Assembly (NCBI GenBank): GCA_009859145.1
Contig: VRVR01000004.1
Coordinates: 276,934 to 340,933, forward strand
DNA length: 64,000 nt
Reading direction: 5' to 3'
DNA from: Andalucia godoyi And28
Lineage: Eukaryota > Protista > Jakobida
The translations under genes were made by a program, and so were the position numbers. This document shows positions 1-64,000 of the stretch, piece by piece. The notes beneath the pieces were generated by a model that was given only the letters and a program-made list of their open reading frames with translations, had not been told where the DNA came from and did not search any database. Position 1 is the first letter of the stretch. Every line of letters begins with the position of its first letter.

Positions 1-4
<4 letters not shown>

Positions 5-32
<28 letters not shown>
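5..32. repeat. (CT)n microsatellite / pyrimidine tract upstream of the first gene
   Basis: Directly visible CT dinucleotide run. Confidence 0.9.
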
Positions 33-38
<6 letters not shown>

Positions 39-261
39 TCTCTTTTCTTCTCTTCTCTTCTCTTTTCTATTTTTCTGCCTTCCAAGCGTAATAGAACAGA
101 GGAAGAGGAAGAATAGAAAGAAAACGAAAATCGAAAATTGAAAAAGAAGAAGAAGGCTGTCATCATCATCGCCGCATATTCTGTGCCCTCTCTCCCTCTC
201 CCTCTCCCTTCTCGCGTTTATCCAACGGCAAAAGAACGGTGTGTCTGAGAATTATGAAAAC

Positions 262-2541
262 ATGTCGCATTCTGAAATAATCACTGACTCGTCGTCGTCA
301 GCGTCGTCGGCTTCGGTTGCAGTGCCTTCAAGTGCACCTCTTGCGTCCCCGACTGTGCATTCCAGAACTTCGTTTTCGTTCAGGCATCCAACCTTTTCGT
401 CGTTTCGTTATGCTCCATCGTATGAATATCAGTCGCATGCTGTGACCATGCAGCATCCGTATCTGAGTGACCGTCACCACCACCTTCACCACCATCATCA
501 TCATAATCTGTCGCATGGGTTTGGTTCCCACTCTGTCCACAATGGACATGTGCAGCAAGCACAGCATCTGTCACATCCCAGTCTGCCCCCGACACATCAT
601 CACCATTCTCATCACCATGGTCCTGCACAACAGCACGTGATACATGCAAGCAGCCACCACAGCAGCCATCCGCATCACATGCTTGTCATGGGAAAGGTGG
701 CATCAGCAGAGGCCGGTAACGGGTTCCTTGCAAATTCAACCTTTTTTCATCAAAGTGCACCTGTTGCTTCTCCATTGGCTGCTGCTTCGTCTGGCAGTAC
801 AGCGTATAACGTGGATCGCACCCCATCGAATAGCTTGTCTACATCTCCTGGAAGCTTTCACAGCCGATTTTCGTCCAAGGAGATTGCACCTACTCTGTCT
901 GTTCCTGGGCAGCCTCGTCATCAACATCACTACCAGCAACAACCACAGCAGCTCCAAGAAGCTCAGCAGCGGCTATTTCCTGCGTCTGCGGCGGAAATCG
1001 AAACACACGCTGCGGAGCTGGCTGCGGATGCAACTGCAATTGGTGAAAAGGAGCGGCGAAGGGTCACGCAGGCATGTGTGCAGTGTAAGAAAATCCACCG
1101 ATCATGTGACTCGGGGACGCCGTGCACCCGGTGCTCGGAGCGCGGCATTGCGCATGAGTGCTCGTATGGAGATAGACGGAAGCGAGGACGCAAGACGTCG
1201 CCGCAGGCCACCAACACACCAACCTCTGTAGGTGCTTCGGATGCTTCGAGTTTGGGTATTGCCAATGCTAGAGCAGATGGAAAGTGTAGCTTGTTGGACA
1301 GCCGGCGAGATGCGAGTTCGAATTCCGGCTCCGAGGAGGGTGATTTACTGACAGAATCCCCGGCTGCCGCTCCGGTTGCAATGTCTGTTCCTTCCAGCCA
1401 ATGTTCGAATCAGGTCACTCCGAGGTCGCTGATTGTCAAGCCGACTCCTGTCCATGCGTCTGCGGTTTCTTCACAATCTTCGTCTCCTACTATGGCTCCC
1501 TTCAATCAGTATTTACCGACGAAGTTGGGGCATCCACTTTCGTTCCCCTCGGCGCCTGTGAAACATTGCTCTTCCATGCAGTCTGGAAACGCAGTGAACA
1601 TGATGCCCCTCCCATTTGCGAAACGCCAGAGGACCGAAAGCAATTCGTCGTGCTCTGCTGTCGAAAGCATTGTTCAGGACTGTGTTGCAGACTTGTTTTT
1701 CCCGATTTTGGATGTTCGCTCCAAATCATGCAACGATGAACAAGACCATGCAAAAGGTCTCGAAGCGAAGGTGTTGGCATTGCTTCAGCGAGCTTGTCGT
1801 CTTCCATCATCATTGCGTCCTGAACAGCGAGCGAAACTGAATTCCGATCCGATTATTACCTTGGTGCCATCAACTGCAGCAGTCAAACTGGTGTCTGGTG
1901 CTTTGGTTCATTGTGATTCACCATCTTCCTGGCATCCGCAGTCACCTCCGTTCCACGGACAGATCATATCTGGATCGACGTCTTCCGCCAACGTGATGGA
2001 TTCAATGCCCGTTCCATTCTGCGTGTTTGATGGACACGGCAACATTGTGTCACATAACTCGGCATTTATCGAATCTTTTGGACAGTGTAATGGTGATAGC
2101 CAGTCCGTTGCGCGCTCTGCAGTTCGGTTGGAGGACCATCCTTCAACGAACCATGCCATGTCTCCCGGATGTCCGACGATGCGCTCTCCATCGGAATCTG
2201 CGTCTTCAGATGGGTCCAACTGTTCCGGTTGCTCATCACCTACCATGCTGCCAGCGCAGGCGCCGTTGTCTTTGTCGGCATCGTCTTTGCGGAATTCCCA
2301 TGTTATGACATGCATGGACCACGCTTCGTCTGTGCTGTTCGCACATGCCGTTGCGGACGCATTGTTGGGCGTGAAAACTGGAAAAAATCCAGAAGAGACT
2401 ATTCATGAAGGCTTGTTTGGCCACGTCGACTTTAAGATGAAGGTGCGTGCAGGCGGATGTGACTGGTTTTGTGCCTGCCGAGCACTTCGAGGTGCTGACG
2501 GACTGTTGTTGTGGTCCTCAGCAGTGTTTTCACCTTTATGA
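262..2541 (+). CDS. Zn(II)2Cys6 binuclear-cluster transcription factor with His-rich disordered N-terminus and C-terminal PAS-like segment (Ert1/AcuK/Rds2/Gsm1-like architecture)
   Basis: RRRVTQACVQCKKIHRSCDSGTPCTRCSERGIAHECSYGDRRKRGRK fits CxxC-x6-C-x5-CxxC-x7-C with a basic flank. MPVPFCVFDGHGNIVSHNSAFIESFG resembles a PAS N-terminus. The track starts at GTG 241; the first in-frame ATG is at 262. Confidence 0.85.
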   Translation: MSHSEIITDSSSSASSASVAVPSSAPLASPTVHSRTSFSFRHPTFSSFRYAPSYEYQSHAVTMQHPYLSDRHHHLHHHHHHNLSHGFGSHSVHNGHVQQAQHLSHPSLPPTHHHHSHHHGPAQQHVIHASSHHSSHPHHMLVMGKVASAEAGNGFLANSTFFHQSAPVASPLAAASSGSTAYNVDRTPSNSLSTSPGSFHSRFSSKEIAPTLSVPGQPRHQHHYQQQPQQLQEAQQRLFPASAAEIETHAAELAADATAIGEKERRRVTQACVQCKKIHRSCDSGTPCTRCSERGIAHECSYGDRRKRGRKTSPQATNTPTSVGASDASSLGIANARADGKCSLLDSRRDASSNSGSEEGDLLTESPAAAPVAMSVPSSQCSNQVTPRSLIVKPTPVHASAVSSQSSSPTMAPFNQYLPTKLGHPLSFPSAPVKHCSSMQSGNAVNMMPLPFAKRQRTESNSSCSAVESIVQDCVADLFFPILDVRSKSCNDEQDHAKGLEAKVLALLQRACRLPSSLRPEQRAKLNSDPIITLVPSTAAVKLVSGALVHCDSPSSWHPQSPPFHGQIISGSTSSANVMDSMPVPFCVFDGHGNIVSHNSAFIESFGQCNGDSQSVARSAVRLEDHPSTNHAMSPGCPTMRSPSESASSDGSNCSGCSSPTMLPAQAPLSLSASSLRNSHVMTCMDHASSVLFAHAVADALLGVKTGKNPEETIHEGLFGHVDFKMKVRAGGCDWFCACRALRGADGLLLWSSAVFSPL

Positions 2542-2714
2542 TTACAGTTTTTTTGAAGTATAATCGCTTATCTGTTGCTGCTTGTCCCAGATCCTCATGA
2601 GGAGTTTGCTTTCTCTCTGGCCCTTTTTCCTGCGGCTACGTTTGATCGTGTGTTTTGCTTCTTTCTATATTATGTATTGTATAATGCATTGTGCATCATG
2701 TGATGTTTGCTTTT

Positions 2715-2760
2715 GTGTTCCGTGTTCCGTGTTCCGTGTTCCGTGTTTGCGTGTTTGCGT
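2715..2760. repeat. Tandem GTGTTCC heptamer x4 followed by GTGTTTGC x2
   Basis: Directly visible in the 3' flank of the Zn-cluster gene. Confidence 0.85.
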
Positions 2761-3426
2761 ATTTTGTGTTCTGTTTCTCCAATGCTTCCGTCCTGTTTGT
2801 TTTGACGCTCCCGGAAGCTTCACTTACCGTCTGTGATAGCTCCTCCGTACGAATATCCGTTTTATGTCTCGTTTTGTAACTTCCCGATCGTTTTGTCTCT
2901 CCCGTGTCTGCTATGTCTGCTATGTCTTGTGTGGCATGGTGCTCAGCTGTTGCATGTTGTTGATGTTTTCCCCCTTAATTTTCGATGAATTCCATCGCTC
3001 ATTGAAACTCGTTCATCGTTCATCGCTCGTCAATTTCGCTCGTGATCGTTTTCCATTGTATGGACTCCTGTTCACGTTTTCCCGTTCTTGAAAATAAAGT
3101 AACTAATAATTAATTTAAAAAAAATAGAATCGTTCTGTTTCGCAAATGCTACGTGCAACCTTCTTGTATTGCGACTTGCGACATGCGCCTTGGGGCGAGT
3201 TGAGAATCGTCAGCAAAAATGCAATTTGCATTGTGTTTTCGAAATGCCGAATTCAACCTTTCCCAAGCTTCGCTCTCGTTTCCTGTGCTTTCTTTGCCTT
3301 TTGCTTTTGCTTTTGCTTTTGTTTTTTGTTTTTGCTTTTGTTTTCGATTTGTTTTTGTTTTCGATTTTCGATTCTTCGCGTGTACCTTGGATCTCTTTGG
3401 TGTTGCCTGCCTTGGCATTTCTTTGG

Positions 3427-5313
3427 ATGAATCGATTTCTACGGCGAATTGTTCCATTTCGGAAGCTTTCCACAACTCAAGGAGTTGGGAGGCCGTTTTC
3501 GTTTTCGCGCTTCAAAGGAAACGACGCGGAGTCCGCAGCAGGGACGCATTTGCATGCCAAGAATGCGCCTACAGCCTCGGATCTCAACGTTCCACTGCCG
3601 AATCTTCCTTCTGAAGCATACGAAGTTCATGTCCCGTTTTCCGAAATTGAACCGAAATTCAAGTCTTCTGCAAACAACACTAATACCAATGCTGGAGTTT
3701 CGAATCTGAAAGTTCGGCCGACGATTTCAAGCGTGAAGATTGCGATACCGGGTCATGATGCACCAGTGTCTCTCCGAGTGGTGTCCTACGATTCCAGAGA
3801 TGCGGTGTGTGCACTGGGCATATGCCTTCCTCCAAACCTTTCTATTGCTCCTTTTGTGCTGGAGCGCAGTTTCTTCCACATGCCGGTGTTGCCTATTCCA
3901 TCGAGTGCATTGCGGAACTCGGAATTTGACTTGACAACTGAAAAGGGAATTGCAGATTTTTCCAACGGAACTGGCGGGATGGTCCAGGCTGTGTGTTCCT
4001 TTAGCGACACTGTTCTTGCTGCTGAGTGTTTGACGGATCATGCACCCGACTACTTGGAAATCTTGACTCGTGCTGCCTGGTCCACGCGCTTCCCTCGAGC
4101 AGTACTCGACATTCAAAACAAATTCAATGCGGCAGTCGAGAATCAGCATTCTCAGCAGGCGAACGATAATGCTGCAAGTTCTGAAGTGAATATGCCAGCT
4201 TTGGGTGAAACGACGGATGCTGCGGTTGCAAGAATTCTGAGTGACGCTTCTTGGAAAATGGAGGATCCTGGGACTGCAATACAAAATGGAGCGTACTTTT
4301 CATCCTTTAGACCACCGGCTGCAGACGACCATCCGTTTTCTTTCGTGCAGCCTCTCAAGCCGCTTGATACCGCTTTTATTGACAGTCTGGACGAGAATGG
4401 GCTTGTGTGGACACCTGATCCGTCACAGTGTGTCGTATCTGCAGTCGGAATGCCGCATGACAAGTTGCTCCAGGTCATCGAATCCACTGTGATTCCTATT
4501 GTCCAAGCAGCATTTGCGAATAGCACGCATCCAAAGTTTCCAGCAATTCCGAATCCTCCAAGTTTCCAATTCCAAAGTGCAACATTTGAAGCTGTACACC
4601 CTGAACAGGCACTTACAATTCCACTGCATTTGCCTCCTCTGACGCATCTCTTTGTTGGTTTTCCCGGCCCGGCATTTTATCACCCGGATTTCGCAGCAGC
4701 TCTGGTTGCCCGCGCAGTTCTCGGTGGCGGATCATCGTTTTCTTCGGGAGGCCCTGGGAAGGGCATGCACTCTCGCCTGTACAAGGACGTAATGTCAGCT
4801 GGATATCCTTTAGAAAGCATCCATGCAAGGCTTGATCCGGCGCCGTCTCATGCTGCGACTTCTTGTTCCATATTTGCATTGACAGGCGCAGCGCCCCAGC
4901 AATACGTCGAGTATCTGTACATGGCTATGTTCACGCAACTTTCACGGTTGGTTTGGGATCCTATTTCCCCAGCAGAGCTTGCTCGAGCGAAGAACCAGGC
5001 AGTCTCCAGTCTTTGGATGGGTCTTGAGTCCAGAAAGCACCTTATGGAAGACTTGGTGCGGCAGGTAAGAAGGTATTCTGCATGGTTTTCCCTCGATGAT
5101 CTGTCGGATCAGATTTCAAGAGTTACCTCGGATCAAGTCATGCAGGTTGTGAAATCCATGGTTATGGGTGCAATCGACGAAAACAGCGGTTCCGTAGGCC
5201 GTGGTATGGTGCTATCTGTGTATGGTCAGACGAGCAACGTTCCTAACCGATCTGCTTTTGTGACGATGTTTTCAGAACACCTGTCGCAGTCCAAGAAGTT
5301 TTATCAGAAGTAA
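3427..5313 (+). CDS. PMPCA: Mitochondrial processing peptidase alpha subunit (M16B, non-catalytic)
   Basis: Glycine-rich loop LGGGSSFSSGGPGKGMHSRLY and C-terminal ELARAKNQ...LESR...EDLVRQV. ATG 3427 gives an Arg-rich presequence-like MNRFLRRIVPFRKLST. The track extension upstream is T-rich UTR. Confidence 0.9.
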   Translation: MNRFLRRIVPFRKLSTTQGVGRPFSFSRFKGNDAESAAGTHLHAKNAPTASDLNVPLPNLPSEAYEVHVPFSEIEPKFKSSANNTNTNAGVSNLKVRPTISSVKIAIPGHDAPVSLRVVSYDSRDAVCALGICLPPNLSIAPFVLERSFFHMPVLPIPSSALRNSEFDLTTEKGIADFSNGTGGMVQAVCSFSDTVLAAECLTDHAPDYLEILTRAAWSTRFPRAVLDIQNKFNAAVENQHSQQANDNAASSEVNMPALGETTDAAVARILSDASWKMEDPGTAIQNGAYFSSFRPPAADDHPFSFVQPLKPLDTAFIDSLDENGLVWTPDPSQCVVSAVGMPHDKLLQVIESTVIPIVQAAFANSTHPKFPAIPNPPSFQFQSATFEAVHPEQALTIPLHLPPLTHLFVGFPGPAFYHPDFAAALVARAVLGGGSSFSSGGPGKGMHSRLYKDVMSAGYPLESIHARLDPAPSHAATSCSIFALTGAAPQQYVEYLYMAMFTQLSRLVWDPISPAELARAKNQAVSSLWMGLESRKHLMEDLVRQVRRYSAWFSLDDLSDQISRVTSDQVMQVVKSMVMGAIDENSGSVGRGMVLSVYGQTSNVPNRSAFVTMFSEHLSQSKKFYQK

Positions 5314-5436
5314 TGTATTCTTTTTTTCTGTAACTTGTACAGGAATCCCGACAACAAGCCACACGTTATTTGCTGTTTCTTAAATTCCCTTCTGCAGTAA
5401 GCGAAGACACCAGTTTTTGGCTGCGTTCCGCTTGTC

Positions 5437-5713
5437 AAAAACATGAATCATTATTGGTCATCGGGCCAAACTGTCACCGAAGACAGATCCAGTTTCGGGA
5501 GAACACCAACTCTCCCATGCAGATTGCTCTGCACCAAAGGGGTCATCGCCTCTTCCTGCTCTCCGCCTCCGACAAGAGGGGGATCAACGGGTTTCTTGAT
5601 TCTCGGTATCTTCGGGCACGGCCAGTTTGAGATTGTTGGGAAGATCGTCTCTTTGGAGCCATGAGATGCCTTGTCTTTGTCTCTGATGAAAGGTGCTGCT
5701 TGAGGGTTCGATT
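5437..5713 (-). ncRNA. Candidate ~275-nt structured ncRNA, copy 1, family unidentified
   Basis: Minus-strand hairpins: TGCAGA-GCAA-TCTGCA (5518-5533, GNRA loop), an 8-bp GGGAGAGT stem with two G.U pairs (5497-5516), a cUUCGg-containing stem (5471-5486), and CCTCTT/AAGAGG (5549-5579). Ends in T5. Present in two copies. Confidence 0.55.
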
Positions 5714-5775
5714 AAAAAATATTGAGAAAAAAAAAACCAGAAAATAGTGGAAGGAAGAAAAGCGGGGACTTGACT
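5445..5775. repeat. Dispersed repeat copy 1 (direct duplicate of 22205-22535)
   Basis: 331 bp identical to copy 2 except one A/G at 5727/22487, offset 16760. Weaker similarity extends about 20 nt on each side. Confidence 0.97.
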
Positions 5776-5894
5776 ACGGTAGGAACATCGTGTTGTTTTG
5801 ATGATCAACGTTGGAACCCAAAGCTGTCAAAACCGTTGACCTGCGACGACGGCCAACTTCCTAAGTGATGCAGGGCCGCTTCTTTTCGTTCATT

Positions 5895-5967
5895 ACCCGG
5901 TTAGCTCAGTCGGTAGAGCATGAGACTCTTAATCTCAGGGTCGTGGGTTCGACCCCCACATTGGGTG
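5895..5967 (+). tRNA. tRNA-Lys-CTT: tRNA-Lys(CTT)
   Basis: Full cloverleaf: acceptor ACCCGGT/ATTGGGT plus G73, D arm GCTCAGTCGGTAGAGC, anticodon arm TGAGA-CTCTTAA-TCTCA, T arm GTGGG-TTCGACC-CCCAC. Confidence 0.98.
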
Positions 5968-5971
5968 CTTC

Positions 5972-5981
5972 TTTTTTTTTT
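5972..5981 (+). terminator. RNA polymerase III T-run terminator of tRNA-Lys
   Basis: T10 starting a few nucleotides after the discriminator base. Confidence 0.85.
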
Positions 5982-6872
5982 GGCCTGTTTTTGCAATTTG
6001 CACACACACAAAAAGGATTTTTTTCCTTTTTTTCGAATTTGTGTCAAGGTCGTGTTTTTGACAAGAAATGCTTGGCGACTTTTTTCAATGCGACAGCCGA
6101 CTTGGCCTTTCAAGAAATCGATCCTGAATTACACAGTGTCTTTTCTTAGATGTTTTCGCACGCTCGGCTGCCGGCGCCAATACGGAAATTCTCCATCACG
6201 TTCATTCAGAAGATGAGAAGAAGAAGCTGTAATAGCCAAATTCAAAGAATAGGCCTCGGATACCTTCGAGAAATCTCGTCGGACAAAGCGGACGCTGGGG
6301 AAGAGCAGAAAGAGATCACGTTCGAGCACGATTAAGGAATATCAGATCAAGCTGCTGTGGCTTGATTCAAAACCCATTCTACGTACCCCATCAAGACAGA
6401 ACGTTGCAACGACGACGATTGGGCATCTAAGTTCGCTGAGCATACTTTGAACCAGAACAGTTACGGTACTTGTGAAGCGGAAAGCACAGCACAGTTTTTG
6501 GAAAGGAAGCCGAAGACATTCTATTTGCAAGATTCAAGTGATGCACGTGGACGCTTGCTGTCGTAACCCGCTAGCGGAAAAGCCGCCAGCCGCAACACTA
6601 ACTGCGTGATATCGAATATGAGCACATCCGGATGACTGCCGACCGGATCCAAGTAGGAAGAGTGGAACACGATTCCGGTCGGGACACGGATCGCATCTCT
6701 CGTGAAATTGTTGTTCTGTTTTCTTTTTTTCTCTTTCCTCCACAAAGTTTACGTTTGCTGAGAATACTTGCCAAGCAAACCAGGAAGAAAATAAGCAGCA
6801 GGTCAGAGCATCTGATATGTGGGTGTCACAAAATCAGTGAGTGAGAACCGAGAAAGGAGATTTAAAAAAGCC

Positions 6873-9449
6873 ATGCACAGCGAATGTTTACGCTGCCTTA
6901 TTCTGTTCCTCATTGTGATGGTTGTCCTTCACACAGCCTGGGGACTGGAGGTGATCTCAAGAAAAGTAGTAGAATGCAGCACAAGTGAGTTTTGCAAACG
7001 AAAAGTGTTGTATACGCTCCGAGCCTCGTACACAGGACAGCGGGCGTGGACCGAACCGAGCCTCACCATCCAGCCCTCGGAAGTACTCTTGGATTCTAAC
7101 AGCAGACAGTGGGGGATCTCGACGCCGGACTCGAGTGCGGTTCGGCTTGATATTTCCTTTGCAAATGTCGCGGCGGTGTTCGGGATTTTCCGAAAGTATG
7201 CCAATGTATCGAACGCATACGAACGAAAGACTGTGTTTGTGAACCCGCTTTGCTACTACCCTGGAAAAGAGTGCTGTGTAGATCCGGTGGATTCCACGAT
7301 ATTTTATCTCCATTCCATCGAACGAAATTCAACGGTGTCATATGATGTTTTCGGCGTTGCGATGCTGAATCTGGCCGAATCTGTGGCTTCGCAGTTTCAG
7401 CTCGACGCTGGATCGCCAGCATTGACAATGGATCTGCGTGCTCAGGTCACATCGACATTTCTTCCAACTGCAGGATCCACTGCAGACTATTCTTACCAAA
7501 GGACCGTTCGAGGTGCAAACATGACGCGGACTGTCGTGGACAACAGCGCCACTCGACAGTACCTCGCCGTTAGTGAGCCGTTCGTCACCATTCCGCTCTC
7601 TTTTTCAACGTCCCTTGCATCGAGATCGTTGCTTGTGGAGCGCCAAAACACAGAAACAACCATGGTTGTTCCATCAAGTATCATTTCCACCAATGTAATC
7701 CGTTCGTTTGGAGTGTCCGATGCGACATTTCACAACAGCTTTCAGTGCGATCGGCCTTTGAATTTCTGGACGTACACTAATAATGCGGACAAATGGGACC
7801 AGCTGCAACCTTATCGATCCAACACTGTGAATGCAGCGACAGGCTGCAGCATGGCTCGCGATATCTCTTACTTTCCCAGTCCGCTCACGACGAACAACAC
7901 CGGTGTATTTGCGGTGGCGTTTGACTGCACATCGAATTCCTGGGACGTCTTCTTCAGTGTCTCGTTGCACGATTCTGCCATCAATATTGTCAAGAAACAT
8001 GGAACGCCAGTCATCACCGACAAAGGAATGTTCCGCGTCACCTCGGTGGAGCTGGAGTCTACCGGAAACACCTTGATTGGCATTTATGTTGACATCACAA
8101 ACAAGGATACAACAACCGGAACATTTGGAATTCTGCCAGCATCCTGCTGCATGCAACTCGCTAACGGGACCACAGACTGTAACTCAATTCACTTATATGA
8201 CACCGGGTCAAGGCCGTTTTCATCGTTCGAGACAGCTCGTTTTCTGTTTTCGGTCGACTTCGCATCTGTCATGAACATTCAGACGACGTGCCGCTTCCAC
8301 TTGTATCAGCATGCGGTGGTGGAGGACGATGTGCTGGTGGTCTTCAATGCATCGTTGGATGGCGTGGTGAAGATTCCGCGGACTCAGGAGTTTCTTGAGC
8401 AAGTCACCAAATCAAATCCATGCAATGCCCCAAAGAAGGTTGTCACCATTGAAGGGATTCAGTATTGTCAGCGTCCATGCACGAACGATGAGATCCATGA
8501 TGAAGCCTTGAAGATATGCGTCCCCGTGGGATGCAAACAACGATACGGATCGTTGAGACCGTTCTGGAATTCAACAGCGAAACAATGCGTGGCGTTCAAA
8601 GAGTGTCCCGCGTACCTTTCTCTCAACGAGGAAGCAAACATGTGTGTTGGAGAGCTTTCATATGATCCAAGCACGGAATCAGCCGGTACTTCATCCGACG
8701 GCGACAATCCAACTCCAGATATCATCGACCTGGAATCCATCATGCGAACCATCAACATTACTTGCGTTCACGGTGCCATGGGCAAAACGTCCAATGCTTC
8801 CAACGCACAGCGTGTTTGTGTTTGTGACAGCGGATGGACCAGTAAGCCATGGACGTACGCCGAGTTGTACATCAATCATTCGTACATCGCATGCTCCGTA
8901 CGGGACGTATCGAACTCGGAAACGAGTTTCGGCTCGACAAAAACCTCTTCATCGGACTGGTCGTCAAATGACATTATGCTGACGTGCATCGTCGGAATTG
9001 TGGTCTTGTTTGCGGTGGTTATTGTCTGGCTCGCTCTGGAAAAGTTGGTCTGCTGCTGTTTCCGCGACAAGAAGTCACACAAGGAGACACGGCAAAAGCG
9101 AATGAGGAGGTATGAACGACGAGTGATGCCATTGCGGAAGAAGACGCGCTACGACACAGATGATGACTTGAGCGAGCACGATGGAGAACAGCAGCAGCCG
9201 TCTTTAGACAGGAAAGATCAGCACAGCGACGTGGAAAGCGTGAGTGCATCGACCAAGAAGGCAGTGTCGACCAGGGAACCTCTCAAGAAGCCACGGATTT
9301 CAAAAACCGGATCGAAACATCAACAACACAAGTATTCCGGGAATGACGTTGATCAACGAAACGATGACGATGATCATGATGGCGATGGAGACGAAACCGA
9401 CAATGCGCCGGATTCGACCAAGGTCTCTCGTTCTTCCGACAAAAACTAG
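6873..9449 (+). CDS. Divergent HAP2/GCS1-like (fusexin, class II fusogen fold) type I membrane protein with Cys-rich and EGF-like stalk
   Basis: Signal peptide MHSECLRCLILFLIVMVVLHTAWG. Collinear HAP2-like blocks: LEVISRKVVEC..CKRKVLYTL; VRLDISFANVAAVFGIF..VSNAYE; MVVPSSIIS..FGVSDATF..QCDRP; FFSVSLHDSAINIVKKHGTPVIT; IYVDITNK..TFGILPASC; TCRFHLYQ..DDVLVVF. A TM helix near 8974-9050 is followed by CCC and a basic tract. Confidence 0.7.
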   Translation: MHSECLRCLILFLIVMVVLHTAWGLEVISRKVVECSTSEFCKRKVLYTLRASYTGQRAWTEPSLTIQPSEVLLDSNSRQWGISTPDSSAVRLDISFANVAAVFGIFRKYANVSNAYERKTVFVNPLCYYPGKECCVDPVDSTIFYLHSIERNSTVSYDVFGVAMLNLAESVASQFQLDAGSPALTMDLRAQVTSTFLPTAGSTADYSYQRTVRGANMTRTVVDNSATRQYLAVSEPFVTIPLSFSTSLASRSLLVERQNTETTMVVPSSIISTNVIRSFGVSDATFHNSFQCDRPLNFWTYTNNADKWDQLQPYRSNTVNAATGCSMARDISYFPSPLTTNNTGVFAVAFDCTSNSWDVFFSVSLHDSAINIVKKHGTPVITDKGMFRVTSVELESTGNTLIGIYVDITNKDTTTGTFGILPASCCMQLANGTTDCNSIHLYDTGSRPFSSFETARFLFSVDFASVMNIQTTCRFHLYQHAVVEDDVLVVFNASLDGVVKIPRTQEFLEQVTKSNPCNAPKKVVTIEGIQYCQRPCTNDEIHDEALKICVPVGCKQRYGSLRPFWNSTAKQCVAFKECPAYLSLNEEANMCVGELSYDPSTESAGTSSDGDNPTPDIIDLESIMRTINITCVHGAMGKTSNASNAQRVCVCDSGWTSKPWTYAELYINHSYIACSVRDVSNSETSFGSTKTSSSDWSSNDIMLTCIVGIVVLFAVVIVWLALEKLVCCCFRDKKSHKETRQKRMRRYERRVMPLRKKTRYDTDDDLSEHDGEQQQPSLDRKDQHSDVESVSASTKKAVSTREPLKKPRISKTGSKHQQHKYSGNDVDQRNDDDDHDGDGDETDNAPDSTKVSRSSDKN

Positions 9450-9721
9450 TTGAATTGCACAACACATCTGGGATTCGTCTGAAGAAAGGCCTCTAATTGA
9501 GCGAGTTCACAGCGGATTCGTTTACTACTACACTTTTAAAAAAATCAAATTATTGAAACAAATAAATTTTAAATAAACAACAAAGAAAAGAAAAAACTGC
9601 GATTCGGAAAAAGCACAGAATGAACAACTGCAAAGATAAACAACACAAGAAGGAAAATAAGAAAAACAACTATAACTATAAAACACAGAATGAATAAAGC
9701 AGCAAGGTTCTGAGAGAGTGA

Positions 9722-11374
9722 TCAGGAGGAAGAAGCAGGATCACCAACAAGCGACGCATGAGGTGAAGGACCCACTGCCTGAAATACAGATGAAGACGAC
9801 AGCGATGACGACGACGACGACGATGATGACGACAAAGCAACCGTGCCTCGGTGGACATTCACAACAGCGGCCTCTAGCCGATCTGCATAGGCGCCAATGA
9901 GAAAGTGCTTCTCAACATGTTCTCTACAAACATCATGAATCTCTTCCCTCGCTGATGGATCAATCAGCGATGCCATTGCAGCCGAGAACGCCGATTTCGT
10001 GGGCTTCACAAGATATCCGGTTTCTCCATGGATGACAGTCTCCAACGGACCGCCTGAATCGCACGCGATTACGGGACAGCCGCAATACATGGCCTCGATT
10101 GGAGTAATTCCAAAATGCTCGTTTTCTGGAGTATACAGGAGACCCCGCGCATTTCTGAACAAGTACAGTCGATCTGCTTCCGAACATGACAACAAGAATG
10201 TGACATGCTTCTCAATTCCATACTGTTTGGTGCGTTCCGTCAGCTCCTTGACGACTTGAAGGTTTTCCTCAATTCTCGGATCATAGCCCCCCGCGAGCAC
10301 CAAGTGAAACTTTGCGGAGGTCCGTTTCAACGTATCGCTCGCCCCTTTCTCGCCAGGAGAAGCCCGTGCGACTGCAGTGGGATCCGCATAAAGCGCGGCC
10401 TCGGCTCCAGTCGCTGGTGGGGTAACAGGCTCCTTTGCAACATCCACTGGTTTGACTGTCGGAGAAGCAGCTTGGAAGTGTGATTGATACTGAGAGATCA
10501 AGGTCGCAAACGCATCGACTGCGAGCATGATATTCTTTTTCCGTTCAAATCTGTTGAGCGACACAAAGACCGTCTTATCGCTCAAATCCAGTGCCGATGT
10601 CCGCGCAGTGACAACAGATTGCGGATTAATGCATGGATAGAGCACCTTGAGCTTGGACTGAGGCAGTGAAGGGAATGTCTTTTTCACAATCCCAAGCGTG
10701 TACTTTGAGTTGACGAGCACGAGATCTGCTTTCGCTGTTGTCCAGGCCTCCAGGCCGTCCAATGGAGCACGGTATATTCTCTTGATGCGATTCGAATGGT
10801 CTGCAAGCAGCAAATCTGGATAGTGGCAGTAGAACAAGACTTTGAATCCAGCGAGTCTCAGGATCGGCACAATGATGGACACCTGATCCACGATCACAAC
10901 ATTGGGCCGAATGGTGGCTTTCGGTCTTTTTCTTCTCGGTGACGAAAGCCCCGTTGCCAAGCTCACACTCGATGAGGAATTCAGCGACGACGACGTTCTT
11001 CGGCTGTGCGTTGGACTTGGGCTTTGTGGATCCGCAGAAAACCGGCATCCATTCTTGCCTGTAATTAAAAGCAGAGTAAGATAAAGCATGCGGAGCCACG
11101 AGAACAACAGATAGAACTTCCCGAACCACGACCGAGGAATCCACTGACCACGTGCAGTGACTTTGAGAGTCCCGTCTCGCGTCTCTGAGAAGCATCGAAG
11201 AGGATCGTGAAACGACGTCAGAATGTTCACACGGTGGCCTCTCATCTGAAGAGCAACCGCAGAATCCACAACCCACCGCTCTGCTCCCCCAATTCCAAGA
11301 TCGAGATGAATAAACGTAACGAAAAGTCGCTCTGTGTTGGAAGAACAGTCAACCACTCTGGCGGCAACACTCAT
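9722..11374 (-). CDS. ALG2: Alpha-1,3/1,6-mannosyltransferase (GT4)
   Basis: FIHLDLGIGGAERWVVD, FYCHYPDLLL, SLNRFERKKN, YTPENEHFGITPIEAM. Likely start ATG 11374 (MSVAARV); the longer track ORF runs through low-complexity UTR. Confidence 0.95.
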   Translation of the reverse strand: MSVAARVVDCSSNTERLFVTFIHLDLGIGGAERWVVDSAVALQMRGHRVNILTSFHDPLRCFSETRDGTLKVTARGQWIPRSWFGKFYLLFSWLRMLYLTLLLITGKNGCRFSADPQSPSPTHSRRTSSSLNSSSSVSLATGLSSPRRKRPKATIRPNVVIVDQVSIIVPILRLAGFKVLFYCHYPDLLLADHSNRIKRIYRAPLDGLEAWTTAKADLVLVNSKYTLGIVKKTFPSLPQSKLKVLYPCINPQSVVTARTSALDLSDKTVFVSLNRFERKKNIMLAVDAFATLISQYQSHFQAASPTVKPVDVAKEPVTPPATGAEAALYADPTAVARASPGEKGASDTLKRTSAKFHLVLAGGYDPRIEENLQVVKELTERTKQYGIEKHVTFLLSCSEADRLYLFRNARGLLYTPENEHFGITPIEAMYCGCPVIACDSGGPLETVIHGETGYLVKPTKSAFSAAMASLIDPSAREEIHDVCREHVEKHFLIGAYADRLEAAVVNVHRGTVALSSSSSSSSSSLSSSSVFQAVGPSPHASLVGDPASSS

Positions 11375-11788
11375 TCTTCTTCTTCCTCCTCCTCCTTCCT
11401 TCTTCTTTCTTCTTTCTTCTCCAGATTCACAATCGCCGCACAACAAGAAGAAATACTTTTCTTCCCCTCTTCCCAAAAAACAAAAAAGCAAAATAAAAAT
11501 TGAAAAATGGAAGAACAGGAAAGTAAAGGGAACAGGAGGAAAGTAAAGAGAAGAGGAGAAAAGACCAACAACAACAACAAAACCAACAGCGAGTAGAGTT
11601 TGTTGAAATGTTCTCTGCATTGTCCATTGAAGAGCGGCCGTAAAAAAAAACAATAATAAAAAAGAAATGGGCGTCCAGCTTTCTGGCTTTTCGAGTTGCG
11701 ACATTCCGGGATTTATTTTCGGATTGAGTAATGGATACACATTGCACAGTCGATTAGGGACAGAAAGCAAAGAGCGATATTTTAGAAA

Positions 11789-12079
11789 ATGTGGGGAACA
11801 AGGCTTTTGACGGTTGGAATGCTCGTGATGACGGCCGGCGGTGCGTATACAGTATCGGAACAGCGGCGGCGAAAACGAATCGTTTCCGAGGCGTTTCTGG
11901 ATCGAAATGCACACTTGACGGTTCCAAGTCGCCGGGAAATGTGGGAGGCTCTGCGCAAAAAACCAGAAGTTGACGTTGTGGTTATTGGAGGCGGTGCAAC
12001 GGGCTCAGGAATCGCACTGGACGCCTCGCTTCGGTATGGTTCTTTCTCCTCTTACACAAGTGTTCTTCATCTTTTTTTT

Positions 12080-12116
<37 letters not shown>

Positions 12117-13956
12117 GTTGCGGTGTGTGTGTGTGTGTGCGCGTGTGTGAAAGAAATGGAAGTAGTGGCAGTGTTTTAATGGTTGCGTACTGGTCTAATA
12201 TGTGTTTCTTGAAATATTTTGCCGATTGGCTGTTTTTTCCTCCTTTGGGTTCTTCTGCAGCGGTTTGAAAACACTGTTGGTGGAGGCAGATGATTTTGGA
12301 TGCGGGTCGTCGTCCCGGTCTACAAAACTGGTCCACGGGGGCGTTCGATACCTTGAAAAGGCAGTCAAGGATCTGGATATGGGGCAGTATCATCTTGTGC
12401 GAGAAGCACTTGCAGAGCGCGGAGTGTTTCTGCGAATTGCGCCTCATCTGGCCGAGGCGTTGCCGATCATGACTCCACTGTATAGCTGGTTAGAGGTTCC
12501 GTACGTCTATGCAGGACTGAAGGTGTATGACTGGCTTTCAGGTTCGGCGTCACTGCATTCGTCGTACTACTTGTCTGCGGACGAGGCCCGCAAGACTTTT
12601 CCAGCATTGCGAGCACATGACCTGAAAGGGGCGGTTGTGTACTACGATGGCCAGTTCAACGACAGCAGAATGAATGTGTCGATTGCTCTCACTGCTGCTG
12701 CGCATGGGGCACTGGTGTTCAACCACATGTTTGTCTCGGATCTGCTAGTTCGCGAGGTAGCGACCGATGGGAGCAAGATGTTCCAGAGAGGAGGCGCTAA
12801 GGGAGCGAAAAATATTGTGTTTGACTTTGAAAAGAAGCCTGGTGATGCTGGAGACGGCGGAGAAGCAATCGTCCCAAAATACAGAAAGGAAGTCTCCGGT
12901 GTTGTACTTCGTGATCCGGAGACGAATGCTACGCTCGCCGTTAGCGCCAAGGTGGTGATCAACGCTGCTGGATCCTTCTCGTCCTCCATCCGAAACATGG
13001 ATCCGACTTCTGCAACCAGAGAGGAGGCGTTGAGCAATGCAAAGGAAAAATCAAAAGAAAGAATCGGTTCTGTTGGAATTCACGTTGTTCTTGACAAGGA
13101 ATATTCGCCATCAACAATGGGCATGCTTATTCCGAAGACTGCCGACGGCCGCGTCCTTTTTGTTCTTCCGTGGATGGGGAAAACGCTTGCTGGAACCACC
13201 GATCGTCCCATGAAGATCACCGACAACCCCTCGCCGAATCCGGAGGATGTGGCCTACATTCTGGAGTACATCAACAAGTACTTGGATGTGTCTGCGGGCC
13301 CGAAAGACGTTCGATCGGCGTGGGCCGGAGTTCGGCCGTTGGCGCATCTGGATGAAAAGTCTGTGGTCGATGGAACGGCGAACGTGAGTCGAGAGCACGC
13401 AATCGATGTGTCCGCGGCTGGCCTTGTGAGCATAACGGGGGGAAAGTGGACGACCTACCGAAGGATGGCCGAAGAATCTCTGGACGAAGCACTCCGCGTT
13501 GCCGGCAACAAGATCGCATATCCTGCTTCTTGCAAGACAACAAAGTATCAAATCATCGGCGCACACGGCTACAGTGTCGATCTAGCCGGCCATTTGGAAA
13601 AGGAACACAAACTCGAAAAAGAAGTGGCCCGCCATTTGGCCCAAGCATACGGAGACCGGGCAGTGGAAGTCTTATCAATGGACCCGTCGGGAAAGCGAGC
13701 AAAGATCACTTCGCAACTTCCAGCATTAGAAGCCGAGGTCCTGTACGCAGTTCGCAAAGAATGGGCTTCCAATGCAATTGATGTTTTGTGCCGACGCACA
13801 CGGGTTGCATTCTTGGATCGTGCGGGTGCAATGAGCGCAATAGACCGTGTTGTCGCGATCATGGGAAATGAGCTGAAGTGGAGCGCCAGCAGACGGAAGG
13901 AAGAAGCCGCAAAGACCAGGTCGTACATCGCGACGATGACCGGCCTTTCCGACTGA
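11789..13956 (+). CDS. GPD2: FAD-dependent mitochondrial glycerol-3-phosphate dehydrogenase, two exons
   Basis: join(11789..12033,12261..13956). The intron GTATGG...CTGCAG restores DVVVIGGGATGSGIALDASLR|GLKTLLVEADDFGCGSSSRSTKLVHGGVRYL. Also SAWAGVRPL and ITGGKWTTYRRMAEE. Confidence 0.95.
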
Positions 13957-14126
13957 GCAACAAACAAAGAAGAAATTTGAACGCACAGAGTCAACACTGT
14001 GGACGAGTGAAATACATAAATAACTACATAAATAAGTTAATAAATACAATCATCGATACACGATGGGGGGGGGGGGGGGGTTGGACTCCATTCAAAAGGA
14101 GGCAGGCAAGTCAGCCATTCTGTCCC

Positions 14127-14474
14127 TCATCGTTTGGAGATGTCAGATGGTCCCGTACTTGGGTTCCCCGAGGGTTGTGTCTGAGGCGTATTTACTCGCA
14201 CCCGAGGAATCTCAAGCATCATTTGCTCCATCACAGACAAGTCAGACAGCAACCGAAGAGCAGAGTCTCCATCATGAAGCAACGCGATGTTCGTCGCATA
14301 CGGCTGCATGCTGTCCAACCGACTAATAATGCGATTTGCTGCAGACTGAAGTTCCTTTTCAATTCGCGACATCCTTTGTTCTTCTCCGCCAGGTCCTTCC
14401 TCTTTCGTATTCCTTGAGAAGGTGAATCGCGCGACGGCAGCAGATGAGAAGCAATAAGGGTCCGTGAAAGTCAT
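14127..14474 (-). CDS. Small coiled-coil hypothetical protein (weak resemblance to HSBP1)
   Basis: 115-aa ATG-initiated ORF in a gap between genes. MSRIEKELQSAANRIISRLDSM is heptad-like. Family assignment is weak. Confidence 0.5.
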   Translation of the reverse strand: MTFTDPYCFSSAAVARFTFSRNTKEEGPGGEEQRMSRIEKELQSAANRIISRLDSMQPYATNIALLHDGDSALRLLSDLSVMEQMMLEIPRVRVNTPQTQPSGNPSTGPSDISKR

Positions 14475-14888
14475 TCCTCACCTCTATCTGTCTTTCTTCT
14501 TTGTGCTCGGATTGCTGTTGTACTTTCTCATTTTTTGGATTGAGTTGCGTCGGAAAATGTCGACACTGCCATGCCTTTTCCTCTTGAAAAGAGAAAAATC
14601 GTTAGCTTAACAATTCGGCAACCCTACTGCTCTGCATGTTTTTGCTACTCCACAGGAAAAAAAAAAGATAACCCTAGAATTCGCATTGCATCAATTGGAG
14701 AGTTTTCTTTATGCCTTCCTTTTGATGGTTCTCGATGCTCTCTCTCCTTTGCACGACCCAACCCCCTTTGTCATTTCGTTGGCGGTCTTTCTTTTTTTCT
14801 CCCGAATTCTGGTTTTTCTGCTTCTGTTCTTCTTCCTTTTCCATCTCCTTGAATTTCGTTCACCCTAAGAAGTTGCACTAAAAAGAAA

Positions 14889-15227
14889 ATGGCACCGACC
14901 CAGAAGAAGACTAAGAAGGCAATGGAGGGTATCAACTCCCGTTTGGCGCTTGTGATGCGTTCCGGAAAGGCCGAGCTTGGCTACAAGCAGACCTTGAAGA
15001 CGCTCCGCAACGGATCCGCCAAACTGGTCATCATCGCCAACAACTGCCCGCCTCTGCGCAAGTCCGAGGTTGAGTACTACGCCATGATTGCCAAGACTGA
15101 TGTCCACCATTACTCTGGCAACAACGTTGATCTCGGAACCGCATGCGGAAAGTACTACCGCTGCTCGTCGCTCGCTGTTACCGATGTCGGTGACTCGGAT
15201 ATCGTCAAGAGCATCCAGAACGAGTAA
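14889..15227 (+). CDS. RPL30: 60S ribosomal protein eL30
   Basis: [24 protein letters not shown]; [16 protein letters not shown]; [14 protein letters not shown]. Confidence 0.98.
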
Positions 15228-15456
15228 GTATAGTGTTGGCTCATTTGATCAGTTTTTAGAGTTGTTTGTACATGTAAACGTATGAGCGATCTTTGATCTG
15301 CGCTCTTGCCCTATTTATTCACATTTCGCTCGTGGGAACTGCCCGAGAAAGAGAGAGAGAGCACATATATATATGCCCGTGTGCCTGCGAAGCTGTTTTC
15401 TTTCCTATACACGCATTGTTTTACGAAATACAGCGGGGTGGAGCACACACACTCTC

Positions 15457-17538
15457 TCAGTCTTCGTCATTTTCATCAACGCTTAGATCTGCCTCGGAGT
15501 CCGACGGCGCAATCGACAGTGCATCCGGGCTGAATGTTAGGAACGTCTGAGAATCGTCATTCTCACCTTCGCTTCCGGTACCTCCTTGCGAGCGCTTCCG
15601 GGCACGGCGCAGCTTGGCAGATGAATAGCCCTTTCGAGTCTTGTTGTAGATCAGCGCCGATTTTGTTGGTTTCGGCCGTATCAGCACATATGGATAGTAC
15701 GGGAAGCACCCCGGAGAACCAGTTCGGCGGCGCGATTGGGCAACCGCATACACCGTCCATGCGACTTCTTGGAATAACTGCGACGGGTCCGCAGCCCGGT
15801 CCCACGAAATGAAGAGATTCTCATACATGCCTTCTGTGGACGGGTGATACCTACGAAGCACGCCGTCAAACGTTGCTGTATTTTGCTTGTTCTTTTTTGC
15901 TTTTGTAGTCTTGCTAAAGTAGATGGACATTCCCATAGTGTGCTCTCCACGACGCGTGCTTGCGTGAGTGACATCGGAAGCCAGAGAGTGTGAAGACCCG
16001 TCACTGGACGAACCCGCTGCTTGGTTCGCGGCATTCGATGCAGCAATGCCAGCAACTGCATCCACCTTGTCTTCAAAAGGCCCGATTTCAACGAGCAAGA
16101 ACGCATCGAGCGAGTGGGTCTTTCCGGCATTGGGGTCGATTTTTCGAGAGCGGAAGTCAAATCGCATGGTGATGAGACTGTCCCGCGTCAGAACAAGCAT
16201 CCGTTCCTGTTCCATTCCCTTGCGGTTGATCTTTGCAAGATGCCAACACTTGACAAACACCTCGTGAGGCTGCAGTGCAGACTTGCACGCATCGACTGCA
16301 ACATCTTCCAGCATTGCGGCATCCGGGGTCCAGTATCCCATCTCCTCGTCATTGACAACCTGGATAATGCGGTCGACGTTTCCATGCTTATACACGGTAT
16401 CTTGCATTGCCAAAACATGCAGCAGTTTTCCATTCAACTGGAACTTTTCGACAAGAGTCAGTCGGATTTTCTGTGCCAGCGCAAGGTCGTCTGTGATATC
16501 CTGGAACAGCCCCTGAAAGACTAGATTGTAGTCCTGGTCCACAAACACGCGGGACTTTTCACCATACCGGAAAATGATCGCAGTCTTTGGAATATACGTG
16601 TAGACAGCCTTCAGATCCTCATCCCACTCGTGCTCAAACATCAAGATCAGCACATCGACAATACGAGTCAGCAGCTTGTCTTGCACAAACGTCAGCGACC
16701 GCTGCGCCTTAACAATGTCCACATCACGGAAATCCGGCTCTTCCGGCAAGTCAGGCAGAATCACGCTGTCCTGTCCCGTTTCTTCTCCTCCACCACCACC
16801 AGCAGCAGCAGCGGCGGCGGCGGCGGCATTCTTCAATGCCTGTTGCGCCTCAAGTTGCTGGGCTTCCATGTGCGCATCGATATCCTCATGACCGCCGTGA
16901 CTGTCAGTGTTGCTATTGTTGAGCGTGTCATCTCCACCACTCTTGCTTGTCAATCGCTCAAGCTGTTGTTGGCGCAACAGTCTCTGCTGAGCATGCTGCT
17001 TTGCTTTTCTCTCCAGCGGTTTCTCAAATGACGAGATGTCGATCCGCACACGAAGCTGATCACGACGTTGCCACGCAGTCTGCAGCTTGCGTTCCAATTG
17101 CAGAAGCAAAGTATATTCAATCACAGACGTCGAGAACAGTGGATCGTGTTCTAAATCAAAGCTCACAGGTCTCAAAACAGACCCGTCCCAATCGGAAAGC
17201 GCAACGAACACGTACATGACTCCAGGCTTTGCATCCCACAGCGGTGTTCGACCTTGATTCTTGAATCCCCGGATGACAATCTTCTTCAGAAACGATCGGA
17301 GTGCCTTTAACCAAACAAACTGTGCATTTCGCAGTTGTTCAAAAAAATTACCCAGCATCGGCGGCAGCGTCTTTTCGAGATGCATCCACGATGCAGCTTC
17401 GTCGATTTTGAGCCCTTTCATCCGTTTTCGAAACGACTTTTCATCCACCTCAACACTCACTCCACCGGCTCCACACTTGGTAAGCGTCGAAATCGCTTTG
17501 CAACGAGCCTCGCGACGCAGCTCGAAAAAAGAAGGCAT
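15457..17538 (-). CDS. Hypothetical protein with coiled coil and C-terminal hSac2/TPRG1-like PH-fold segment
   Basis: 693-aa ORF. CWHLAKINRKGMEQERMLVLTRDSLITMRFDF resembles the hSac2/TPRG1 core (W.L..I......ER..L.T...L....YDF). Confidence 0.65.
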   Translation of the reverse strand: MPSFFELRREARCKAISTLTKCGAGGVSVEVDEKSFRKRMKGLKIDEAASWMHLEKTLPPMLGNFFEQLRNAQFVWLKALRSFLKKIVIRGFKNQGRTPLWDAKPGVMYVFVALSDWDGSVLRPVSFDLEHDPLFSTSVIEYTLLLQLERKLQTAWQRRDQLRVRIDISSFEKPLERKAKQHAQQRLLRQQQLERLTSKSGGDDTLNNSNTDSHGGHEDIDAHMEAQQLEAQQALKNAAAAAAAAAGGGGGEETGQDSVILPDLPEEPDFRDVDIVKAQRSLTFVQDKLLTRIVDVLILMFEHEWDEDLKAVYTYIPKTAIIFRYGEKSRVFVDQDYNLVFQGLFQDITDDLALAQKIRLTLVEKFQLNGKLLHVLAMQDTVYKHGNVDRIIQVVNDEEMGYWTPDAAMLEDVAVDACKSALQPHEVFVKCWHLAKINRKGMEQERMLVLTRDSLITMRFDFRSRKIDPNAGKTHSLDAFLLVEIGPFEDKVDAVAGIAASNAANQAAGSSSDGSSHSLASDVTHASTRRGEHTMGMSIYFSKTTKAKKNKQNTATFDGVLRRYHPSTEGMYENLFISWDRAADPSQLFQEVAWTVYAVAQSRRRTGSPGCFPYYPYVLIRPKPTKSALIYNKTRKGYSSAKLRRARKRSQGGTGSEGENDDSQTFLTFSPDALSIAPSDSEADLSVDENDED

Positions 17539-17881
17539 GATTCACCCCGCGTATTAATATGTGTGTGCGCCGCTCTGTTGTTTCCATACCGGCGAAGCAA
17601 ATTCTCACCGTCTCGAAAAGTCTGTTGCGTTCCCTCAAAATTTCCCCCCCATATTGTCCGTTGGCAAATGCCCAGATGTACAGTCGGTACTGGACATTTC
17701 GGGGCTTTTTCTTTTCGTTTCGGTGGGCTGCTGTTTCTTTGCTTATTTGTTATTTTTTTTCGCTCCTCAATTTCTTCTTGTGTTTCCAATGGTAGTCCGT
17801 GGTTCAATAAGAAAGAAGAAAAATCCACAACAACGGGAACCGGAATAGCAGCAACACGAAGACGTGCAACGGAGAATCACA

Positions 17882-18933
17882 ATGGTATGTAGTCATTTTT
17901 GTCGAGGGGTTGATCTCCCCTGTTATTTTCCGTTCTTCATTTTCCCTATCCATCCTATCTTCACAGTTGAAAAAAAAAAAGATTGCCAAATTGCGTTGCT
18001 TATTGTTTTCTTTTCCACTTATCCATTTCTTAAAATGAGCAGCAACGAAGACTTGTTCGTCAGCGAAAAGAATACTTGTACAAGAAACAGCAGGAACAAG
18101 AGCATCGCTCGCTGCTTGAAAAGAAGACCAAACTGAAGTCTGCGCTTGAGAATTCGCGACCCATTCCATCGGAGCTCAAAAAAGAAGAGCGAAGTCTGCG
18201 TCGTTTAATCCGTTTGGACGATCCAGACCAAGAAAACAACTCGGAATCGCTGTTGAATGCTGGAAAGCGAAGTGTTTCGAAGCTTGACGACGAATATGCG
18301 CTGGCTGGCATTGAGGATCCACGTGTTTTGATCACGACGTGCAGAGACCCGTCATCACGACTCCAGCAATTTGCAAAAGAAGTGCGCCTGCTGTTTCCGA
18401 ACGCACAGCGAATCAATCGCGGAAACTACGTTGTGAAAGAACTTATGGATGATTGCAGATCTCGGAATATCTCAGATCTTGTTATTTTGCATGAGCATCG
18501 AGGCGAGCCGGACGGATTGATTGTTTGCCACATGCCATTCGGACCTACAGCGTTCTTCAGCATGTCGAATGTTGTAATGCGACATGATATTCCAGACGTC
18601 GGTCCTGTTTCAGAACAGTTTCCGCATCTTATCTTTAATGGATTTTCTACTCCGCTGGGTCAGAGAGTCACCACAATTTTGAAGAGCCTATTTCCGGTGC
18701 CGAAGACGGAGGCGTCCCGTGTGGTTACGTTTGCGAATCAAGAAGATGTGATCACCTTCCGCCACCATTTGTATGAACAAGAAGGAAAGGGAATCAAGCT
18801 CAAGGAAATGGGACCGCGTTTCGACATCCGGTTGTATCAGATTCGGCTCGGAACTCTTGAAATGCAGCATGCACAGGTCGAGTGGGTGCTAAGACCGTAC
18901 ATGAACACTGCAAAGAAGCGCAAGGCTCTGTAA
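17882..18933 (+). CDS. IMP4: U3 snoRNP protein Imp4 (Brix domain), two exons
   Basis: join(17882..17884,18043..18933). ATG|GTATGT...GAGCAG|CAA gives MQRRLVRQRKEYLYKK. Also ITTCRDPSSRLQQFAKE, LHEHRGEPDGLIVCHMPFGPTA and EMGPRFDIRLYQI. Confidence 0.95.
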
Positions 18934-19075
18934 AAAAAGTGAACATCCCTTTTTCGTTTCTTATCTTTCACCTGTTCTATTATTTTATGCTATATGGCGA
19001 AGTGTGCACTTCTTCGAAACACATACTCTCTTGGTGATCCATTTTTTGCAAAATTTCTCTCTCTCTCCTCATCTC

Positions 19076-19130
19076 TCACACACACACGTACACACGTACA
19101 TACACACACACACACACACACACACATACA
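19076..19130. repeat. Imperfect (CA)n microsatellite
   Basis: Directly visible. Confidence 0.9.
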
Positions 19131-19356
19131 TTTATATACACACAGAGGGTGTGGAATCGAAGGCGCCCCGCTGACAAAAACAAAAGTAAGAGTCCGGCAA
19201 TGACAGCACATAACGGGGCCGCTCTGACATGTGAGGGCTCTTGCTAAAAACTGGGTTTGGCCAAAGAGGGGGTGTGCAAAACACAGAGATTTCTGTTTTG
19301 TCCTTCCCAGTTTGTTGTATTTTGCACCTTTTGTATTTCCTTAGCTCTTCCGTATT

Positions 19357-19419
19357 GCGTGTGTGTGTGTGTGTGTGTGCGTGTGTGTGTGTGTCTGTCT
19401 GTGTGAGTGCGTGTGTGTG
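19357..19419. repeat. Imperfect (GT)n microsatellite upstream of the Myb gene
   Basis: Directly visible. It produces the spurious CVCVCV N-terminus in the ORF track. Confidence 0.9.
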
Positions 19420-19455
19420 CGGTCCTGTTCTGTTCATTCCTTTGTTTCTGTAGGC

Positions 19456-22065
19456 ATGGATCCGTCTTCTCGTCCGCCACTTTCGCTTCTCATCAACAAA
19501 CTTGGAAATGTTTCCAGTCGGCTGTTTACTCCAAATGTAGACCATAGTGCTAATGTTCAGCTCGTCCATCACCATCACCAACAGTATCACCCACTTCCCC
19601 AGCATCTCCATCAACTCCATCAGCATAATTCTCATCATAATCCTCATGCCGATGAAGTGTCCTTTTCGGAGTCGTCACACCCTCTGTTTCCGAGTGCCGC
19701 ATCTTTGAACGGAAATGCAGTTTTGAACCAAAATGTATCACAGGCTTCTGCCAGCGAAGACTCTGGAGCATCTGCACATTCGTCTGTTCCGATTTCCAAT
19801 GTTTTCCCATCAACCAGCGGAAACAGCACCGGTAATGACAACAGCAGCAGCAGCAGTATCGGCGGCGGTGGTGGTGCGCGCCATAGTCACAGTAACGTCA
19901 ACAGTAGCCGTAACAGCAGTAGCAGCGATCACATAATGACGGCTAATAGCAGCAACAATATTAGTATCAATGTTGACTATGCTGGCGGCTCGAACAATGG
20001 TGCAAGCCAGGAAGTTGATTTGTTGTGCATGGATCAATCTGCAAATCTTGGCTCATCGTCAACAGCGCTGCACCACAGTATCCGTAGTAATGGTGCAAGT
20101 AATGTATCAGCTGCAGTGATGGCGAGGATGTTTGTTCCGTTTCCGCAGGTAACAACAGTTCATTTTTCATCCGGAAATTCAATTCCTGTTTCATTTCCGA
20201 ATCCTTTGAATGCCGATTCGTCTGCAGCTGGAACTGTGTCTTCTTCTTCTTCTTCCTCTTCTTCGACGCCATCCGCAGCGTCTTCCGTGTCAGCAATTTC
20301 AGGTCTATCGCCGCTGAATCCGATCAGCGGCCAGAATAGTAACAACGGAAGTGTCAACATGACAGGAAACGTGACGAATGTTCGCGGTGTCGCTGTTTCA
20401 AGCTCTACCGCCGCCGTTTTGAATTCTTCGAGCGGTACACGGAAAAGGAATCGACCGACGAAAGGAAAATGGAAGTTTCGATGGACGTTTGAGGATGACC
20501 AGAAATTGAGGGAGGCGGTGACGATGTACCAAGATTTGCCGGTTACCTGGAGATTCATTGCAGATATTGTGGGCGGCGGAAAGACGGCCAATTCTTGTTA
20601 TCAGCGATGGAATCGAACTCTAGGAACACAAATCCGAAAGGGGCCGTTTTCGACAGCAGAGTTGTATGCATTGGCCAAAGCGGTAGCACAAGAAGGCGAG
20701 ACATGGGCCCTCGTTTCGCTCTTGGTTCCGGGGCGCACGGATACGCAGTGCAGGATGCAGTGGACAAACATCAAGTGCGGAAAGATCAAGAGTGAATATG
20801 CGGCATGGCTTCGCAGATATGTTGAACTGCATTCGCCGCAGGAGGCTGTTGTCTCAGATATGCACTCTGCAGCGTCGTCTTCATCAGAAGCAGGGGCGCA
20901 CCAACATCCGGGAATGTCTGTCGAAGATGCAGCACGGGCGCAGCTTGTGAAACAGATCGAGGAGTGGGTCTCGGAGGATCCGGATCGACAGCTGGTTACG
21001 ACGACGAAGAAATACGAATTGAATCCAGAATCGTTGAAAATGCCAGACAAGACACTTGTGCAGCTCGAGTTTGGAGAAGAAGTGTTTCGTCGCGAATGGG
21101 CGTCCGGAAAGCGCGGGCTTCGTCACCGCGTGCGTGGTGGAGAAGAATTTCGTCCTCTTGCTACTGGTTTTACTTCTGCTGCTGCTGCCTCTGGCTCAGC
21201 TTCAGCTTCTGGTTCTAGTTCTGCTTTCTCCTCTTATGCATCGACGGTGTCTGCTGTTGCTGTTGCTTCTTCTTCTTCTTCTTCTTCTTCTTCTTCTACC
21301 AAATCTTCTGCTGCTGCTGGTTCTTCATCGGTATCGGCATCGGGGACAATGGGATCTCTTTCAAGCCCCCCTTCTGGTCAGCATCCGCGGTCGGTTGGGC
21401 TGCATTCTCATCCTCAATTGCATCATCATGCTGCACAGTCCGTGCAGTTGCTCCACCATCACCATGCTCTGCACCACGTCCATCATCATGAAATTCAGAA
21501 CACCCAGCAAGATTCCCATATCCAGCTGAGTACATTCATCGCGCAACATGATGATCCGAACGATCCAACAAACGGCGGTGGCGACGATGCAGTGGAACCG
21601 CAGCCACATCACCATCATCACGACGACGACCACCATCACCAACTTCATCATCACGACGATCATCACGGACACCATCATCACCAGTCCATGGATCATCTGG
21701 ACAACGATGATGATCAAGATGAAGAGGAAGACGAAGAGGATGACGAAGAGGATGATGATGATGATGATGATGAAATCGATGAAGAGGAACGTCATCTTCG
21801 GGAGCATGATGTTGTCGTGGAAATTGGCGAGGAGGACGACAACGTCCACGTGTCTGTAAATGCCGACGAGCATGTCCCGACCGTCCCCTCTGGGCACGGA
21901 ATGGACTTGCAGCACGTTTCCGTTCTCGAGCATCCGCACGGGATGGAGACTGGACTTTCTGAAACACAGACAATGGATCTCATCAAGGACGATGACGACG
22001 TCCAGAACGATGACGATGTTCGAGAACCTGCTAGCAAGCGGTTGCGCCACAGCGATCTGCATTAA
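19456..22065 (+). CDS. Two-repeat Myb/SANT transcription factor with long Ser-, His- and Asp-rich low-complexity regions
   Basis: RWTFEDDQKLREAV..WRFIADIV.GKTANSCYQRW and KGPFSTAELYALAKAV..TWALVSLLVPGRTDTQCRMQW. First ATG after the GT repeat is at 19456. Confidence 0.9.
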   Translation: MDPSSRPPLSLLINKLGNVSSRLFTPNVDHSANVQLVHHHHQQYHPLPQHLHQLHQHNSHHNPHADEVSFSESSHPLFPSAASLNGNAVLNQNVSQASASEDSGASAHSSVPISNVFPSTSGNSTGNDNSSSSSIGGGGGARHSHSNVNSSRNSSSSDHIMTANSSNNISINVDYAGGSNNGASQEVDLLCMDQSANLGSSSTALHHSIRSNGASNVSAAVMARMFVPFPQVTTVHFSSGNSIPVSFPNPLNADSSAAGTVSSSSSSSSSTPSAASSVSAISGLSPLNPISGQNSNNGSVNMTGNVTNVRGVAVSSSTAAVLNSSSGTRKRNRPTKGKWKFRWTFEDDQKLREAVTMYQDLPVTWRFIADIVGGGKTANSCYQRWNRTLGTQIRKGPFSTAELYALAKAVAQEGETWALVSLLVPGRTDTQCRMQWTNIKCGKIKSEYAAWLRRYVELHSPQEAVVSDMHSAASSSSEAGAHQHPGMSVEDAARAQLVKQIEEWVSEDPDRQLVTTTKKYELNPESLKMPDKTLVQLEFGEEVFRREWASGKRGLRHRVRGGEEFRPLATGFTSAAAASGSASASGSSSAFSSYASTVSAVAVASSSSSSSSSSTKSSAAAGSSSVSASGTMGSLSSPPSGQHPRSVGLHSHPQLHHHAAQSVQLLHHHHALHHVHHHEIQNTQQDSHIQLSTFIAQHDDPNDPTNGGGDDAVEPQPHHHHHDDDHHHQLHHHDDHHGHHHHQSMDHLDNDDDQDEEEDEEDDEEDDDDDDDEIDEEERHLREHDVVVEIGEEDDNVHVSVNADEHVPTVPSGHGMDLQHVSVLEHPHGMETGLSETQTMDLIKDDDDVQNDDDVREPASKRLRHSDLH

Positions 22066-22197
22066 TAGTTCCCCCCCCCCCCCCTCTTTTTTCTTTATTC
22101 CCTTCTCTGTTCGTTTTTGTAAATATGCTTGCTTCCGTTTCAATCTGCCTTTCTACCGCAGTTCCTTTAAAGTTATTGTTCTTCTTGTTCGCTCGCC

Positions 22198-22473
22198 AAA
22201 ACACGAATCATTATTGGTCATCGGGCCAAACTGTCACCGAAGACAGATCCAGTTTCGGGAGAACACCAACTCTCCCATGCAGATTGCTCTGCACCAAAGG
22301 GGTCATCGCCTCTTCCTGCTCTCCGCCTCCGACAAGAGGGGGATCAACGGGTTTCTTGATTCTCGGTATCTTCGGGCACGGCCAGTTTGAGATTGTTGGG
22401 AAGATCGTCTCTTTGGAGCCATGAGATGCCTTGTCTTTGTCTCTGATGAAAGGTGCTGCTTGAGGGTTCGATT
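22198..22473 (-). ncRNA. Candidate ~275-nt structured ncRNA, copy 2, family unidentified
   Basis: Same hairpins as copy 1; ends in T4 on the minus strand. Confidence 0.55.
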
Positions 22474-22535
22474 AAAAAATATTGAGGAAAAAAAAACCAG
22501 AAAATAGTGGAAGGAAGAAAAGCGGGGACTTGACT
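22205..22535. repeat. Dispersed repeat copy 2 (direct duplicate of 5445-5775)
   Basis: Same sequence and orientation as copy 1. Confidence 0.97.
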
Positions 22536-22585
22536 GCGGTTAGAAAATCGTATTGTTTAAAGTACAATGCTGATACACAAAGCTG

Positions 22586-25087
22586 TCATCCGTCCGATCC
22601 GTCGAGGCCATCGGATCGAGAATCGTCCATATCAAGATCGTCGTCATCGTGCCGACTCGCATTGTTGCCATAAAACCCTGGAGAATACACGTCTTGATCG
22701 GAGATGTGCCAATTGTCAAAGTCATCATTGGACTTGAAATCCTCTGATCGATATCTGCTGGGGATCGCAGAGCCATTCGAGGCAGGTGGTGCTGCAAGAT
22801 TGCCCGAACCTTTCGACGACGGCCGAACAATCGAGCCACCCATACGACCTTGCATTGCAAGAAGATGCGACTCCGCCGCGTACGACGACTGGTAGGAATC
22901 CATGTCGTGGACTTCCTCTCCGTCGATGGATTCTTGCCACGTCGAATTATAATAATCAAATTTCTTCTGTCGAACAATGGCAGCCCATTCATCATTCGTC
23001 TCCAGAATAACATCCAAAGTCTGGTCCGTCATCTTGCGGATCTCTTCATTTGAATCGTACAAAAGTTCCACAAGATACGGAATGATGTGGGGATGGCGCA
23101 GCAACGCAGAACGGGCAATGGGCTTCGTGACCAGTGCAAAGAACACATAGGAAATTTGTAGAACCATCTCGTCGTCTTCCTGCTTGTCGACAAGCAAATC
23201 GCACAACGAATGAACGAGAGCAGATTTTGACACCAGATCCGCACACTTTTCGTCATGCATCATCGTTCCGATCAAGATGACAATCTCCAGCACAACGTCG
23301 TCTTCTGCATATCCAGGAACAAGGTTCTTGGTCATGAATTCAATGAGGTGGTAACGCACAATCATTCCAGAAAAGTCAATTGATTGCAAGTTGAGATTTG
23401 CCAAAGTTCCGAGCACTTCGACCAAAAAGTCCGATGCCTCATCGATATCTGCATTAGCGAACTGCGCAACACACGCCCCGAAATCATGCGCATACATTGC
23501 CAATCGCTTCTTCACAGAGTCATGCATCGAAAAGTTCCGCACGGCCTTCATCAACAACGGGTCTTGTGTACGCAAGGATCGCTGAACCATGACGTCGAGG
23601 CCCGTAACCGCGGTGCTTCGACCGCTGGCGTTCTGGTAGTTTTGCTGGACGTGCATTGGAACTGGGAAACCGGACATTGCCTCTGCGTTCCGCACATTGG
23701 ATGCCAAATTGACAGTCAACGCGACAAGCTCACGATTCATGTGCAACCAATCTCCCGACTGCGGATCGACTTCTGGGTAATTCAAGAGCAGATCCATGAC
23801 CGCTGAGAGTCCGTCTGAGTATAAGAACATGGACCGGCAATTCTCGTCCAACGTGAACTGGTACAACAATCGCAGCACGATTTGCAGGTGCTGTGACTTT
23901 TGGAGCAAAGCTACCAATCGAGGAACAACCCCGCCGTCCAGGAACTGAGTTCGAAACGACGGATCAAAGGACAAGTTGATCATCAGCCGGATCAGTCTGT
24001 CCATTGAAACTTCATTCAGTGCCTTCTTCGCGGTTCCAAACAGCGCGCTGAGTCTCTGCGCAACTTCATGCTCTCTCATTTCATCCTTGTTCTCTGCAAA
24101 GATGGACAGCTTCTTCAAAAATGTCAGCGTGACTGTCAGCAACTCCGCAGACAGGTATGTTCTTTGCAATACTGAACACAGATAGAACACCAGATTCTTG
24201 TTTCTCATTTTTCTCTCAATTGCAATGTCCTCGGCGAGATTTAACAAGATGGAAAACGCAATCGTGAGCAGCGTATTCTGCAAAGGGGCAATTTCCTTCC
24301 TTTCTGCATCCTTGTCTCGAACGCTCCACCTCTTCATTTCCAACTCCACCATAGACATCACAACGGCCCCGACTTTATGCTGCGTAATAATCGGGTGAAA
24401 CTGTGAAAAGTGCGCCATTGCATAAAACACATACAGCAGATTCATCAGGTAATCATACGACTTCTTTCCTTCTTCTCTCAGCTCGCGGGACAGCAGGTTC
24501 ATGAGCGATTCATTGGTCGCAAGTAGTTCAAGGGCAGCAGGCTGTTTGGACAGCAGTGCAATCTTTGCGGATCCAACAGTCTTTTCCTTGATGTCCACCG
24601 AGTACAGAGCTTCCATATACTCTGACAAGTTGTTGATGCTGACATCCGAACCATCGACATTCTGCGAGTTGTAATCCACTGAATTTCGGTACTGCTGCTG
24701 TTGTGACGACGATGGCGGTTGTTTGTTCTGTTGTTGCGAAGACCTTTGCGAGATGCGTCGTTGAAGGACATATATGACGTCCTCGATCGAATTCAGCTTG
24801 GATGAATCGAGAAATCGAGAAGAAGCAACCAGCTTCTTCGCAAGCGCCGAAATATCCGTGTACTCGTCTAATTCACGCACCAACGAAATTGTCTTGTGTC
24901 CTTCTTTCACTTTGCAATCGATCTTCCGATCATTCGCGTCAAATGTCGTCGTCTCAACTTGGAAGTTCACAAGAATCGCAAGCTCGTTTGCATCCGCTTC
25001 AATCCTACCCACGCGTACCTTCTTCTTCTCTCGAGTCGCAGCCGGGGCCGCAGCCGAAGCTGATGAACTCGGCAATGTTTGAGACAT
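22586..25087 (-). CDS. KIFAP3: Kinesin-associated protein 3 (heterotrimeric kinesin-2 / IFT cargo adaptor, ARM repeats)
   Basis: LSEYMEALY, NESLMNLLSRELREEGKKS, LLNLAEDIAIERKMRNK, LTFLKKLSIFAENKDEM, KQEDDEMVLQI, FDYYNSTW. First ATG is at 25087. Confidence 0.95.
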   Translation of the reverse strand: MSQTLPSSSASAAAPAATREKKKVRVGRIEADANELAILVNFQVETTTFDANDRKIDCKVKEGHKTISLVRELDEYTDISALAKKLVASSRFLDSSKLNSIEDVIYVLQRRISQRSSQQQNKQPPSSSQQQQYRNSVDYNSQNVDGSDVSINNLSEYMEALYSVDIKEKTVGSAKIALLSKQPAALELLATNESLMNLLSRELREEGKKSYDYLMNLLYVFYAMAHFSQFHPIITQHKVGAVVMSMVELEMKRWSVRDKDAERKEIAPLQNTLLTIAFSILLNLAEDIAIERKMRNKNLVFYLCSVLQRTYLSAELLTVTLTFLKKLSIFAENKDEMREHEVAQRLSALFGTAKKALNEVSMDRLIRLMINLSFDPSFRTQFLDGGVVPRLVALLQKSQHLQIVLRLLYQFTLDENCRSMFLYSDGLSAVMDLLLNYPEVDPQSGDWLHMNRELVALTVNLASNVRNAEAMSGFPVPMHVQQNYQNASGRSTAVTGLDVMVQRSLRTQDPLLMKAVRNFSMHDSVKKRLAMYAHDFGACVAQFANADIDEASDFLVEVLGTLANLNLQSIDFSGMIVRYHLIEFMTKNLVPGYAEDDVVLEIVILIGTMMHDEKCADLVSKSALVHSLCDLLVDKQEDDEMVLQISYVFFALVTKPIARSALLRHPHIIPYLVELLYDSNEEIRKMTDQTLDVILETNDEWAAIVRQKKFDYYNSTWQESIDGEEVHDMDSYQSSYAAESHLLAMQGRMGGSIVRPSSKGSGNLAAPPASNGSAIPSRYRSEDFKSNDDFDNWHISDQDVYSPGFYGNNASRHDDDDLDMDDSRSDGLDGSDG

Positions 25088-25548
25088 TTTCAATTAAATC
25101 TTCCTCTTTTTTTTTCCCCTTCCGCGTCTTGATTCTTTTCTAACGTTCAGAAAACAAGCGCGCGCGCACACACACACACACACACAAGTACTGGTTAAGG
25201 AACAGGTCGTTGTGTGAAATTTAAAATTTAAAAAATAAATAATTTAAAAAACCAAATAGGTAATGTATAAAGTATATAACAATAATTAATTGAACAATCT
25301 CCCTGAAAAAGAAACCATAGAACGCTGATTAGGGCGTTTGAAAGAAACCCAATTCGGGGGTGTGTTAACGGTGAGTCTACGACAGTCACTTCCAAACACC
25401 CGTTCACGCTGTGTCGTGCTTCGTGTGCAAAGAGAGGCGACCGAAAACGATTTTTTGATGCGCAGCGGATTTGTTCTCTGTTTTTTGTTTTTTGCAGAAT
25501 CCCACCTTTTGGGCCTGGGTTTAGGTCCGAAAGCGCAAGAAGCGTTTA

Positions 25549-25806
25549 ATGTTCAAATATGGTGTCGAGTCAGTGGCGCCGTTCTTTAAAGTTTTGCAAA
25601 TCACTCATGTGGACGGAGGTCTTGACGGGAGTTGTCAGAAATTGAGCGTTCACTTCTTTGTACAGCTTAGTAGGACATCTACCCTGCGTGCGGACCGCGT
25701 TTTTGTGCCGGACTATCGATTTGCAAATAATAACTATAACAACTACAGCAACTACAACAACTACAACAACAACAACAATAATAATAATAGCTGTAAATAC
25801 GGATGA
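25549..25806 (+). CDS. Possible 85-aa protein with Asn/Tyr-rich tail
   Basis: ATG-initiated ORF preceded by an intron-like segment (GTGAGT near 25370, pyrimidine tract and GCAG at 25498). The tail comes from an (AAC/TAC/AAT) repeat. It could be non-coding. Confidence 0.3.
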   Translation: MFKYGVESVAPFFKVLQITHVDGGLDGSCQKLSVHFFVQLSRTSTLRADRVFVPDYRFANNNYNNYSNYNNYNNNNNNNNSCKYG

Positions 25807-25879
25807 ATGGAAAACATGCCAATTTATGGTGGTAAGAGTGCACTTCTGCTTGCGTATGAGTGTGTGTGGCGGTGTGCAG

Positions 25880-26464
25880 TCAAGCGAGGTTGGACGACTT
25901 GGAGGAGGAGTTGGACGAGGTGGACATGGAGAGTGCTCCATGATCTCCGAGTCCCTTTATGCCACCTTTGGAAGATGGAGGCGAATGGCCCATGAGTTTC
26001 GCTTTGAGGTACCCAAACGCATGAATCATCTTGCTGGAAGGCACATCCCAGTACTCGGCAAGATCGATCTTAATGCACAGGAGACATGTATGCGGGTCGT
26101 CGACACCGCCCGGGAACCACGTTCGGAAAGACTCGCTCCAAAGCTCCTTGAGCCGCTCCTTGTCATACACGTGGGTCGCCACTCCGGAGAGTGAGACGTA
26201 CGCGTTCTTGGACGGATCCGAGTAGGACACGTTCACACGGGCGTTCTCCTGCGTCTCCTGCATCTTATGTGAGTCGCGCTGCGTGAAGAACCACACGCAG
26301 CCGTCCGAGGCACAGCTCTGTTTTGGCAGTGTCGCCATCGGCCGAGAGCGAAGAGAGTTCATCTCGGCATCATAGGTCGTCAGCATCGCAATCTTGATGT
26401 TCCGAATCATTTCCCACACCTTTGCCTGGTTACTCTGATCATTGTCATTCATCTGTCCCTGCAT
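25880..26464 (-). CDS. General stress protein / pyridoxamine 5'-phosphate oxidase-like FMN-binding split-barrel protein
   Basis: IRNIKIAMLTT..LRSRPMA..VWFFT..VNVSYSD..YVSLSG..LKELWS..TWFPGGVDDP..AEYWD. First ATG is at 26464. Confidence 0.9.
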   Translation of the reverse strand: MQGQMNDNDQSNQAKVWEMIRNIKIAMLTTYDAEMNSLRSRPMATLPKQSCASDGCVWFFTQRDSHKMQETQENARVNVSYSDPSKNAYVSLSGVATHVYDKERLKELWSESFRTWFPGGVDDPHTCLLCIKIDLAEYWDVPSSKMIHAFGYLKAKLMGHSPPSSKGGIKGLGDHGALSMSTSSNSSSKSSNLA

Positions 26465-27023
26465 TATCGCCGCCAATCAATCTAATTGATAAATAATACA
26501 AAGGTGGTTTTTGTCCCTGATATCCACTCTTTGTACTGCGTATTCGGTGTTTGCCTATCGCCAGTACCTCCCCGTTTTACTTTTTTATATGTTCATCCGG
26601 AAAAGAAAAAAAAAACAGAAAGAAAACAGAAGAAGAAGCAAGATTTGGCACAGTCCTTGCCTCCTTCGCACCCCGCGTCTCCAAGACGTCCTCCCGCAAC
26701 ACATTCACAGCAACCTTTTTATTTGTTGAAGTTCTGGTTTGCGTCGTGGAAGAAGTGCAGTTGAACTTGCGGCTTTGTGAGCCTCTCTCCCCCCCCAATC
26801 GACCCAGCGGAACGCGTGCAGCGCCTGTAGTCCAACTCCTCTTTTCCAACGTCTGCATGGGTGAGTATCGACAGAATAATAAAGCCTTCACGTTTTTCAA
26901 AAAACCAAACCAATAACACAAACGTTTTTTTCGTTCTTGTTTCTGCGTGTACTTTTTTTTTTTTTTGGTTGCAAATTCTTTTTTCCCGCAATTAAAAAGA
27001 GAAGTTAAGAATATTTGGCGAAA

Positions 27024-27503
27024 ATGGCGATGAATTGGAAGTCGGAGAAGATCAATGAGATCTCAAAGAACAAGATTTGGTGTGAGTCGATTGCAAAGGA
27101 AGAAAAGCATCTTCGACCGATTGAGCATTACGATGTCGATCCGCGTCACGTATATTCGATAGCGGAAAAACCAAATACTCGCCCTGCGCGGTTTCTGGAC
27201 AAGTACACTCGGGTTGTGCTTCCGGAAGAAACGAAGCTTCGCACTCTTGAAAATATGATTTCGGAGCCAAACGACTTTTCAGAAAAGTTTGCATCGACTC
27301 GGAAAACACCAGTGCAAAAACTCGATGAACCGCTTACAACGCAGCAGGAGCTTGGCTGGGAACTGGCCAAATCAGGCTCGCCGTCAAAAAGAAGATTCTA
27401 CTATCCTAAGACACAGTGCGATGTCACACGGTTTGCTGCGGAGCTCGTGAAGGCCAATGTTCTTTCTGGAGAGCCGAAGGGACCGAAGAAGAAGGGTGCG
27501 TGA
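27024..27503 (+). CDS. FAM183/CFAP144-like ciliary microtubule inner protein
   Basis: IWCESIAKE, AEKPNTRP, PLTTQQELGW, FYYPKTQCDVTRFA follow the FAM183 pattern. First ATG is at 27024. Confidence 0.7.
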   Translation: MAMNWKSEKINEISKNKIWCESIAKEEKHLRPIEHYDVDPRHVYSIAEKPNTRPARFLDKYTRVVLPEETKLRTLENMISEPNDFSEKFASTRKTPVQKLDEPLTTQQELGWELAKSGSPSKRRFYYPKTQCDVTRFAAELVKANVLSGEPKGPKKKGA

Positions 27504-27710
27504 GCGACAGCGCAAACAACAAGAAGAAGAAGAAGGGGGGAAAAATTGCTTTTGCTTTGTATTATGTATGTATAGAATTCTGCCTTGTATGGGGGTTTCT
27601 CCCACCACCACCGCCTCTGCATCCCAATGTGGACCCGTAAAGCACTTGCCCGAATGATGATGACTGCTGTTTTTGTTTTGTTGGATTGGCTTGTTGTGAT
27701 CATGCTTATT

Positions 27711-28268
27711 TTATTGGGGAACATTGCACCAACAGGATTCCTTGATCCACGACTTCTCGGCCTTGGAGGGCTGTCGAATGTGCACGCCCGAGTACGTAAA
27801 GATCGCGTCGTCAACAGGGCTGTAGTATCCGTACCCCACGTCGAAGCAAGCGCTTGGTACCGTACTTCTGTCGTTTGAAAAAACGGAGTTTCCTGCCGGT
27901 GGAATCGCCATTCGTTCGCAGTGGAACCTTCTGTCTGAAGTAAACGTGCAGTACTCCCACTTTCCACCATCCTTGCTCTGCTGCTGCTGCTGCACATCCT
28001 TGTAAAACAGCGCATCCGGGAATATATACGTCCCTTTCACTTCTTTTCCTTGGTCCCATTCACAAATGTACATGCCGCCGTCCGGAAAATGAATCACGCC
28101 CTTTCCGTGGAAATGAGAGTCCTTGAACTCCCCGGAATACAGATTGCCGTTGGGAAACCGAAACACACCATTGCCTTCCATTCGCCCACTGACCAACTCG
28201 CCTTCATAGGAATTCCCATTCACAAACTCCAGGGTTCCGTGCGTATCCAGCGGCGAAACAGTCGTCAT
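27711..28268 (-). CDS. MORN5: MORN repeat-containing protein 5-like
   Basis: Three MORN repeats (YEGELVSGRMEGNGVFRFPNG, YSGEFKDSHFHGKGVIHFPDG), then WEYC..DRRFHCE, CFDVGYGYYSP and AEKSWI. Confidence 0.88.
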   Translation of the reverse strand: MTTVSPLDTHGTLEFVNGNSYEGELVSGRMEGNGVFRFPNGNLYSGEFKDSHFHGKGVIHFPDGGMYICEWDQGKEVKGTYIFPDALFYKDVQQQQQSKDGGKWEYCTFTSDRRFHCERMAIPPAGNSVFSNDRSTVPSACFDVGYGYYSPVDDAIFTYSGVHIRQPSKAEKSWIKESCWCNVPQ

Positions 28269-28639
28269 TTTTCGATCCGCCTCCTTTTATTCCGTGCGTG
28301 TCTATACGTATATATAAAAATGCGAAAATGTATGGATGTAGACCCGTGTGTGTGCACTCCTTCTTCGCTGCATAATCATTGTCAAACTTCTGGAAACAGA
28401 AGAAGAAGAAACGACGGATTTGTCTCCAATTCCCGCAAAACCGTTTGGCCCTTCCCTAGCATCAAGCAAAAAGCTAAGCTCAAAACGCCCTCCTTGCATC
28501 AAGCCTTGTTCATTTTGTTTTGCATTCCTTTCGCATTAAAAGAAAGGACTTTATTATTTTGATTCTGCATGTTTTCAAAGAATAAAAACCTAAACATCCT
28601 TAAATTGATTTAAGGAGAAACTCTTTGATTTCTTAAGAA

Positions 28640-28741
28640 ATGTTGCGAATTGCATTTTCAAGATTGGTGTCATCATCATCATCACCATCGGCTGCGGCAT
28701 CGTCGTCTGCTGCAGTTGCTGTGGCCAGTTCGAATGGAATG

Positions 28742-28787
<46 letters not shown>

Positions 28788-29053
28788 GTATTTCCTACAC
28801 GCATGTTGCGCATATTGATCCAGCTGCGCACATTGGAGGCCATCCATCCGAGCGAAAAGTGACGTTGGAAGTTCCTGTGCAAGCGCTGGGACTTTCAGCA
28901 CCACAGTTGGAAAAACTTGCATTGATTGCAGGACCTCGGATCTCAAGAGGCGTCTTGAAAATCACTGCTGAGCGGTTTTCTTCGATGCAGCAAAACAAGG
29001 AGTGGACCAAACAAACTCTCGATAACCTCCTGGAAGAAGTCAAGAAGCCATGA
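28640..29053 (+). CDS. Mitochondrial ribosomal protein mS35 (Rsm24)-like, short form
   Basis: Presequence-like MLRIAFSRLVSS. HPSERKVTLEV..LGLSAPQLEKLALIAGPR..LKITAERF..QNKEW..LDNLLEEVK matches the mS35 C-terminal core. Confidence 0.8.
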
Positions 29054-29912
29054 TGCCTTTCTTCTTTTCTTCCACCCGTCTTGCTGCCACCGTCAATTTC
29101 TTGGAATCTTGTTTGTAAAATGTGTCGTTTTTAAAAAAATTACATTGGTTCCAGTTAGTCTCGTAGCGCAAGCATATTACGAGGCGGAGTGTGTCGATCG
29201 TGTCGTACTTTAGAGTTTTAAAAAATGATAATAATATTAAAAATTAAATTTAGCGAATCCACAACGATTAAAAAAACAAAACAGACGGTAAATATGTTTC
29301 CAAATCATCAGTCTTGAAACAGAGAGTGTTCTACCGTTCTCCCCTCATCTTGCCAATCTTTCCTTTCATATTTTAATTACATTAAAAATTAAATTAAAAA
29401 AAAAAGGAAGAAGACATAACAAAAAGAGAAGGAAAGAATACGACTCTCAAAGATGAAGGGCTTCAAGCACGATAAAGACGATATTGGAGGTTGTGTTAAT
29501 GTCGCGTCGCTGTAACGCTGCAGTCGAACGAGAATGTCGAAGGAAGCTGACTAGGCTCACGCATTTTAAGAGAAAGCCACCAAAACGGCAGCGTAAGAAA
29601 AGAAAAAGGGGAAGAAGAAAAAAGAGGAAGATAATACAAACAAAATAAATGAGAAATAAATGAGAAAAGGCAAAGCAAGCAAATGCGCGACAGGTTTGAA
29701 AACTCCAGATAAAGGTCGACGTTCTTCAACGACCAAACAGGACAGTAGAAAAGAGTCTGCTTCGACGTTCCATATTCTGAAAATGAGCTCCTCTTGATGT
29801 TGATGGCCTGAATGCGAGAGCCCGGAGAGCGGATGTGCACAGTTTCACGCCCGCTGACAAGCACAAGTCACAGCGAATTTCCGATCAGCAGCAGATATTC
29901 CTCAAAGTGCAA

Positions 29913-31475
29913 ATGAAGAACGCGCCAATGATTGTGACGCGGTTTGCATGGCTGGTGCTGTGTATGCTGAGTGTTTCGGCAGTCCAGAAGGTGCGATGTG
30001 CGGCGGAGGATCCTGCGGATGTGATCCCAGAATGCGACTGGGTTGTTCGAGGAGGAAATATGCGTCGAACTCTTTCGTGCCGGTCTTCGCAACCTGCTTC
30101 TGCATTTAAATTCCAGTCACGTCCGTATCCCGACCCCAACATACCCTATGACCATCCGCTGTGCTCGAAGCAGTATCCCGACCCTGATTGTCCAGTGCAG
30201 TGTCGGAGCTACTACTCTGCGTCATGGCAATCGAGCACGATTGGCATATCTGGAGAGTTTATCCTGGTGGAATTGACTGTCAGTGGATACGGTTCTCCGG
30301 ACAAGACCAACTTCCAGGTGTATTCTGCACCGATTGTGCTGGGTTTCAACGGCTCCGTGATCACTTCGCTGACGGACTGGGGATACTATAACACATTCAC
30401 TTGGGCCGGGATCGTAATCCCGCAGCCCTTTCTTGATCGAAAGGGCAGACTTGTATGGGGCAGCGCATGGGTGCAGTCTGATGACGATCAGTTCACCGTC
30501 GTTGTACCCTCTGGATACAAACAACCTCCGTATGTGTGGACCATTGAAGACGACTACCCTCGCAAACGCTGGTTTGCTACACAGCCCAACATTGTCGGCG
30601 ACACTGTGCTCTACACGGACTCCCACACCTACCCATCTTACTCGGGGCCGCCACAAATGCGAGATCTGTCGACCGGAAAACAGTTGTTCACGGGCCAGAA
30701 CGCGACGGTCCCATTCGCCAATGGCTTAGAGTTTTTCAAAATCCGGCTGCCTGGCGCCCCGGAAGATATGATTCTTGCCACGTCCACTTCTCCCTACTCG
30801 ATTTCCGGATTCAGCATGGATCTCTCGCGTACACTCCTTACGTTCCGACTGCCGTGGATCTCTAACGGATGGCGGCTCATTGCCATCGACGACACTGTCG
30901 GCGTTCTGTACGCATGGTCCTACGGCCTAGCAGGCGGTGTGGATGCTCAGGTATTTGCAGTCGATCTGTCGAATGGAGCTGTGATGTGGAACCAGACATA
31001 TACTCCAAACGACTGGGACGGAGTCGAGTCGATGTTTGTGATTCCCGGATTTGGTCTCGTGACGATATCTGCGACAATCAGCTACTCCCCAGTTCCGAAG
31101 AACGTCGTACGAGTGTTTGCACTGAAAGACGGTGCCACACTGTGGACGCTTTCATCAGTTGATTTTGCATGGACGGGCGGAGCTGTCGGACTGTCTCACC
31201 GCAAGATTGCCATTCCTCGGTTAGGTCAGTCCAAGCCGTACACATCCATTGTGGACGGGGTGACCGGTAAGGAACTCATGCAGTGTCCAGGTCTTCCGTA
31301 TGCCGGCTCCGGATATGGCTACGCTCTGAGTTTGTCGGCGGTTGAAACTTCGGATGGGCTGACGGTGTTCCTATACACTACTCTCGTATATGATTCCCAG
31401 TCGGCATCGTACATCCCTCATTTGCAAGCCGTCACTTGCCAGATCCCATGGTCCACAATCGGTTCTACCGCATAA
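29913..31475 (+). CDS. Secreted protein with PQQ/BamB-like beta-propeller motifs
   Basis: Signal peptide MKNAPMIVTRFAWLVLCMLSVSA. Repeats RDLSTGKQLF, FAVDLSNGAVMWN, FALKDGATLWT, VDGVTGKELM. Confidence 0.65.
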   Translation: MKNAPMIVTRFAWLVLCMLSVSAVQKVRCAAEDPADVIPECDWVVRGGNMRRTLSCRSSQPASAFKFQSRPYPDPNIPYDHPLCSKQYPDPDCPVQCRSYYSASWQSSTIGISGEFILVELTVSGYGSPDKTNFQVYSAPIVLGFNGSVITSLTDWGYYNTFTWAGIVIPQPFLDRKGRLVWGSAWVQSDDDQFTVVVPSGYKQPPYVWTIEDDYPRKRWFATQPNIVGDTVLYTDSHTYPSYSGPPQMRDLSTGKQLFTGQNATVPFANGLEFFKIRLPGAPEDMILATSTSPYSISGFSMDLSRTLLTFRLPWISNGWRLIAIDDTVGVLYAWSYGLAGGVDAQVFAVDLSNGAVMWNQTYTPNDWDGVESMFVIPGFGLVTISATISYSPVPKNVVRVFALKDGATLWTLSSVDFAWTGGAVGLSHRKIAIPRLGQSKPYTSIVDGVTGKELMQCPGLPYAGSGYGYALSLSAVETSDGLTVFLYTTLVYDSQSASYIPHLQAVTCQIPWSTIGSTA

Positions 31476-31854
31476 TTAATTTGATTAATTAAAAAAAAAA
31501 GGGTAGTAAAAATGACGATGTTCCTCCGCCTCCCCCGTTCTTCGAGAAGTAGTGAGAATCACCGCCGTGATAAGTTGGCATCTGCTCTCTCACGTCTTTC
31601 CAGACGAGCCTGCAGTGTCGCAAACGGCTGCGTCTGCGGAAAAGTGCGGACGAACGTAAAACGCACCTCCTCGTTTTCATTTTCCCCTCTAGGCATGCCG
31701 TTCTTCAACTCCCGTTTCCAGTTTTATTTTATTTATTACTTTTTATTATATATATATATTGGTCCTTCTTTTTTGTCCTTCTGCCATTCTTTTTTCCGTT
31801 CTTATTCGAACAAAAAGGATTTTTCAAAAAACAAAAAGAGCAAACATAGCAAAA

Positions 31855-33891
31855 ATGTCCACTATCTCTGGAGATGATCCGTTGACTGCGACGTATTTCC
31901 CTGCTACGGAAGCGTCGGTGTCTGGTTATGTGTCTTCAATGGCCGAGTATGAACGGCTGCACAAAGAGTCGATTTGTTCTCCGTCGACGTTCTGGTCGAA
32001 GATTGCACAGACATTTCATTGGAAAACCCCGTTTTCCGCAGACAAGGTGTGCTCTGCGAATCTGGACATGAACAATGGACCCATTAAGATCCAGTGGTTT
32101 TATGATGGCGAGACAAACATCTGCTACAATGCAGTCGACCGACATGTTCTTGGTGGAAACGGTGACCGTCCTGCATTTCTGTTTGAGGGAAACGATACGT
32201 TCGAGTCGTACTCCATGACGTACGCGCAGGTGTATTCGCGCGTATGCAAATTCGCAAATGTGCTCAAGAAACATGGAGTGAAGAAGGGCGATCGTGTGAA
32301 TATTTACATGCCAATGGTTCCGGAGCTTGCGATTTCAATGCTTGCGTGTGCAAGAATTGGTGCGGTGCACTCTGTGATTTTTGGTGGGTTTTCTGCGGAT
32401 TCGGTGGCAGATCGCATTTTCGATGCTGAGTCCAAAGTCGTGATCACGGCAGATGGCACGATGCGTGGATCCAAGCACGTGCCTCTCAAGGCCGTCATTG
32501 ACCAGGCGATTTTGGAACGGTGTTCTTTTGTGGAAAAAGTCTTGGTGTGGCCGCGATTGGCAAGACCAGGTCACATGTGTCATTGCAACACGGTGCCGGC
32601 ACATCACTGGGTGGAATCGCGTGATTTTGATCTTGCGCTCGAGGAAGAATCCGTGTCGGATGAATGTCCTGTGGAATGGGTGGGTGCTGAAGAGCCGCTG
32701 TTTATGCTGTATACCTCGGGATCCACTGGAAAGCCAAAGGGCGTGGTGCATACAGTAGGCGGATACATGGTGGGAACCGCAACGACGTTCAAAATCGCGT
32801 TTGATTATCATGCAGATCGCAACGATGTGTACTGGTGCACTGCCGACTGCGGATGGATCACTGGACATTCGTATGTTTGCTATGGACCGATGCTGAACTG
32901 TGCAACACAGGTCATTTTCGAAGGCATTCCGACGCACCCGACCCCGCATCGAAACTGGGAGATCATCGAGAAACACAAGGTGACGCATTTTTACACGGCA
33001 CCGACTGCCATTCGGTCGCTCATGCGCCTCGGAGACTCATTCCCCAAGCGACATAATATGAAGTCGCTCAAGGTTCTCGGATCTGTTGGGGAACCGATCA
33101 ACCCTGCTGCATGGGTTTGGTACCACAACGTCATTGGCGGCGGAAGGTGCCCCGTTGTGGATACGTATTGGCAGACGGAGACTGGTTCGTTTGTCTTGAC
33201 TCCGATTGCGTCCGCGACTCCGCTGAAGCCCGGCTCCGCGACTCTCCCATTTTTTGGCATTCAGGCCGTCGTGCTTGATGAAAAGGGTGCGGAAATGGAA
33301 GGAGAGTGCGATAACGGATACTTGTGTTTGAAGGGCGCGTGGCCATCGATGATGCGAACCGTGTGGGGAGATCATGCCCGCTTTGAACGCACATATTTTG
33401 AAACATTCAAGGGGTATTACCTTACCGGCGACGGATGCAAGAGAGACAAGGATGGCTACATCACGGTCACGGGGCGCATTGATGACTGTATGAACGTTTC
33501 GGGCCATCGAATTGGGTCTCAGGAAATTGAGTCGGTTCTTGTGTCGCATCCTGCGATTGCCGAGGCTGCCGTGGTTCCTCGGGAACATAACATCAAGGGC
33601 CAGTGCATCTACGCCTATGTAACTCCTAAACAAGGCTTTGAATTCAACGATCATCTGAAGCGCGAACTGAACAGTCTGGTCCGAACTGTTATTGGTCCTT
33701 TTGCTACCCCAGATTTCATCCACGATGCGTCCTGTGGGCTTGTAAAGACTCGTTCTGGAAAGGTGGTTCGCCGCATTCTCCGGAAGATCGCAAATCACGA
33801 AGAAGCTTCTGGTCTCGGTGATACCAGCACTCTTGCTGAGCCAGCAGTGGTGGAAGAACTGATCAAGAGCCGGCCGACTACTCGTCTCTAA
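31855..33891 (+). CDS. ACS: AMP-forming acetyl-CoA synthetase
   Basis: LYTSGSTGKPKGVVH, WCTADCGWITGHSY, VGEPINP, VDTYWQTETG, GRIDDCMNVSGHRIG, KTRSGKVVRRILRKI. First ATG is at 31855. Confidence 0.97.
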   Translation: MSTISGDDPLTATYFPATEASVSGYVSSMAEYERLHKESICSPSTFWSKIAQTFHWKTPFSADKVCSANLDMNNGPIKIQWFYDGETNICYNAVDRHVLGGNGDRPAFLFEGNDTFESYSMTYAQVYSRVCKFANVLKKHGVKKGDRVNIYMPMVPELAISMLACARIGAVHSVIFGGFSADSVADRIFDAESKVVITADGTMRGSKHVPLKAVIDQAILERCSFVEKVLVWPRLARPGHMCHCNTVPAHHWVESRDFDLALEEESVSDECPVEWVGAEEPLFMLYTSGSTGKPKGVVHTVGGYMVGTATTFKIAFDYHADRNDVYWCTADCGWITGHSYVCYGPMLNCATQVIFEGIPTHPTPHRNWEIIEKHKVTHFYTAPTAIRSLMRLGDSFPKRHNMKSLKVLGSVGEPINPAAWVWYHNVIGGGRCPVVDTYWQTETGSFVLTPIASATPLKPGSATLPFFGIQAVVLDEKGAEMEGECDNGYLCLKGAWPSMMRTVWGDHARFERTYFETFKGYYLTGDGCKRDKDGYITVTGRIDDCMNVSGHRIGSQEIESVLVSHPAIAEAAVVPREHNIKGQCIYAYVTPKQGFEFNDHLKRELNSLVRTVIGPFATPDFIHDASCGLVKTRSGKVVRRILRKIANHEEASGLGDTSTLAEPAVVEELIKSRPTTRL

Positions 33892-34252
33892 AAACAGCGT
33901 CTTTGGCTGTTTCATTTCGATTTCGATTTCAACCACATTCAATCCCGCTTCATTGTTTGTTTTGTGTTAGTCTCCCTTTCGCGCTCTTCATAGCGATGTG
34001 GTTTTTGCATTAAAAAGGTAAAGATAAGACAAGAAAAGTCGTGCTCACATCCCTTCACTCTTCATGCTTTGTTTGCCGATCTTCTGTAGTAAACTGAGAT
34101 AACCTGTGGCACCCTTTGTCGGAATTCTGTGAATCGTTTTTTTAATTAAAAAAATGGCAGCGCCATTGCATAGTGCCCATTCTGTTTTGCGCTGAGCACA
34201 AAGAGAGGTCGTGGCGGAATTCCATTTTTGGAGCATTGGAGCGTTTGCGGGA

Positions 34253-34651
34253 ATGTCGGAACGAAGTAAACTGAGTACTGCAAAGAATATTTTCAAGTAT
34301 TTCATCAGTCCTATTATTATCGGGTACGGTATGTCTGTCTGATATTTTAAACATCCTGTCGATTACGCACAGTTTCTTGCGGCCCGGCGCCCCGATGTGC
34401 TGACCCTAGTTTTGTCTTGTGCTTCTTTTTTCTTTCTCTTCTTCTCTCCCTTCTTATTTTGATTGTTCGACCCCACAGTGATTATGAAAGGGACCAATCT
34501 GATTTCGCCCCAGAAGATTGAAGGTGCTTCCGAGTATTCGCGGAACGTGTCCAGACACAACAAGGAGGCCTTGCAGACTGTTCTGACCGATATCAAAACT
34601 CGACTCGACGATGAAAAGGAAAAGAAGAACAGGCCAACAGCAAGTGTTTAA
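34253..34651 (+). CDS. Two-exon 82-aa single-pass membrane microprotein
   Basis: join(34253..34328,34479..34651). Intron GTATGT...CACAG in phase 1 gives MSERSKLSTAKNIFKYFISPIIIGYVIMKGTNLISPQKIEGASEYSRNVSRHNKEALQTVLTDIKTRLDDEKEKKNRPTASV. Confidence 0.7.
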
Positions 34652-35147
34652 AAACCAACCACGTTCTTCCTCTGAGAGATTGAGAAGCCAAGGAAAAAAA
34701 AAGGGTCATTAATTTTATGTATAGCGCATTGTAAGGAATAAGAAAAGATGAATACATTTCTAGGATATAAATCTCGGGAAAGAAATCGGGAAAGAAAAAA
34801 GAAAAGAACAGAGCACACCCCCCTCTGAGTAAATCGTTAAAACGTCTCGACAGAATTCGCAAATGAATATCTTCAAAACAGATCACAAGAACCATGCACG
34901 GACTCCCTCCCCCATCCGAGAAGGCAGTTTGCTATCATGCGACAACGAAGAACAAGGGAAACCATCACAAACCAACCAAAAACCATTGCAGACATCACCA
35001 CACATACACGCACCGAAAACCACAAACACGCAAAACAACAGAAGAGAAAGAACGGCCAACAGCGAGAAAACAGATCAAAGAAGTCTACTAAAATTTAAAA
35101 AACCGAACAAACACGGTAACGAGGAATAGAGACCGTCTCGAGTCTCA

Positions 35148-36677
35148 TTAGACAAACATGACATCCAGATCATCATCATCTGGCGTCTCATCGATGTCTA
35201 GCGGCTTTCCGTCCACTGCATACACACCGGGATCTTCCGTGTCAAGCGTATTTTTCGCAGCAAACACAGTCATGTCGTCCGTGGCACACTGCATCTGATG
35301 AGACGCAAAGTTACACTGGATAACGGTAGCTTCCCGACATAAACTGGCGGCCGGTACCAAGACCACGTCACTAGGCACCTGCGCATCGTATGAATAGAGC
35401 AATTTCGCGGCTGCAAAAACAAAAACTTTGACCGACGACACAGACCGCTTGGCAAGAAATGAAAAAACAGTGCCGTCTGGAATTCCCTTTGATGGGCCGT
35501 TTCCGACAAGTTCGATATTGGCAGGGATTGGGATACGCGACCATTTCCCACTGATTTGCACCATGTTTCCTGACGAATGGATGCCAAACGCATGAGCCTG
35601 CTTCCCAACTGCATCTGGACCAGCAAGGAGAGCATCCTCGTCGTTGTTGACCGCAAGGCCCATCGAAAGCGATGCTCGCAAGTCCATTTTTGATAGCAAA
35701 ATGCACTCCCAGTATACCCATTTGCCCTCCGGAAGAGCACAGTTTGCAGAAACCGAGGAATACTGAACATCAGACTCCTGCTTCGTGGCAACGCATCGTG
35801 TCTTTGGAGCGATCTTCACGTCTTTTGCGCTTGTCACTAAATGCACATTCATTTCTTTTGAGGCCGACTGGGCAGCTTCATCCGCCAGCTGAACCGAAGC
35901 AAGGGTCAGGCACTTTTCTACGAAAAATGACAGTGAGCCAGCATAGAGCCCGTCCATCGACGATATGCGTGGAATCGAATACTGTCCAGGTCCAGTGGAC
36001 GACGGACTCGGGCTCACGTTGGAAAACCCGTTTGCAGATCCATGATGTGTCTGGAAAGCAGTTTGAGACCCACTCCGCTCGAGTCCAGGATGACAGGCCG
36101 AGCACGACTGCTGATAGTTCGCATTTGGCGAAACCGAGGATCCAGAAAACGTCGAGTTGAACTGGGAAATCCCATTCCCATTCCCATTTGCATTCCCATT
36201 TGCATTAGCATTAGAGCACGACGTCGACCCGCCAGTGTTAATGGAAAGGATCAGTGACGACGACGAAGACGAATTGGAAAGCGTTGTCGGGGACGAAAAC
36301 GATGATGAAGACGGATTGTTGCTGTGCAGGTGGTTGCTGCCATTAACCGAGCCTGCGCCTAAGCCCGCACTCGTCGTGCTGCTTGATGAGGAGGAAAACG
36401 AAGAATAAGACGAAGGAGGTGGAGAGGTCGCAAAGGAGCTAGTAGAATTGCTGTGGAACTGTGCTCGAGAAGACGCACGCGGGCGGACCGTCACGAAAAA
36501 CGGAGTAGCGTCAATCTTCGTATGTGATTGAAGAGGAGGCGACGACGGCGACGACGAAAGAACGGAAGCTGAGGGAGAAGAAGGCTCCGAGTGTGAAATC
36601 GTGTTGTATCGAATCACTTCAGCTTCAGCACGACGACGCAGCATATGAGAATATGCAATGGAATGAGTCACGTCCAT
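35148..36677 (-). CDS. Ser-rich protein with C-terminal SPRY/B30.2-like domain
   Basis: VYWECILL..SLSMGLA..VGKQAHAFGIHSSG..GTVFSF..LVPAASL..IQCNF. First ATG after the (TG)n run is at 36677. Confidence 0.75.
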   Translation of the reverse strand: MDVTHSIAYSHMLRRRAEAEVIRYNTISHSEPSSPSASVLSSSPSSPPLQSHTKIDATPFFVTVRPRASSRAQFHSNSTSSFATSPPPSSYSSFSSSSSSTTSAGLGAGSVNGSNHLHSNNPSSSSFSSPTTLSNSSSSSSLILSINTGGSTSCSNANANGNANGNGNGISQFNSTFSGSSVSPNANYQQSCSACHPGLERSGSQTAFQTHHGSANGFSNVSPSPSSTGPGQYSIPRISSMDGLYAGSLSFFVEKCLTLASVQLADEAAQSASKEMNVHLVTSAKDVKIAPKTRCVATKQESDVQYSSVSANCALPEGKWVYWECILLSKMDLRASLSMGLAVNNDEDALLAGPDAVGKQAHAFGIHSSGNMVQISGKWSRIPIPANIELVGNGPSKGIPDGTVFSFLAKRSVSSVKVFVFAAAKLLYSYDAQVPSDVVLVPAASLCREATVIQCNFASHQMQCATDDMTVFAAKNTLDTEDPGVYAVDGKPLDIDETPDDDDLDVMFV

Positions 36678-36701
36678 CTTTCTTATTGAACAGGAAGACA
36701 G

Positions 36702-36702
<1 letters not shown>

Positions 36703-36770
<68 letters not shown>
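36703..36770. repeat. Compound (CA)n(GA)n microsatellite
   Basis: Directly visible between divergent genes. Confidence 0.9.
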
Positions 36771-36774
<4 letters not shown>

Positions 36775-36963
36775 GAGAGCTCAACAGATACGTTCTTCCG
36801 CCTTCCTTTTCTTCCGATCTACGGAAAGAACAAAAAAGAAAGAAAGAAAGAAAAGAGCATCTAACATCTGAGAATAAACTGGGCGATCACTTGAACGGAG
36901 AAACCGCGGCAGCCAAAGTAGTTTGGAAAAGTCCTTCGACGAGACTGTGGAGCGGGAAACGGA

Positions 36964-39900
36964 ATGTCTGTGACATCGTCGGCGTTCCAGACTGAAGTGG
37001 TGTCGAAACTCAACAAGAATCCATGCATAACAGTTCTGGTGGTACAATGTGAACACGATCAAGAATGCGAAACGGCGCTTCAAGAGCTGTCACTTACTTC
37101 CGACATGCTGAGCAATCGACGGTTTCCGACTTGGAAATGCCTCATCAACCCGAGTCTCGCTTGTGTTTCTTCCTCAGGACCCGATGCGGTTCCGTACGAT
37201 GGAACTCGATATTCTCCGTCGCGGCGACACTCTCCGACCTCCTCTACAGCCTCCACGAATGGCCAGCGGCCGTCGCCAACACTCCTTGTTCACCCCGGAA
37301 AACAACGCAAAATCTGCGGCGTCGATGTCTCAAGAGTCGACATTACCGTCAAGGCATCCGAACTGTTTGTACTGGTACAGCTTGAACAGGCATTCTTGAG
37401 CCACGTTGGAATCTTCCAGGTCTCTGGAGTCTCGTGCCTGGCACACATCCAACTCATTGCTGTTCTCTCTGAGGGTGCTGCAATGTTGGATCCGCCACCA
37501 CTGATTGTGGTCTCTACGGCATCCTCGATCTGCGTTGAGCATCTTTCGCAGCTTCAAGGCGCGGATGTTGTCCGGTTTTCTCAGCCACCATTGGTGGAAT
37601 TGCATCCATCGATTGCTCCTTCAATCAAACGAAGAACACCCTCTCCATTGTCGGCTTCCTCCTTCTCACTGGACTTGCTGACGTACGCCAAATCACTGTC
37701 GGGCATGAGATCACTTGTAGCGAGAAGCCCTGCAAAATCAGAAGTTGACATCCTCATTTGGCTGTCGCTGGTGGAGCGATTTGTGCAAATGTTCCCAAAT
37801 GCGCAGCTCAGTGATACCTTGGCTCCCAGTTACTTTGGATCAGCCGTGGCAACTTCCTCCAGCGTGCTTCGAACTCCATACCTTCTTGCGGCGTTCTCGC
37901 AATATGCCTTCTTTTGCATGTACGACACTGTTCTCGATTTCCAGGCTTGGGGCAAACAACCCATGGGCGCCGAGCATTCTCACTTTTCCATACTCGACTG
38001 GACGGACGGTCATGTCAATCTCAAGACATACGCAGCTACCGGTCGTTCTGCTGCCGTCGATCCGCTGCACATCAGCCTGCAGACAAGCTTTTCGTGGTCT
38101 CTACCAAATGCCTCTATTGTGCAAGGGTCGGCTCTGTCGCAGTCGTTGTGCCTGATTCGCTGCGGAGTGCAAGATGCATTGTTCATTGTCGACGGTTCAA
38201 AGTCTCGCGATTCGACCGTTGCGATCGAGTGTCTCTTGCTCAACTGCTTTGATTTGCTGAGGGTAGCTGAAGATTCGTGGGTCGCCTTGTGCAGTCCTCG
38301 ACACATGCCTAGAATTTATTCGATTGGAAATCACAATGGACAATTCCAAACCATCGAAGTGCACGGCAGCCCGACGTCCGTCGTTTCGTATCGTCTCGTT
38401 GACAACTATATTATCTTCAAAAGCTGGGTCTCGAAAGAACGTGTCGACTTTCGTTCATGCGGCTCTATGGAATCTCTCGAAGTGGATGACCAAACATCTG
38501 CATCAAGCGACACGAATGAAGATGACATGGAAGCTCCGTCGAGCACTTGTTGTTGGCACATTCTCTTGTTGCCATCGTTTCTGACCTCTCTTGGATACTC
38601 GGCAGCGAAATGGTTCAAACTGTCCGGAAGAACTCCGCGAGACGAGGATGAATTTTCAGACTGTGTCATCAACGGCTGTGATGTGCAGATACGATGCTGG
38701 GGACATCACTTTTGCGTAGCTTTCAGTGAGTCTGTATTTGTTGGAACGTATTCCGCCAATCACGACGAGTATCGCTGTTCCCGAGTCAGTAATTTTGTTC
38801 GGGAGTGTCTCTTGCTTGACGATGGCCATGTGCTTCAATGGGAAAAGCATCCTGCAATATGGAGCATGCATTCTGTCGACATTTCTGATTCTGGGAAAAT
38901 AACCGTTCAAAGAGTCGTCCGATCACACGATGTGTTCATGGTTGATCAGCTGTGCAGTCTGCAGAATCCTCGGAGCATCGGGGGCAATTCGTGGTGCGCA
39001 ATCGACGGTGACGACCAAGTTTTGCGGCTGATTCGCGTGAACAGCGATCGAATGCTGGAGACTGCGTCGTATCCGTTGACAAATTACGCCATTCGCGATC
39101 CGTGGTTGGATGCAAAGGTGTCCCTGATCGGATCTTTGCTATCTGTGCAGACTACTTCAACAATTTCTGTTATTCAGGTCAGTTGGAGCACGTCTCCCGC
39201 ATCTGTGGTGAACATTCCTTCGAAACTGCATCCTTGTGCATTCTCATTTGCACTCGGTCCGCAGTATGGCCACAAAACCCTCTCGATGGACTGCTGGACA
39301 AACTGGTGCCTCTTCGACGAGCACGGAAATCTTCTGGACAAGGGTACCGTCGCTTCTGATTATGAAGCTCATTCTTGCACCCTAGTAGACGATCACATGT
39401 TCATGGTCGGTGAGGCAGGTCGAAGATGGCTCCAGCTCGAATCGGGAGGGCATCCGCCGCACTCTGCAACTTCAGCCTTCGTTGCCGATGCCATTCAATG
39501 CGAACTCAATGTGTGCGATGCGTTTCCCGATGGTCGAGCGTTGATGTCGTCCAACCCAAGCTTGAATCCACACAGATTGCTCGTGTGCGATACGTTGACA
39601 TCCATGCAATCAGCAGTCGGCAGTCTGTACAGCCATGCCACGGAGTCCACGTTGTACATTTACAGTGCGGCATTCTGGATTAACGATTCGGAAGCGGTCA
39701 CGATACGGTGTCCCTGCGATTCGGAGACCACTTCTTCGGAAATTGTGGTTTGGAGAGTGTCTGGGAAACAGGTTGACAGGATTCACACGATGTTTTGTCC
39801 GTTGCTTCTGGTTCGCGACTGCTTCCGAATTGGAGGTGACATGCTGTTTCTCGGAGACGAATACTGTTTTCTCTGGAAGAATCCTTCTCAGATATCGTGC

Positions 39901-40248
39901 ACTGACAGAATTCTCAAGTGGAGAAACCCTGTTGGCTGCCCCTCTTCGTCGACCACATGCGGTGAGGACTACTCTGTCCAGTACGCAGGAAATTGCATTG
40001 CAATGGTGTCTCGGAAGCAAGTTAGCTTTATTTGGCTGGATCACTACCCACGCATGTATCAGTATTGCATGTGTCTTCTTGCTGTCCAATCCATTGTAGC
40101 TTGGAGAATCTGCGACGATGCAAAGTCGTTGTGGATCATTGCAAACATCCACGGCAAATCACAAAAGATCGACGTGGACGTTCACAACGCATACGAGCAA
40201 CGCGTGCTTCTCGACTCAAACTTTGTGTACATGGCAGAAGAGTACTAA
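36964..40248 (+). CDS. 1094-aa hypothetical protein, beta-rich C-terminal half
   Basis: Long uninterrupted ATG-initiated ORF with no motif I recognise. Confidence 0.8.
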   Translation: MSVTSSAFQTEVVSKLNKNPCITVLVVQCEHDQECETALQELSLTSDMLSNRRFPTWKCLINPSLACVSSSGPDAVPYDGTRYSPSRRHSPTSSTASTNGQRPSPTLLVHPGKQRKICGVDVSRVDITVKASELFVLVQLEQAFLSHVGIFQVSGVSCLAHIQLIAVLSEGAAMLDPPPLIVVSTASSICVEHLSQLQGADVVRFSQPPLVELHPSIAPSIKRRTPSPLSASSFSLDLLTYAKSLSGMRSLVARSPAKSEVDILIWLSLVERFVQMFPNAQLSDTLAPSYFGSAVATSSSVLRTPYLLAAFSQYAFFCMYDTVLDFQAWGKQPMGAEHSHFSILDWTDGHVNLKTYAATGRSAAVDPLHISLQTSFSWSLPNASIVQGSALSQSLCLIRCGVQDALFIVDGSKSRDSTVAIECLLLNCFDLLRVAEDSWVALCSPRHMPRIYSIGNHNGQFQTIEVHGSPTSVVSYRLVDNYIIFKSWVSKERVDFRSCGSMESLEVDDQTSASSDTNEDDMEAPSSTCCWHILLLPSFLTSLGYSAAKWFKLSGRTPRDEDEFSDCVINGCDVQIRCWGHHFCVAFSESVFVGTYSANHDEYRCSRVSNFVRECLLLDDGHVLQWEKHPAIWSMHSVDISDSGKITVQRVVRSHDVFMVDQLCSLQNPRSIGGNSWCAIDGDDQVLRLIRVNSDRMLETASYPLTNYAIRDPWLDAKVSLIGSLLSVQTTSTISVIQVSWSTSPASVVNIPSKLHPCAFSFALGPQYGHKTLSMDCWTNWCLFDEHGNLLDKGTVASDYEAHSCTLVDDHMFMVGEAGRRWLQLESGGHPPHSATSAFVADAIQCELNVCDAFPDGRALMSSNPSLNPHRLLVCDTLTSMQSAVGSLYSHATESTLYIYSAAFWINDSEAVTIRCPCDSETTSSEIVVWRVSGKQVDRIHTMFCPLLLVRDCFRIGGDMLFLGDEYCFLWKNPSQISCTDRILKWRNPVGCPSSSTTCGEDYSVQYAGNCIAMVSRKQVSFIWLDHYPRMYQYCMCLLAVQSIVAWRICDDAKSLWIIANIHGKSQKIDVDVHNAYEQRVLLDSNFVYMAEEY

Positions 40249-40343
40249 GAGGAGGAGGGGGGAACCCATGTGTCCCTCAGCGCGCCCCACCAAGGACTCT
40301 AGAAACCCTGAGCAACAACGGCCAATAAACTGACACGTCCGCG

Positions 40344-40760
40344 CTACGGCTTCCCAACATTTTCTGCAACACGAGCTTCTGCCATTCGAGCGTTCTCCTT
40401 GTTTCGCTCCTGTCGTTTGTGAATCAAGTACGCAATGCCAGCCGCAAGCCCAAACGTTCCCCAAGCGACTCCCATCATCTTTCCGTACGCAGCCGCCACA
40501 AAGTTGAACTTTCCTCTGGTTTCCGGATTACTCGCGTGCTTTTTAACAAAGTCAAATGCCTCCTTCACATAAGGATTTGCCGCGGTTCGTCCATGCGAAC
40601 CTGCTTGCTCCAAAGCTGCTTTTGCGCCAACAGAAGGCCCAGTATTCAGAGAAGCAGCACTGCTGCTCGCATTGCTATTCGGACGCTTCTTCACAGAGTC
40701 CAGCACTTCCTGGACGTACGGATTGGGAACCGGTTTTTCTGGAGGACTTGATACTTTCAT
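40344..40760 (-). CDS. Small hypothetical membrane protein with two NPY-containing repeats
   Basis: ATG 40760 (MKVSSPPEK). Repeats NPYVQEVLDSVKKR and NPYVKEAFDFVKKH. Hydrophobic segment MMGVAWGTFGLAAGIAYLI, then a charged tail. Confidence 0.65.
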   Translation of the reverse strand: MKVSSPPEKPVPNPYVQEVLDSVKKRPNSNASSSAASLNTGPSVGAKAALEQAGSHGRTAANPYVKEAFDFVKKHASNPETRGKFNFVAAAYGKMMGVAWGTFGLAAGIAYLIHKRQERNKENARMAEARVAENVGKP

Positions 40761-41221
40761 GCTGTCTTCTTCCTCTGGTTGTTTGCTGCTCTTGTCGTGC
40801 ACTTCTGTGTCTGTGTGTGTGTGTGTGTGTGTGCCTCTCGCTCTTACCTTTGCAAATACCAAAACGGATGCAAAAATAGTATTCTCAAACACTGAAAGCT
40901 GGGAAGATGATTCGTATGGATGAAAAAAGCAGCATTTAGAGAGAAATCCCCGCTATTGAACTGGAAGTCTCCGATTTTTGGCAGCGGGTGCTTGAGCCTT
41001 TGACCGACTTGAAGCTAACAGCCGTGCAAGTTTCCACCCCGCCAGTGCGCGACTGTAGTGGACTGTAGTGGAAGACACTTAAGTGAGCCCAGATTCAAAA
41101 TGGATCGTTTTTATCGATGGCAAGAGAGACCAAGAAGAGGCAGACGGGAGGGCAGCAAGAGCAGGAGGAGGAACAGGGGAAATAGGAAGGAAGGAAACAA
41201 GAAAGAAAGCGAAAATATAAG

Positions 41222-41632
41222 ATGATTGAAGCGATTTGCATAACGGCGCTTCCTTTGAACAAACCGATTCTAATCCGGTCATTCAATCCGGCGTTTCGGC
41301 AACTTGATTTGCTTTCTGGAGTGATTTCCTCGCTGAGTCCATCGACGGAGCATGCAGTGGAGCCATGGGGACCAAAGTCACTTGTGTACGGAGCGATGGA
41401 CGATCTTGCAATCTACCTTCTTGGCTCGAATGCGTATGGAGAAGTCGCCTGCTCGGATATTATGCATCTGATGTTTAACAACATTCGACAACTCGCAAAG
41501 GAAAAGGCTCTTCGCAAAGAAAACCTCTCAATACCACAACTCTCAATGATGGTCAGTCTCATGATTGAAGACGGCGAAGTTGTCCGAAAGGACTTTCCAA
41601 CCATCAAAAAGATGATCAAGGGAAAGTCATAA
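41222..41632 (+). CDS. Sigma-adaptin-like longin protein, TSET subunit TSPOON/LOLITA-like
   Basis: MIEAICI.., SLVYGAMDDLAIYLLGSNAYGEVACSDIM..NIRQLA and GEVVRKDFPTIKKMIKGK parallel plant LOLITA (IVYTVLGDVSIYVVGKDEYDELALAEVI; GLLENTDKDRIKRLIRLK), recalled from memory. Confidence 0.7.
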   Translation: MIEAICITALPLNKPILIRSFNPAFRQLDLLSGVISSLSPSTEHAVEPWGPKSLVYGAMDDLAIYLLGSNAYGEVACSDIMHLMFNNIRQLAKEKALRKENLSIPQLSMMVSLMIEDGEVVRKDFPTIKKMIKGKS

Positions 41633-41817
41633 TAAATTTTTACATTCGTCTTTACGTGCTTTCACGCATTTTGTACACATTTATTTCAATATTAAAAATT
41701 TTAATACGCACGGGTAAAATAAGAAAAGCACAACAACGAACAGAACAAACCAGAACAGAGGGCTGTCCAGTGCTCTCCCATTATGGCGCCTATGTGTAGA
41801 ATGTGGACGTGAGTGAT

Positions 41818-42168
41818 TCAAGAAGGAGTGTCCTTGGGCTGTGGTTCTCGGATGTCCCAGAAATGCTCGGCTCCGGAAGGGTTCTTGTGCTTGAGGGTGC
41901 CGAGAATGCGGGTTTCGCGAGTTTCGTCCGGGAACACTTTGAGCTTCATGCACTCCCACATCGTCGATAGCGATTCTTGGCACGTGTCGATTTGTCCGTA
42001 TCGATAGAGCTGTGTCAGCTGGTGGCCCGGTGTGTAGCAAAACCACAATCGGTCGAAAAAGTCGACACACGCAACACGCGGACGATACGGCTTCTTTGCA
42101 TTCTCGAAGGCTTCCTTCTTTGCTTCTGGTGATGATCCCTGTCGCGGTGCTATTGCCACATCACTCAT
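41818..42168 (-). CDS. Emi1 / C22orf39 (DUF3128)-like twin-Cys protein
   Basis: ACVDFFDRLWFCYTPGHQLTQLYRYGQIDTCQESLSTMWECMKLK and a C-terminal FWDIR. First ATG is at 42168. Confidence 0.8.
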   Translation of the reverse strand: MSDVAIAPRQGSSPEAKKEAFENAKKPYRPRVACVDFFDRLWFCYTPGHQLTQLYRYGQIDTCQESLSTMWECMKLKVFPDETRETRILGTLKHKNPSGAEHFWDIREPQPKDTPS

Positions 42169-42873
42169 GAACCACAACAACTATAACCACGGAGAGACAG
42201 AGGAAAAAAAAAACAGTGAAACACCCACAAAAAAATGACGCAGTCGAACAATCAAGCGTTGCACTTTCAAAAACACTGTGCATATGGCGGTTTTGGAAAC
42301 ATACATTCTTGGTTTACAGCAGGCATCATGCGTTTTTTTGTTTCCCGCTCTCACATTTAAAACCTCCCGCCTTTCTTTCTCGCTTCCTTGGTTGTTTCTC
42401 CCTTTCCTTTTTCACGCGCTGGCGGTGCCGACTCGGCGCAGACGAAAACCCCGAACTCTGCGTCCGTGCGTATTGATTGACAAGGGTGGCCTGCGTTCTT
42501 TGGTGAAACAAGCAAGGGTTGGTGACGTCGCAAATGTTGGTTCGTCTCACCTGACGAAAATGCTGCTGCGCTGAGCATGAAGCTGGAGGAGCGCACAGCC
42601 CAGTTAACAGCGGAGTGTCGATCACGACTGACACCCACTGTTCCACGAAGTTGTCTGGTTTCTTCGGATTCGGCGAACTGGTGAAAAGCCAGTTTCTGGC
42701 GAATAGTGTCTGTGTCACGCCGTAAAAAAAACCGACACGTTACGAATACAACTCAGTCTGCATATGTTATTTACGTACGTATCAGATTCAGAACTCCAAC
42801 GCATTCGATATCGCTTCGCCCACCACCGGCCGGCGGTCGCCCGAGATGGAACTGGAACAACAGGTCGGATGGC

Positions 42874-43640
42874 TTAATCTTGGTCTTCGGACGGCGTCCT
42901 ATCCTGTGTGATATCAAACACAAAGTCTGCGAGCTTGGCCAAATCCCCGACGGCAATCTGGAGCTTCAGATCGACTTCTCCGCCTCCCATCCAAATACGA
43001 GCATCTGGCCCAAGATCTGCAATTTCCTTTGCGACAATCACTGGTATTTTGCACTTCATTCCAATGGGGGTCACTGCATTATGAATGTATCCAGAAAGCT
43101 CAAGAGACTCGGCATCCGGGGCAAGAGAATAGTACACTTGTGGCTTTCGAAGCGCACCTTTCAAAACCTCCAATCGAATAGATCGATTCAAACTCGGCGA
43201 ATTCATCTTTCCTCCCAATCCATACGCATTATCAGACACCCGAAAAAGCAACAGGATGAGTGAGAGAAAAGCACATGAAAAACTACACCCACAAGCCAAT
43301 AAATAAATTACAAAAAATAATGTAGAGTGCATACCTTTGCAGTGTAAGGCAGGACAACAAGAATGTAGCGCTGCGGACACGGCTGGTCGAGTGGGATCGC
43401 CTGGTTGGACACAATCATGGATTTGCACAAGTAGTTTTCTGCCGGAGCACCCAAAAACTCCTTGCGCGACGAAAGCGGCATATCGTAGTAATGCGAGGGA
43501 CACCGTTTGATGCGTGCCGAGCGGATTCCCATTGCAAAACACCGATTCAGAAACTCGACTGCGATCTTGTCCGTTATCTTTTCAGAAATTGCATTGACAC
43601 GACTCTCTAAATCAGACACTCTGGTCTCAATCGCTGTCAT
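42874..43640 (-). CDS. YbaK/ProX aminoacyl-tRNA editing domain protein, two exons
   Basis: complement(join(42874..43206,43335..43640)). Intron GTATGC...GGAAAG in phase 0 joins LCKSMIVSN..YILVVLPYTAK|MNSPSLNR..YSLAPDAESLELSGYIHNAVTPIGMKCKIPVIV..IWMGGGEVDLKL. Confidence 0.85.
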
Positions 43641-43682
43641 GCTTGCCCTAATTATGTTATCGCTCCTCTCAGCACCCTTCTT

Positions 43683-43814
<132 letters not shown>

Positions 43815-44247
43815 GCAAAACACCAGCTTTCCTTTTTTCCACTCTTGTTTTAACTTGGTTTGTTTTGCTGCACTGAAACTTGAGAGGAGGCCACGGAGAC
43901 TTCCAGCAAAAACGGTCGTAGAAGGAGGCTACAGCAGTTCGTATCTTGTAAGCAGCAGAAAGAGGAAGCCCGAGGGAGGTTTCGGCGCGGACACGGTCCA
44001 CATTGTAGCTACCCTACTCGGTGTGTCCAAGACTCGTTGACAAAACTGGCGCAAACAAGTACACGTATTTATTATTTTCTTTTTCTTTTTCAATTTTAAT
44101 TTTGTATGTTATTATTATATTTTTTCTTCCGTTTTCGCTATCTGTCTTTTATTCGTCGTTTTTGTCTGCTGTTTTCCTTTGTCTGGTATTCAAGGTTTGC
44201 AGCGGGGTGTGGGTGCGTGTGTGGGTGCTTCTTCTAGGTGTGTGAAC

Positions 44248-46770
44248 ATGAGTTCGGTGTTTCCAGAAACCGGCAGTCTGTTGGACCATTCAGAGCCCAG
44301 AGACGCACAGGATCCGTTTGGATCGAGCCTCATTGATGGGATCCGTCGATCTCTTGATGACTTGTTTCCAGCTGATTCACCTCCTTCGCAACGGTCCAGA
44401 ACGGTCGATCAGACTCATAATGGCGGTGGTGGGGCGAGTGCATCACTGGCGGCGGGAAAAGGAAATAGTCATGCACAACAGGAGTTTCTGATGAACGATG
44501 ACGCGATGCATCATCGCCATCCTATGGGAAACGGGATCCGTGATGATCCTGGCATGCAGCATGCAAACCATCTCCATCATCATACCCACGTTCCTTCTCA
44601 TTCTCATCGTCCATACGCGCAACAAAACACCCAACAGTATCATTTTCCGCAACAACATCATGAATCTCAGCAGTTCGGTGGCGGATTCGGTGCGAGCATG
44701 GAGATGATTGAGAGCATGTCTGCTGGAAGAATGCTTGATCAGCGCAGACCGGGTAGTCATAATCAGACGAACAGAAATCCAAAGCATGGGGACACAAGAG
44801 AAGCTCCGCAGATGTTCGGAGCGACTGTGCAGCGAAACCGTTCATACGGACACGGACATGGCCATGGCAACTTTGCACCCGTCCATCAGCAGCAACAATA
44901 CTTTCCAGATGACAGTTCTAATCGTCCTACTACTAATAATACTGGTGGCCGAAGAATGCAGGTTCATCAATATCAGCATGCTGCACGAAGTGGGCGTCAA
45001 GGTGGAGGAGGTCACCACAACGGCAACAGCAACAATGGTGGCCACGAGAATCCTGCTATTGCTGCACTGCTCCAGGTCCTCGGCGGAGGACCGCAAACAA
45101 ACAGCGCGGGAACCACAACCACGTATCCCTCGCTGGACCACCTTACCCCAGCCCTGCTTCGAGGTAGAATCAGCCAGCTTGCGAAAGACCAGTACATGTG
45201 TATGTTTCTGCAGATGAAAATCCAGGAAGGGTCCAACATCATCTGGCGTGATGCAATCTACCAAGAGATATACGACATCCTGCCGGAGATCATGAAGAGC
45301 AAATTCGGAAACTATCTCTTTTCGAAACTTTTTGAATACGCAACGTTTTCCCAGCGAGCAGCCATGATTCGGCGCACTGCAGCTGACATCGTCTCCATCA
45401 GTATTGATGAACACGGCACCTGGGCTGTGCAAAAAATGATTCAGTTCTTGATGACTCCTTCGCCTGTCGGACAAACAGTCAGCGCTGCGCTTGTCCCCAT
45501 TCTCGGTGACACGTCCTCTCGAGAGGACAGCGAGAGGGCACTCCGGTCAGCAGTTGTGGTTTTCGTGAATGCGCTGAAGGGCCATGTGGTGTCTCTTGTC
45601 AAACACTTCAATGGTAATCATGCAATTGCAAAGTGTTTGGAGCATCTGCCTCCGGAAGACAACCAGTTCATCTACGATGCGATCTCGGGAAGGGCAGTAG
45701 AAGTGGCCACGCATCAGCAAGGATGCATTGTCTTGCAGCGCTGCATCCATTTCGCAAATGAAGATCGACGAATCCAGCTGGGCCTGGAGCTTGCAGTGTA
45801 TGCCGTAGAACTGGCGCAGCACGAGTTTGCGAACTACGCGATTCAGTTTGTGGTAGCCTTGCAAAATGCTGTTCTGACGAAGGAGATTGTGTCAAAGTTC
45901 TACGGTCATATCCACCATTTCTGTGTCCATCGCTTCGCATCACATGTTGTCGAGAAAGCACTGGAATTTTCAGGCCCCGCAGTGCGCTCGGTCATTATCG
46001 GAGAAATGATTGAGAACATCCTCCAGCTGATTCGTGATCCATATGGAAATTACGTCATTCAAAAGGCCTTGACTCTCTGTGATCCTTCGGAGTTCGAGCT
46101 TCTGGCAAGCGCAATCCGCCCAAAGCTCCAACTCATTCGCAACAAGCCGTATGGCGAGAAACTTGATGCCATCGTCAACAAACAAGAAAGCAACAATTCT
46201 GGTGATTCTTCTCGATCACGTCCTCGCAGAAATGCCGCGGGAAAGCGCCCTCATTTACAGCAAACGATGTTGTTTGTTGACCCCGACACTCCGCCTCCTT
46301 CCGGCAGACACCATGCGAATGCAGCCAACCCCGCAGGCATATTTGGAATCGCTCATCCATCGGAGCAAACGGATTCCGCGGATCACAGTCTGTATCCCAT
46401 GATGTACCGCAGTCCTTTGCCGTATTCGTCACACTATTCACCTGCTTCCGGCTCCGCATTTGCAGATGTGGATTACTCTGTGCCCGCAAGTTCTGCCCAA
46501 CATGCGCTCCCCCAAGGCAATCTGCACACCCATCGAGACTCTTCCTGCGAGACAGACCGTCCTCAGTGGATGTACAATCGTGGACCGTACGACCCAGTGA
46601 ACAAGGCATCAAATGATTGGGGTGGTCCCCCCCTTGCATCGTTTCTGAATCCCTCCCGTCTCGCCCCGGTTCCGTATGTTCGTCCGAGTAGCGCATCCGC
46701 GCTCCCGCGGGACATTGCTTTTGCTCGGCCGGATGCACAGTTTTCCAAACAGTCGGCAACACGGCGCTGA
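44248..46770 (+). CDS. Pumilio/PUF RNA-binding protein
   Basis: PUF repeats with recognition motifs GNYLFSK, GTWAVQK, GNHAIAK, GCIVLQR, ANYAIQF, ASHVVEK, GNYVIQK. First ATG is at 44248. Confidence 0.92.
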   Translation: MSSVFPETGSLLDHSEPRDAQDPFGSSLIDGIRRSLDDLFPADSPPSQRSRTVDQTHNGGGGASASLAAGKGNSHAQQEFLMNDDAMHHRHPMGNGIRDDPGMQHANHLHHHTHVPSHSHRPYAQQNTQQYHFPQQHHESQQFGGGFGASMEMIESMSAGRMLDQRRPGSHNQTNRNPKHGDTREAPQMFGATVQRNRSYGHGHGHGNFAPVHQQQQYFPDDSSNRPTTNNTGGRRMQVHQYQHAARSGRQGGGGHHNGNSNNGGHENPAIAALLQVLGGGPQTNSAGTTTTYPSLDHLTPALLRGRISQLAKDQYMCMFLQMKIQEGSNIIWRDAIYQEIYDILPEIMKSKFGNYLFSKLFEYATFSQRAAMIRRTAADIVSISIDEHGTWAVQKMIQFLMTPSPVGQTVSAALVPILGDTSSREDSERALRSAVVVFVNALKGHVVSLVKHFNGNHAIAKCLEHLPPEDNQFIYDAISGRAVEVATHQQGCIVLQRCIHFANEDRRIQLGLELAVYAVELAQHEFANYAIQFVVALQNAVLTKEIVSKFYGHIHHFCVHRFASHVVEKALEFSGPAVRSVIIGEMIENILQLIRDPYGNYVIQKALTLCDPSEFELLASAIRPKLQLIRNKPYGEKLDAIVNKQESNNSGDSSRSRPRRNAAGKRPHLQQTMLFVDPDTPPPSGRHHANAANPAGIFGIAHPSEQTDSADHSLYPMMYRSPLPYSSHYSPASGSAFADVDYSVPASSAQHALPQGNLHTHRDSSCETDRPQWMYNRGPYDPVNKASNDWGGPPLASFLNPSRLAPVPYVRPSSASALPRDIAFARPDAQFSKQSATRR

Positions 46771-47174
46771 ATCTGTGAATACAGTGGGTCTTGCATTCCT
46801 GTTCCCCGCCCTGATGCTGTTCTCTCCTACCTTCTTTTCCTTCTCTGTGTGTATGTTTCGGAAGCAGATGAGATTGCGATACTGTTGTTGGTGGTCCATC
46901 ATGCTGCTTCTCTTCCGATTGCTGTTCTTTATCCTTTATCTGTATTCTTTTTTTCGTACATTAAACCCCCCAAACCGGAAATCGGCATCTTTTGACAAGC
47001 TTTTCCTTCGTCGAAAATCGAGAAACGTATGTAGTAGTAGTGGATACGAAAACCCCGAAGAAAAGAGCGTTGAATTCTCCCAATACCTCGTGTCCCACTT
47101 CTGCAGCTGGCTTCTGCTTCATTTTTTAATTAAAAACTCTGTTTGCTTTGGTCGACATCCATTCCTTGTCATGA

Positions 47175-47855
47175 ATGGAAAAACAAGAACTGATCGATGC
47201 GTTGACAAGTATAAGCGTGGAGGCGCACAACATTCCCCATGTATGCTATATGCCTTTCCATTGACGAAGAAGAACGAAGCAAGAGTCGATCATGTTTGAA
47301 CTGCTGCTAACTGTGTTTATGATTTTGTCTGTTTACGCCATCTCCTTTTCACTGTTCGTGATGTGCTGTTTATAGTGGATTCTGGAAAAAGTTCATAATA
47401 TGGCGTACGAAATTGCAGTCGATGACCACGAGATTCACCTGTACGACGCATTTGCATTGTACTCTCTCTGTGTGATCTATGATGAACTGCGAAAGCACAA
47501 TGAAGCCAAGATTGAAAAGGATGCGATGGATGCCGAGAATGATGATTTCGACCCTTCCTCGATTGATTTCGATGTGGACAGCCCATCAAGGAGTGATAGT
47601 GGCAGCGGCGGCAGCGAAGATGTCAGCCAAGAAGACGTGGGATGCAGTGAGGATCTTGACAGAACGGACGACGGCTCAGGAACCGGAATGGATCCTACTG
47701 AAGACGACAGAGAAGACGACGACGACCAAAGTGGCTCTGAGGATTCAAGCGTTGACGACGCTGGTGACGACGGTGTTTCCTCTGGCGAATCAAGCGATGT
47801 ACAGGCTTCTGAATCAGCATCCGATTCTTCGTCGGTGAATGCATCATCCTCTTAA
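47175..47855 (+). CDS. Two-exon hypothetical protein with acidic Asp/Ser C-terminal tail
   Basis: join(47175..47240,47376..47855). Intron GTATGC...TTATAG in phase 0 with internal GCTAAC gives MEKQELIDALTSISVEAHNIPH|WILEKVHNMAYEIAVDD. An ATG at 47400 is an unspliced alternative. Confidence 0.65.
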
Positions 47856-47905
47856 GCAAGGTTGTTTCCAGTACGAGGTGAATGAACACGGAAGAAAGCG
47901 GAGGG

Positions 47906-47908
<3 letters not shown>

Positions 47909-47993
<85 letters not shown>
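47909..47993. repeat. (GA)n microsatellite
   Basis: Directly visible between convergent genes. Confidence 0.95.
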
Positions 47994-47995
<2 letters not shown>

Positions 47996-48083
47996 CGTGT
48001 GTGTGTGTGCGCAGTCAATAGTAAGTTCTCATGCTCATAAATACTTATATACATTTAAACGACAAAAAAGCGACGATGACGCA

Positions 48084-49127
48084 CTATGCGGCGCCAGATT
48101 CCGCGTCAGAGTCTGGATCATCGTTACCGAACATTGCGAGCAGTTCAGGAAGGACTGGAGGTGGGCTTGGAGGGATGAATTCGAAAATTTGACGATCTCC
48201 ATCGACGCTCGAAGACACGGCCGGCCAACCTTTTCGTGAACGTAGACCGTCGCAAAAGACATCTGCATCGCGTTCCTTTTCAAACGTAACATACGCCGTC
48301 TCCGCATGGTTGCTCTCGACGACAACCGTCCGATTGGTCGAGTCAATCAGCCGGACATCTGCAATATCTTCGACGGGAAAACCACGAGCTCGCTTCTCTC
48401 GAACCGAAATCACCAAAACCTCGGTTTTCGCAGACGTCAACAGGCGCTCTGGAATTGCAATCGGTTCATCAAACTGATCCATTGTGGCCACCCGGACGGT
48501 TACAAACTTCATCGCCTTTGCAGAAGACAAGATGGAAGATAGAGAAGTCTGCGAAGACGATGCAGAGCCATACACAACTTGCAGCGCGGCCATTCCTGCA
48601 TTGATCCGTGCAACATACATCTCTTTCACAGCCATCAGCTCTCTTCCCGGGCCCGACGCCACGCTCTCGGATTTCGTAAAATCACCTGCGCCTGCGCCTG
48701 CGCTAGCAGTGGATGCAGATGCGGAACCCGGCGTTGATGATGAAACCACTGAATTGGAGCGGAGTCCAGCCTTGTACCGAATGTCCGACTGGATGACACA
48801 CAGCCGCAGTTGGTGAGTGGTTTTGCGTTCTTGATCACGACATGCATTTTCAAAATCCTCGGTGTAGCGATTCGACTTTCGAGTATACTCCCCATGAGAC
48901 ACAATCTGTGTGACACGGCTCATGTCCTGGTCGATCTCTCGAAACAGCGAGCCAAACGCACGCACAACTTCGCGCAAGCTCGGCACCTCTTCGTCGTCGT
49001 CAGTGGATCCGGGCGTTCCTCTCGAATCCATTGGAGCTGCCATTTCAAAACCAGACAAGCCATGGCTACCACGGCTGTTATGACTACTACTGTGACCTGC
49101 GACTCCCTGATTTGAATGCTGAGACAC

Positions 49128-49181
<54 letters not shown>

Positions 49182-49400
49182 CTGCGACGGATGTTTTCCA
49201 AAAGCCTCTGAAATTGCAGACACTGGGTCCAGGCGATGTGTGTGTACAGAATGAAGCTCGGGTTCCGCGTCCGGGCGAAAAAAAGGAAATACTGATCGGG
49301 GGTCAAAATTGGATCGAAACGAATAGCGTCGAACGGCTGCTGCCGCCGACTGCGAGTTCATTCTTGTTAGCGGCGGAGGCCGTTCTCGAGCTGCCGTCAT
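48084..49400 (-). CDS. Hypothetical protein with poly-His/Gln tract and possible C-terminal PH-like domain
   Basis: ATG 49400 (MTAARERPP). The C-terminal beta-strand pattern ends in the helix TAYVTFEKERDADVFCDGL. Confidence 0.7.
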
Positions 49401-49868
49401 TCCACTCCCCTCCCACTCTTCAACCCAAATGCATGAACAATAACAGCTTGTACCAAAAAGATCCAGAGCCTCATCGAAATCCGACTGCACATGGAAGGTA
49501 CGCTTTTTTATGCCTTTTTCATTATTGTCCACCGTAGTTGCATCCGTCTTCAGTTTCCTGGGAGGGCGTTTGTTGATGCAAGAACGTGATACAAACGGAC
49601 TTATTCGAAAAGAGTCCGGCAAGTGCGATAGGAAAAATCCCCCGATAGCGGCTCGCAACGATTCTCCGAAAGGCGGGGCCGCAAAGACAGCTGCTTTTTT
49701 GGTATATATACATACATATATATTTTACGTGAAACGATCGCAAAGCAGTTGGGAAAAGCCGGGGGCGTGTGGGGGTTACCGAAGGAACACTTGGAGAAGA
49801 GGAGAGCAGAAAACAGGAAGGGGAAAAAAGGAAAAACGACAATGATGATGATGTTAAACACACTGAAG

Positions 49869-50342
49869 ATGGCGTCCATTGATTATTGGTTACCGACGTC
49901 ATCCAACGCATGTGAAACAGCCTCTCCTGCGTTGGACTGTCATCCTTCGTCGCTGCGCAAACGAACTGCCGAATCGCCGGTGCTTTGGGGAGAGTTTAGC
50001 GATGTGATCAAGCGGCTTGTTTTGTCACAGAATCGGATCAACAGACTGCATCTGCAACTTCATGTTCTTCACTACGCAAATAACATCCGGAACAAAACGG
50101 AAATTGCTGCGCTGCATCGACAGGTGTCACAGCTCAAGTCCATTACGCAGTCGCAGTCTTGGTACAACCACCTTTATGAACTCATCTTGGTGACTGCGTG
50201 TGCTATTCTCGCTATGAAATGGACGACTCCGTGGACCCTCCGACTCGCCGCACTGTGTTTTATTCTATGGTACGCACGGCATCGAATGCACACCTTTGCG
50301 CCGTTGGTATCGACCGTTGCTCAACGACTTCCATTCTGGTGA
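49869..50342 (+). CDS. Small hypothetical protein with coiled coil and C-terminal hydrophobic helices
   Basis: ATG 49869 (MASIDYWLP). Heptad-like KTEIAALHRQVSQLKSI, then two hydrophobic segments. Confidence 0.65.
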   Translation: MASIDYWLPTSSNACETASPALDCHPSSLRKRTAESPVLWGEFSDVIKRLVLSQNRINRLHLQLHVLHYANNIRNKTEIAALHRQVSQLKSITQSQSWYNHLYELILVTACAILAMKWTTPWTLRLAALCFILWYARHRMHTFAPLVSTVAQRLPFW

Positions 50343-50395
50343 AGTTGTCAAATCGAGCCAATTTTTTCTGATACAGGATGTATGAGGTGCTACGA

Positions 50396-51490
50396 CTACT
50401 CGAGAGTTGCAGATGGAGAGTACTTTTTGCTCATGGATTTTGCAAATGGCTGGACTTCTTCCCACGTGCGATCGACATCCTGGCCCCTTCGATCGATCCA
50501 GTCCAAACGGGAGTCAATCGACTCCCAGACGTATGCAGCAAGGAACGCAGCCGGAAACCCTCGCATTACCGTTGCGGAAATACCTCTGACCAGCAATCCT
50601 GCGGATTCCGCCTTCCACATCGCTCTGAACTTCATGGATTCCAAGCCAGCTTTCCAAAACATGGTCCCAGAAGCATACGACTCCTTCCAAGGAGCATTGT
50701 GCGGAACCTCGGCCATCGCCCTTTTTCTCAGAACATCAAATGGATGCGACAGCAAACATCCCACCAATGCACCAAACGCCGCGGCCGTCGCAAAGTCGCC
50801 TGTGGAAAACTGCACGTCGTTGATATCCCCTTCTGCCGCTTGGAGCCGATTGCTCGTCTTCACATGCTTGAGCTTTTCATACACAAACCACGAAGTCGAG
50901 TACAGGACTGCTGCACCCGCCATCGAAGGCACAAGCCCTCGAGTAAGCATTCCGGACCAAAACACCCTCTTGTTCTCTCGAGGACTGAAGATAGCCTGGC
51001 GTCGAGTGGCCAGAACCGTCAGAGGATGCGTGGCCGCAGTGGCGGTGACCGCCGACAGAGATAAAATCAACGGTGTGGAAGTGTAATAGTCAAACGGAAC
51101 CTGGTGTTTCAGATACAAAAATGTGCGATACTGGATCGCCATGAAAAGCGGTATTCGTAAAATCGATGGACCAAGGCCCCTGAACAGCCCACGCACACCC
51201 TCCGACTCGTAAATGTCCACAAACGAGAAAAGAAAGGTCTTGTATTTTGGCTTTGGGACCAGCGTCTGCAGTTGAAAACGCGTCTTCACGACTGAGAATG
51301 GCTGCAGCGCACTCCGGAGAACCATATGCGCTGCGATGCCGCTTAGGAGAAGTGAATGTGACTCATTTCGCATCGGATTCAGCAGCGAATACGGAGTCTT
51401 GAATACGAATTCGCGAGTATGAAACACTGCCGTCGTATCAAGCACACCCGCTGGCTTTTCTCCACTCAGATCAATTCCAGGAGCACTCAT
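50396..51490 (-). CDS. Mitochondrial carrier family (SLC25) protein
   Basis: Three degenerate PxD/ExxK/R motifs (PFSVVKTRFQ, PLTVLATRRQ, PFDVLRKRAM), plus EGVRGLFRG and GLLVRGISATVMR. Confidence 0.9.
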   Translation of the reverse strand: MSAPGIDLSGEKPAGVLDTTAVFHTREFVFKTPYSLLNPMRNESHSLLLSGIAAHMVLRSALQPFSVVKTRFQLQTLVPKPKYKTFLFSFVDIYESEGVRGLFRGLGPSILRIPLFMAIQYRTFLYLKHQVPFDYYTSTPLILSLSAVTATAATHPLTVLATRRQAIFSPRENKRVFWSGMLTRGLVPSMAGAAVLYSTSWFVYEKLKHVKTSNRLQAAEGDINDVQFSTGDFATAAAFGALVGCLLSHPFDVLRKRAMAEVPHNAPWKESYASGTMFWKAGLESMKFRAMWKAESAGLLVRGISATVMRGFPAAFLAAYVWESIDSRLDWIDRRGQDVDRTWEEVQPFAKSMSKKYSPSATLE

Positions 51491-51823
51491 TCCTCTTCCT
51501 CCCCTTCTTCTTCTCCTTCTTCTCCTTCTTCTCCTTCTCCTTTTTCTTCTTTTTCTTCTTCTAATGGATCAATCACGATAATAGCAATTCGGCGATTTGC
51601 TCAGCGAAAAAGCGTATTTTCAACATTGTCAAAGACGGTTCGCCGGATCTTTTTAAAGAAAGTAGCAGCGTTGTGTTTTTACAACAGGGTTCGGAAAAGT
51701 CAGACAGTGCGCAGAATAAATAGCGGATTTATAAGAAAACAATCGTGTACACTAACACCTACACCATACACTGAGCATGCATATCTACGAATAGACATGC
51801 ATATTCAATCTTGCATCTCGTTG

Positions 51824-52083
51824 CCGCGAAGGGGATAGGCCCCAACACGCCTCACGGCGTTCTTCAGATAAATGTTCCGCGCTCCGTTCCCAATCTCGAT
51901 CAATGTGCGAGCCACGTTCTCAGCGTGGCACGTTGTTCCTGAGAAGGGTGCATTCTGATTCCAACGGCCCTATCAGTAGGCGTAGTGACACGTGGTCTCT
52001 TAGGAGGTCTGCGGGACCTAGGAGGCCCTGGCATCGAGCGGCGTAGGCGTAGGAGAATGCGTCATCCCAGCGCGCTCACGCCC
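51824..52083 (-). ncRNA. Candidate ~260-nt structured RNA, family unproven
   Basis: GC-rich ORF-free island. Minus-strand hairpins ACGCC-GTGA-GGCGT (51847-51860), GCCACG/CGTGGC (51911-51929) and CTGAT/ATCAG (51955-51976), plus an 8-bp long-range helix between 52012-52019 and 51837-51844. Confidence 0.3.
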
Positions 52084-52481
52084 ATATTTGAATTAATAAA
52101 GTGGAACCAACGAATGATAGATGGCTACGCGTAAGCACGAATTCCTGTGAAACAAACGTGCTGGTGTCGGCCAGTATCGACCGTGTCTGTTTATGAATAC
52201 TTCCGTATGCATGACAATGACGTGCTATTATTCAACGGTACCAACGACAATACCGACGACAACGACAGCGACAGCGACAGCGACATCGATAATAGCAGTG
52301 ACAGTGAATATAAAATGACACACATACGCCCCATTCGCACATATACATGCGAAGAAAAGGAGGTTAACGGTCATGTTGATGAAAAGTGAATAGGAGGCGA
52401 TGTTCCCCTTATGAAATCAGGGTCTTCATGCAACTTGGCTGCATTCCTCATGTATCCCATCTAATGAAACAAAAAGATAGA

Positions 52482-52925
52482 TTAGAAACCGACAACGACG
52501 ACGAAATCGAGGACGACCACCACAGCAGCAATCACGCCGACAATGTCAACAATGAACGTCTGTTGAACAAAAAATGAAAGGATAAAAAGATTGCAAAAAG
52601 AAAGCGCGGTAGAAGAACGGCAGAGGAAAGGTGAGAAACCGTACCCATAACGAACAGATTGCGGTATACGATTCTTGCATTTGCTTGGTTCGACTGATAT
52701 TGAGCAACAACCGCTGGACTTCTGAATCCAGCTGCGAAACAGCCATTTCCAAATCTGTAATCATCAAACGTTCCCCATTTTCCCAAAAAAATGATCAAAG
52801 ATGATAATAACAACGTCGAATAGACGATATTAGTATTTCATCCACTGGACACACATACAAGCTTTGCTATTGTTGTGGGGAAGCTTCGGAATGTTCTCAA
52901 GTTACATACCGTGAAATGAATTCAT
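52482..52925 (-). CDS. Possible three-exon tail-anchored coiled-coil (SNARE-like) microprotein
   Basis: complement(join(52482..52559,52645..52754,52910..52925)). Phase-consistent introns GTATGT...TACAG (with TACTAAT) and GTACGG...AACAG give MNSFHDLEMAVSQLDSEVQRLLLNISRTKQMQESYTAICSLWTFIVDIVGVIAAVVVVLDFVVVVGF. The N-terminus may be incomplete. Confidence 0.4.
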
Positions 52926-53314
52926 ATACGACGTTCTCTCTGTATCTTTCCTTTTTGCGGTTTCTGCTGATTATGGTAACGACGATGGAAGCTCACTGTG
53001 CTTTCATATGTTGGAATGCACGGGTGCTTATCTTCCTTGTGTTTGAGAGTGGCACTAAAACCTGCAAGTGAAAATGTTCGCTAACCAGGTCATTTCACCC
53101 GCCCCTTTCGTTTTGATTGCTTCCCAACCACCCTAGTATCAAATGCTGAATAATTTAATGCTGAAAGCTTGAAAAAGTTATAAAATAAAAAGAAAAAACG
53201 AGCAGCAGGTGAAATACAATATGGCTTTTTTAAATTTACGAGTTTGCTGATTCCGAGGAAACCAGGCAAAATTCGACAAGTTTGCATTTTGCGTCCCTCC
53301 CTTTCTGTGTTCTT

Positions 53315-56300
53315 TCAAGACTCTTCCAATTTCAATCTGGGAATGATGTTCATGCTCTGCAGCTCCTGGAACAGCAATTTGCAAGCATACGGAATCCGGA
53401 CTGCAGTGACCTTTTGACCGGTTCTGCAGTATTGGCACCACTTCTCGGTCTGCAAGAGTCCGCATTCTAAACAAACATGCACGGTGAAAACATCTGATGA
53501 GATCATCAATCGCTCGTTGAGCAGCATGGCTGCACCATAGCCAATCAGGCAATCTCTTTCCATTTCGCCTAGACGAAGACCGCCTTCGCGGGAGCGTCCT
53601 TCCGTGGGTTGCCGCGTCAGCACCGCTCGAGGGCCTCGGGCTCGTGCATGCATCTTGTCCATGACCATGTGCTTGAGCTTCTGGTAGTACACAGGCCCGG
53701 TAAAGACATACGCACGCAACACTTCACCAGTAATGCCCGAGTACAGCATGTCTTTTCCATCGTATGCATAGCCATAAGAAACAAGAGCACGAGACAAGTC
53801 CGCCACCTTATCCCCAGCAAACGCTGTGCAGTCGGCAAACATGCCATGTAAGACACCTGCTTTGCCTGCCAGTAACTCAATCATCTTACCAACAGTCATT
53901 CGAGAAGGAAACCCGTGCGGATTCATAATAATATCCGGACGAACACCAATGTCCGAAAACGGCACATCTCGTTCGTCCACAATCAGACCACAGACGCCCT
54001 TTTGGCCGTGACGAGACGAGAACTTGTCTCCGATTTCCGGCCTGCGCGTCTGGCGCATCATCACCTTGACAGAGATTGCACTCTCCTCGTGGGAAGAAGT
54101 AATAATGACCCGATCAACAACAGCAGGAGCTGCGCCTTTGTATGTCATCGAGGCAGATCGATAGGACAACGTCGGTTGCGGCTGCTGCTCCGGACCCCCC
54201 AGTGGTGCAGATTGCTGTTCTGGAACCTGCTTGTTCACGTACACTTGGCCCGGAGAAACTATCGACGACGGAGCGGCAATACCATCAGAATCAAGCGATT
54301 CAAATTTCCACGGGACGGCACCGTTTTCCACTGGGGGAGGGGCTAAGCGGTCCGAGGTGTTGTTGGGATACCTCTTAATTTGCGCAGCGTATTTCCTCAG
54401 AACAATGCATCTTCCAAACCCTCTGTCGAGAGACGCACGATTGATAACCAGCGCATCCTCAATGTCGTACCCGGAATACGACATGACGCAAATCGACGCA
54501 TTTTGTCCTCCAGGAATCTGCGTAAATCCAATCATGTCGATCGTTCTCGTCTTCGCCAACGGACGCTGAGGATATGCTAGCAGATACAGCAGCGTGTCGG
54601 CGCGCACGTGCTGATTGGTCGCGATGGCGCCCATAGCCTGCTTACCCATGGCACATTGGTATGTGTTTCGAGGAGATTGGTTGTGATGCGGATACGGGAT
54701 CAGACCAGCAACGACGCCTAGAATGGACATTGGGTCAATTTCCACGTGGGTGGTCTCTCCCACAACCACCGACGAATAATCCAAAGATATCCTGCAATTG
54801 TTCTCCTCGGGAACATCGATAAACTCTACAAGCCCTTTGATCAGGAAGTCATTCCAACTCAGCAGGCCCATTTGCAACTGATCGACAGTCTCCTGAGAAA
54901 CCGCTGGCCGACCCGTCAGCGCATCCACAATGATCAACGGCCTGCAAACGCGACCCGAATCGCACGACAGATAGACTGCGCGTTGTTCTGTGTGAAAAAA
55001 CACGGAAAGGTATTCTGAAACACGGCGAGCTCTTCTGAGAGCCCGCATAGCGGTGACGAACGCATCTGGCTGGCGATGGACACCGAGTACGAGACCATTC
55101 AAAAAGACAAGACACGCATGGTGCTCGTGCAGCTCCGCACCAGACAGCCCGTAAATATCTTCCACTCCGAGGGCGTACGACATGGATCGAACGGGAGTTT
55201 CGTCATCATCATTGGTTACGTGGCAGAGCAAGGACAAGTTCTTCACCAAACCGCAGGACTCTCCTTCAGGGGTGTCGGATGGACACAGCATGCCCCACTG
55301 GGACGGCTGCAACGCTCGAGGACCCGAGACCTTCCGCGTCTTTTCAAACTGTGACGTAATTCTTGTCATCATTCCCACAGCAGCAATGTAGGAAAGACGA
55401 GAAAGAACCTGCGTGACCCCTGCTCGCTCCATCTTGAATCGCTTCAAGTGCCAGTTTCCGGTAGAAATCGCATGAATGAATCCATTTGTGATCGTATCTG
55501 CGCGGATCATATTCGCGACATCAAACTGTGCCGCTCGATTGGGCTTCGACAGCGTTTGATCTGCAATCTTCTGAATGTCTCCATTGAATTTCTTGAAAAG
55601 GTCTTCAAACAGCAAGGACAGCAGTTGGCCCGCCAGTTCCAGTCTCTTGTTTCCGTAGTAATCTCGGTCATCCATGGCCTCTGGATCCCTTACGGCCGCC
55701 AAGAGGCGCCTGACCATAAGCGCCAAGTACACAACCTTGTGGCGGAAGTTAAACTTTTCAACTGGTACATGGCAGATAATGACCTGTGCAAGCAATTCCC
55801 GGGCATCATCACACTTTTGGTTGACGATGCTATTCTGCTGGCCAGGACGCGCCATAATCCTTCTCGGCGCCTTCATAGCATCGGAGATGTACAGCAAGGC
55901 CTGCTGTTGCGAGAACACGCGTCCTCGAGCGCTCTCCTCAATCGACGGTGCCATCGCTTCCACAAAGAACACATCCGTGTTGCCTCCCACCAGCTGCACA
56001 ATCTCCTGATCCGATTCGACACCCATTGCTTTGAAGGCAATCACAACAGGGACATCATCATTCAGCGAGTTGTGGCGAAGATACAATCGGTCGTTCTTGA
56101 TCACCACGGAGGTTCGAGATTTTCTTTCGTGCGTGGAAGACGTAACAGTTGCCATGAGCCCCGAAGCGCCCATTGTCGATGCGGTGGTGGGGCTAGCCTT
56201 GGAATCTTGCTCAACAAGAATACGATTCTTTGACAGTTGTTCCTGAATTAAGATAACCTTTTCGACTCCTTTGATAATAAAGTATCCCCCCGGGTCCAAC

Positions 56301-56944
56301 GGACACTCTCCCATCTTTTCAAGCTGGTCGTTCGTTTGATTGAACAGAACGCATCTCGATGATCTCAACATAATGGGAAGACGCCCAATCAGAACGCCCT
56401 TGCGCAGCACAAGCTGTTTTCCTCGAGTGTACTCCATGTCAACGCGGATCGGAGCTGAATATGAAAGGTCACGCAATCTGCATTCCTGCGGAGTCACAAC
56501 ATGCGATGCGTACTCTTCTTCCACAGTAGGCTTGTCTACATAAATATTCTTGTATCGTAAAAACCAATGAGGATCCGTCTCACACGTAACCTTTTGATTC
56601 GCAGCCAAAATCGCCTTCAAATCACGCTCCACAAAGTAATTAAACGATTCCACATGCTGCCGAACAAGACCGCGCGCTTGCAGAAAAGCAGGAATAAGCT
56701 TCCATTTTTCCTGTACATCCACAACCAAACACAATTTCAAACAATTAGCAAAAAAATAAATAAAATGCAATCATCGGCAGCAACAAGCCAAATGAATAAA
56801 TCAATAAATATATGACAATGAAGCTACTATACATACCGAAATCTCCTTGATTGGCTTTGAAAAGTCATCGTCTGTTTGTTGTCGCCCAGACGAAAATGTT
56901 GGAGTGCAATCTTCCACAATCGAGCGAAACTGTGTAGAAGTCAT
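53315..56944 (-). CDS. RPC2: RNA polymerase III second-largest subunit, two exons
   Basis: complement(join(53315..56710,56837..56944)). Intron GTATGT...GTACAG gives FSKPIKEIS|[26 protein letters not shown]. Also [40 protein letters not shown] and [11 protein letters not shown]. Confidence 0.97.
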
Positions 56945-57600
56945 CCAATTTAGTTAGTTTATTAAAATCAACAACAACAACAACAGCAACAACAACGACA
57001 ACAGAAAACCAAAAGCAGATGCGCCCTTTCCCCTCCGAACTCTATGTGAATGATAACAATGCAGAAAACCCCTCCAAAAACCAAAAATAATAGTAATGAT
57101 AAATGAAAATGAAATAAAACTTGAAAAGTCAAGAAACGAAAGAAGGAACCGAAGAAGAAAAAGAAAAATACAACAGAAGGCACTGTTGTTCTTGCCCTTT
57201 GCATCGCTGCGAATGTGAAATGCAAAGAGCGCAAAACAAATGGAGCAGGAATAAAGCATCAATTGAGCCCTTTTTTATTGCAAATGTGAAAAAAAAAAAT
57301 CGAACGCACACTTGAGTCATTTTCGGAGCATCAGAAAGCTGGAAGAGAGACGACAGGTTTTTTTGTCTGCCTTTTCCTTCATTTCCTTCATTTGTTTTCT
57401 TCTTCTTCACTTTGTATATTTTTCCCCTTGTCTCTTGGTTTCCCACAGCAAATTCTCCTTGGACTGCGTTTTCAGTTGTTTGGAGGCGGGTGAGAGGGAC
57501 TGTAGAGCGTGTACGAAAAAGAGGGGGCAAAAAAACCAAAAAAAAAAAAAAGAAAAAAAAAAGTAGGGGAAGAGGGTAAAAAGAAAAGCAAAACACACAA

Positions 57601-59211
57601 ATGGTTGAAACCGTCCGTCCTTGGTATCTCTCGGTTGTCATTCCTCTATTTCTTGCGTGTTTTCACTTGATTGTTCTTTACTGTTATGCACATGTCCAAT
57701 CGACGAATTCCGCGTTTACGAGCTTGTTTGGAGCGACGAGCGGAAGCGAGTCTTCTCAATCCGCGTTCAACTTTTCCAATTTGGTGCACTACTCCATCTA
57801 TCCAAACTTGATGTTCTGGACCGTGTCGTTAAGCTTCCTGACTGCGTTTGGTGGACTGCCGTTCTCGGCATTTGCAGTTGCTGAATATTGTGTGGAGGCG
57901 ATTTCGTCGTCAGTGTTGCTGATTGCAATGGAAGCTCTTTCGCGGTGCAATGTCACTGTGTCTTCGAGCGCGGGTCCTGTGCGATGCTCGGTGGTCATGC
58001 TGAAATGGTTTGGAATGGACCCAAATGCTTCGCTGGACATTGCAGAGTCGTCCATTCCTTTCGTTAAGACGAACATGCTATTGCACGGAATTTCAAAGTC
58101 TGGCGAGAAAACGGATCTTCATCGCAGATTGTTCATCATGGCCGAGTTTACGATTTTCTGTGCATTCTTCATGTACATTATGCTCAATTGCTCCAGAACT
58201 ATCCAGACGATCAAGAAATTGCTGGTGATTCCTGGCTCCGGATTCCAAAAGTACTTCGTGGATTGTCGAGCGGTTACTCTCAGAAGACGGTTGTTTCTGG
58301 ATGCATTGATTGGGTGGATTGTGCATTCCATTGTTTCCACTGTCTCTTCCCAGTATCTCATATCCTCCGTCGATTTTTACGATTCGTCCGGCGAGCCATT
58401 CTACAAGATTTTCGGAGGGAGGTTCCTTTCGATCTACAACTTTTCGCGATTCGGCGTTATTTCATTTTGCCTTGCAACCTTTGCCAAACAACCCCTTGTG
58501 TTGCTGATAGGATTTCTTTGTCTCTTTGGAGGTTTTATGGTGGGCCTGCTCGCTTGCATCTCCGGTTTGCTATGGGCGACAGTTGTGCGTCCCAAAGACG
58601 GTCCGTTGTTTTTCATCATTCGTTACCTCCTGTTGAACGGGCGCGCGGAGGATAGCTGGTTTGGTGAAGTTCTATCCGATGCTTCCAAAATAGAGCATGT
58701 TCCTGACACCGACATTTCTGCACTGCTCCATGCGCTTTCGCAGAGTGCACTTCCCTGGATTGCAGTGCTACTGCTTGCTTCTGCTTGCGGTGCGGTATTC
58801 ATTCTGTACTTTTCAACTCGTCATTTTATGACTCTGATGGGTTGTTTGTCTCGATTCAAGCACGTTCGTGTGCCGTTCCTCCCGGGCCCTCCTCCTATTG
58901 AATTTACTAACCTGGAGGATGTGTTTGTGGTGAAGTTGTATCGGGTGCCAAATTTGGATTGTTTGCCAGACGATGTCCATTTCGTTATGCAGGCCTCTCT
59001 TCCTCACGTCCGCTCTCATGAAGATTTTCGGAATCGCATTGCTTTGATGATGCCGACGTCTCTGAAAGGCAGTAGTTTTGTGATTTCCTACCTAAATCAA
59101 GATTATGGAATGCAAATGCAAGTGTCTGAGTCGAGTAGTCTGGACAGTTGCGCTGCCAGTGGAGATGGCGAATTTTCTGTTTATGTTTTGCCAGCGCCGA
59201 GTGTTCGCTGA
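57601..59211 (+). CDS. Multi-pass membrane hypothetical protein
   Basis: 536-aa ATG-initiated ORF with several long hydrophobic segments and no motif I recognise. Confidence 0.75.
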   Translation: MVETVRPWYLSVVIPLFLACFHLIVLYCYAHVQSTNSAFTSLFGATSGSESSQSAFNFSNLVHYSIYPNLMFWTVSLSFLTAFGGLPFSAFAVAEYCVEAISSSVLLIAMEALSRCNVTVSSSAGPVRCSVVMLKWFGMDPNASLDIAESSIPFVKTNMLLHGISKSGEKTDLHRRLFIMAEFTIFCAFFMYIMLNCSRTIQTIKKLLVIPGSGFQKYFVDCRAVTLRRRLFLDALIGWIVHSIVSTVSSQYLISSVDFYDSSGEPFYKIFGGRFLSIYNFSRFGVISFCLATFAKQPLVLLIGFLCLFGGFMVGLLACISGLLWATVVRPKDGPLFFIIRYLLLNGRAEDSWFGEVLSDASKIEHVPDTDISALLHALSQSALPWIAVLLLASACGAVFILYFSTRHFMTLMGCLSRFKHVRVPFLPGPPPIEFTNLEDVFVVKLYRVPNLDCLPDDVHFVMQASLPHVRSHEDFRNRIALMMPTSLKGSSFVISYLNQDYGMQMQVSESSSLDSCAASGDGEFSVYVLPAPSVR

Positions 59212-59378
59212 ACATTTTGCTGCAGCTCGCCCTCCCGTTGGTTGCCAGTTGTCCAGCTGCACGGTGGGTTTGGATGCCGCACGTGGGAGCTTTCTCTGCC
59301 TCTGGCGACTGCCGAGCTCTGGTTGTAGAGGCGCGGGATTTGGTGGTGGTGGTGGTGGTGGGAAGGAGGATCTGAAGT

Positions 59379-60648
59379 TTACTTTTTCGATTGTTTCGTG
59401 TGTCCCAGGATCTCCATGAACGACCCAAAAGCCTTGACCACTTCTGGGTCATTTTGGTACTTTGCAAACGCCTTGGGATCCAATGCAATTTCATTCACAG
59501 CACGAACAATCTTCTCGTTGTTGAACATTCCACGCATGGAGGGATCTGTCGCAACGCGTTCCATGAGTTCGGCTGTCATCCAGTCTGGATTTTTTGAAGT
59601 TGCTGGTTTTGCTTGCGGATTCTTCGGCTTCACTTCCTCTACCGGCGGCTCTGGCTTCTTGGCGTTGTCTGTAGACTTTGGAGACAAGAACTTCATTTGC
59701 TCCGCCACCTCCTCGTCGTTGTCGAGGTTCTGGGCCTTTTCAAAGTCTGCAAGAGCCTTCTTCCGCAATTCGTCTGTCTTATGCTGCTTGAACATGTCAG
59801 CGAACACCTTTCCTCGAATCTTGAATGCTGCTGCGGAGGCATCTGGAGAAATCTCGATTGCTGTGTTGCATGCTGCCACCGCATCGTCCTTCTTTCCCAG
59901 CACCTCCAAACACCCAGCAAGCTTTGCCCAAACCAATGCGCTGTTCGGATTGGCTTCGACCGCTTCGACAAAGAGTTTCAGCGCACCCGTCAAGTCTCCC
60001 GAGTTCTGAGCTCTGACCCCTTTCGATTTCAATTCTTGTGCACGCTCTCTGTTCTCCTCCGTCACTGCCCCAGCCTTGCCGTCCTTTATTGCTTTTTGAC
60101 ACAAGGTGGCCCGGGACATAGCGTCTCCCACGACATCTTCCTTTTTGGGCAGTGCATCGGCAGTTGAGATTTTTGCTTGCGATGCGGTTTGTTGTGGTGA
60201 TTGTTGTTGTTGCTGCTGTTGTTTTGAAGGACCGGCCGTCTTGGTTTTCGAAAATTCCGCAATGTCAACTTCTTCCAATGGAGGCAAGTCGTCGTCCCCA
60301 TCCTCTTCATTGGTTTGTTTGTTTGGGAGTGGCGGAATGATGAAGTTCCCTGCTTGAGCGTCTTCTAGTAGCACGCGAAGAGCAGAGAATGTAGGATCGT
60401 TCAATAAGCCCGGAGACGATCGGATGGACTGAGATATATTGTCAAACCAACTCAATCATAATAACGCCAAATAGAAACATTATTATCAGTATCAATGCGA
60501 ATGAGAATGAGATTAAACAATGACAAATGATAGCAAAGAAGCGAATTAATGAACGTGTGTTCAACCCACCCAAAATATTACCAACACCAATTAGTTAACA
60601 TACTTGAATGATCGTCTTTAGATCGTTTGCACTGCTCTCTGTTGCCAT
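59379..60648 (-). CDS. ST13: Hsc70-interacting protein HIP/ST13-like (dimerisation domain, TPRs, STI1 domain), two exons
   Basis: complement(join(59379..60428,60604..60648)). Intron GTATGT...CTCAG gives DLKTIIQ|SIRSSPGLLNDPTFSALRVLLE. TPR region AVEANPNSALVWAKLA; STI1-like DPKAFAKYQNDPEV. Confidence 0.85.
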
Positions 60649-61059
60649 GTCTGATTTTGGGTTTTCCATAAAACCGTGTTCTTTTGCGAAACACCGATAC
60701 CAAAAGCTGTGCGAGTGGGTGTGTCCGACAGGTTTGATACCTCTGGAAAGTGAAAACCAGGAACAACGAAAACCGTGGCAGCATCGACGAGCGATTACGA
60801 CAGACGGAACGAAAACAATCGAGCTGCTGTAGACTGCACCCAGCACCACCCACCACCCATCATGCTTTTGTTGTGGGAATCATGAAATTGCTGACGCTGT
60901 CTCTCTCCGTTTCACCTCATTGCTCTCTCCCGTCTCTCTTGGAAGCCCTGCCTTTTATTATATAATTATAATAATTATAACCATTATTATTTGTTTGTTT
61001 CATTGTTGAAAAACCTCCGATTCCGCCCGCTTTGTCTTCTTTCAACTGTATGTAAATAG

Positions 61060-64000
61060 ATGTGGCAGTCAAAGTACTTTTTTCGTTCTCCTTCGACGGA
61101 TAGCGCCAATGGAAGCAGCAGCGGTCGAGTGGAGAGTTCGACGATGAAACGTGTTTCTGTGTCCGTTCCACATGCATCGAACAGCATTATTCCGCCGTCG
61201 CTTGCAGCGTCGTCCACACTCAGCACTTGCAATTTCAATCTTTCGTTTCCGTATGGGCCATTCAGAAGGATAGCTTCGGATAGCGTCCCGTTTCCCGGAT
61301 CTTGGGTTCCGCCGCCGAATTCCGCGCCATACACATCCAACCACCGATATTTTCCAACAGTGCTTCGAAGACCGTGCGCAAGTGGAGTTTGTGCCCGCAT
61401 TCGGCTGTGCCAGCAGGAAGAAGATATTCTGAAATTTCTCGCTTCTCGGAGGAAATCTCGGCTTGCCGGAGAAGAATCCCACGTCGTGGATGACTTTTCT
61501 GGATATGACGACAACGTGCTGTGCGACGATGATTTGGGATTTTATGCATATGATGACTCTGCAAAGCTTCCTGGTGAGGAATTGTTCGTGAAATTGTCAG
61601 CAACTGGCAAACTCAGAGACGAGTCCTCGTCAGTCGGCGGAGAGACTTCTGCATCCGACGAGTCAGACAGTCAGTCATCGTCTGGAGATCTCACGGATCA
61701 AGAGTATGTCAAGGAAGGCAACGAATCGTCACCAACAAGTGGCAAAACAGCTCGGACGGACGTTGTTGATGCTGATGCGCTGGACCGAGCGGCGCAATCT
61801 GAAGCGGCATTGCAGGTCGAGGTTGGAGATGCAGATTCAGACGCAAAGCCAAATGTAGAGGAGGAAGAATCTGTCGGTGCACTGGGATCCAGAATCTCAG
61901 ATTCGGAGCTCTATGAAGAGATCATCCGGGAAAAGATGGAGACAATATCCAGAGAGTATTTTAATACAATTTGTTCGGATTTCCCGGCAATTCGACCCGA
62001 ACAAGAGCAGGTGTTCAAAGGACTGTTGTACGATGTGTCCTACCTGCTTATTGTTCTCGGAGGAGAGAACCCTTCTTCCTCGCAAAATATGCAGCTGTAC
62101 ACGAAGTCTTTGCGTGCATTGTCTCAAATAGCGACCCAGCCGAAACTTCTTCAACGCATTCTTCAGCGTGCACCAGAGTTTCTAATGGCCGTGCTGCGGA
62201 TCTTGACAAATGTCTCCGGTTCGATGAAGACATTCTTGTTTGATGAAGTTGAGCGTGAAGCCGTGCTCAGCGCATTTACTGTCTTGTGCCAATCTGCACG
62301 GTATTTACAGAATTTGTCGTATGGAAAGTCAGACACAGCCAGTTTGTTGAGTCCCCTTGGATCTCCAACATTTGAAGTACATTCACCAAAGAGTGTGCTG
62401 GGAAAGGATATGCTGGGTGAGAATTCAAGCGATTCGAAGGACACGTTAGAGCATTATGGCCAATCTGTTGAGACGCTTCACTACACCGTTCCTGCGGTTA
62501 TGGCATTCCTGGACGGAGCATGGAGTGTCTCCAGTGTTGTTCGAGATCACTCGCATGTCTTCTGCAATGCCTTCAAGTTTCTGACTTCTATTTGCAAATC
62601 ACATATCGTTTTTGAGGACAAAGTTGACGCAAAACAGTGTTTAAGATCCTTTGGGATTGTTCCTTGCACATTGCGGTACATCCTCGCGGCAGCGTTCATT
62701 CCTTTACGGAAAGAAGCACTGCTCCTTCTGGTTGCTTTCGGCGATTCGTCGATCGCCACCGAGTATCAGGTGGCGATTCTCGCAGATGACCCAAAGCTCG
62801 GAAGCGATCTCCTTGCGGATATAAGAATCATATTGGATGGTTTTTTGAACTTTGTTGAAGATGAGGATCGACGCCTGCTCTTCATCGAAGTTCTTCGTCT
62901 TGTCGCAATACTGGCGCGTCATCCGCAGAATCGCAGACGGGTATTTGAAGCAGACATGTTTCCTCCTTTGTTCCGCATCGTTGATCATTTCCACAAGAAC
63001 ACTCTTCGAGTCGGCAATGCATTCGTCCACGTGCAGGTGCAACGGATGGCGATGGAGATCATGGGGTTCTGGTTTCCACTTGATGTAGACAAGTCAGACG
63101 CCAAAACAACTTCTCTCCTCGCGTCCCCATCATCCGATCCCGCAAAGGCATACGTGACGTCCTTGCTGAATCTGTTCTTCAAGGAAGCTCTTCCTGTGCT
63201 GCTGCTTGTTCTGGATAGCTGCCCGGACCGTTATGTCCGCAAGGCAGCATCCTTTGCGCTGGCGCATTTGTCGGAACACAAGGCAACGCACTCGTGCATT
63301 TTGGAGAAGTCGCTGTTGCCTGCTCAAGAATCAATCATCGATCAGGATGGGCATCTGTCATTTACTCTAAAAAAGAGACCGATTCTCACACTGTGCGATG
63401 CAGGAGATTTCTCCGCGCTCGTTGTGGTTGCAAATCTGTGCGAGAATGCTGACTTGTTTCGGAAACTCCGCTCGTCCAAGGATGCCTTGGCCATTCCGTT
63501 GGTGTCAATGATCGCGCAAACACTAACTTCGTGTGTTTTGAAGTTCGGGAATGTCGGGTTCTTTCCGCAAGTTGCCTCTACTGCACTGGCTCATCTTTCT
63601 GCCATGGAGGTTCCGCACGACAGAGAACTCTTGTCCGCTGACGATGCACTGGGCGTGTTTGTCGCTGACGGGGACACCGCTTTGCCCGACACACGAGTGT
63701 TCGATGGGGAGGAAGTTCGTGCTGTCATTGCGTCCTTTTCAAACTTTATTGGGTACATTGTTCGAACATTAGCATCCTACTTGTCGGATGGGTCTGCGTC
63801 ATCTGGAGAAAAGACAGATTCGTCTCCTTTGATTCCACGCAACTTGTCGTTGCTGCTTGTTGCGTTTTGTTCAAGCAAAGCCGGTCGCCTGAAACTGCAA
63901 CCAGAGCCTGTTTTCCCCCTGCTCTTGAAGGCCATCCAAATTGCAAACAAGCGAGGTTTTACTGCGATTGACAGCGTGGTGCATCGTAACCTGCTGTTGT
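61060..64000 (+). CDS. Large helical-repeat (ARM/HEAT-like) hypothetical protein, truncated by the window end
   Basis: Frame 1 is open from ATG 61060 (directly after an in-frame TAG) to the last base, at least 980 codons. It is missing from the ORF track because there is no stop. Amphipathic helices such as ALPVLLLVLDSCPDRYVRKAASFALAHLS. Confidence 0.85.
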   Translation, partial: MWQSKYFFRSPSTDSANGSSSGRVESSTMKRVSVSVPHASNSIIPPSLAASSTLSTCNFNLSFPYGPFRRIASDSVPFPGSWVPPPNSAPYTSNHRYFPTVLRRPCASGVCARIRLCQQEEDILKFLASRRKSRLAGEESHVVDDFSGYDDNVLCDDDLGFYAYDDSAKLPGEELFVKLSATGKLRDESSSVGGETSASDESDSQSSSGDLTDQEYVKEGNESSPTSGKTARTDVVDADALDRAAQSEAALQVEVGDADSDAKPNVEEEESVGALGSRISDSELYEEIIREKMETISREYFNTICSDFPAIRPEQEQVFKGLLYDVSYLLIVLGGENPSSSQNMQLYTKSLRALSQIATQPKLLQRILQRAPEFLMAVLRILTNVSGSMKTFLFDEVEREAVLSAFTVLCQSARYLQNLSYGKSDTASLLSPLGSPTFEVHSPKSVLGKDMLGENSSDSKDTLEHYGQSVETLHYTVPAVMAFLDGAWSVSSVVRDHSHVFCNAFKFLTSICKSHIVFEDKVDAKQCLRSFGIVPCTLRYILAAAFIPLRKEALLLLVAFGDSSIATEYQVAILADDPKLGSDLLADIRIILDGFLNFVEDEDRRLLFIEVLRLVAILARHPQNRRRVFEADMFPPLFRIVDHFHKNTLRVGNAFVHVQVQRMAMEIMGFWFPLDVDKSDAKTTSLLASPSSDPAKAYVTSLLNLFFKEALPVLLLVLDSCPDRYVRKAASFALAHLSEHKATHSCILEKSLLPAQESIIDQDGHLSFTLKKRPILTLCDAGDFSALVVVANLCENADLFRKLRSSKDALAIPLVSMIAQTLTSCVLKFGNVGFFPQVASTALAHLSAMEVPHDRELLSADDALGVFVADGDTALPDTRVFDGEEVRAVIASFSNFIGYIVRTLASYLSDGSASSGEKTDSSPLIPRNLSLLLVAFCSSKAGRLKLQPEPVFPLLLKAIQIANKRGFTAIDSVVHRNLLL

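What the first reader, a model, noticed from the sequence alone, without database searches (positions are those of the whole stretch)
6873..8360. HAP2/GCS1-like fusogen ectodomain that appears to lack its fusion loops
Seen: blocks collinear with HAP2 domains I, II and III, then a TM helix followed by CCC and a basic tract. At the tip of domain II (about 7251-7353) the sequence goes directly from CYYPGKECCVDP to IFYLHSIERNSTVSYDVF. Established: canonical HAP2 has a long cd-loop here with the invariant Arg that salt-bridges a conserved Glu, hydrophobic fusion loops, the SAHCL motif, and later CDKIG and C-x-CL-x-Q motifs. In this protein the Glu (NAYE) seems retained, but the loop, the Arg, the SAHCL Cys and the CDK Cys are missing. 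Inference: a repurposed fusexin paralogue, such as a non-fusogenic adhesion or co-factor subunit, or a fusogen that acts without target-membrane insertion as EFF-1/AFF-1 do. It also hints at cryptic sex in this lineage.
Basis: partly seen in the sequence, partly recalled or inferred. Interest (0 to 1): 0.82.

Follow-up and report, generated by a model that had tools for sequence, protein, structure and literature searches.

The report
Short-tipped HAP2-like cell-fusion protein paralogue
This gene encodes a surface protein with the same fold as HAP2, the ancient sperm–egg fusion protein, but it belongs to a separate, unstudied sister family found in many amoeba-like protists. That family has a drastically shortened membrane-contacting tip and sits alongside ordinary HAP2 in Naegleria and Dictyostelium.

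Summary
Window 6873-9449 (+) is one intact 858-aa ORF: signal peptide, about 680-aa ectodomain, one TM helix, then CCC and a basic tract.

- **Fold:** an AlphaFold2 model (pLDDT 78; tip 86-93) matches HAP2 crystal structures best (Foldseek E 3e-17 to 1e-14). Bunyavirus Gc and EFF-1 score lower.
- **Not canonical HAP2:** Pfam HAP2-GCS1 does not detect it.
- **Family:** an exhaustive HMMER search found 36 relatives, from Naegleria, Willaertia, Pharyngomonas, Balamuthia, Dictyostelium, Anaeramoeba and metagenomes. Nearly all that cover the tip share its shortness, including a transcript-derived one, so no exon is missing.
- **Tip:** Glu→CC is 17 aa, against 42 in canonical Naegleria HAP2. CC→strand d is 13 aa, against 31.
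- **Paralogue:** Naegleria has canonical HAP2 as well. The Dictyostelium member, DDB_G0290351, is distinct from hgrA and hgrB.
- **Extra parts:** a conserved Cys-rich stem and an EGF-like module.

The tip still carries aromatic residues (YY, IFY), so "no fusion loops" overstates the case. Function is inferred only. Most likely it is a cell-cell fusion component with shallow or trans-acting membrane engagement. The cryptic-sex inference is not supported by this gene alone. Verdict: a new variant of a known kind.

The parts
6873..9449 (+). Complete intronless CDS (858 aa plus stop) of the short-tip HAP2-like type I membrane protein
   Evidence: ORF list and translation. The identical 858-aa product is in the protein collection. 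A family HMM scores it 478 bits, and it is the only real hit in the window.
6873..6944 (+). Signal peptide, aa 1-24 (…LHTAWG|LEV)
   Evidence: Hydropathy peak at aa 1-20. The mature N-terminus, LEVISRKVVEC…C.RKV, aligns with the N-terminus of T. cruzi and Arabidopsis HAP2.
6945..7982 (+). Domains I and II of the class II fold, aa 25-370. Includes the first disulfide pair C35/C41 and the long b, c and d strands.
   Evidence: AlphaFold2 model, pLDDT mostly 77-96 except the loops at aa 191-209 and 225-241. Foldseek top hits are HAP2.
7194..7238 (+). Strand b, aa 108-122. It carries NAYE; Glu117 is the counterpart of the conserved HAP2 salt-bridge Glu.
   Evidence: DSSP of the model. HMMER aligns NAYE with T. 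cruzi …KPYEE and hhalign aligns it with Naegleria KPTEK. Glu is present in 11 of 18 family members.
7239..7301 (+). Minimal domain II tip, aa 123-143: bc loop VNPLCYYPGK, 4-residue strand c (ECCV), cd loop DPVDSTI
   Evidence: Model pLDDT 86-93 here. Glu→CC is 17 aa and CC→His 13 aa, against 42 and 31 in canonical Naegleria HAP2. The family-wide Glu→NxT span is 30-40 aa. These loops are the least conserved part of the ectodomain.
7302..7355 (+). Strand d, aa 144-161 (FYLHSIERNSTVSYDVFG), with a near-universal N-x-S/T sequon (N152, nt 7326-7334) in place of SAHCL
   Evidence: DSSP. The sequon is present in 17 of the 18 members that cover it, and N128/T130 of alignment A5 are invariant or nearly so.
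7698..7832 (+). Degenerate HAP2/GCS1 motif region (ij loop), aa 276-320: IRSFGVSDATFHNSFQC…WDQLQPYR. It lacks the CDKIG Cys and the CL Cys.
   Evidence: HMMER alignment to T. cruzi CNKVGVSYEAFSGQGSRCQLIRGSCLADQLEDYR and hhalign to Naegleria ECDKIGVGYSQFRNQPRAC.
7983..8363 (+). DI-DIII linker and domain III, aa 371-497 (…HGTPVITDKG…YVDITNKDTTTGTFGILPASCC…TARFLF…C.F.LYQH…)
   Evidence: Model pLDDT 94-96. Relative P0012 matches Pfam HAP2-GCS1 positions 332-501 over the equivalent stretch, 43.8 bits.
8421..8645 (+). Conserved 8-Cys stem domain, aa 517-591 (C..P……G..YC…CT.D……C.PV.C..(K/R)Y…R…N…..C….C), the best-conserved block in the family
   Evidence: Consensus of A1-A4. Highest mean column information, 2.11 bits. 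Model pLDDT 86-93. No Pfam family matches it.
8763..8894 (+). EGF-like 4-Cys module, aa 631-674 (C.HG……C.C..GW………C)
   Evidence: Family consensus CG..G……C.C..G. Weak EGF_Teneurin Pfam hits in relatives.
8976..9044 (+). Transmembrane helix, aa 702-724
   Evidence: Kyte-Doolittle peak up to 3.0.
9051..9152 (+). Juxtamembrane CCC (aa 727-729) and polybasic tract, then an acidic, Ser-rich tail running to the stop
   Evidence: Sequence. Multi-Cys plus polybasic tails recur in relatives P0002, P0004-P0006, P0008, P0010 and P0011.

Best explanation
The gene encodes a type I surface glycoprotein with the three-domain class II fusogen fold of HAP2/GCS1. It belongs to a distinct and very divergent paralogous subfamily, called here 'short-tip HAP2-like'.

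Shown:
- The subfamily occurs in Heterolobosea, Amoebozoa, Anaeramoeba and many environmental eukaryotes.
- It co-exists with canonical HAP2 in Naegleria and Dictyostelium.
- Its domain II tip is cut down to two loops of about 7-10 residues. It has lost the cd-connection Arg and three canonical Cys.
- It has gained a conserved N-glycosylation sequon on strand d, a conserved 8-Cys stem domain and an EGF-like module.
- It keeps a HAP2-style multi-Cys, polybasic cytoplasmic tail.

Inferred mechanism: it works in cell-cell fusion, either sexual or trophic. It would do so as other class II proteins do, by extending, probably trimerising, and folding domain III and the stem back to pull the membranes together.

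Contact with the opposing cell would then come from one of two routes. One is shallow insertion of the few aromatic tip residues (Y128, Y129, I143, F144, Y145), as in T. cruzi HAP2. The other is trans or cis protein contacts, EFF-1-like or alongside canonical HAP2, in which the strongly conserved Cys-rich stem would be the likely interaction surface.
For: Gene and topology.

Fold:
- AF2 pLDDT is 78.3, and 86-93 at the tip.
- Foldseek against PDB gives Arabidopsis HAP2 5ow3 at E 2.7e-17 and Chlamydomonas HAP2 at 2e-14 to 1.2e-13. Phlebovirus Gc scores 3e-10 and EFF-1 3e-9.

Sequence link to HAP2:
- Family profiles hit T. cruzi and Arabidopsis HAP2 as the best PDB matches (E 2.3e-5; E 3e-3).
- Relative P0012 passes the Pfam PF10699 threshold.

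Family and taxa:
- 36 relatives came from an exhaustive HMMER scan, with names.
- The Dictyostelium members score 174-193 bits against a profile built without them.
- The D. discoideum member's own model also hits HAP2 best (7s0k, E 2e-10).

Paralogy:
- Canonical Naegleria HAP2 is a different gene with PF10699 at 260 bits.
- The known Dictyostelium HAP2 homologues are DDB_G0276069 and DDB_G0281923 (PMC4910948). The family member is DDB_G0290351.

Short tip as a family trait.

Conservation: domain III, its linker and the stem are well conserved while the tip loops are not. That pattern fits a retained fold-back machine.
Against: - No functional or expression data exist for any member. No paper in the library mentions DDB_G0290351.
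- Pfam HAP2-GCS1 does not recognise the window protein or any named relative.
- hhalign against a single canonical HAP2 gives a collinear alignment, but only 1.7% probability.
- Tip loops are polar in several members, for example CPSRASCCDEGGE and CNNNEFCCSNG. The tip Glu is not invariant. Both argue against a conserved insertion loop.
- Trimerisation, membrane binding and the Glu117-Arg151 contact could not be examined, because the tools give a monomer model only and no coordinates.
- It is unknown whether this organism also has a canonical HAP2.
Confidence: 0.6

Rival explanations
1. It is a fusexin repurposed for a non-fusogenic role. It keeps the class II fold but acts as an adhesion or recognition molecule, or as a chaperone or co-factor for canonical HAP2. 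It would not itself merge membranes.
For: - The canonical cd connection, Arg and several disulfides are lost.
- Tip loops are the least conserved region and are polar in several members.
- A conserved glycan sequon sits close to the tip.
- The best-conserved block is an added Cys-rich stem, which looks like a protein-binding surface.
- The family co-exists with a canonical HAP2 that could do the fusing.
Against: - Domain III, the DI-DIII linker and the HAP2-like multi-Cys, polybasic tail are conserved. These are the elements needed for fold-back and for targeting to the fusion site.
- EFF-1 is a bona fide fusogen without a hydrophobic loop.
- Tip variability is also typical of canonical HAP2 (PMC6089408).
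Confidence: 0.25
2. It is simply this lineage's only HAP2 orthologue, evolving very fast, and not a separate paralogue.
For: - Only 64 kb of the genome could be inspected, and no second copy is in it.
- HAP2 tips are known hotspots of insertion and deletion (PMC6089408).
Against: - The same short-tip architecture, with the same extra stem domain, is shared across Heterolobosea, Amoebozoa and Anaeramoeba.
- In Naegleria and Dictyostelium it sits beside canonical HAP2 genes.
- So the split predates these lineages, whatever this organism later lost.
Confidence: 0.1
3. It is an endogenised viral class II envelope glycoprotein, of bunyavirus-like Gc or retroelement env type, rather than a cellular fusexin.
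For: The model also matches bunyaviral Gc proteins: BFVD E 4e-11 to 1e-8 and PDB 5g47 and 6egu.
Against: - HAP2 hits are 3-7 orders of magnitude better.
- The gene sits between ordinary housekeeping genes, with no viral or retroelement ORFs nearby, and has the local GC content.
- Relatives span several eukaryotic supergroups as single cellular genes.
Confidence: 0.03
4. It is an artefact. Either the short tip reflects a missed exon or an assembly deletion, or the ORF is a pseudogene.
For: HAP2 genes often have introns between strands b, c and d (PMC6089408). This genome does have some 5' introns, for example in the G3PDH gene.
Against: - The reading frame is continuous across the tip.
- The model is confident there.
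- All 18 relatives that cover the tip have a similarly short one, including a transcriptome-derived complete ORF from Pharyngomonas.
Confidence: 0.02

Closest known systems
Canonical HAP2/GCS1 (Pfam PF10699; structures 5mf1, 5ow3, 5ow4, 7s0k)
   Same: - Three-domain class II fold, and the best structural match.
- Type I topology.
- N-terminal C…C.K.V motif, a Glu on strand b, the CC of strand c, a degenerate ij-loop motif with DQL..YR, and a domain III of the form 'V/FVD.xN…CC'.
- Multi-Cys, polybasic cytoplasmic tail.
   Different: - Not detected by PF10699.
- The bc and cd connections are about 25 and 18 residues shorter than in canonical Naegleria HAP2. The whole Glu-to-strand-d span is about 40 residues shorter than in T. 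cruzi HAP2.
- No cd-connection Arg. No SAHCL, CDKIG or CL cysteines.
- A conserved NxS/T sequon on strand d.
- An extra conserved 8-Cys stem domain and an EGF-like module.
Trypanosoma cruzi HAP2 (5ow4), the 'three short non-polar loops' type
   Same: It is the best PDB sequence-profile hit. It lacks an amphipathic fusion helix and relies on short loops at the tip (PMC6089408).
   Different: TcHAP2 still has the E121-R176 salt bridge, the canonical cysteines and about 78 residues between the Glu and strand d. This protein has about 40.
EFF-1/AFF-1 (nematode somatic fusogens, 4ojc/4ojd)
   Same: Class II fold (Foldseek E 3e-9). From established knowledge: a short tip without a canonical hydrophobic fusion loop, and an extra stem region. 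This is a precedent for fusion by trans-trimerisation rather than loop insertion.
   Different: The structural match is much weaker than to HAP2, and there is no sequence relationship. The taxa differ (protists versus animals). Whether this protein is needed on both partners is unknown.
Lineage-specific HAP2 paralogues: Dictyostelium HgrB, Leishmania HAP2-2, Plasmodium's second HAP2
   Same: They are second HAP2-related genes that co-exist with the orthologue. Where tested, they are themselves required for mating or fusion (PMC4910948; PMC10630298).
   Different: Those paralogues retain the HAP2-GCS1 motif and are confined to single lineages; HgrB is restricted to dictyostelids. The present family spans several supergroups and has lost the motif cysteines. 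DDB_G0290351 is a different gene from hgrA and hgrB.
Archaeal Fusexin1 (Fsx1, 7p4l)
   Same: Class II fusexin fold with an additional domain. It is hit by the Dictyostelium family member's model at E 1.6e-8.
   Different: It is archaeal, its extra domain is unrelated, and there is no sequence similarity. It is not among the window protein's top 50 PDB matches.

Membership tests
HAP2/GCS1 (fusexin, class II gamete fusogen) | Three-domain, beta-rich class II fusion-protein fold | tested here: met
   AF2 pLDDT 78.3. The top seven PDB matches are all HAP2, E 2.7e-17 to 1.2e-13.
HAP2/GCS1 (fusexin, class II gamete fusogen) | Match to Pfam PF10699 (HAP2-GCS1) at or above the gathering score | tested here: not met
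   No hit even at E<=1 for the window protein or for the named relatives. Positive control: canonical Naegleria HAP2 scores 260 bits. Only relative P0012 passes, at 43.8 bits.
HAP2/GCS1 (fusexin, class II gamete fusogen) | Type I topology: signal peptide, large ectodomain, single TM helix, cytoplasmic tail with multi-Cys and basic clusters | tested here: met
   Hydropathy and sequence. Tails of relatives.
HAP2/GCS1 (fusexin, class II gamete fusogen) | Conserved Glu (strand b) to Arg (cd connection) salt bridge at the domain II tip | tested here: not met
   Glu117 aligns with the canonical Glu. The cd connection that carries the Arg is reduced to 7 residues with no Arg. A substitute Glu117-Arg151 contact is possible but untestable without coordinates.
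HAP2/GCS1 (fusexin, class II gamete fusogen) | Extended bc/cd connections presenting hydrophobic or amphipathic fusion loops | tested here: not met
   The bc loop is 10 aa and the cd loop 7 aa. That is 17 and 13 aa against 42 and 31 aa in canonical Naegleria HAP2. Some aromatics remain (YY, IFY).
HAP2/GCS1 (fusexin, class II gamete fusogen) | Canonical disulfide cysteines of SAHCL, CDKIG and C-x-CL-x-Q | tested here: not met
   Alignments to T. cruzi and Naegleria HAP2. The family consensus is iNkiGis…C…DQ..FR.
HAP2/GCS1 (fusexin, class II gamete fusogen) | Gamete-specific expression and requirement for gamete fusion | not testable with these tools
   No expression or genetic data for any member. 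No paper mentions DDB_G0290351.
EFF-1/AFF-1 (FF somatic fusogens) | Class II fold with a tip lacking a hydrophobic fusion loop; the same protein required on both fusing cells | tested here: inconclusive
   The fold is shared, but the match is weaker than to HAP2 (E 3e-9). The tip is short, yet in this protein it is partly aromatic. The bilateral requirement cannot be tested here.
Viral class II envelope glycoproteins (bunyaviral Gc and similar) | Encoded in a viral or retroelement context, as part of a polyprotein with a companion glycoprotein | tested here: not met
   It is a stand-alone cellular gene between a tRNA-Lys gene and an M16 peptidase gene on one side and an ALG2-like glycosyltransferase gene on the other. 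Viral structural hits are weaker than HAP2.

The most novel reading that the evidence does not exclude
A second, ancient fusexin lineage exists, possibly dating to before the split of Discoba, Amoebozoa and Metamonada. It has gone unnoticed because HAP2 profiles miss it. It mediates cell-cell fusion in amoeboid protists without a canonical fusion loop, that is, by an EFF-1-like or partner-dependent mechanism. This could explain trophic or sexual fusion in lineages where HAP2 is reported absent.
Probability: 0.2. Interest if true: 0.85.

Novelty: new variant of a known kind. Interest (0 to 1): 0.62.

Why it matters
HAP2 is the only widely conserved eukaryotic gamete fusogen. Its presence or absence is routinely used to infer sex in protists. 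Three points follow from a broadly distributed sister family that standard HAP2 profiles do not detect.

- **Surveys may be incomplete.** Reports of 'HAP2 absent' are based on the canonical protein only. A 2026 preprint stresses that the fusogen for amoebozoan trophic-cell fusion is unknown, and that HAP2 is missing from Cochliopodium and undetected in Arcella.
- **A natural test of the fusion-loop requirement.** The family keeps domain III, the stem and the tail while truncating the membrane-insertion tip. It therefore shows how much fusion loop a class II fusogen actually needs.
- **An immediately testable candidate.** The family includes an uncharacterised gene in a genetic model organism, D. 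discoideum DDB_G0290351.

Tried and rejected
- **Word-index homologue searches.** All three returned only the query itself: the whole protein, the ectodomain, and a 14-sequence trimmed profile. Only the exhaustive HMMER scan found relatives.
- **Direct searches with the single sequence.** Pfam and PDB phmmer gave nothing relevant.
- **Identifying the source organism.** This failed.
  - Exact-protein look-ups returned no contig.
  - Cluster look-ups of eL30, acetyl-CoA synthetase, KAP3 and a MORN protein returned single-member, unnamed clusters from NCBI and EukProt, on a 510-kb contig.
  - Rfam found only a tRNA.
  - eL30 against PDB was uninformative.
  - What the window shows is a eukaryote with about 48% GC and few, 5'-biased introns. 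It encodes KAP3, which implies cilia, and a Zn2Cys6 factor.
- **Synteny with the closest relative.** Metagenome contig L001 shows none. There the gene is split into two calls, P0003 and P0002.
- **hhalign of the family against a single canonical Naegleria HAP2.** The alignment is collinear but statistically weak, at 1.7% probability. I use it only for motif correspondence.
- **A weak HMM hit at window 3-251 (-).** It is only a hydrophobic-plus-basic stretch, not a second copy.
- **Literature.** Searches for DDB_G0290351, and for mrhA (a name I misremembered), found nothing. The correct Dictyostelium names are hgrA and hgrB.
- **3D contacts.** Model coordinates are not exposed, so the Glu117-Arg151 contact and the disulfide pairing could not be checked.
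Full report
**1. What is in the sequence**

Window 6819-9449 (+) is an uninterrupted ORF. From its first ATG at 6873 it encodes 858 aa, and this exact product exists as a called gene in the protein collection (P0001).

Hydropathy shows an N-terminal signal peptide (aa 1-24) and a single TM helix (about aa 702-724). C727-C729 follow directly, then a polybasic tract and an acidic, Ser-rich tail. The ectodomain has 10 N-x-S/T sequons in total. Its first 500 residues hold 12 cysteines, and the stem holds 12 more.

The finding's coordinates (6873-8360) cover the signal peptide and domains I-III only. The gene runs on to 9449.

**2. Genomic context**

The window is from a eukaryote with about 48% GC. 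Genes lie on both strands. They are mostly single long ORFs, with occasional 5' introns; the G3PDH first exon at 11789-12268 is one example.

- The neighbours are ordinary. Upstream lie an M16 peptidase gene and a tRNA-Lys(CTT) gene; downstream, convergent, lies an ALG2-like glycosyltransferase gene.
- Further along are genes for G3PDH, eL30, KAP3, a Myb factor, acetyl-CoA synthetase, a PUF protein, RNA polymerase subunit 2, a mitochondrial carrier and others.
- Nothing viral or transposon-like flanks the gene.
- The organism could not be named.

**3. Is it HAP2-like?**

By plain sequence search it is not. Pfam HAP2-GCS1 (now a 515-position model) gives no hit even at E<=1, PDB phmmer finds nothing relevant, and the word-index searches found only the query.

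An exhaustive HMMER scan of 1.84 billion representative proteins found 36 relatives. Seventeen of the 37 listed proteins (the query included) score below 1e-10. The closest relatives are two adjacent fragments of one metagenomic gene, at about 40% identity.

- With these as the alignment, AlphaFold2 gives a confident model: mean pLDDT 78.3, with 502 of 677 residues at 70 or above.
- Foldseek against the PDB puts HAP2 first: Arabidopsis 5ow3 at E 2.7e-17 and Chlamydomonas 6dbs, 6e18 and 5mf1 at 2e-14 to 1.2e-13.
- Next come phlebovirus Gc (3e-10), EFF-1 (3e-9) and other class II proteins.
- Against predicted viral structures, the best hits are bunyaviral Gc at 4e-11 or weaker.

Sequence profiles agree. 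A profile of the N-terminal half hits T. cruzi HAP2 (5ow4, E 2.3e-5) and Arabidopsis HAP2 as the two best PDB sequences. The full-length profile also hits both at about 3e-3. One relative, P0012, passes the Pfam HAP2-GCS1 threshold over domain III.

The class II, HAP2-type fold is therefore well supported. Membership of HAP2-GCS1 as Pfam defines it is not.

**4. The tip of domain II**

In the model, strand b is aa 108-122 and carries N114-A-Y-E117. The bc loop is aa 123-132 (VNPLCYYPGK), strand c is aa 133-136 (ECCV), the cd loop is aa 137-143 (DPVDSTI), and strand d is aa 144-161. pLDDT across this region is 86-93.

HMMER aligns NAYE with T. cruzi …KPYEE, and the SYDVF of strand d with T. cruzi WYSGY. 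The intervening stretch is 78 residues in TcHAP2, against 35 profile positions.

A canonical Naegleria HAP2 sequence came from the supplement of PMC9928731. It scores 260 bits on PF10699. Against it, the window protein compares as follows:

| Segment | Canonical Naegleria HAP2 | Window protein |
|---|---|---|
| Glu → CC | 42 aa | 17 aa |
| CC → His of SAHCL (or its equivalent) | 31 aa | 13 aa |

Fedry et al. 2018 place the essential Arg of the Glu-Arg salt bridge in the cd connection: E126-R185 in Chlamydomonas, E117-R163 in Arabidopsis and E121-R176 in T. cruzi (PMC6089408). That segment does not exist here.

Three canonical cysteines are also missing: the Cys of SAHCL, the first Cys of CDKIG/CNKVG (here IRSFGVS), and the Cys of …CL.(D/N)QL…. 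The DQL..YR part survives as WDQLQPYR.

Two qualifications apply.

- The two remaining loops carry Y128, Y129, I143, F144 and Y145. TcHAP2 is described as using three short non-polar loops, so a minimal insertion surface cannot be excluded for this protein.
- Arg151 on strand d lies about as far from the tip as Glu117 does on the neighbouring strand b. It could be a replacement partner. I could not check this without coordinates.

**5. The short tip is a family trait, not a missed exon**

All 18 relatives that cover this region have a Glu-to-NxT span of 30-40 residues, and nearly all show the pattern (N-A-Y-E)…C…CC…N-x-S/T. These include a complete ORF from a Pharyngomonas transcriptome assembly.

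- Across the family the tip loops are the least conserved ectodomain segments, at 1.46-1.53 bits per column.
- The best-conserved block is a Cys-rich stem, at 2.11 bits.
- Loop chemistry varies widely. Some are clearly hydrophobic (Balamuthia …SFFPLIG…, P0014 CMFFTDP). Others are polar (CPSRASCCDEGGE, CNNNEFCCSNG).
- The Glu is present in 11 of 18 members.
- Seventeen of the 18 have an N-x-S/T sequon on strand d, at the position where canonical HAP2 has SAHCL.

**6. Who has it, and is it a paralogue?**

Named members are all annotated as hypothetical or uncharacterised proteins:

- Naegleria fowleri FDP41_011345
- Willaertia magna
- Pharyngomonas kirbyi
- Balamuthia mandrillaris
- Dictyostelium purpureum
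- D. discoideum DDB_G0290351
- Anaeramoeba flamelloides and A. ignava

One Anaeramoeba entry carries an automatic UniRef name, 'GCS1/HAP2 domain-containing'.

The Dictyostelium proteins were the weakest hits in the single-sequence search. They nevertheless score 174-193 bits against a profile built without them. An independent AF2 model of DDB_G0290351 again matches HAP2 best, ahead of archaeal Fsx1: C. merolae 7s0k at E 2e-10, then Chlamydomonas.

Okamoto et al. 2016 define the Dictyostelium HAP2 homologues as hgrA (DDB_G0276069, the orthologue) and hgrB (DDB_G0281923, confined to dictyostelids). Both are required for sexual fusion (PMC4910948). DDB_G0290351 is a third gene that the paper does not mention.

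In Naegleria, the canonical HAP2 orthogroup comprises KAF0982544 and KAF0982545 in N. fowleri. It is distinct from the family member KAF0982415 and shows no BLAST similarity to it. The family is therefore a separate lineage that co-exists with canonical HAP2 in at least two supergroups.

**7. Extra parts**

Two modules lie between domain III and the TM helix.

- A conserved 8-Cys domain, aa 517-591. Its consensus is C..P…G..YC…CT.DQ…C.PV.C..KY.G.R..N…CE…C. It is modelled at pLDDT 86-93 and has no Pfam match.
- After a disordered linker, a 4-Cys EGF-like module at aa 631-674.

The multi-Cys, polybasic juxtamembrane tail recurs in relatives. From my own knowledge, it resembles the palmitoylated, basic tails described for HAP2.

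**8. Mechanism: what is shown and what is inferred**

Shown: the fold, the topology, the truncated tip, the family distribution, the co-existence with canonical HAP2, and the conservation pattern.

Inferred: a role in cell-cell fusion through the class II fold-back mechanism. The arguments for this are that domain III, its linker, the stem and the tail are conserved, and that other second HAP2-type genes are themselves required for fusion (Dictyostelium HgrB, Leishmania HAP2-2).

Target engagement could be shallow aromatic insertion. It could instead be protein-mediated, EFF-1-like in trans or together with canonical HAP2, with the conserved Cys-rich stem as a candidate interaction surface.

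My estimates:

- About 0.9 that it is a HAP2-type class II paralogue.
- About 0.5 that it is a direct part of a fusion machine.
- About 0.25 that it is a non-fusogenic adhesion or co-factor derivative.
- About 0.1 that it is merely this organism's sole, fast-evolving orthologue.
- Viral origin or artefact is unlikely.

**9. Novelty and verdict**

I found no paper describing this family or any of its members. Some automatic annotation touches it: the UniRef name mentioned above, and possibly a second 'HAP2' orthogroup (OG0010275) in the Naegleria pangenome tables, whose members I could not retrieve.

It is best filed as a new variant of a known kind: a short-tip, stem-extended fusexin subfamily. 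The cryptic-sex inference is not justified by this gene alone.

Noticed in passing
window 7326-7334 (N152-S-T) and the equivalent column in relatives: A near-universal N-glycosylation sequon lies on strand d, a few residues from the domain II tip. It replaces the canonical SAHCL motif. A glycan this close to the membrane-contacting end is unusual and may shield or regulate the tip.
   Followed up: partly
window 8421-8645 and 8763-8894: An 8-Cys stem domain and an EGF-like module lie between domain III and the TM helix. The stem domain is the most conserved block of the whole family and matches no Pfam family.
   Followed up: partly
L001 1275-3787 (JGI metagenome 3300042934, contig Ga0456364_0018013): The closest relative, at about 40% identity, is called as two overlapping genes (P0003 and P0002). 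This suggests a frameshift, a short intron or an assembly error in that contig. The flanking genes show no synteny with the window.
   Followed up: partly
D. discoideum DDB_G0290351 (P0036) and D. purpureum DICPUDRAFT_76423 (P0033): Dictyostelium has a third HAP2-fold gene besides hgrA and hgrB. It is annotated as hypothetical, and its AF2 model matches C. merolae HAP2 best.
   Followed up: yes
window 5895-5968 (+): A tRNA-Lys(CTT) gene lies about 900 bp upstream of the HAP2-like start codon, between it and the M16 peptidase gene.
   Followed up: no
window 11789-12268 and 12379-13956 (+): The FAD-dependent glycerol-3-phosphate dehydrogenase is split. The N-terminal FAD-binding exon (…DVVVIGGGA…) is in a different frame from the main ORF, so there is a 5' intron. 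The RNA polymerase subunit-2 ORF (53315-56770, -) also seems to lack its extreme N-terminus. Introns in this genome look few and 5'-biased.
   Followed up: partly
window about 19363-19420, 36680-36743, 43880-44040, 47700-47900, 28590-28700: Long dinucleotide and trinucleotide microsatellites in intergenic regions read as CVCVCV, SLSLSL or poly-C peptides in mechanical ORFs. The candidates are (TG)n, (CT)n and (TGC)n or similar; the DNA repeat units were not checked. Many proteins here also have His-, Gln- and Ser-rich low-complexity tracts.
   Followed up: no
window 241-2541 (+) and 22586-25093 (-): A Zn2Cys6 'fungal-type' transcription factor and a kinesin-II associated protein (KAP3, 496 bits) occur in the same genome. 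This implies a ciliated or flagellated stage in an organism that I could not identify.
   Followed up: partly
window 29913-31475, 35148-36677, 36964-40248, 48084-49400, 57601-59211, 61060-64000: Six long ORFs of 438-1094 aa have no Pfam match. The last one runs off the end of the window. They are lineage-specific or very divergent proteins.
   Followed up: no
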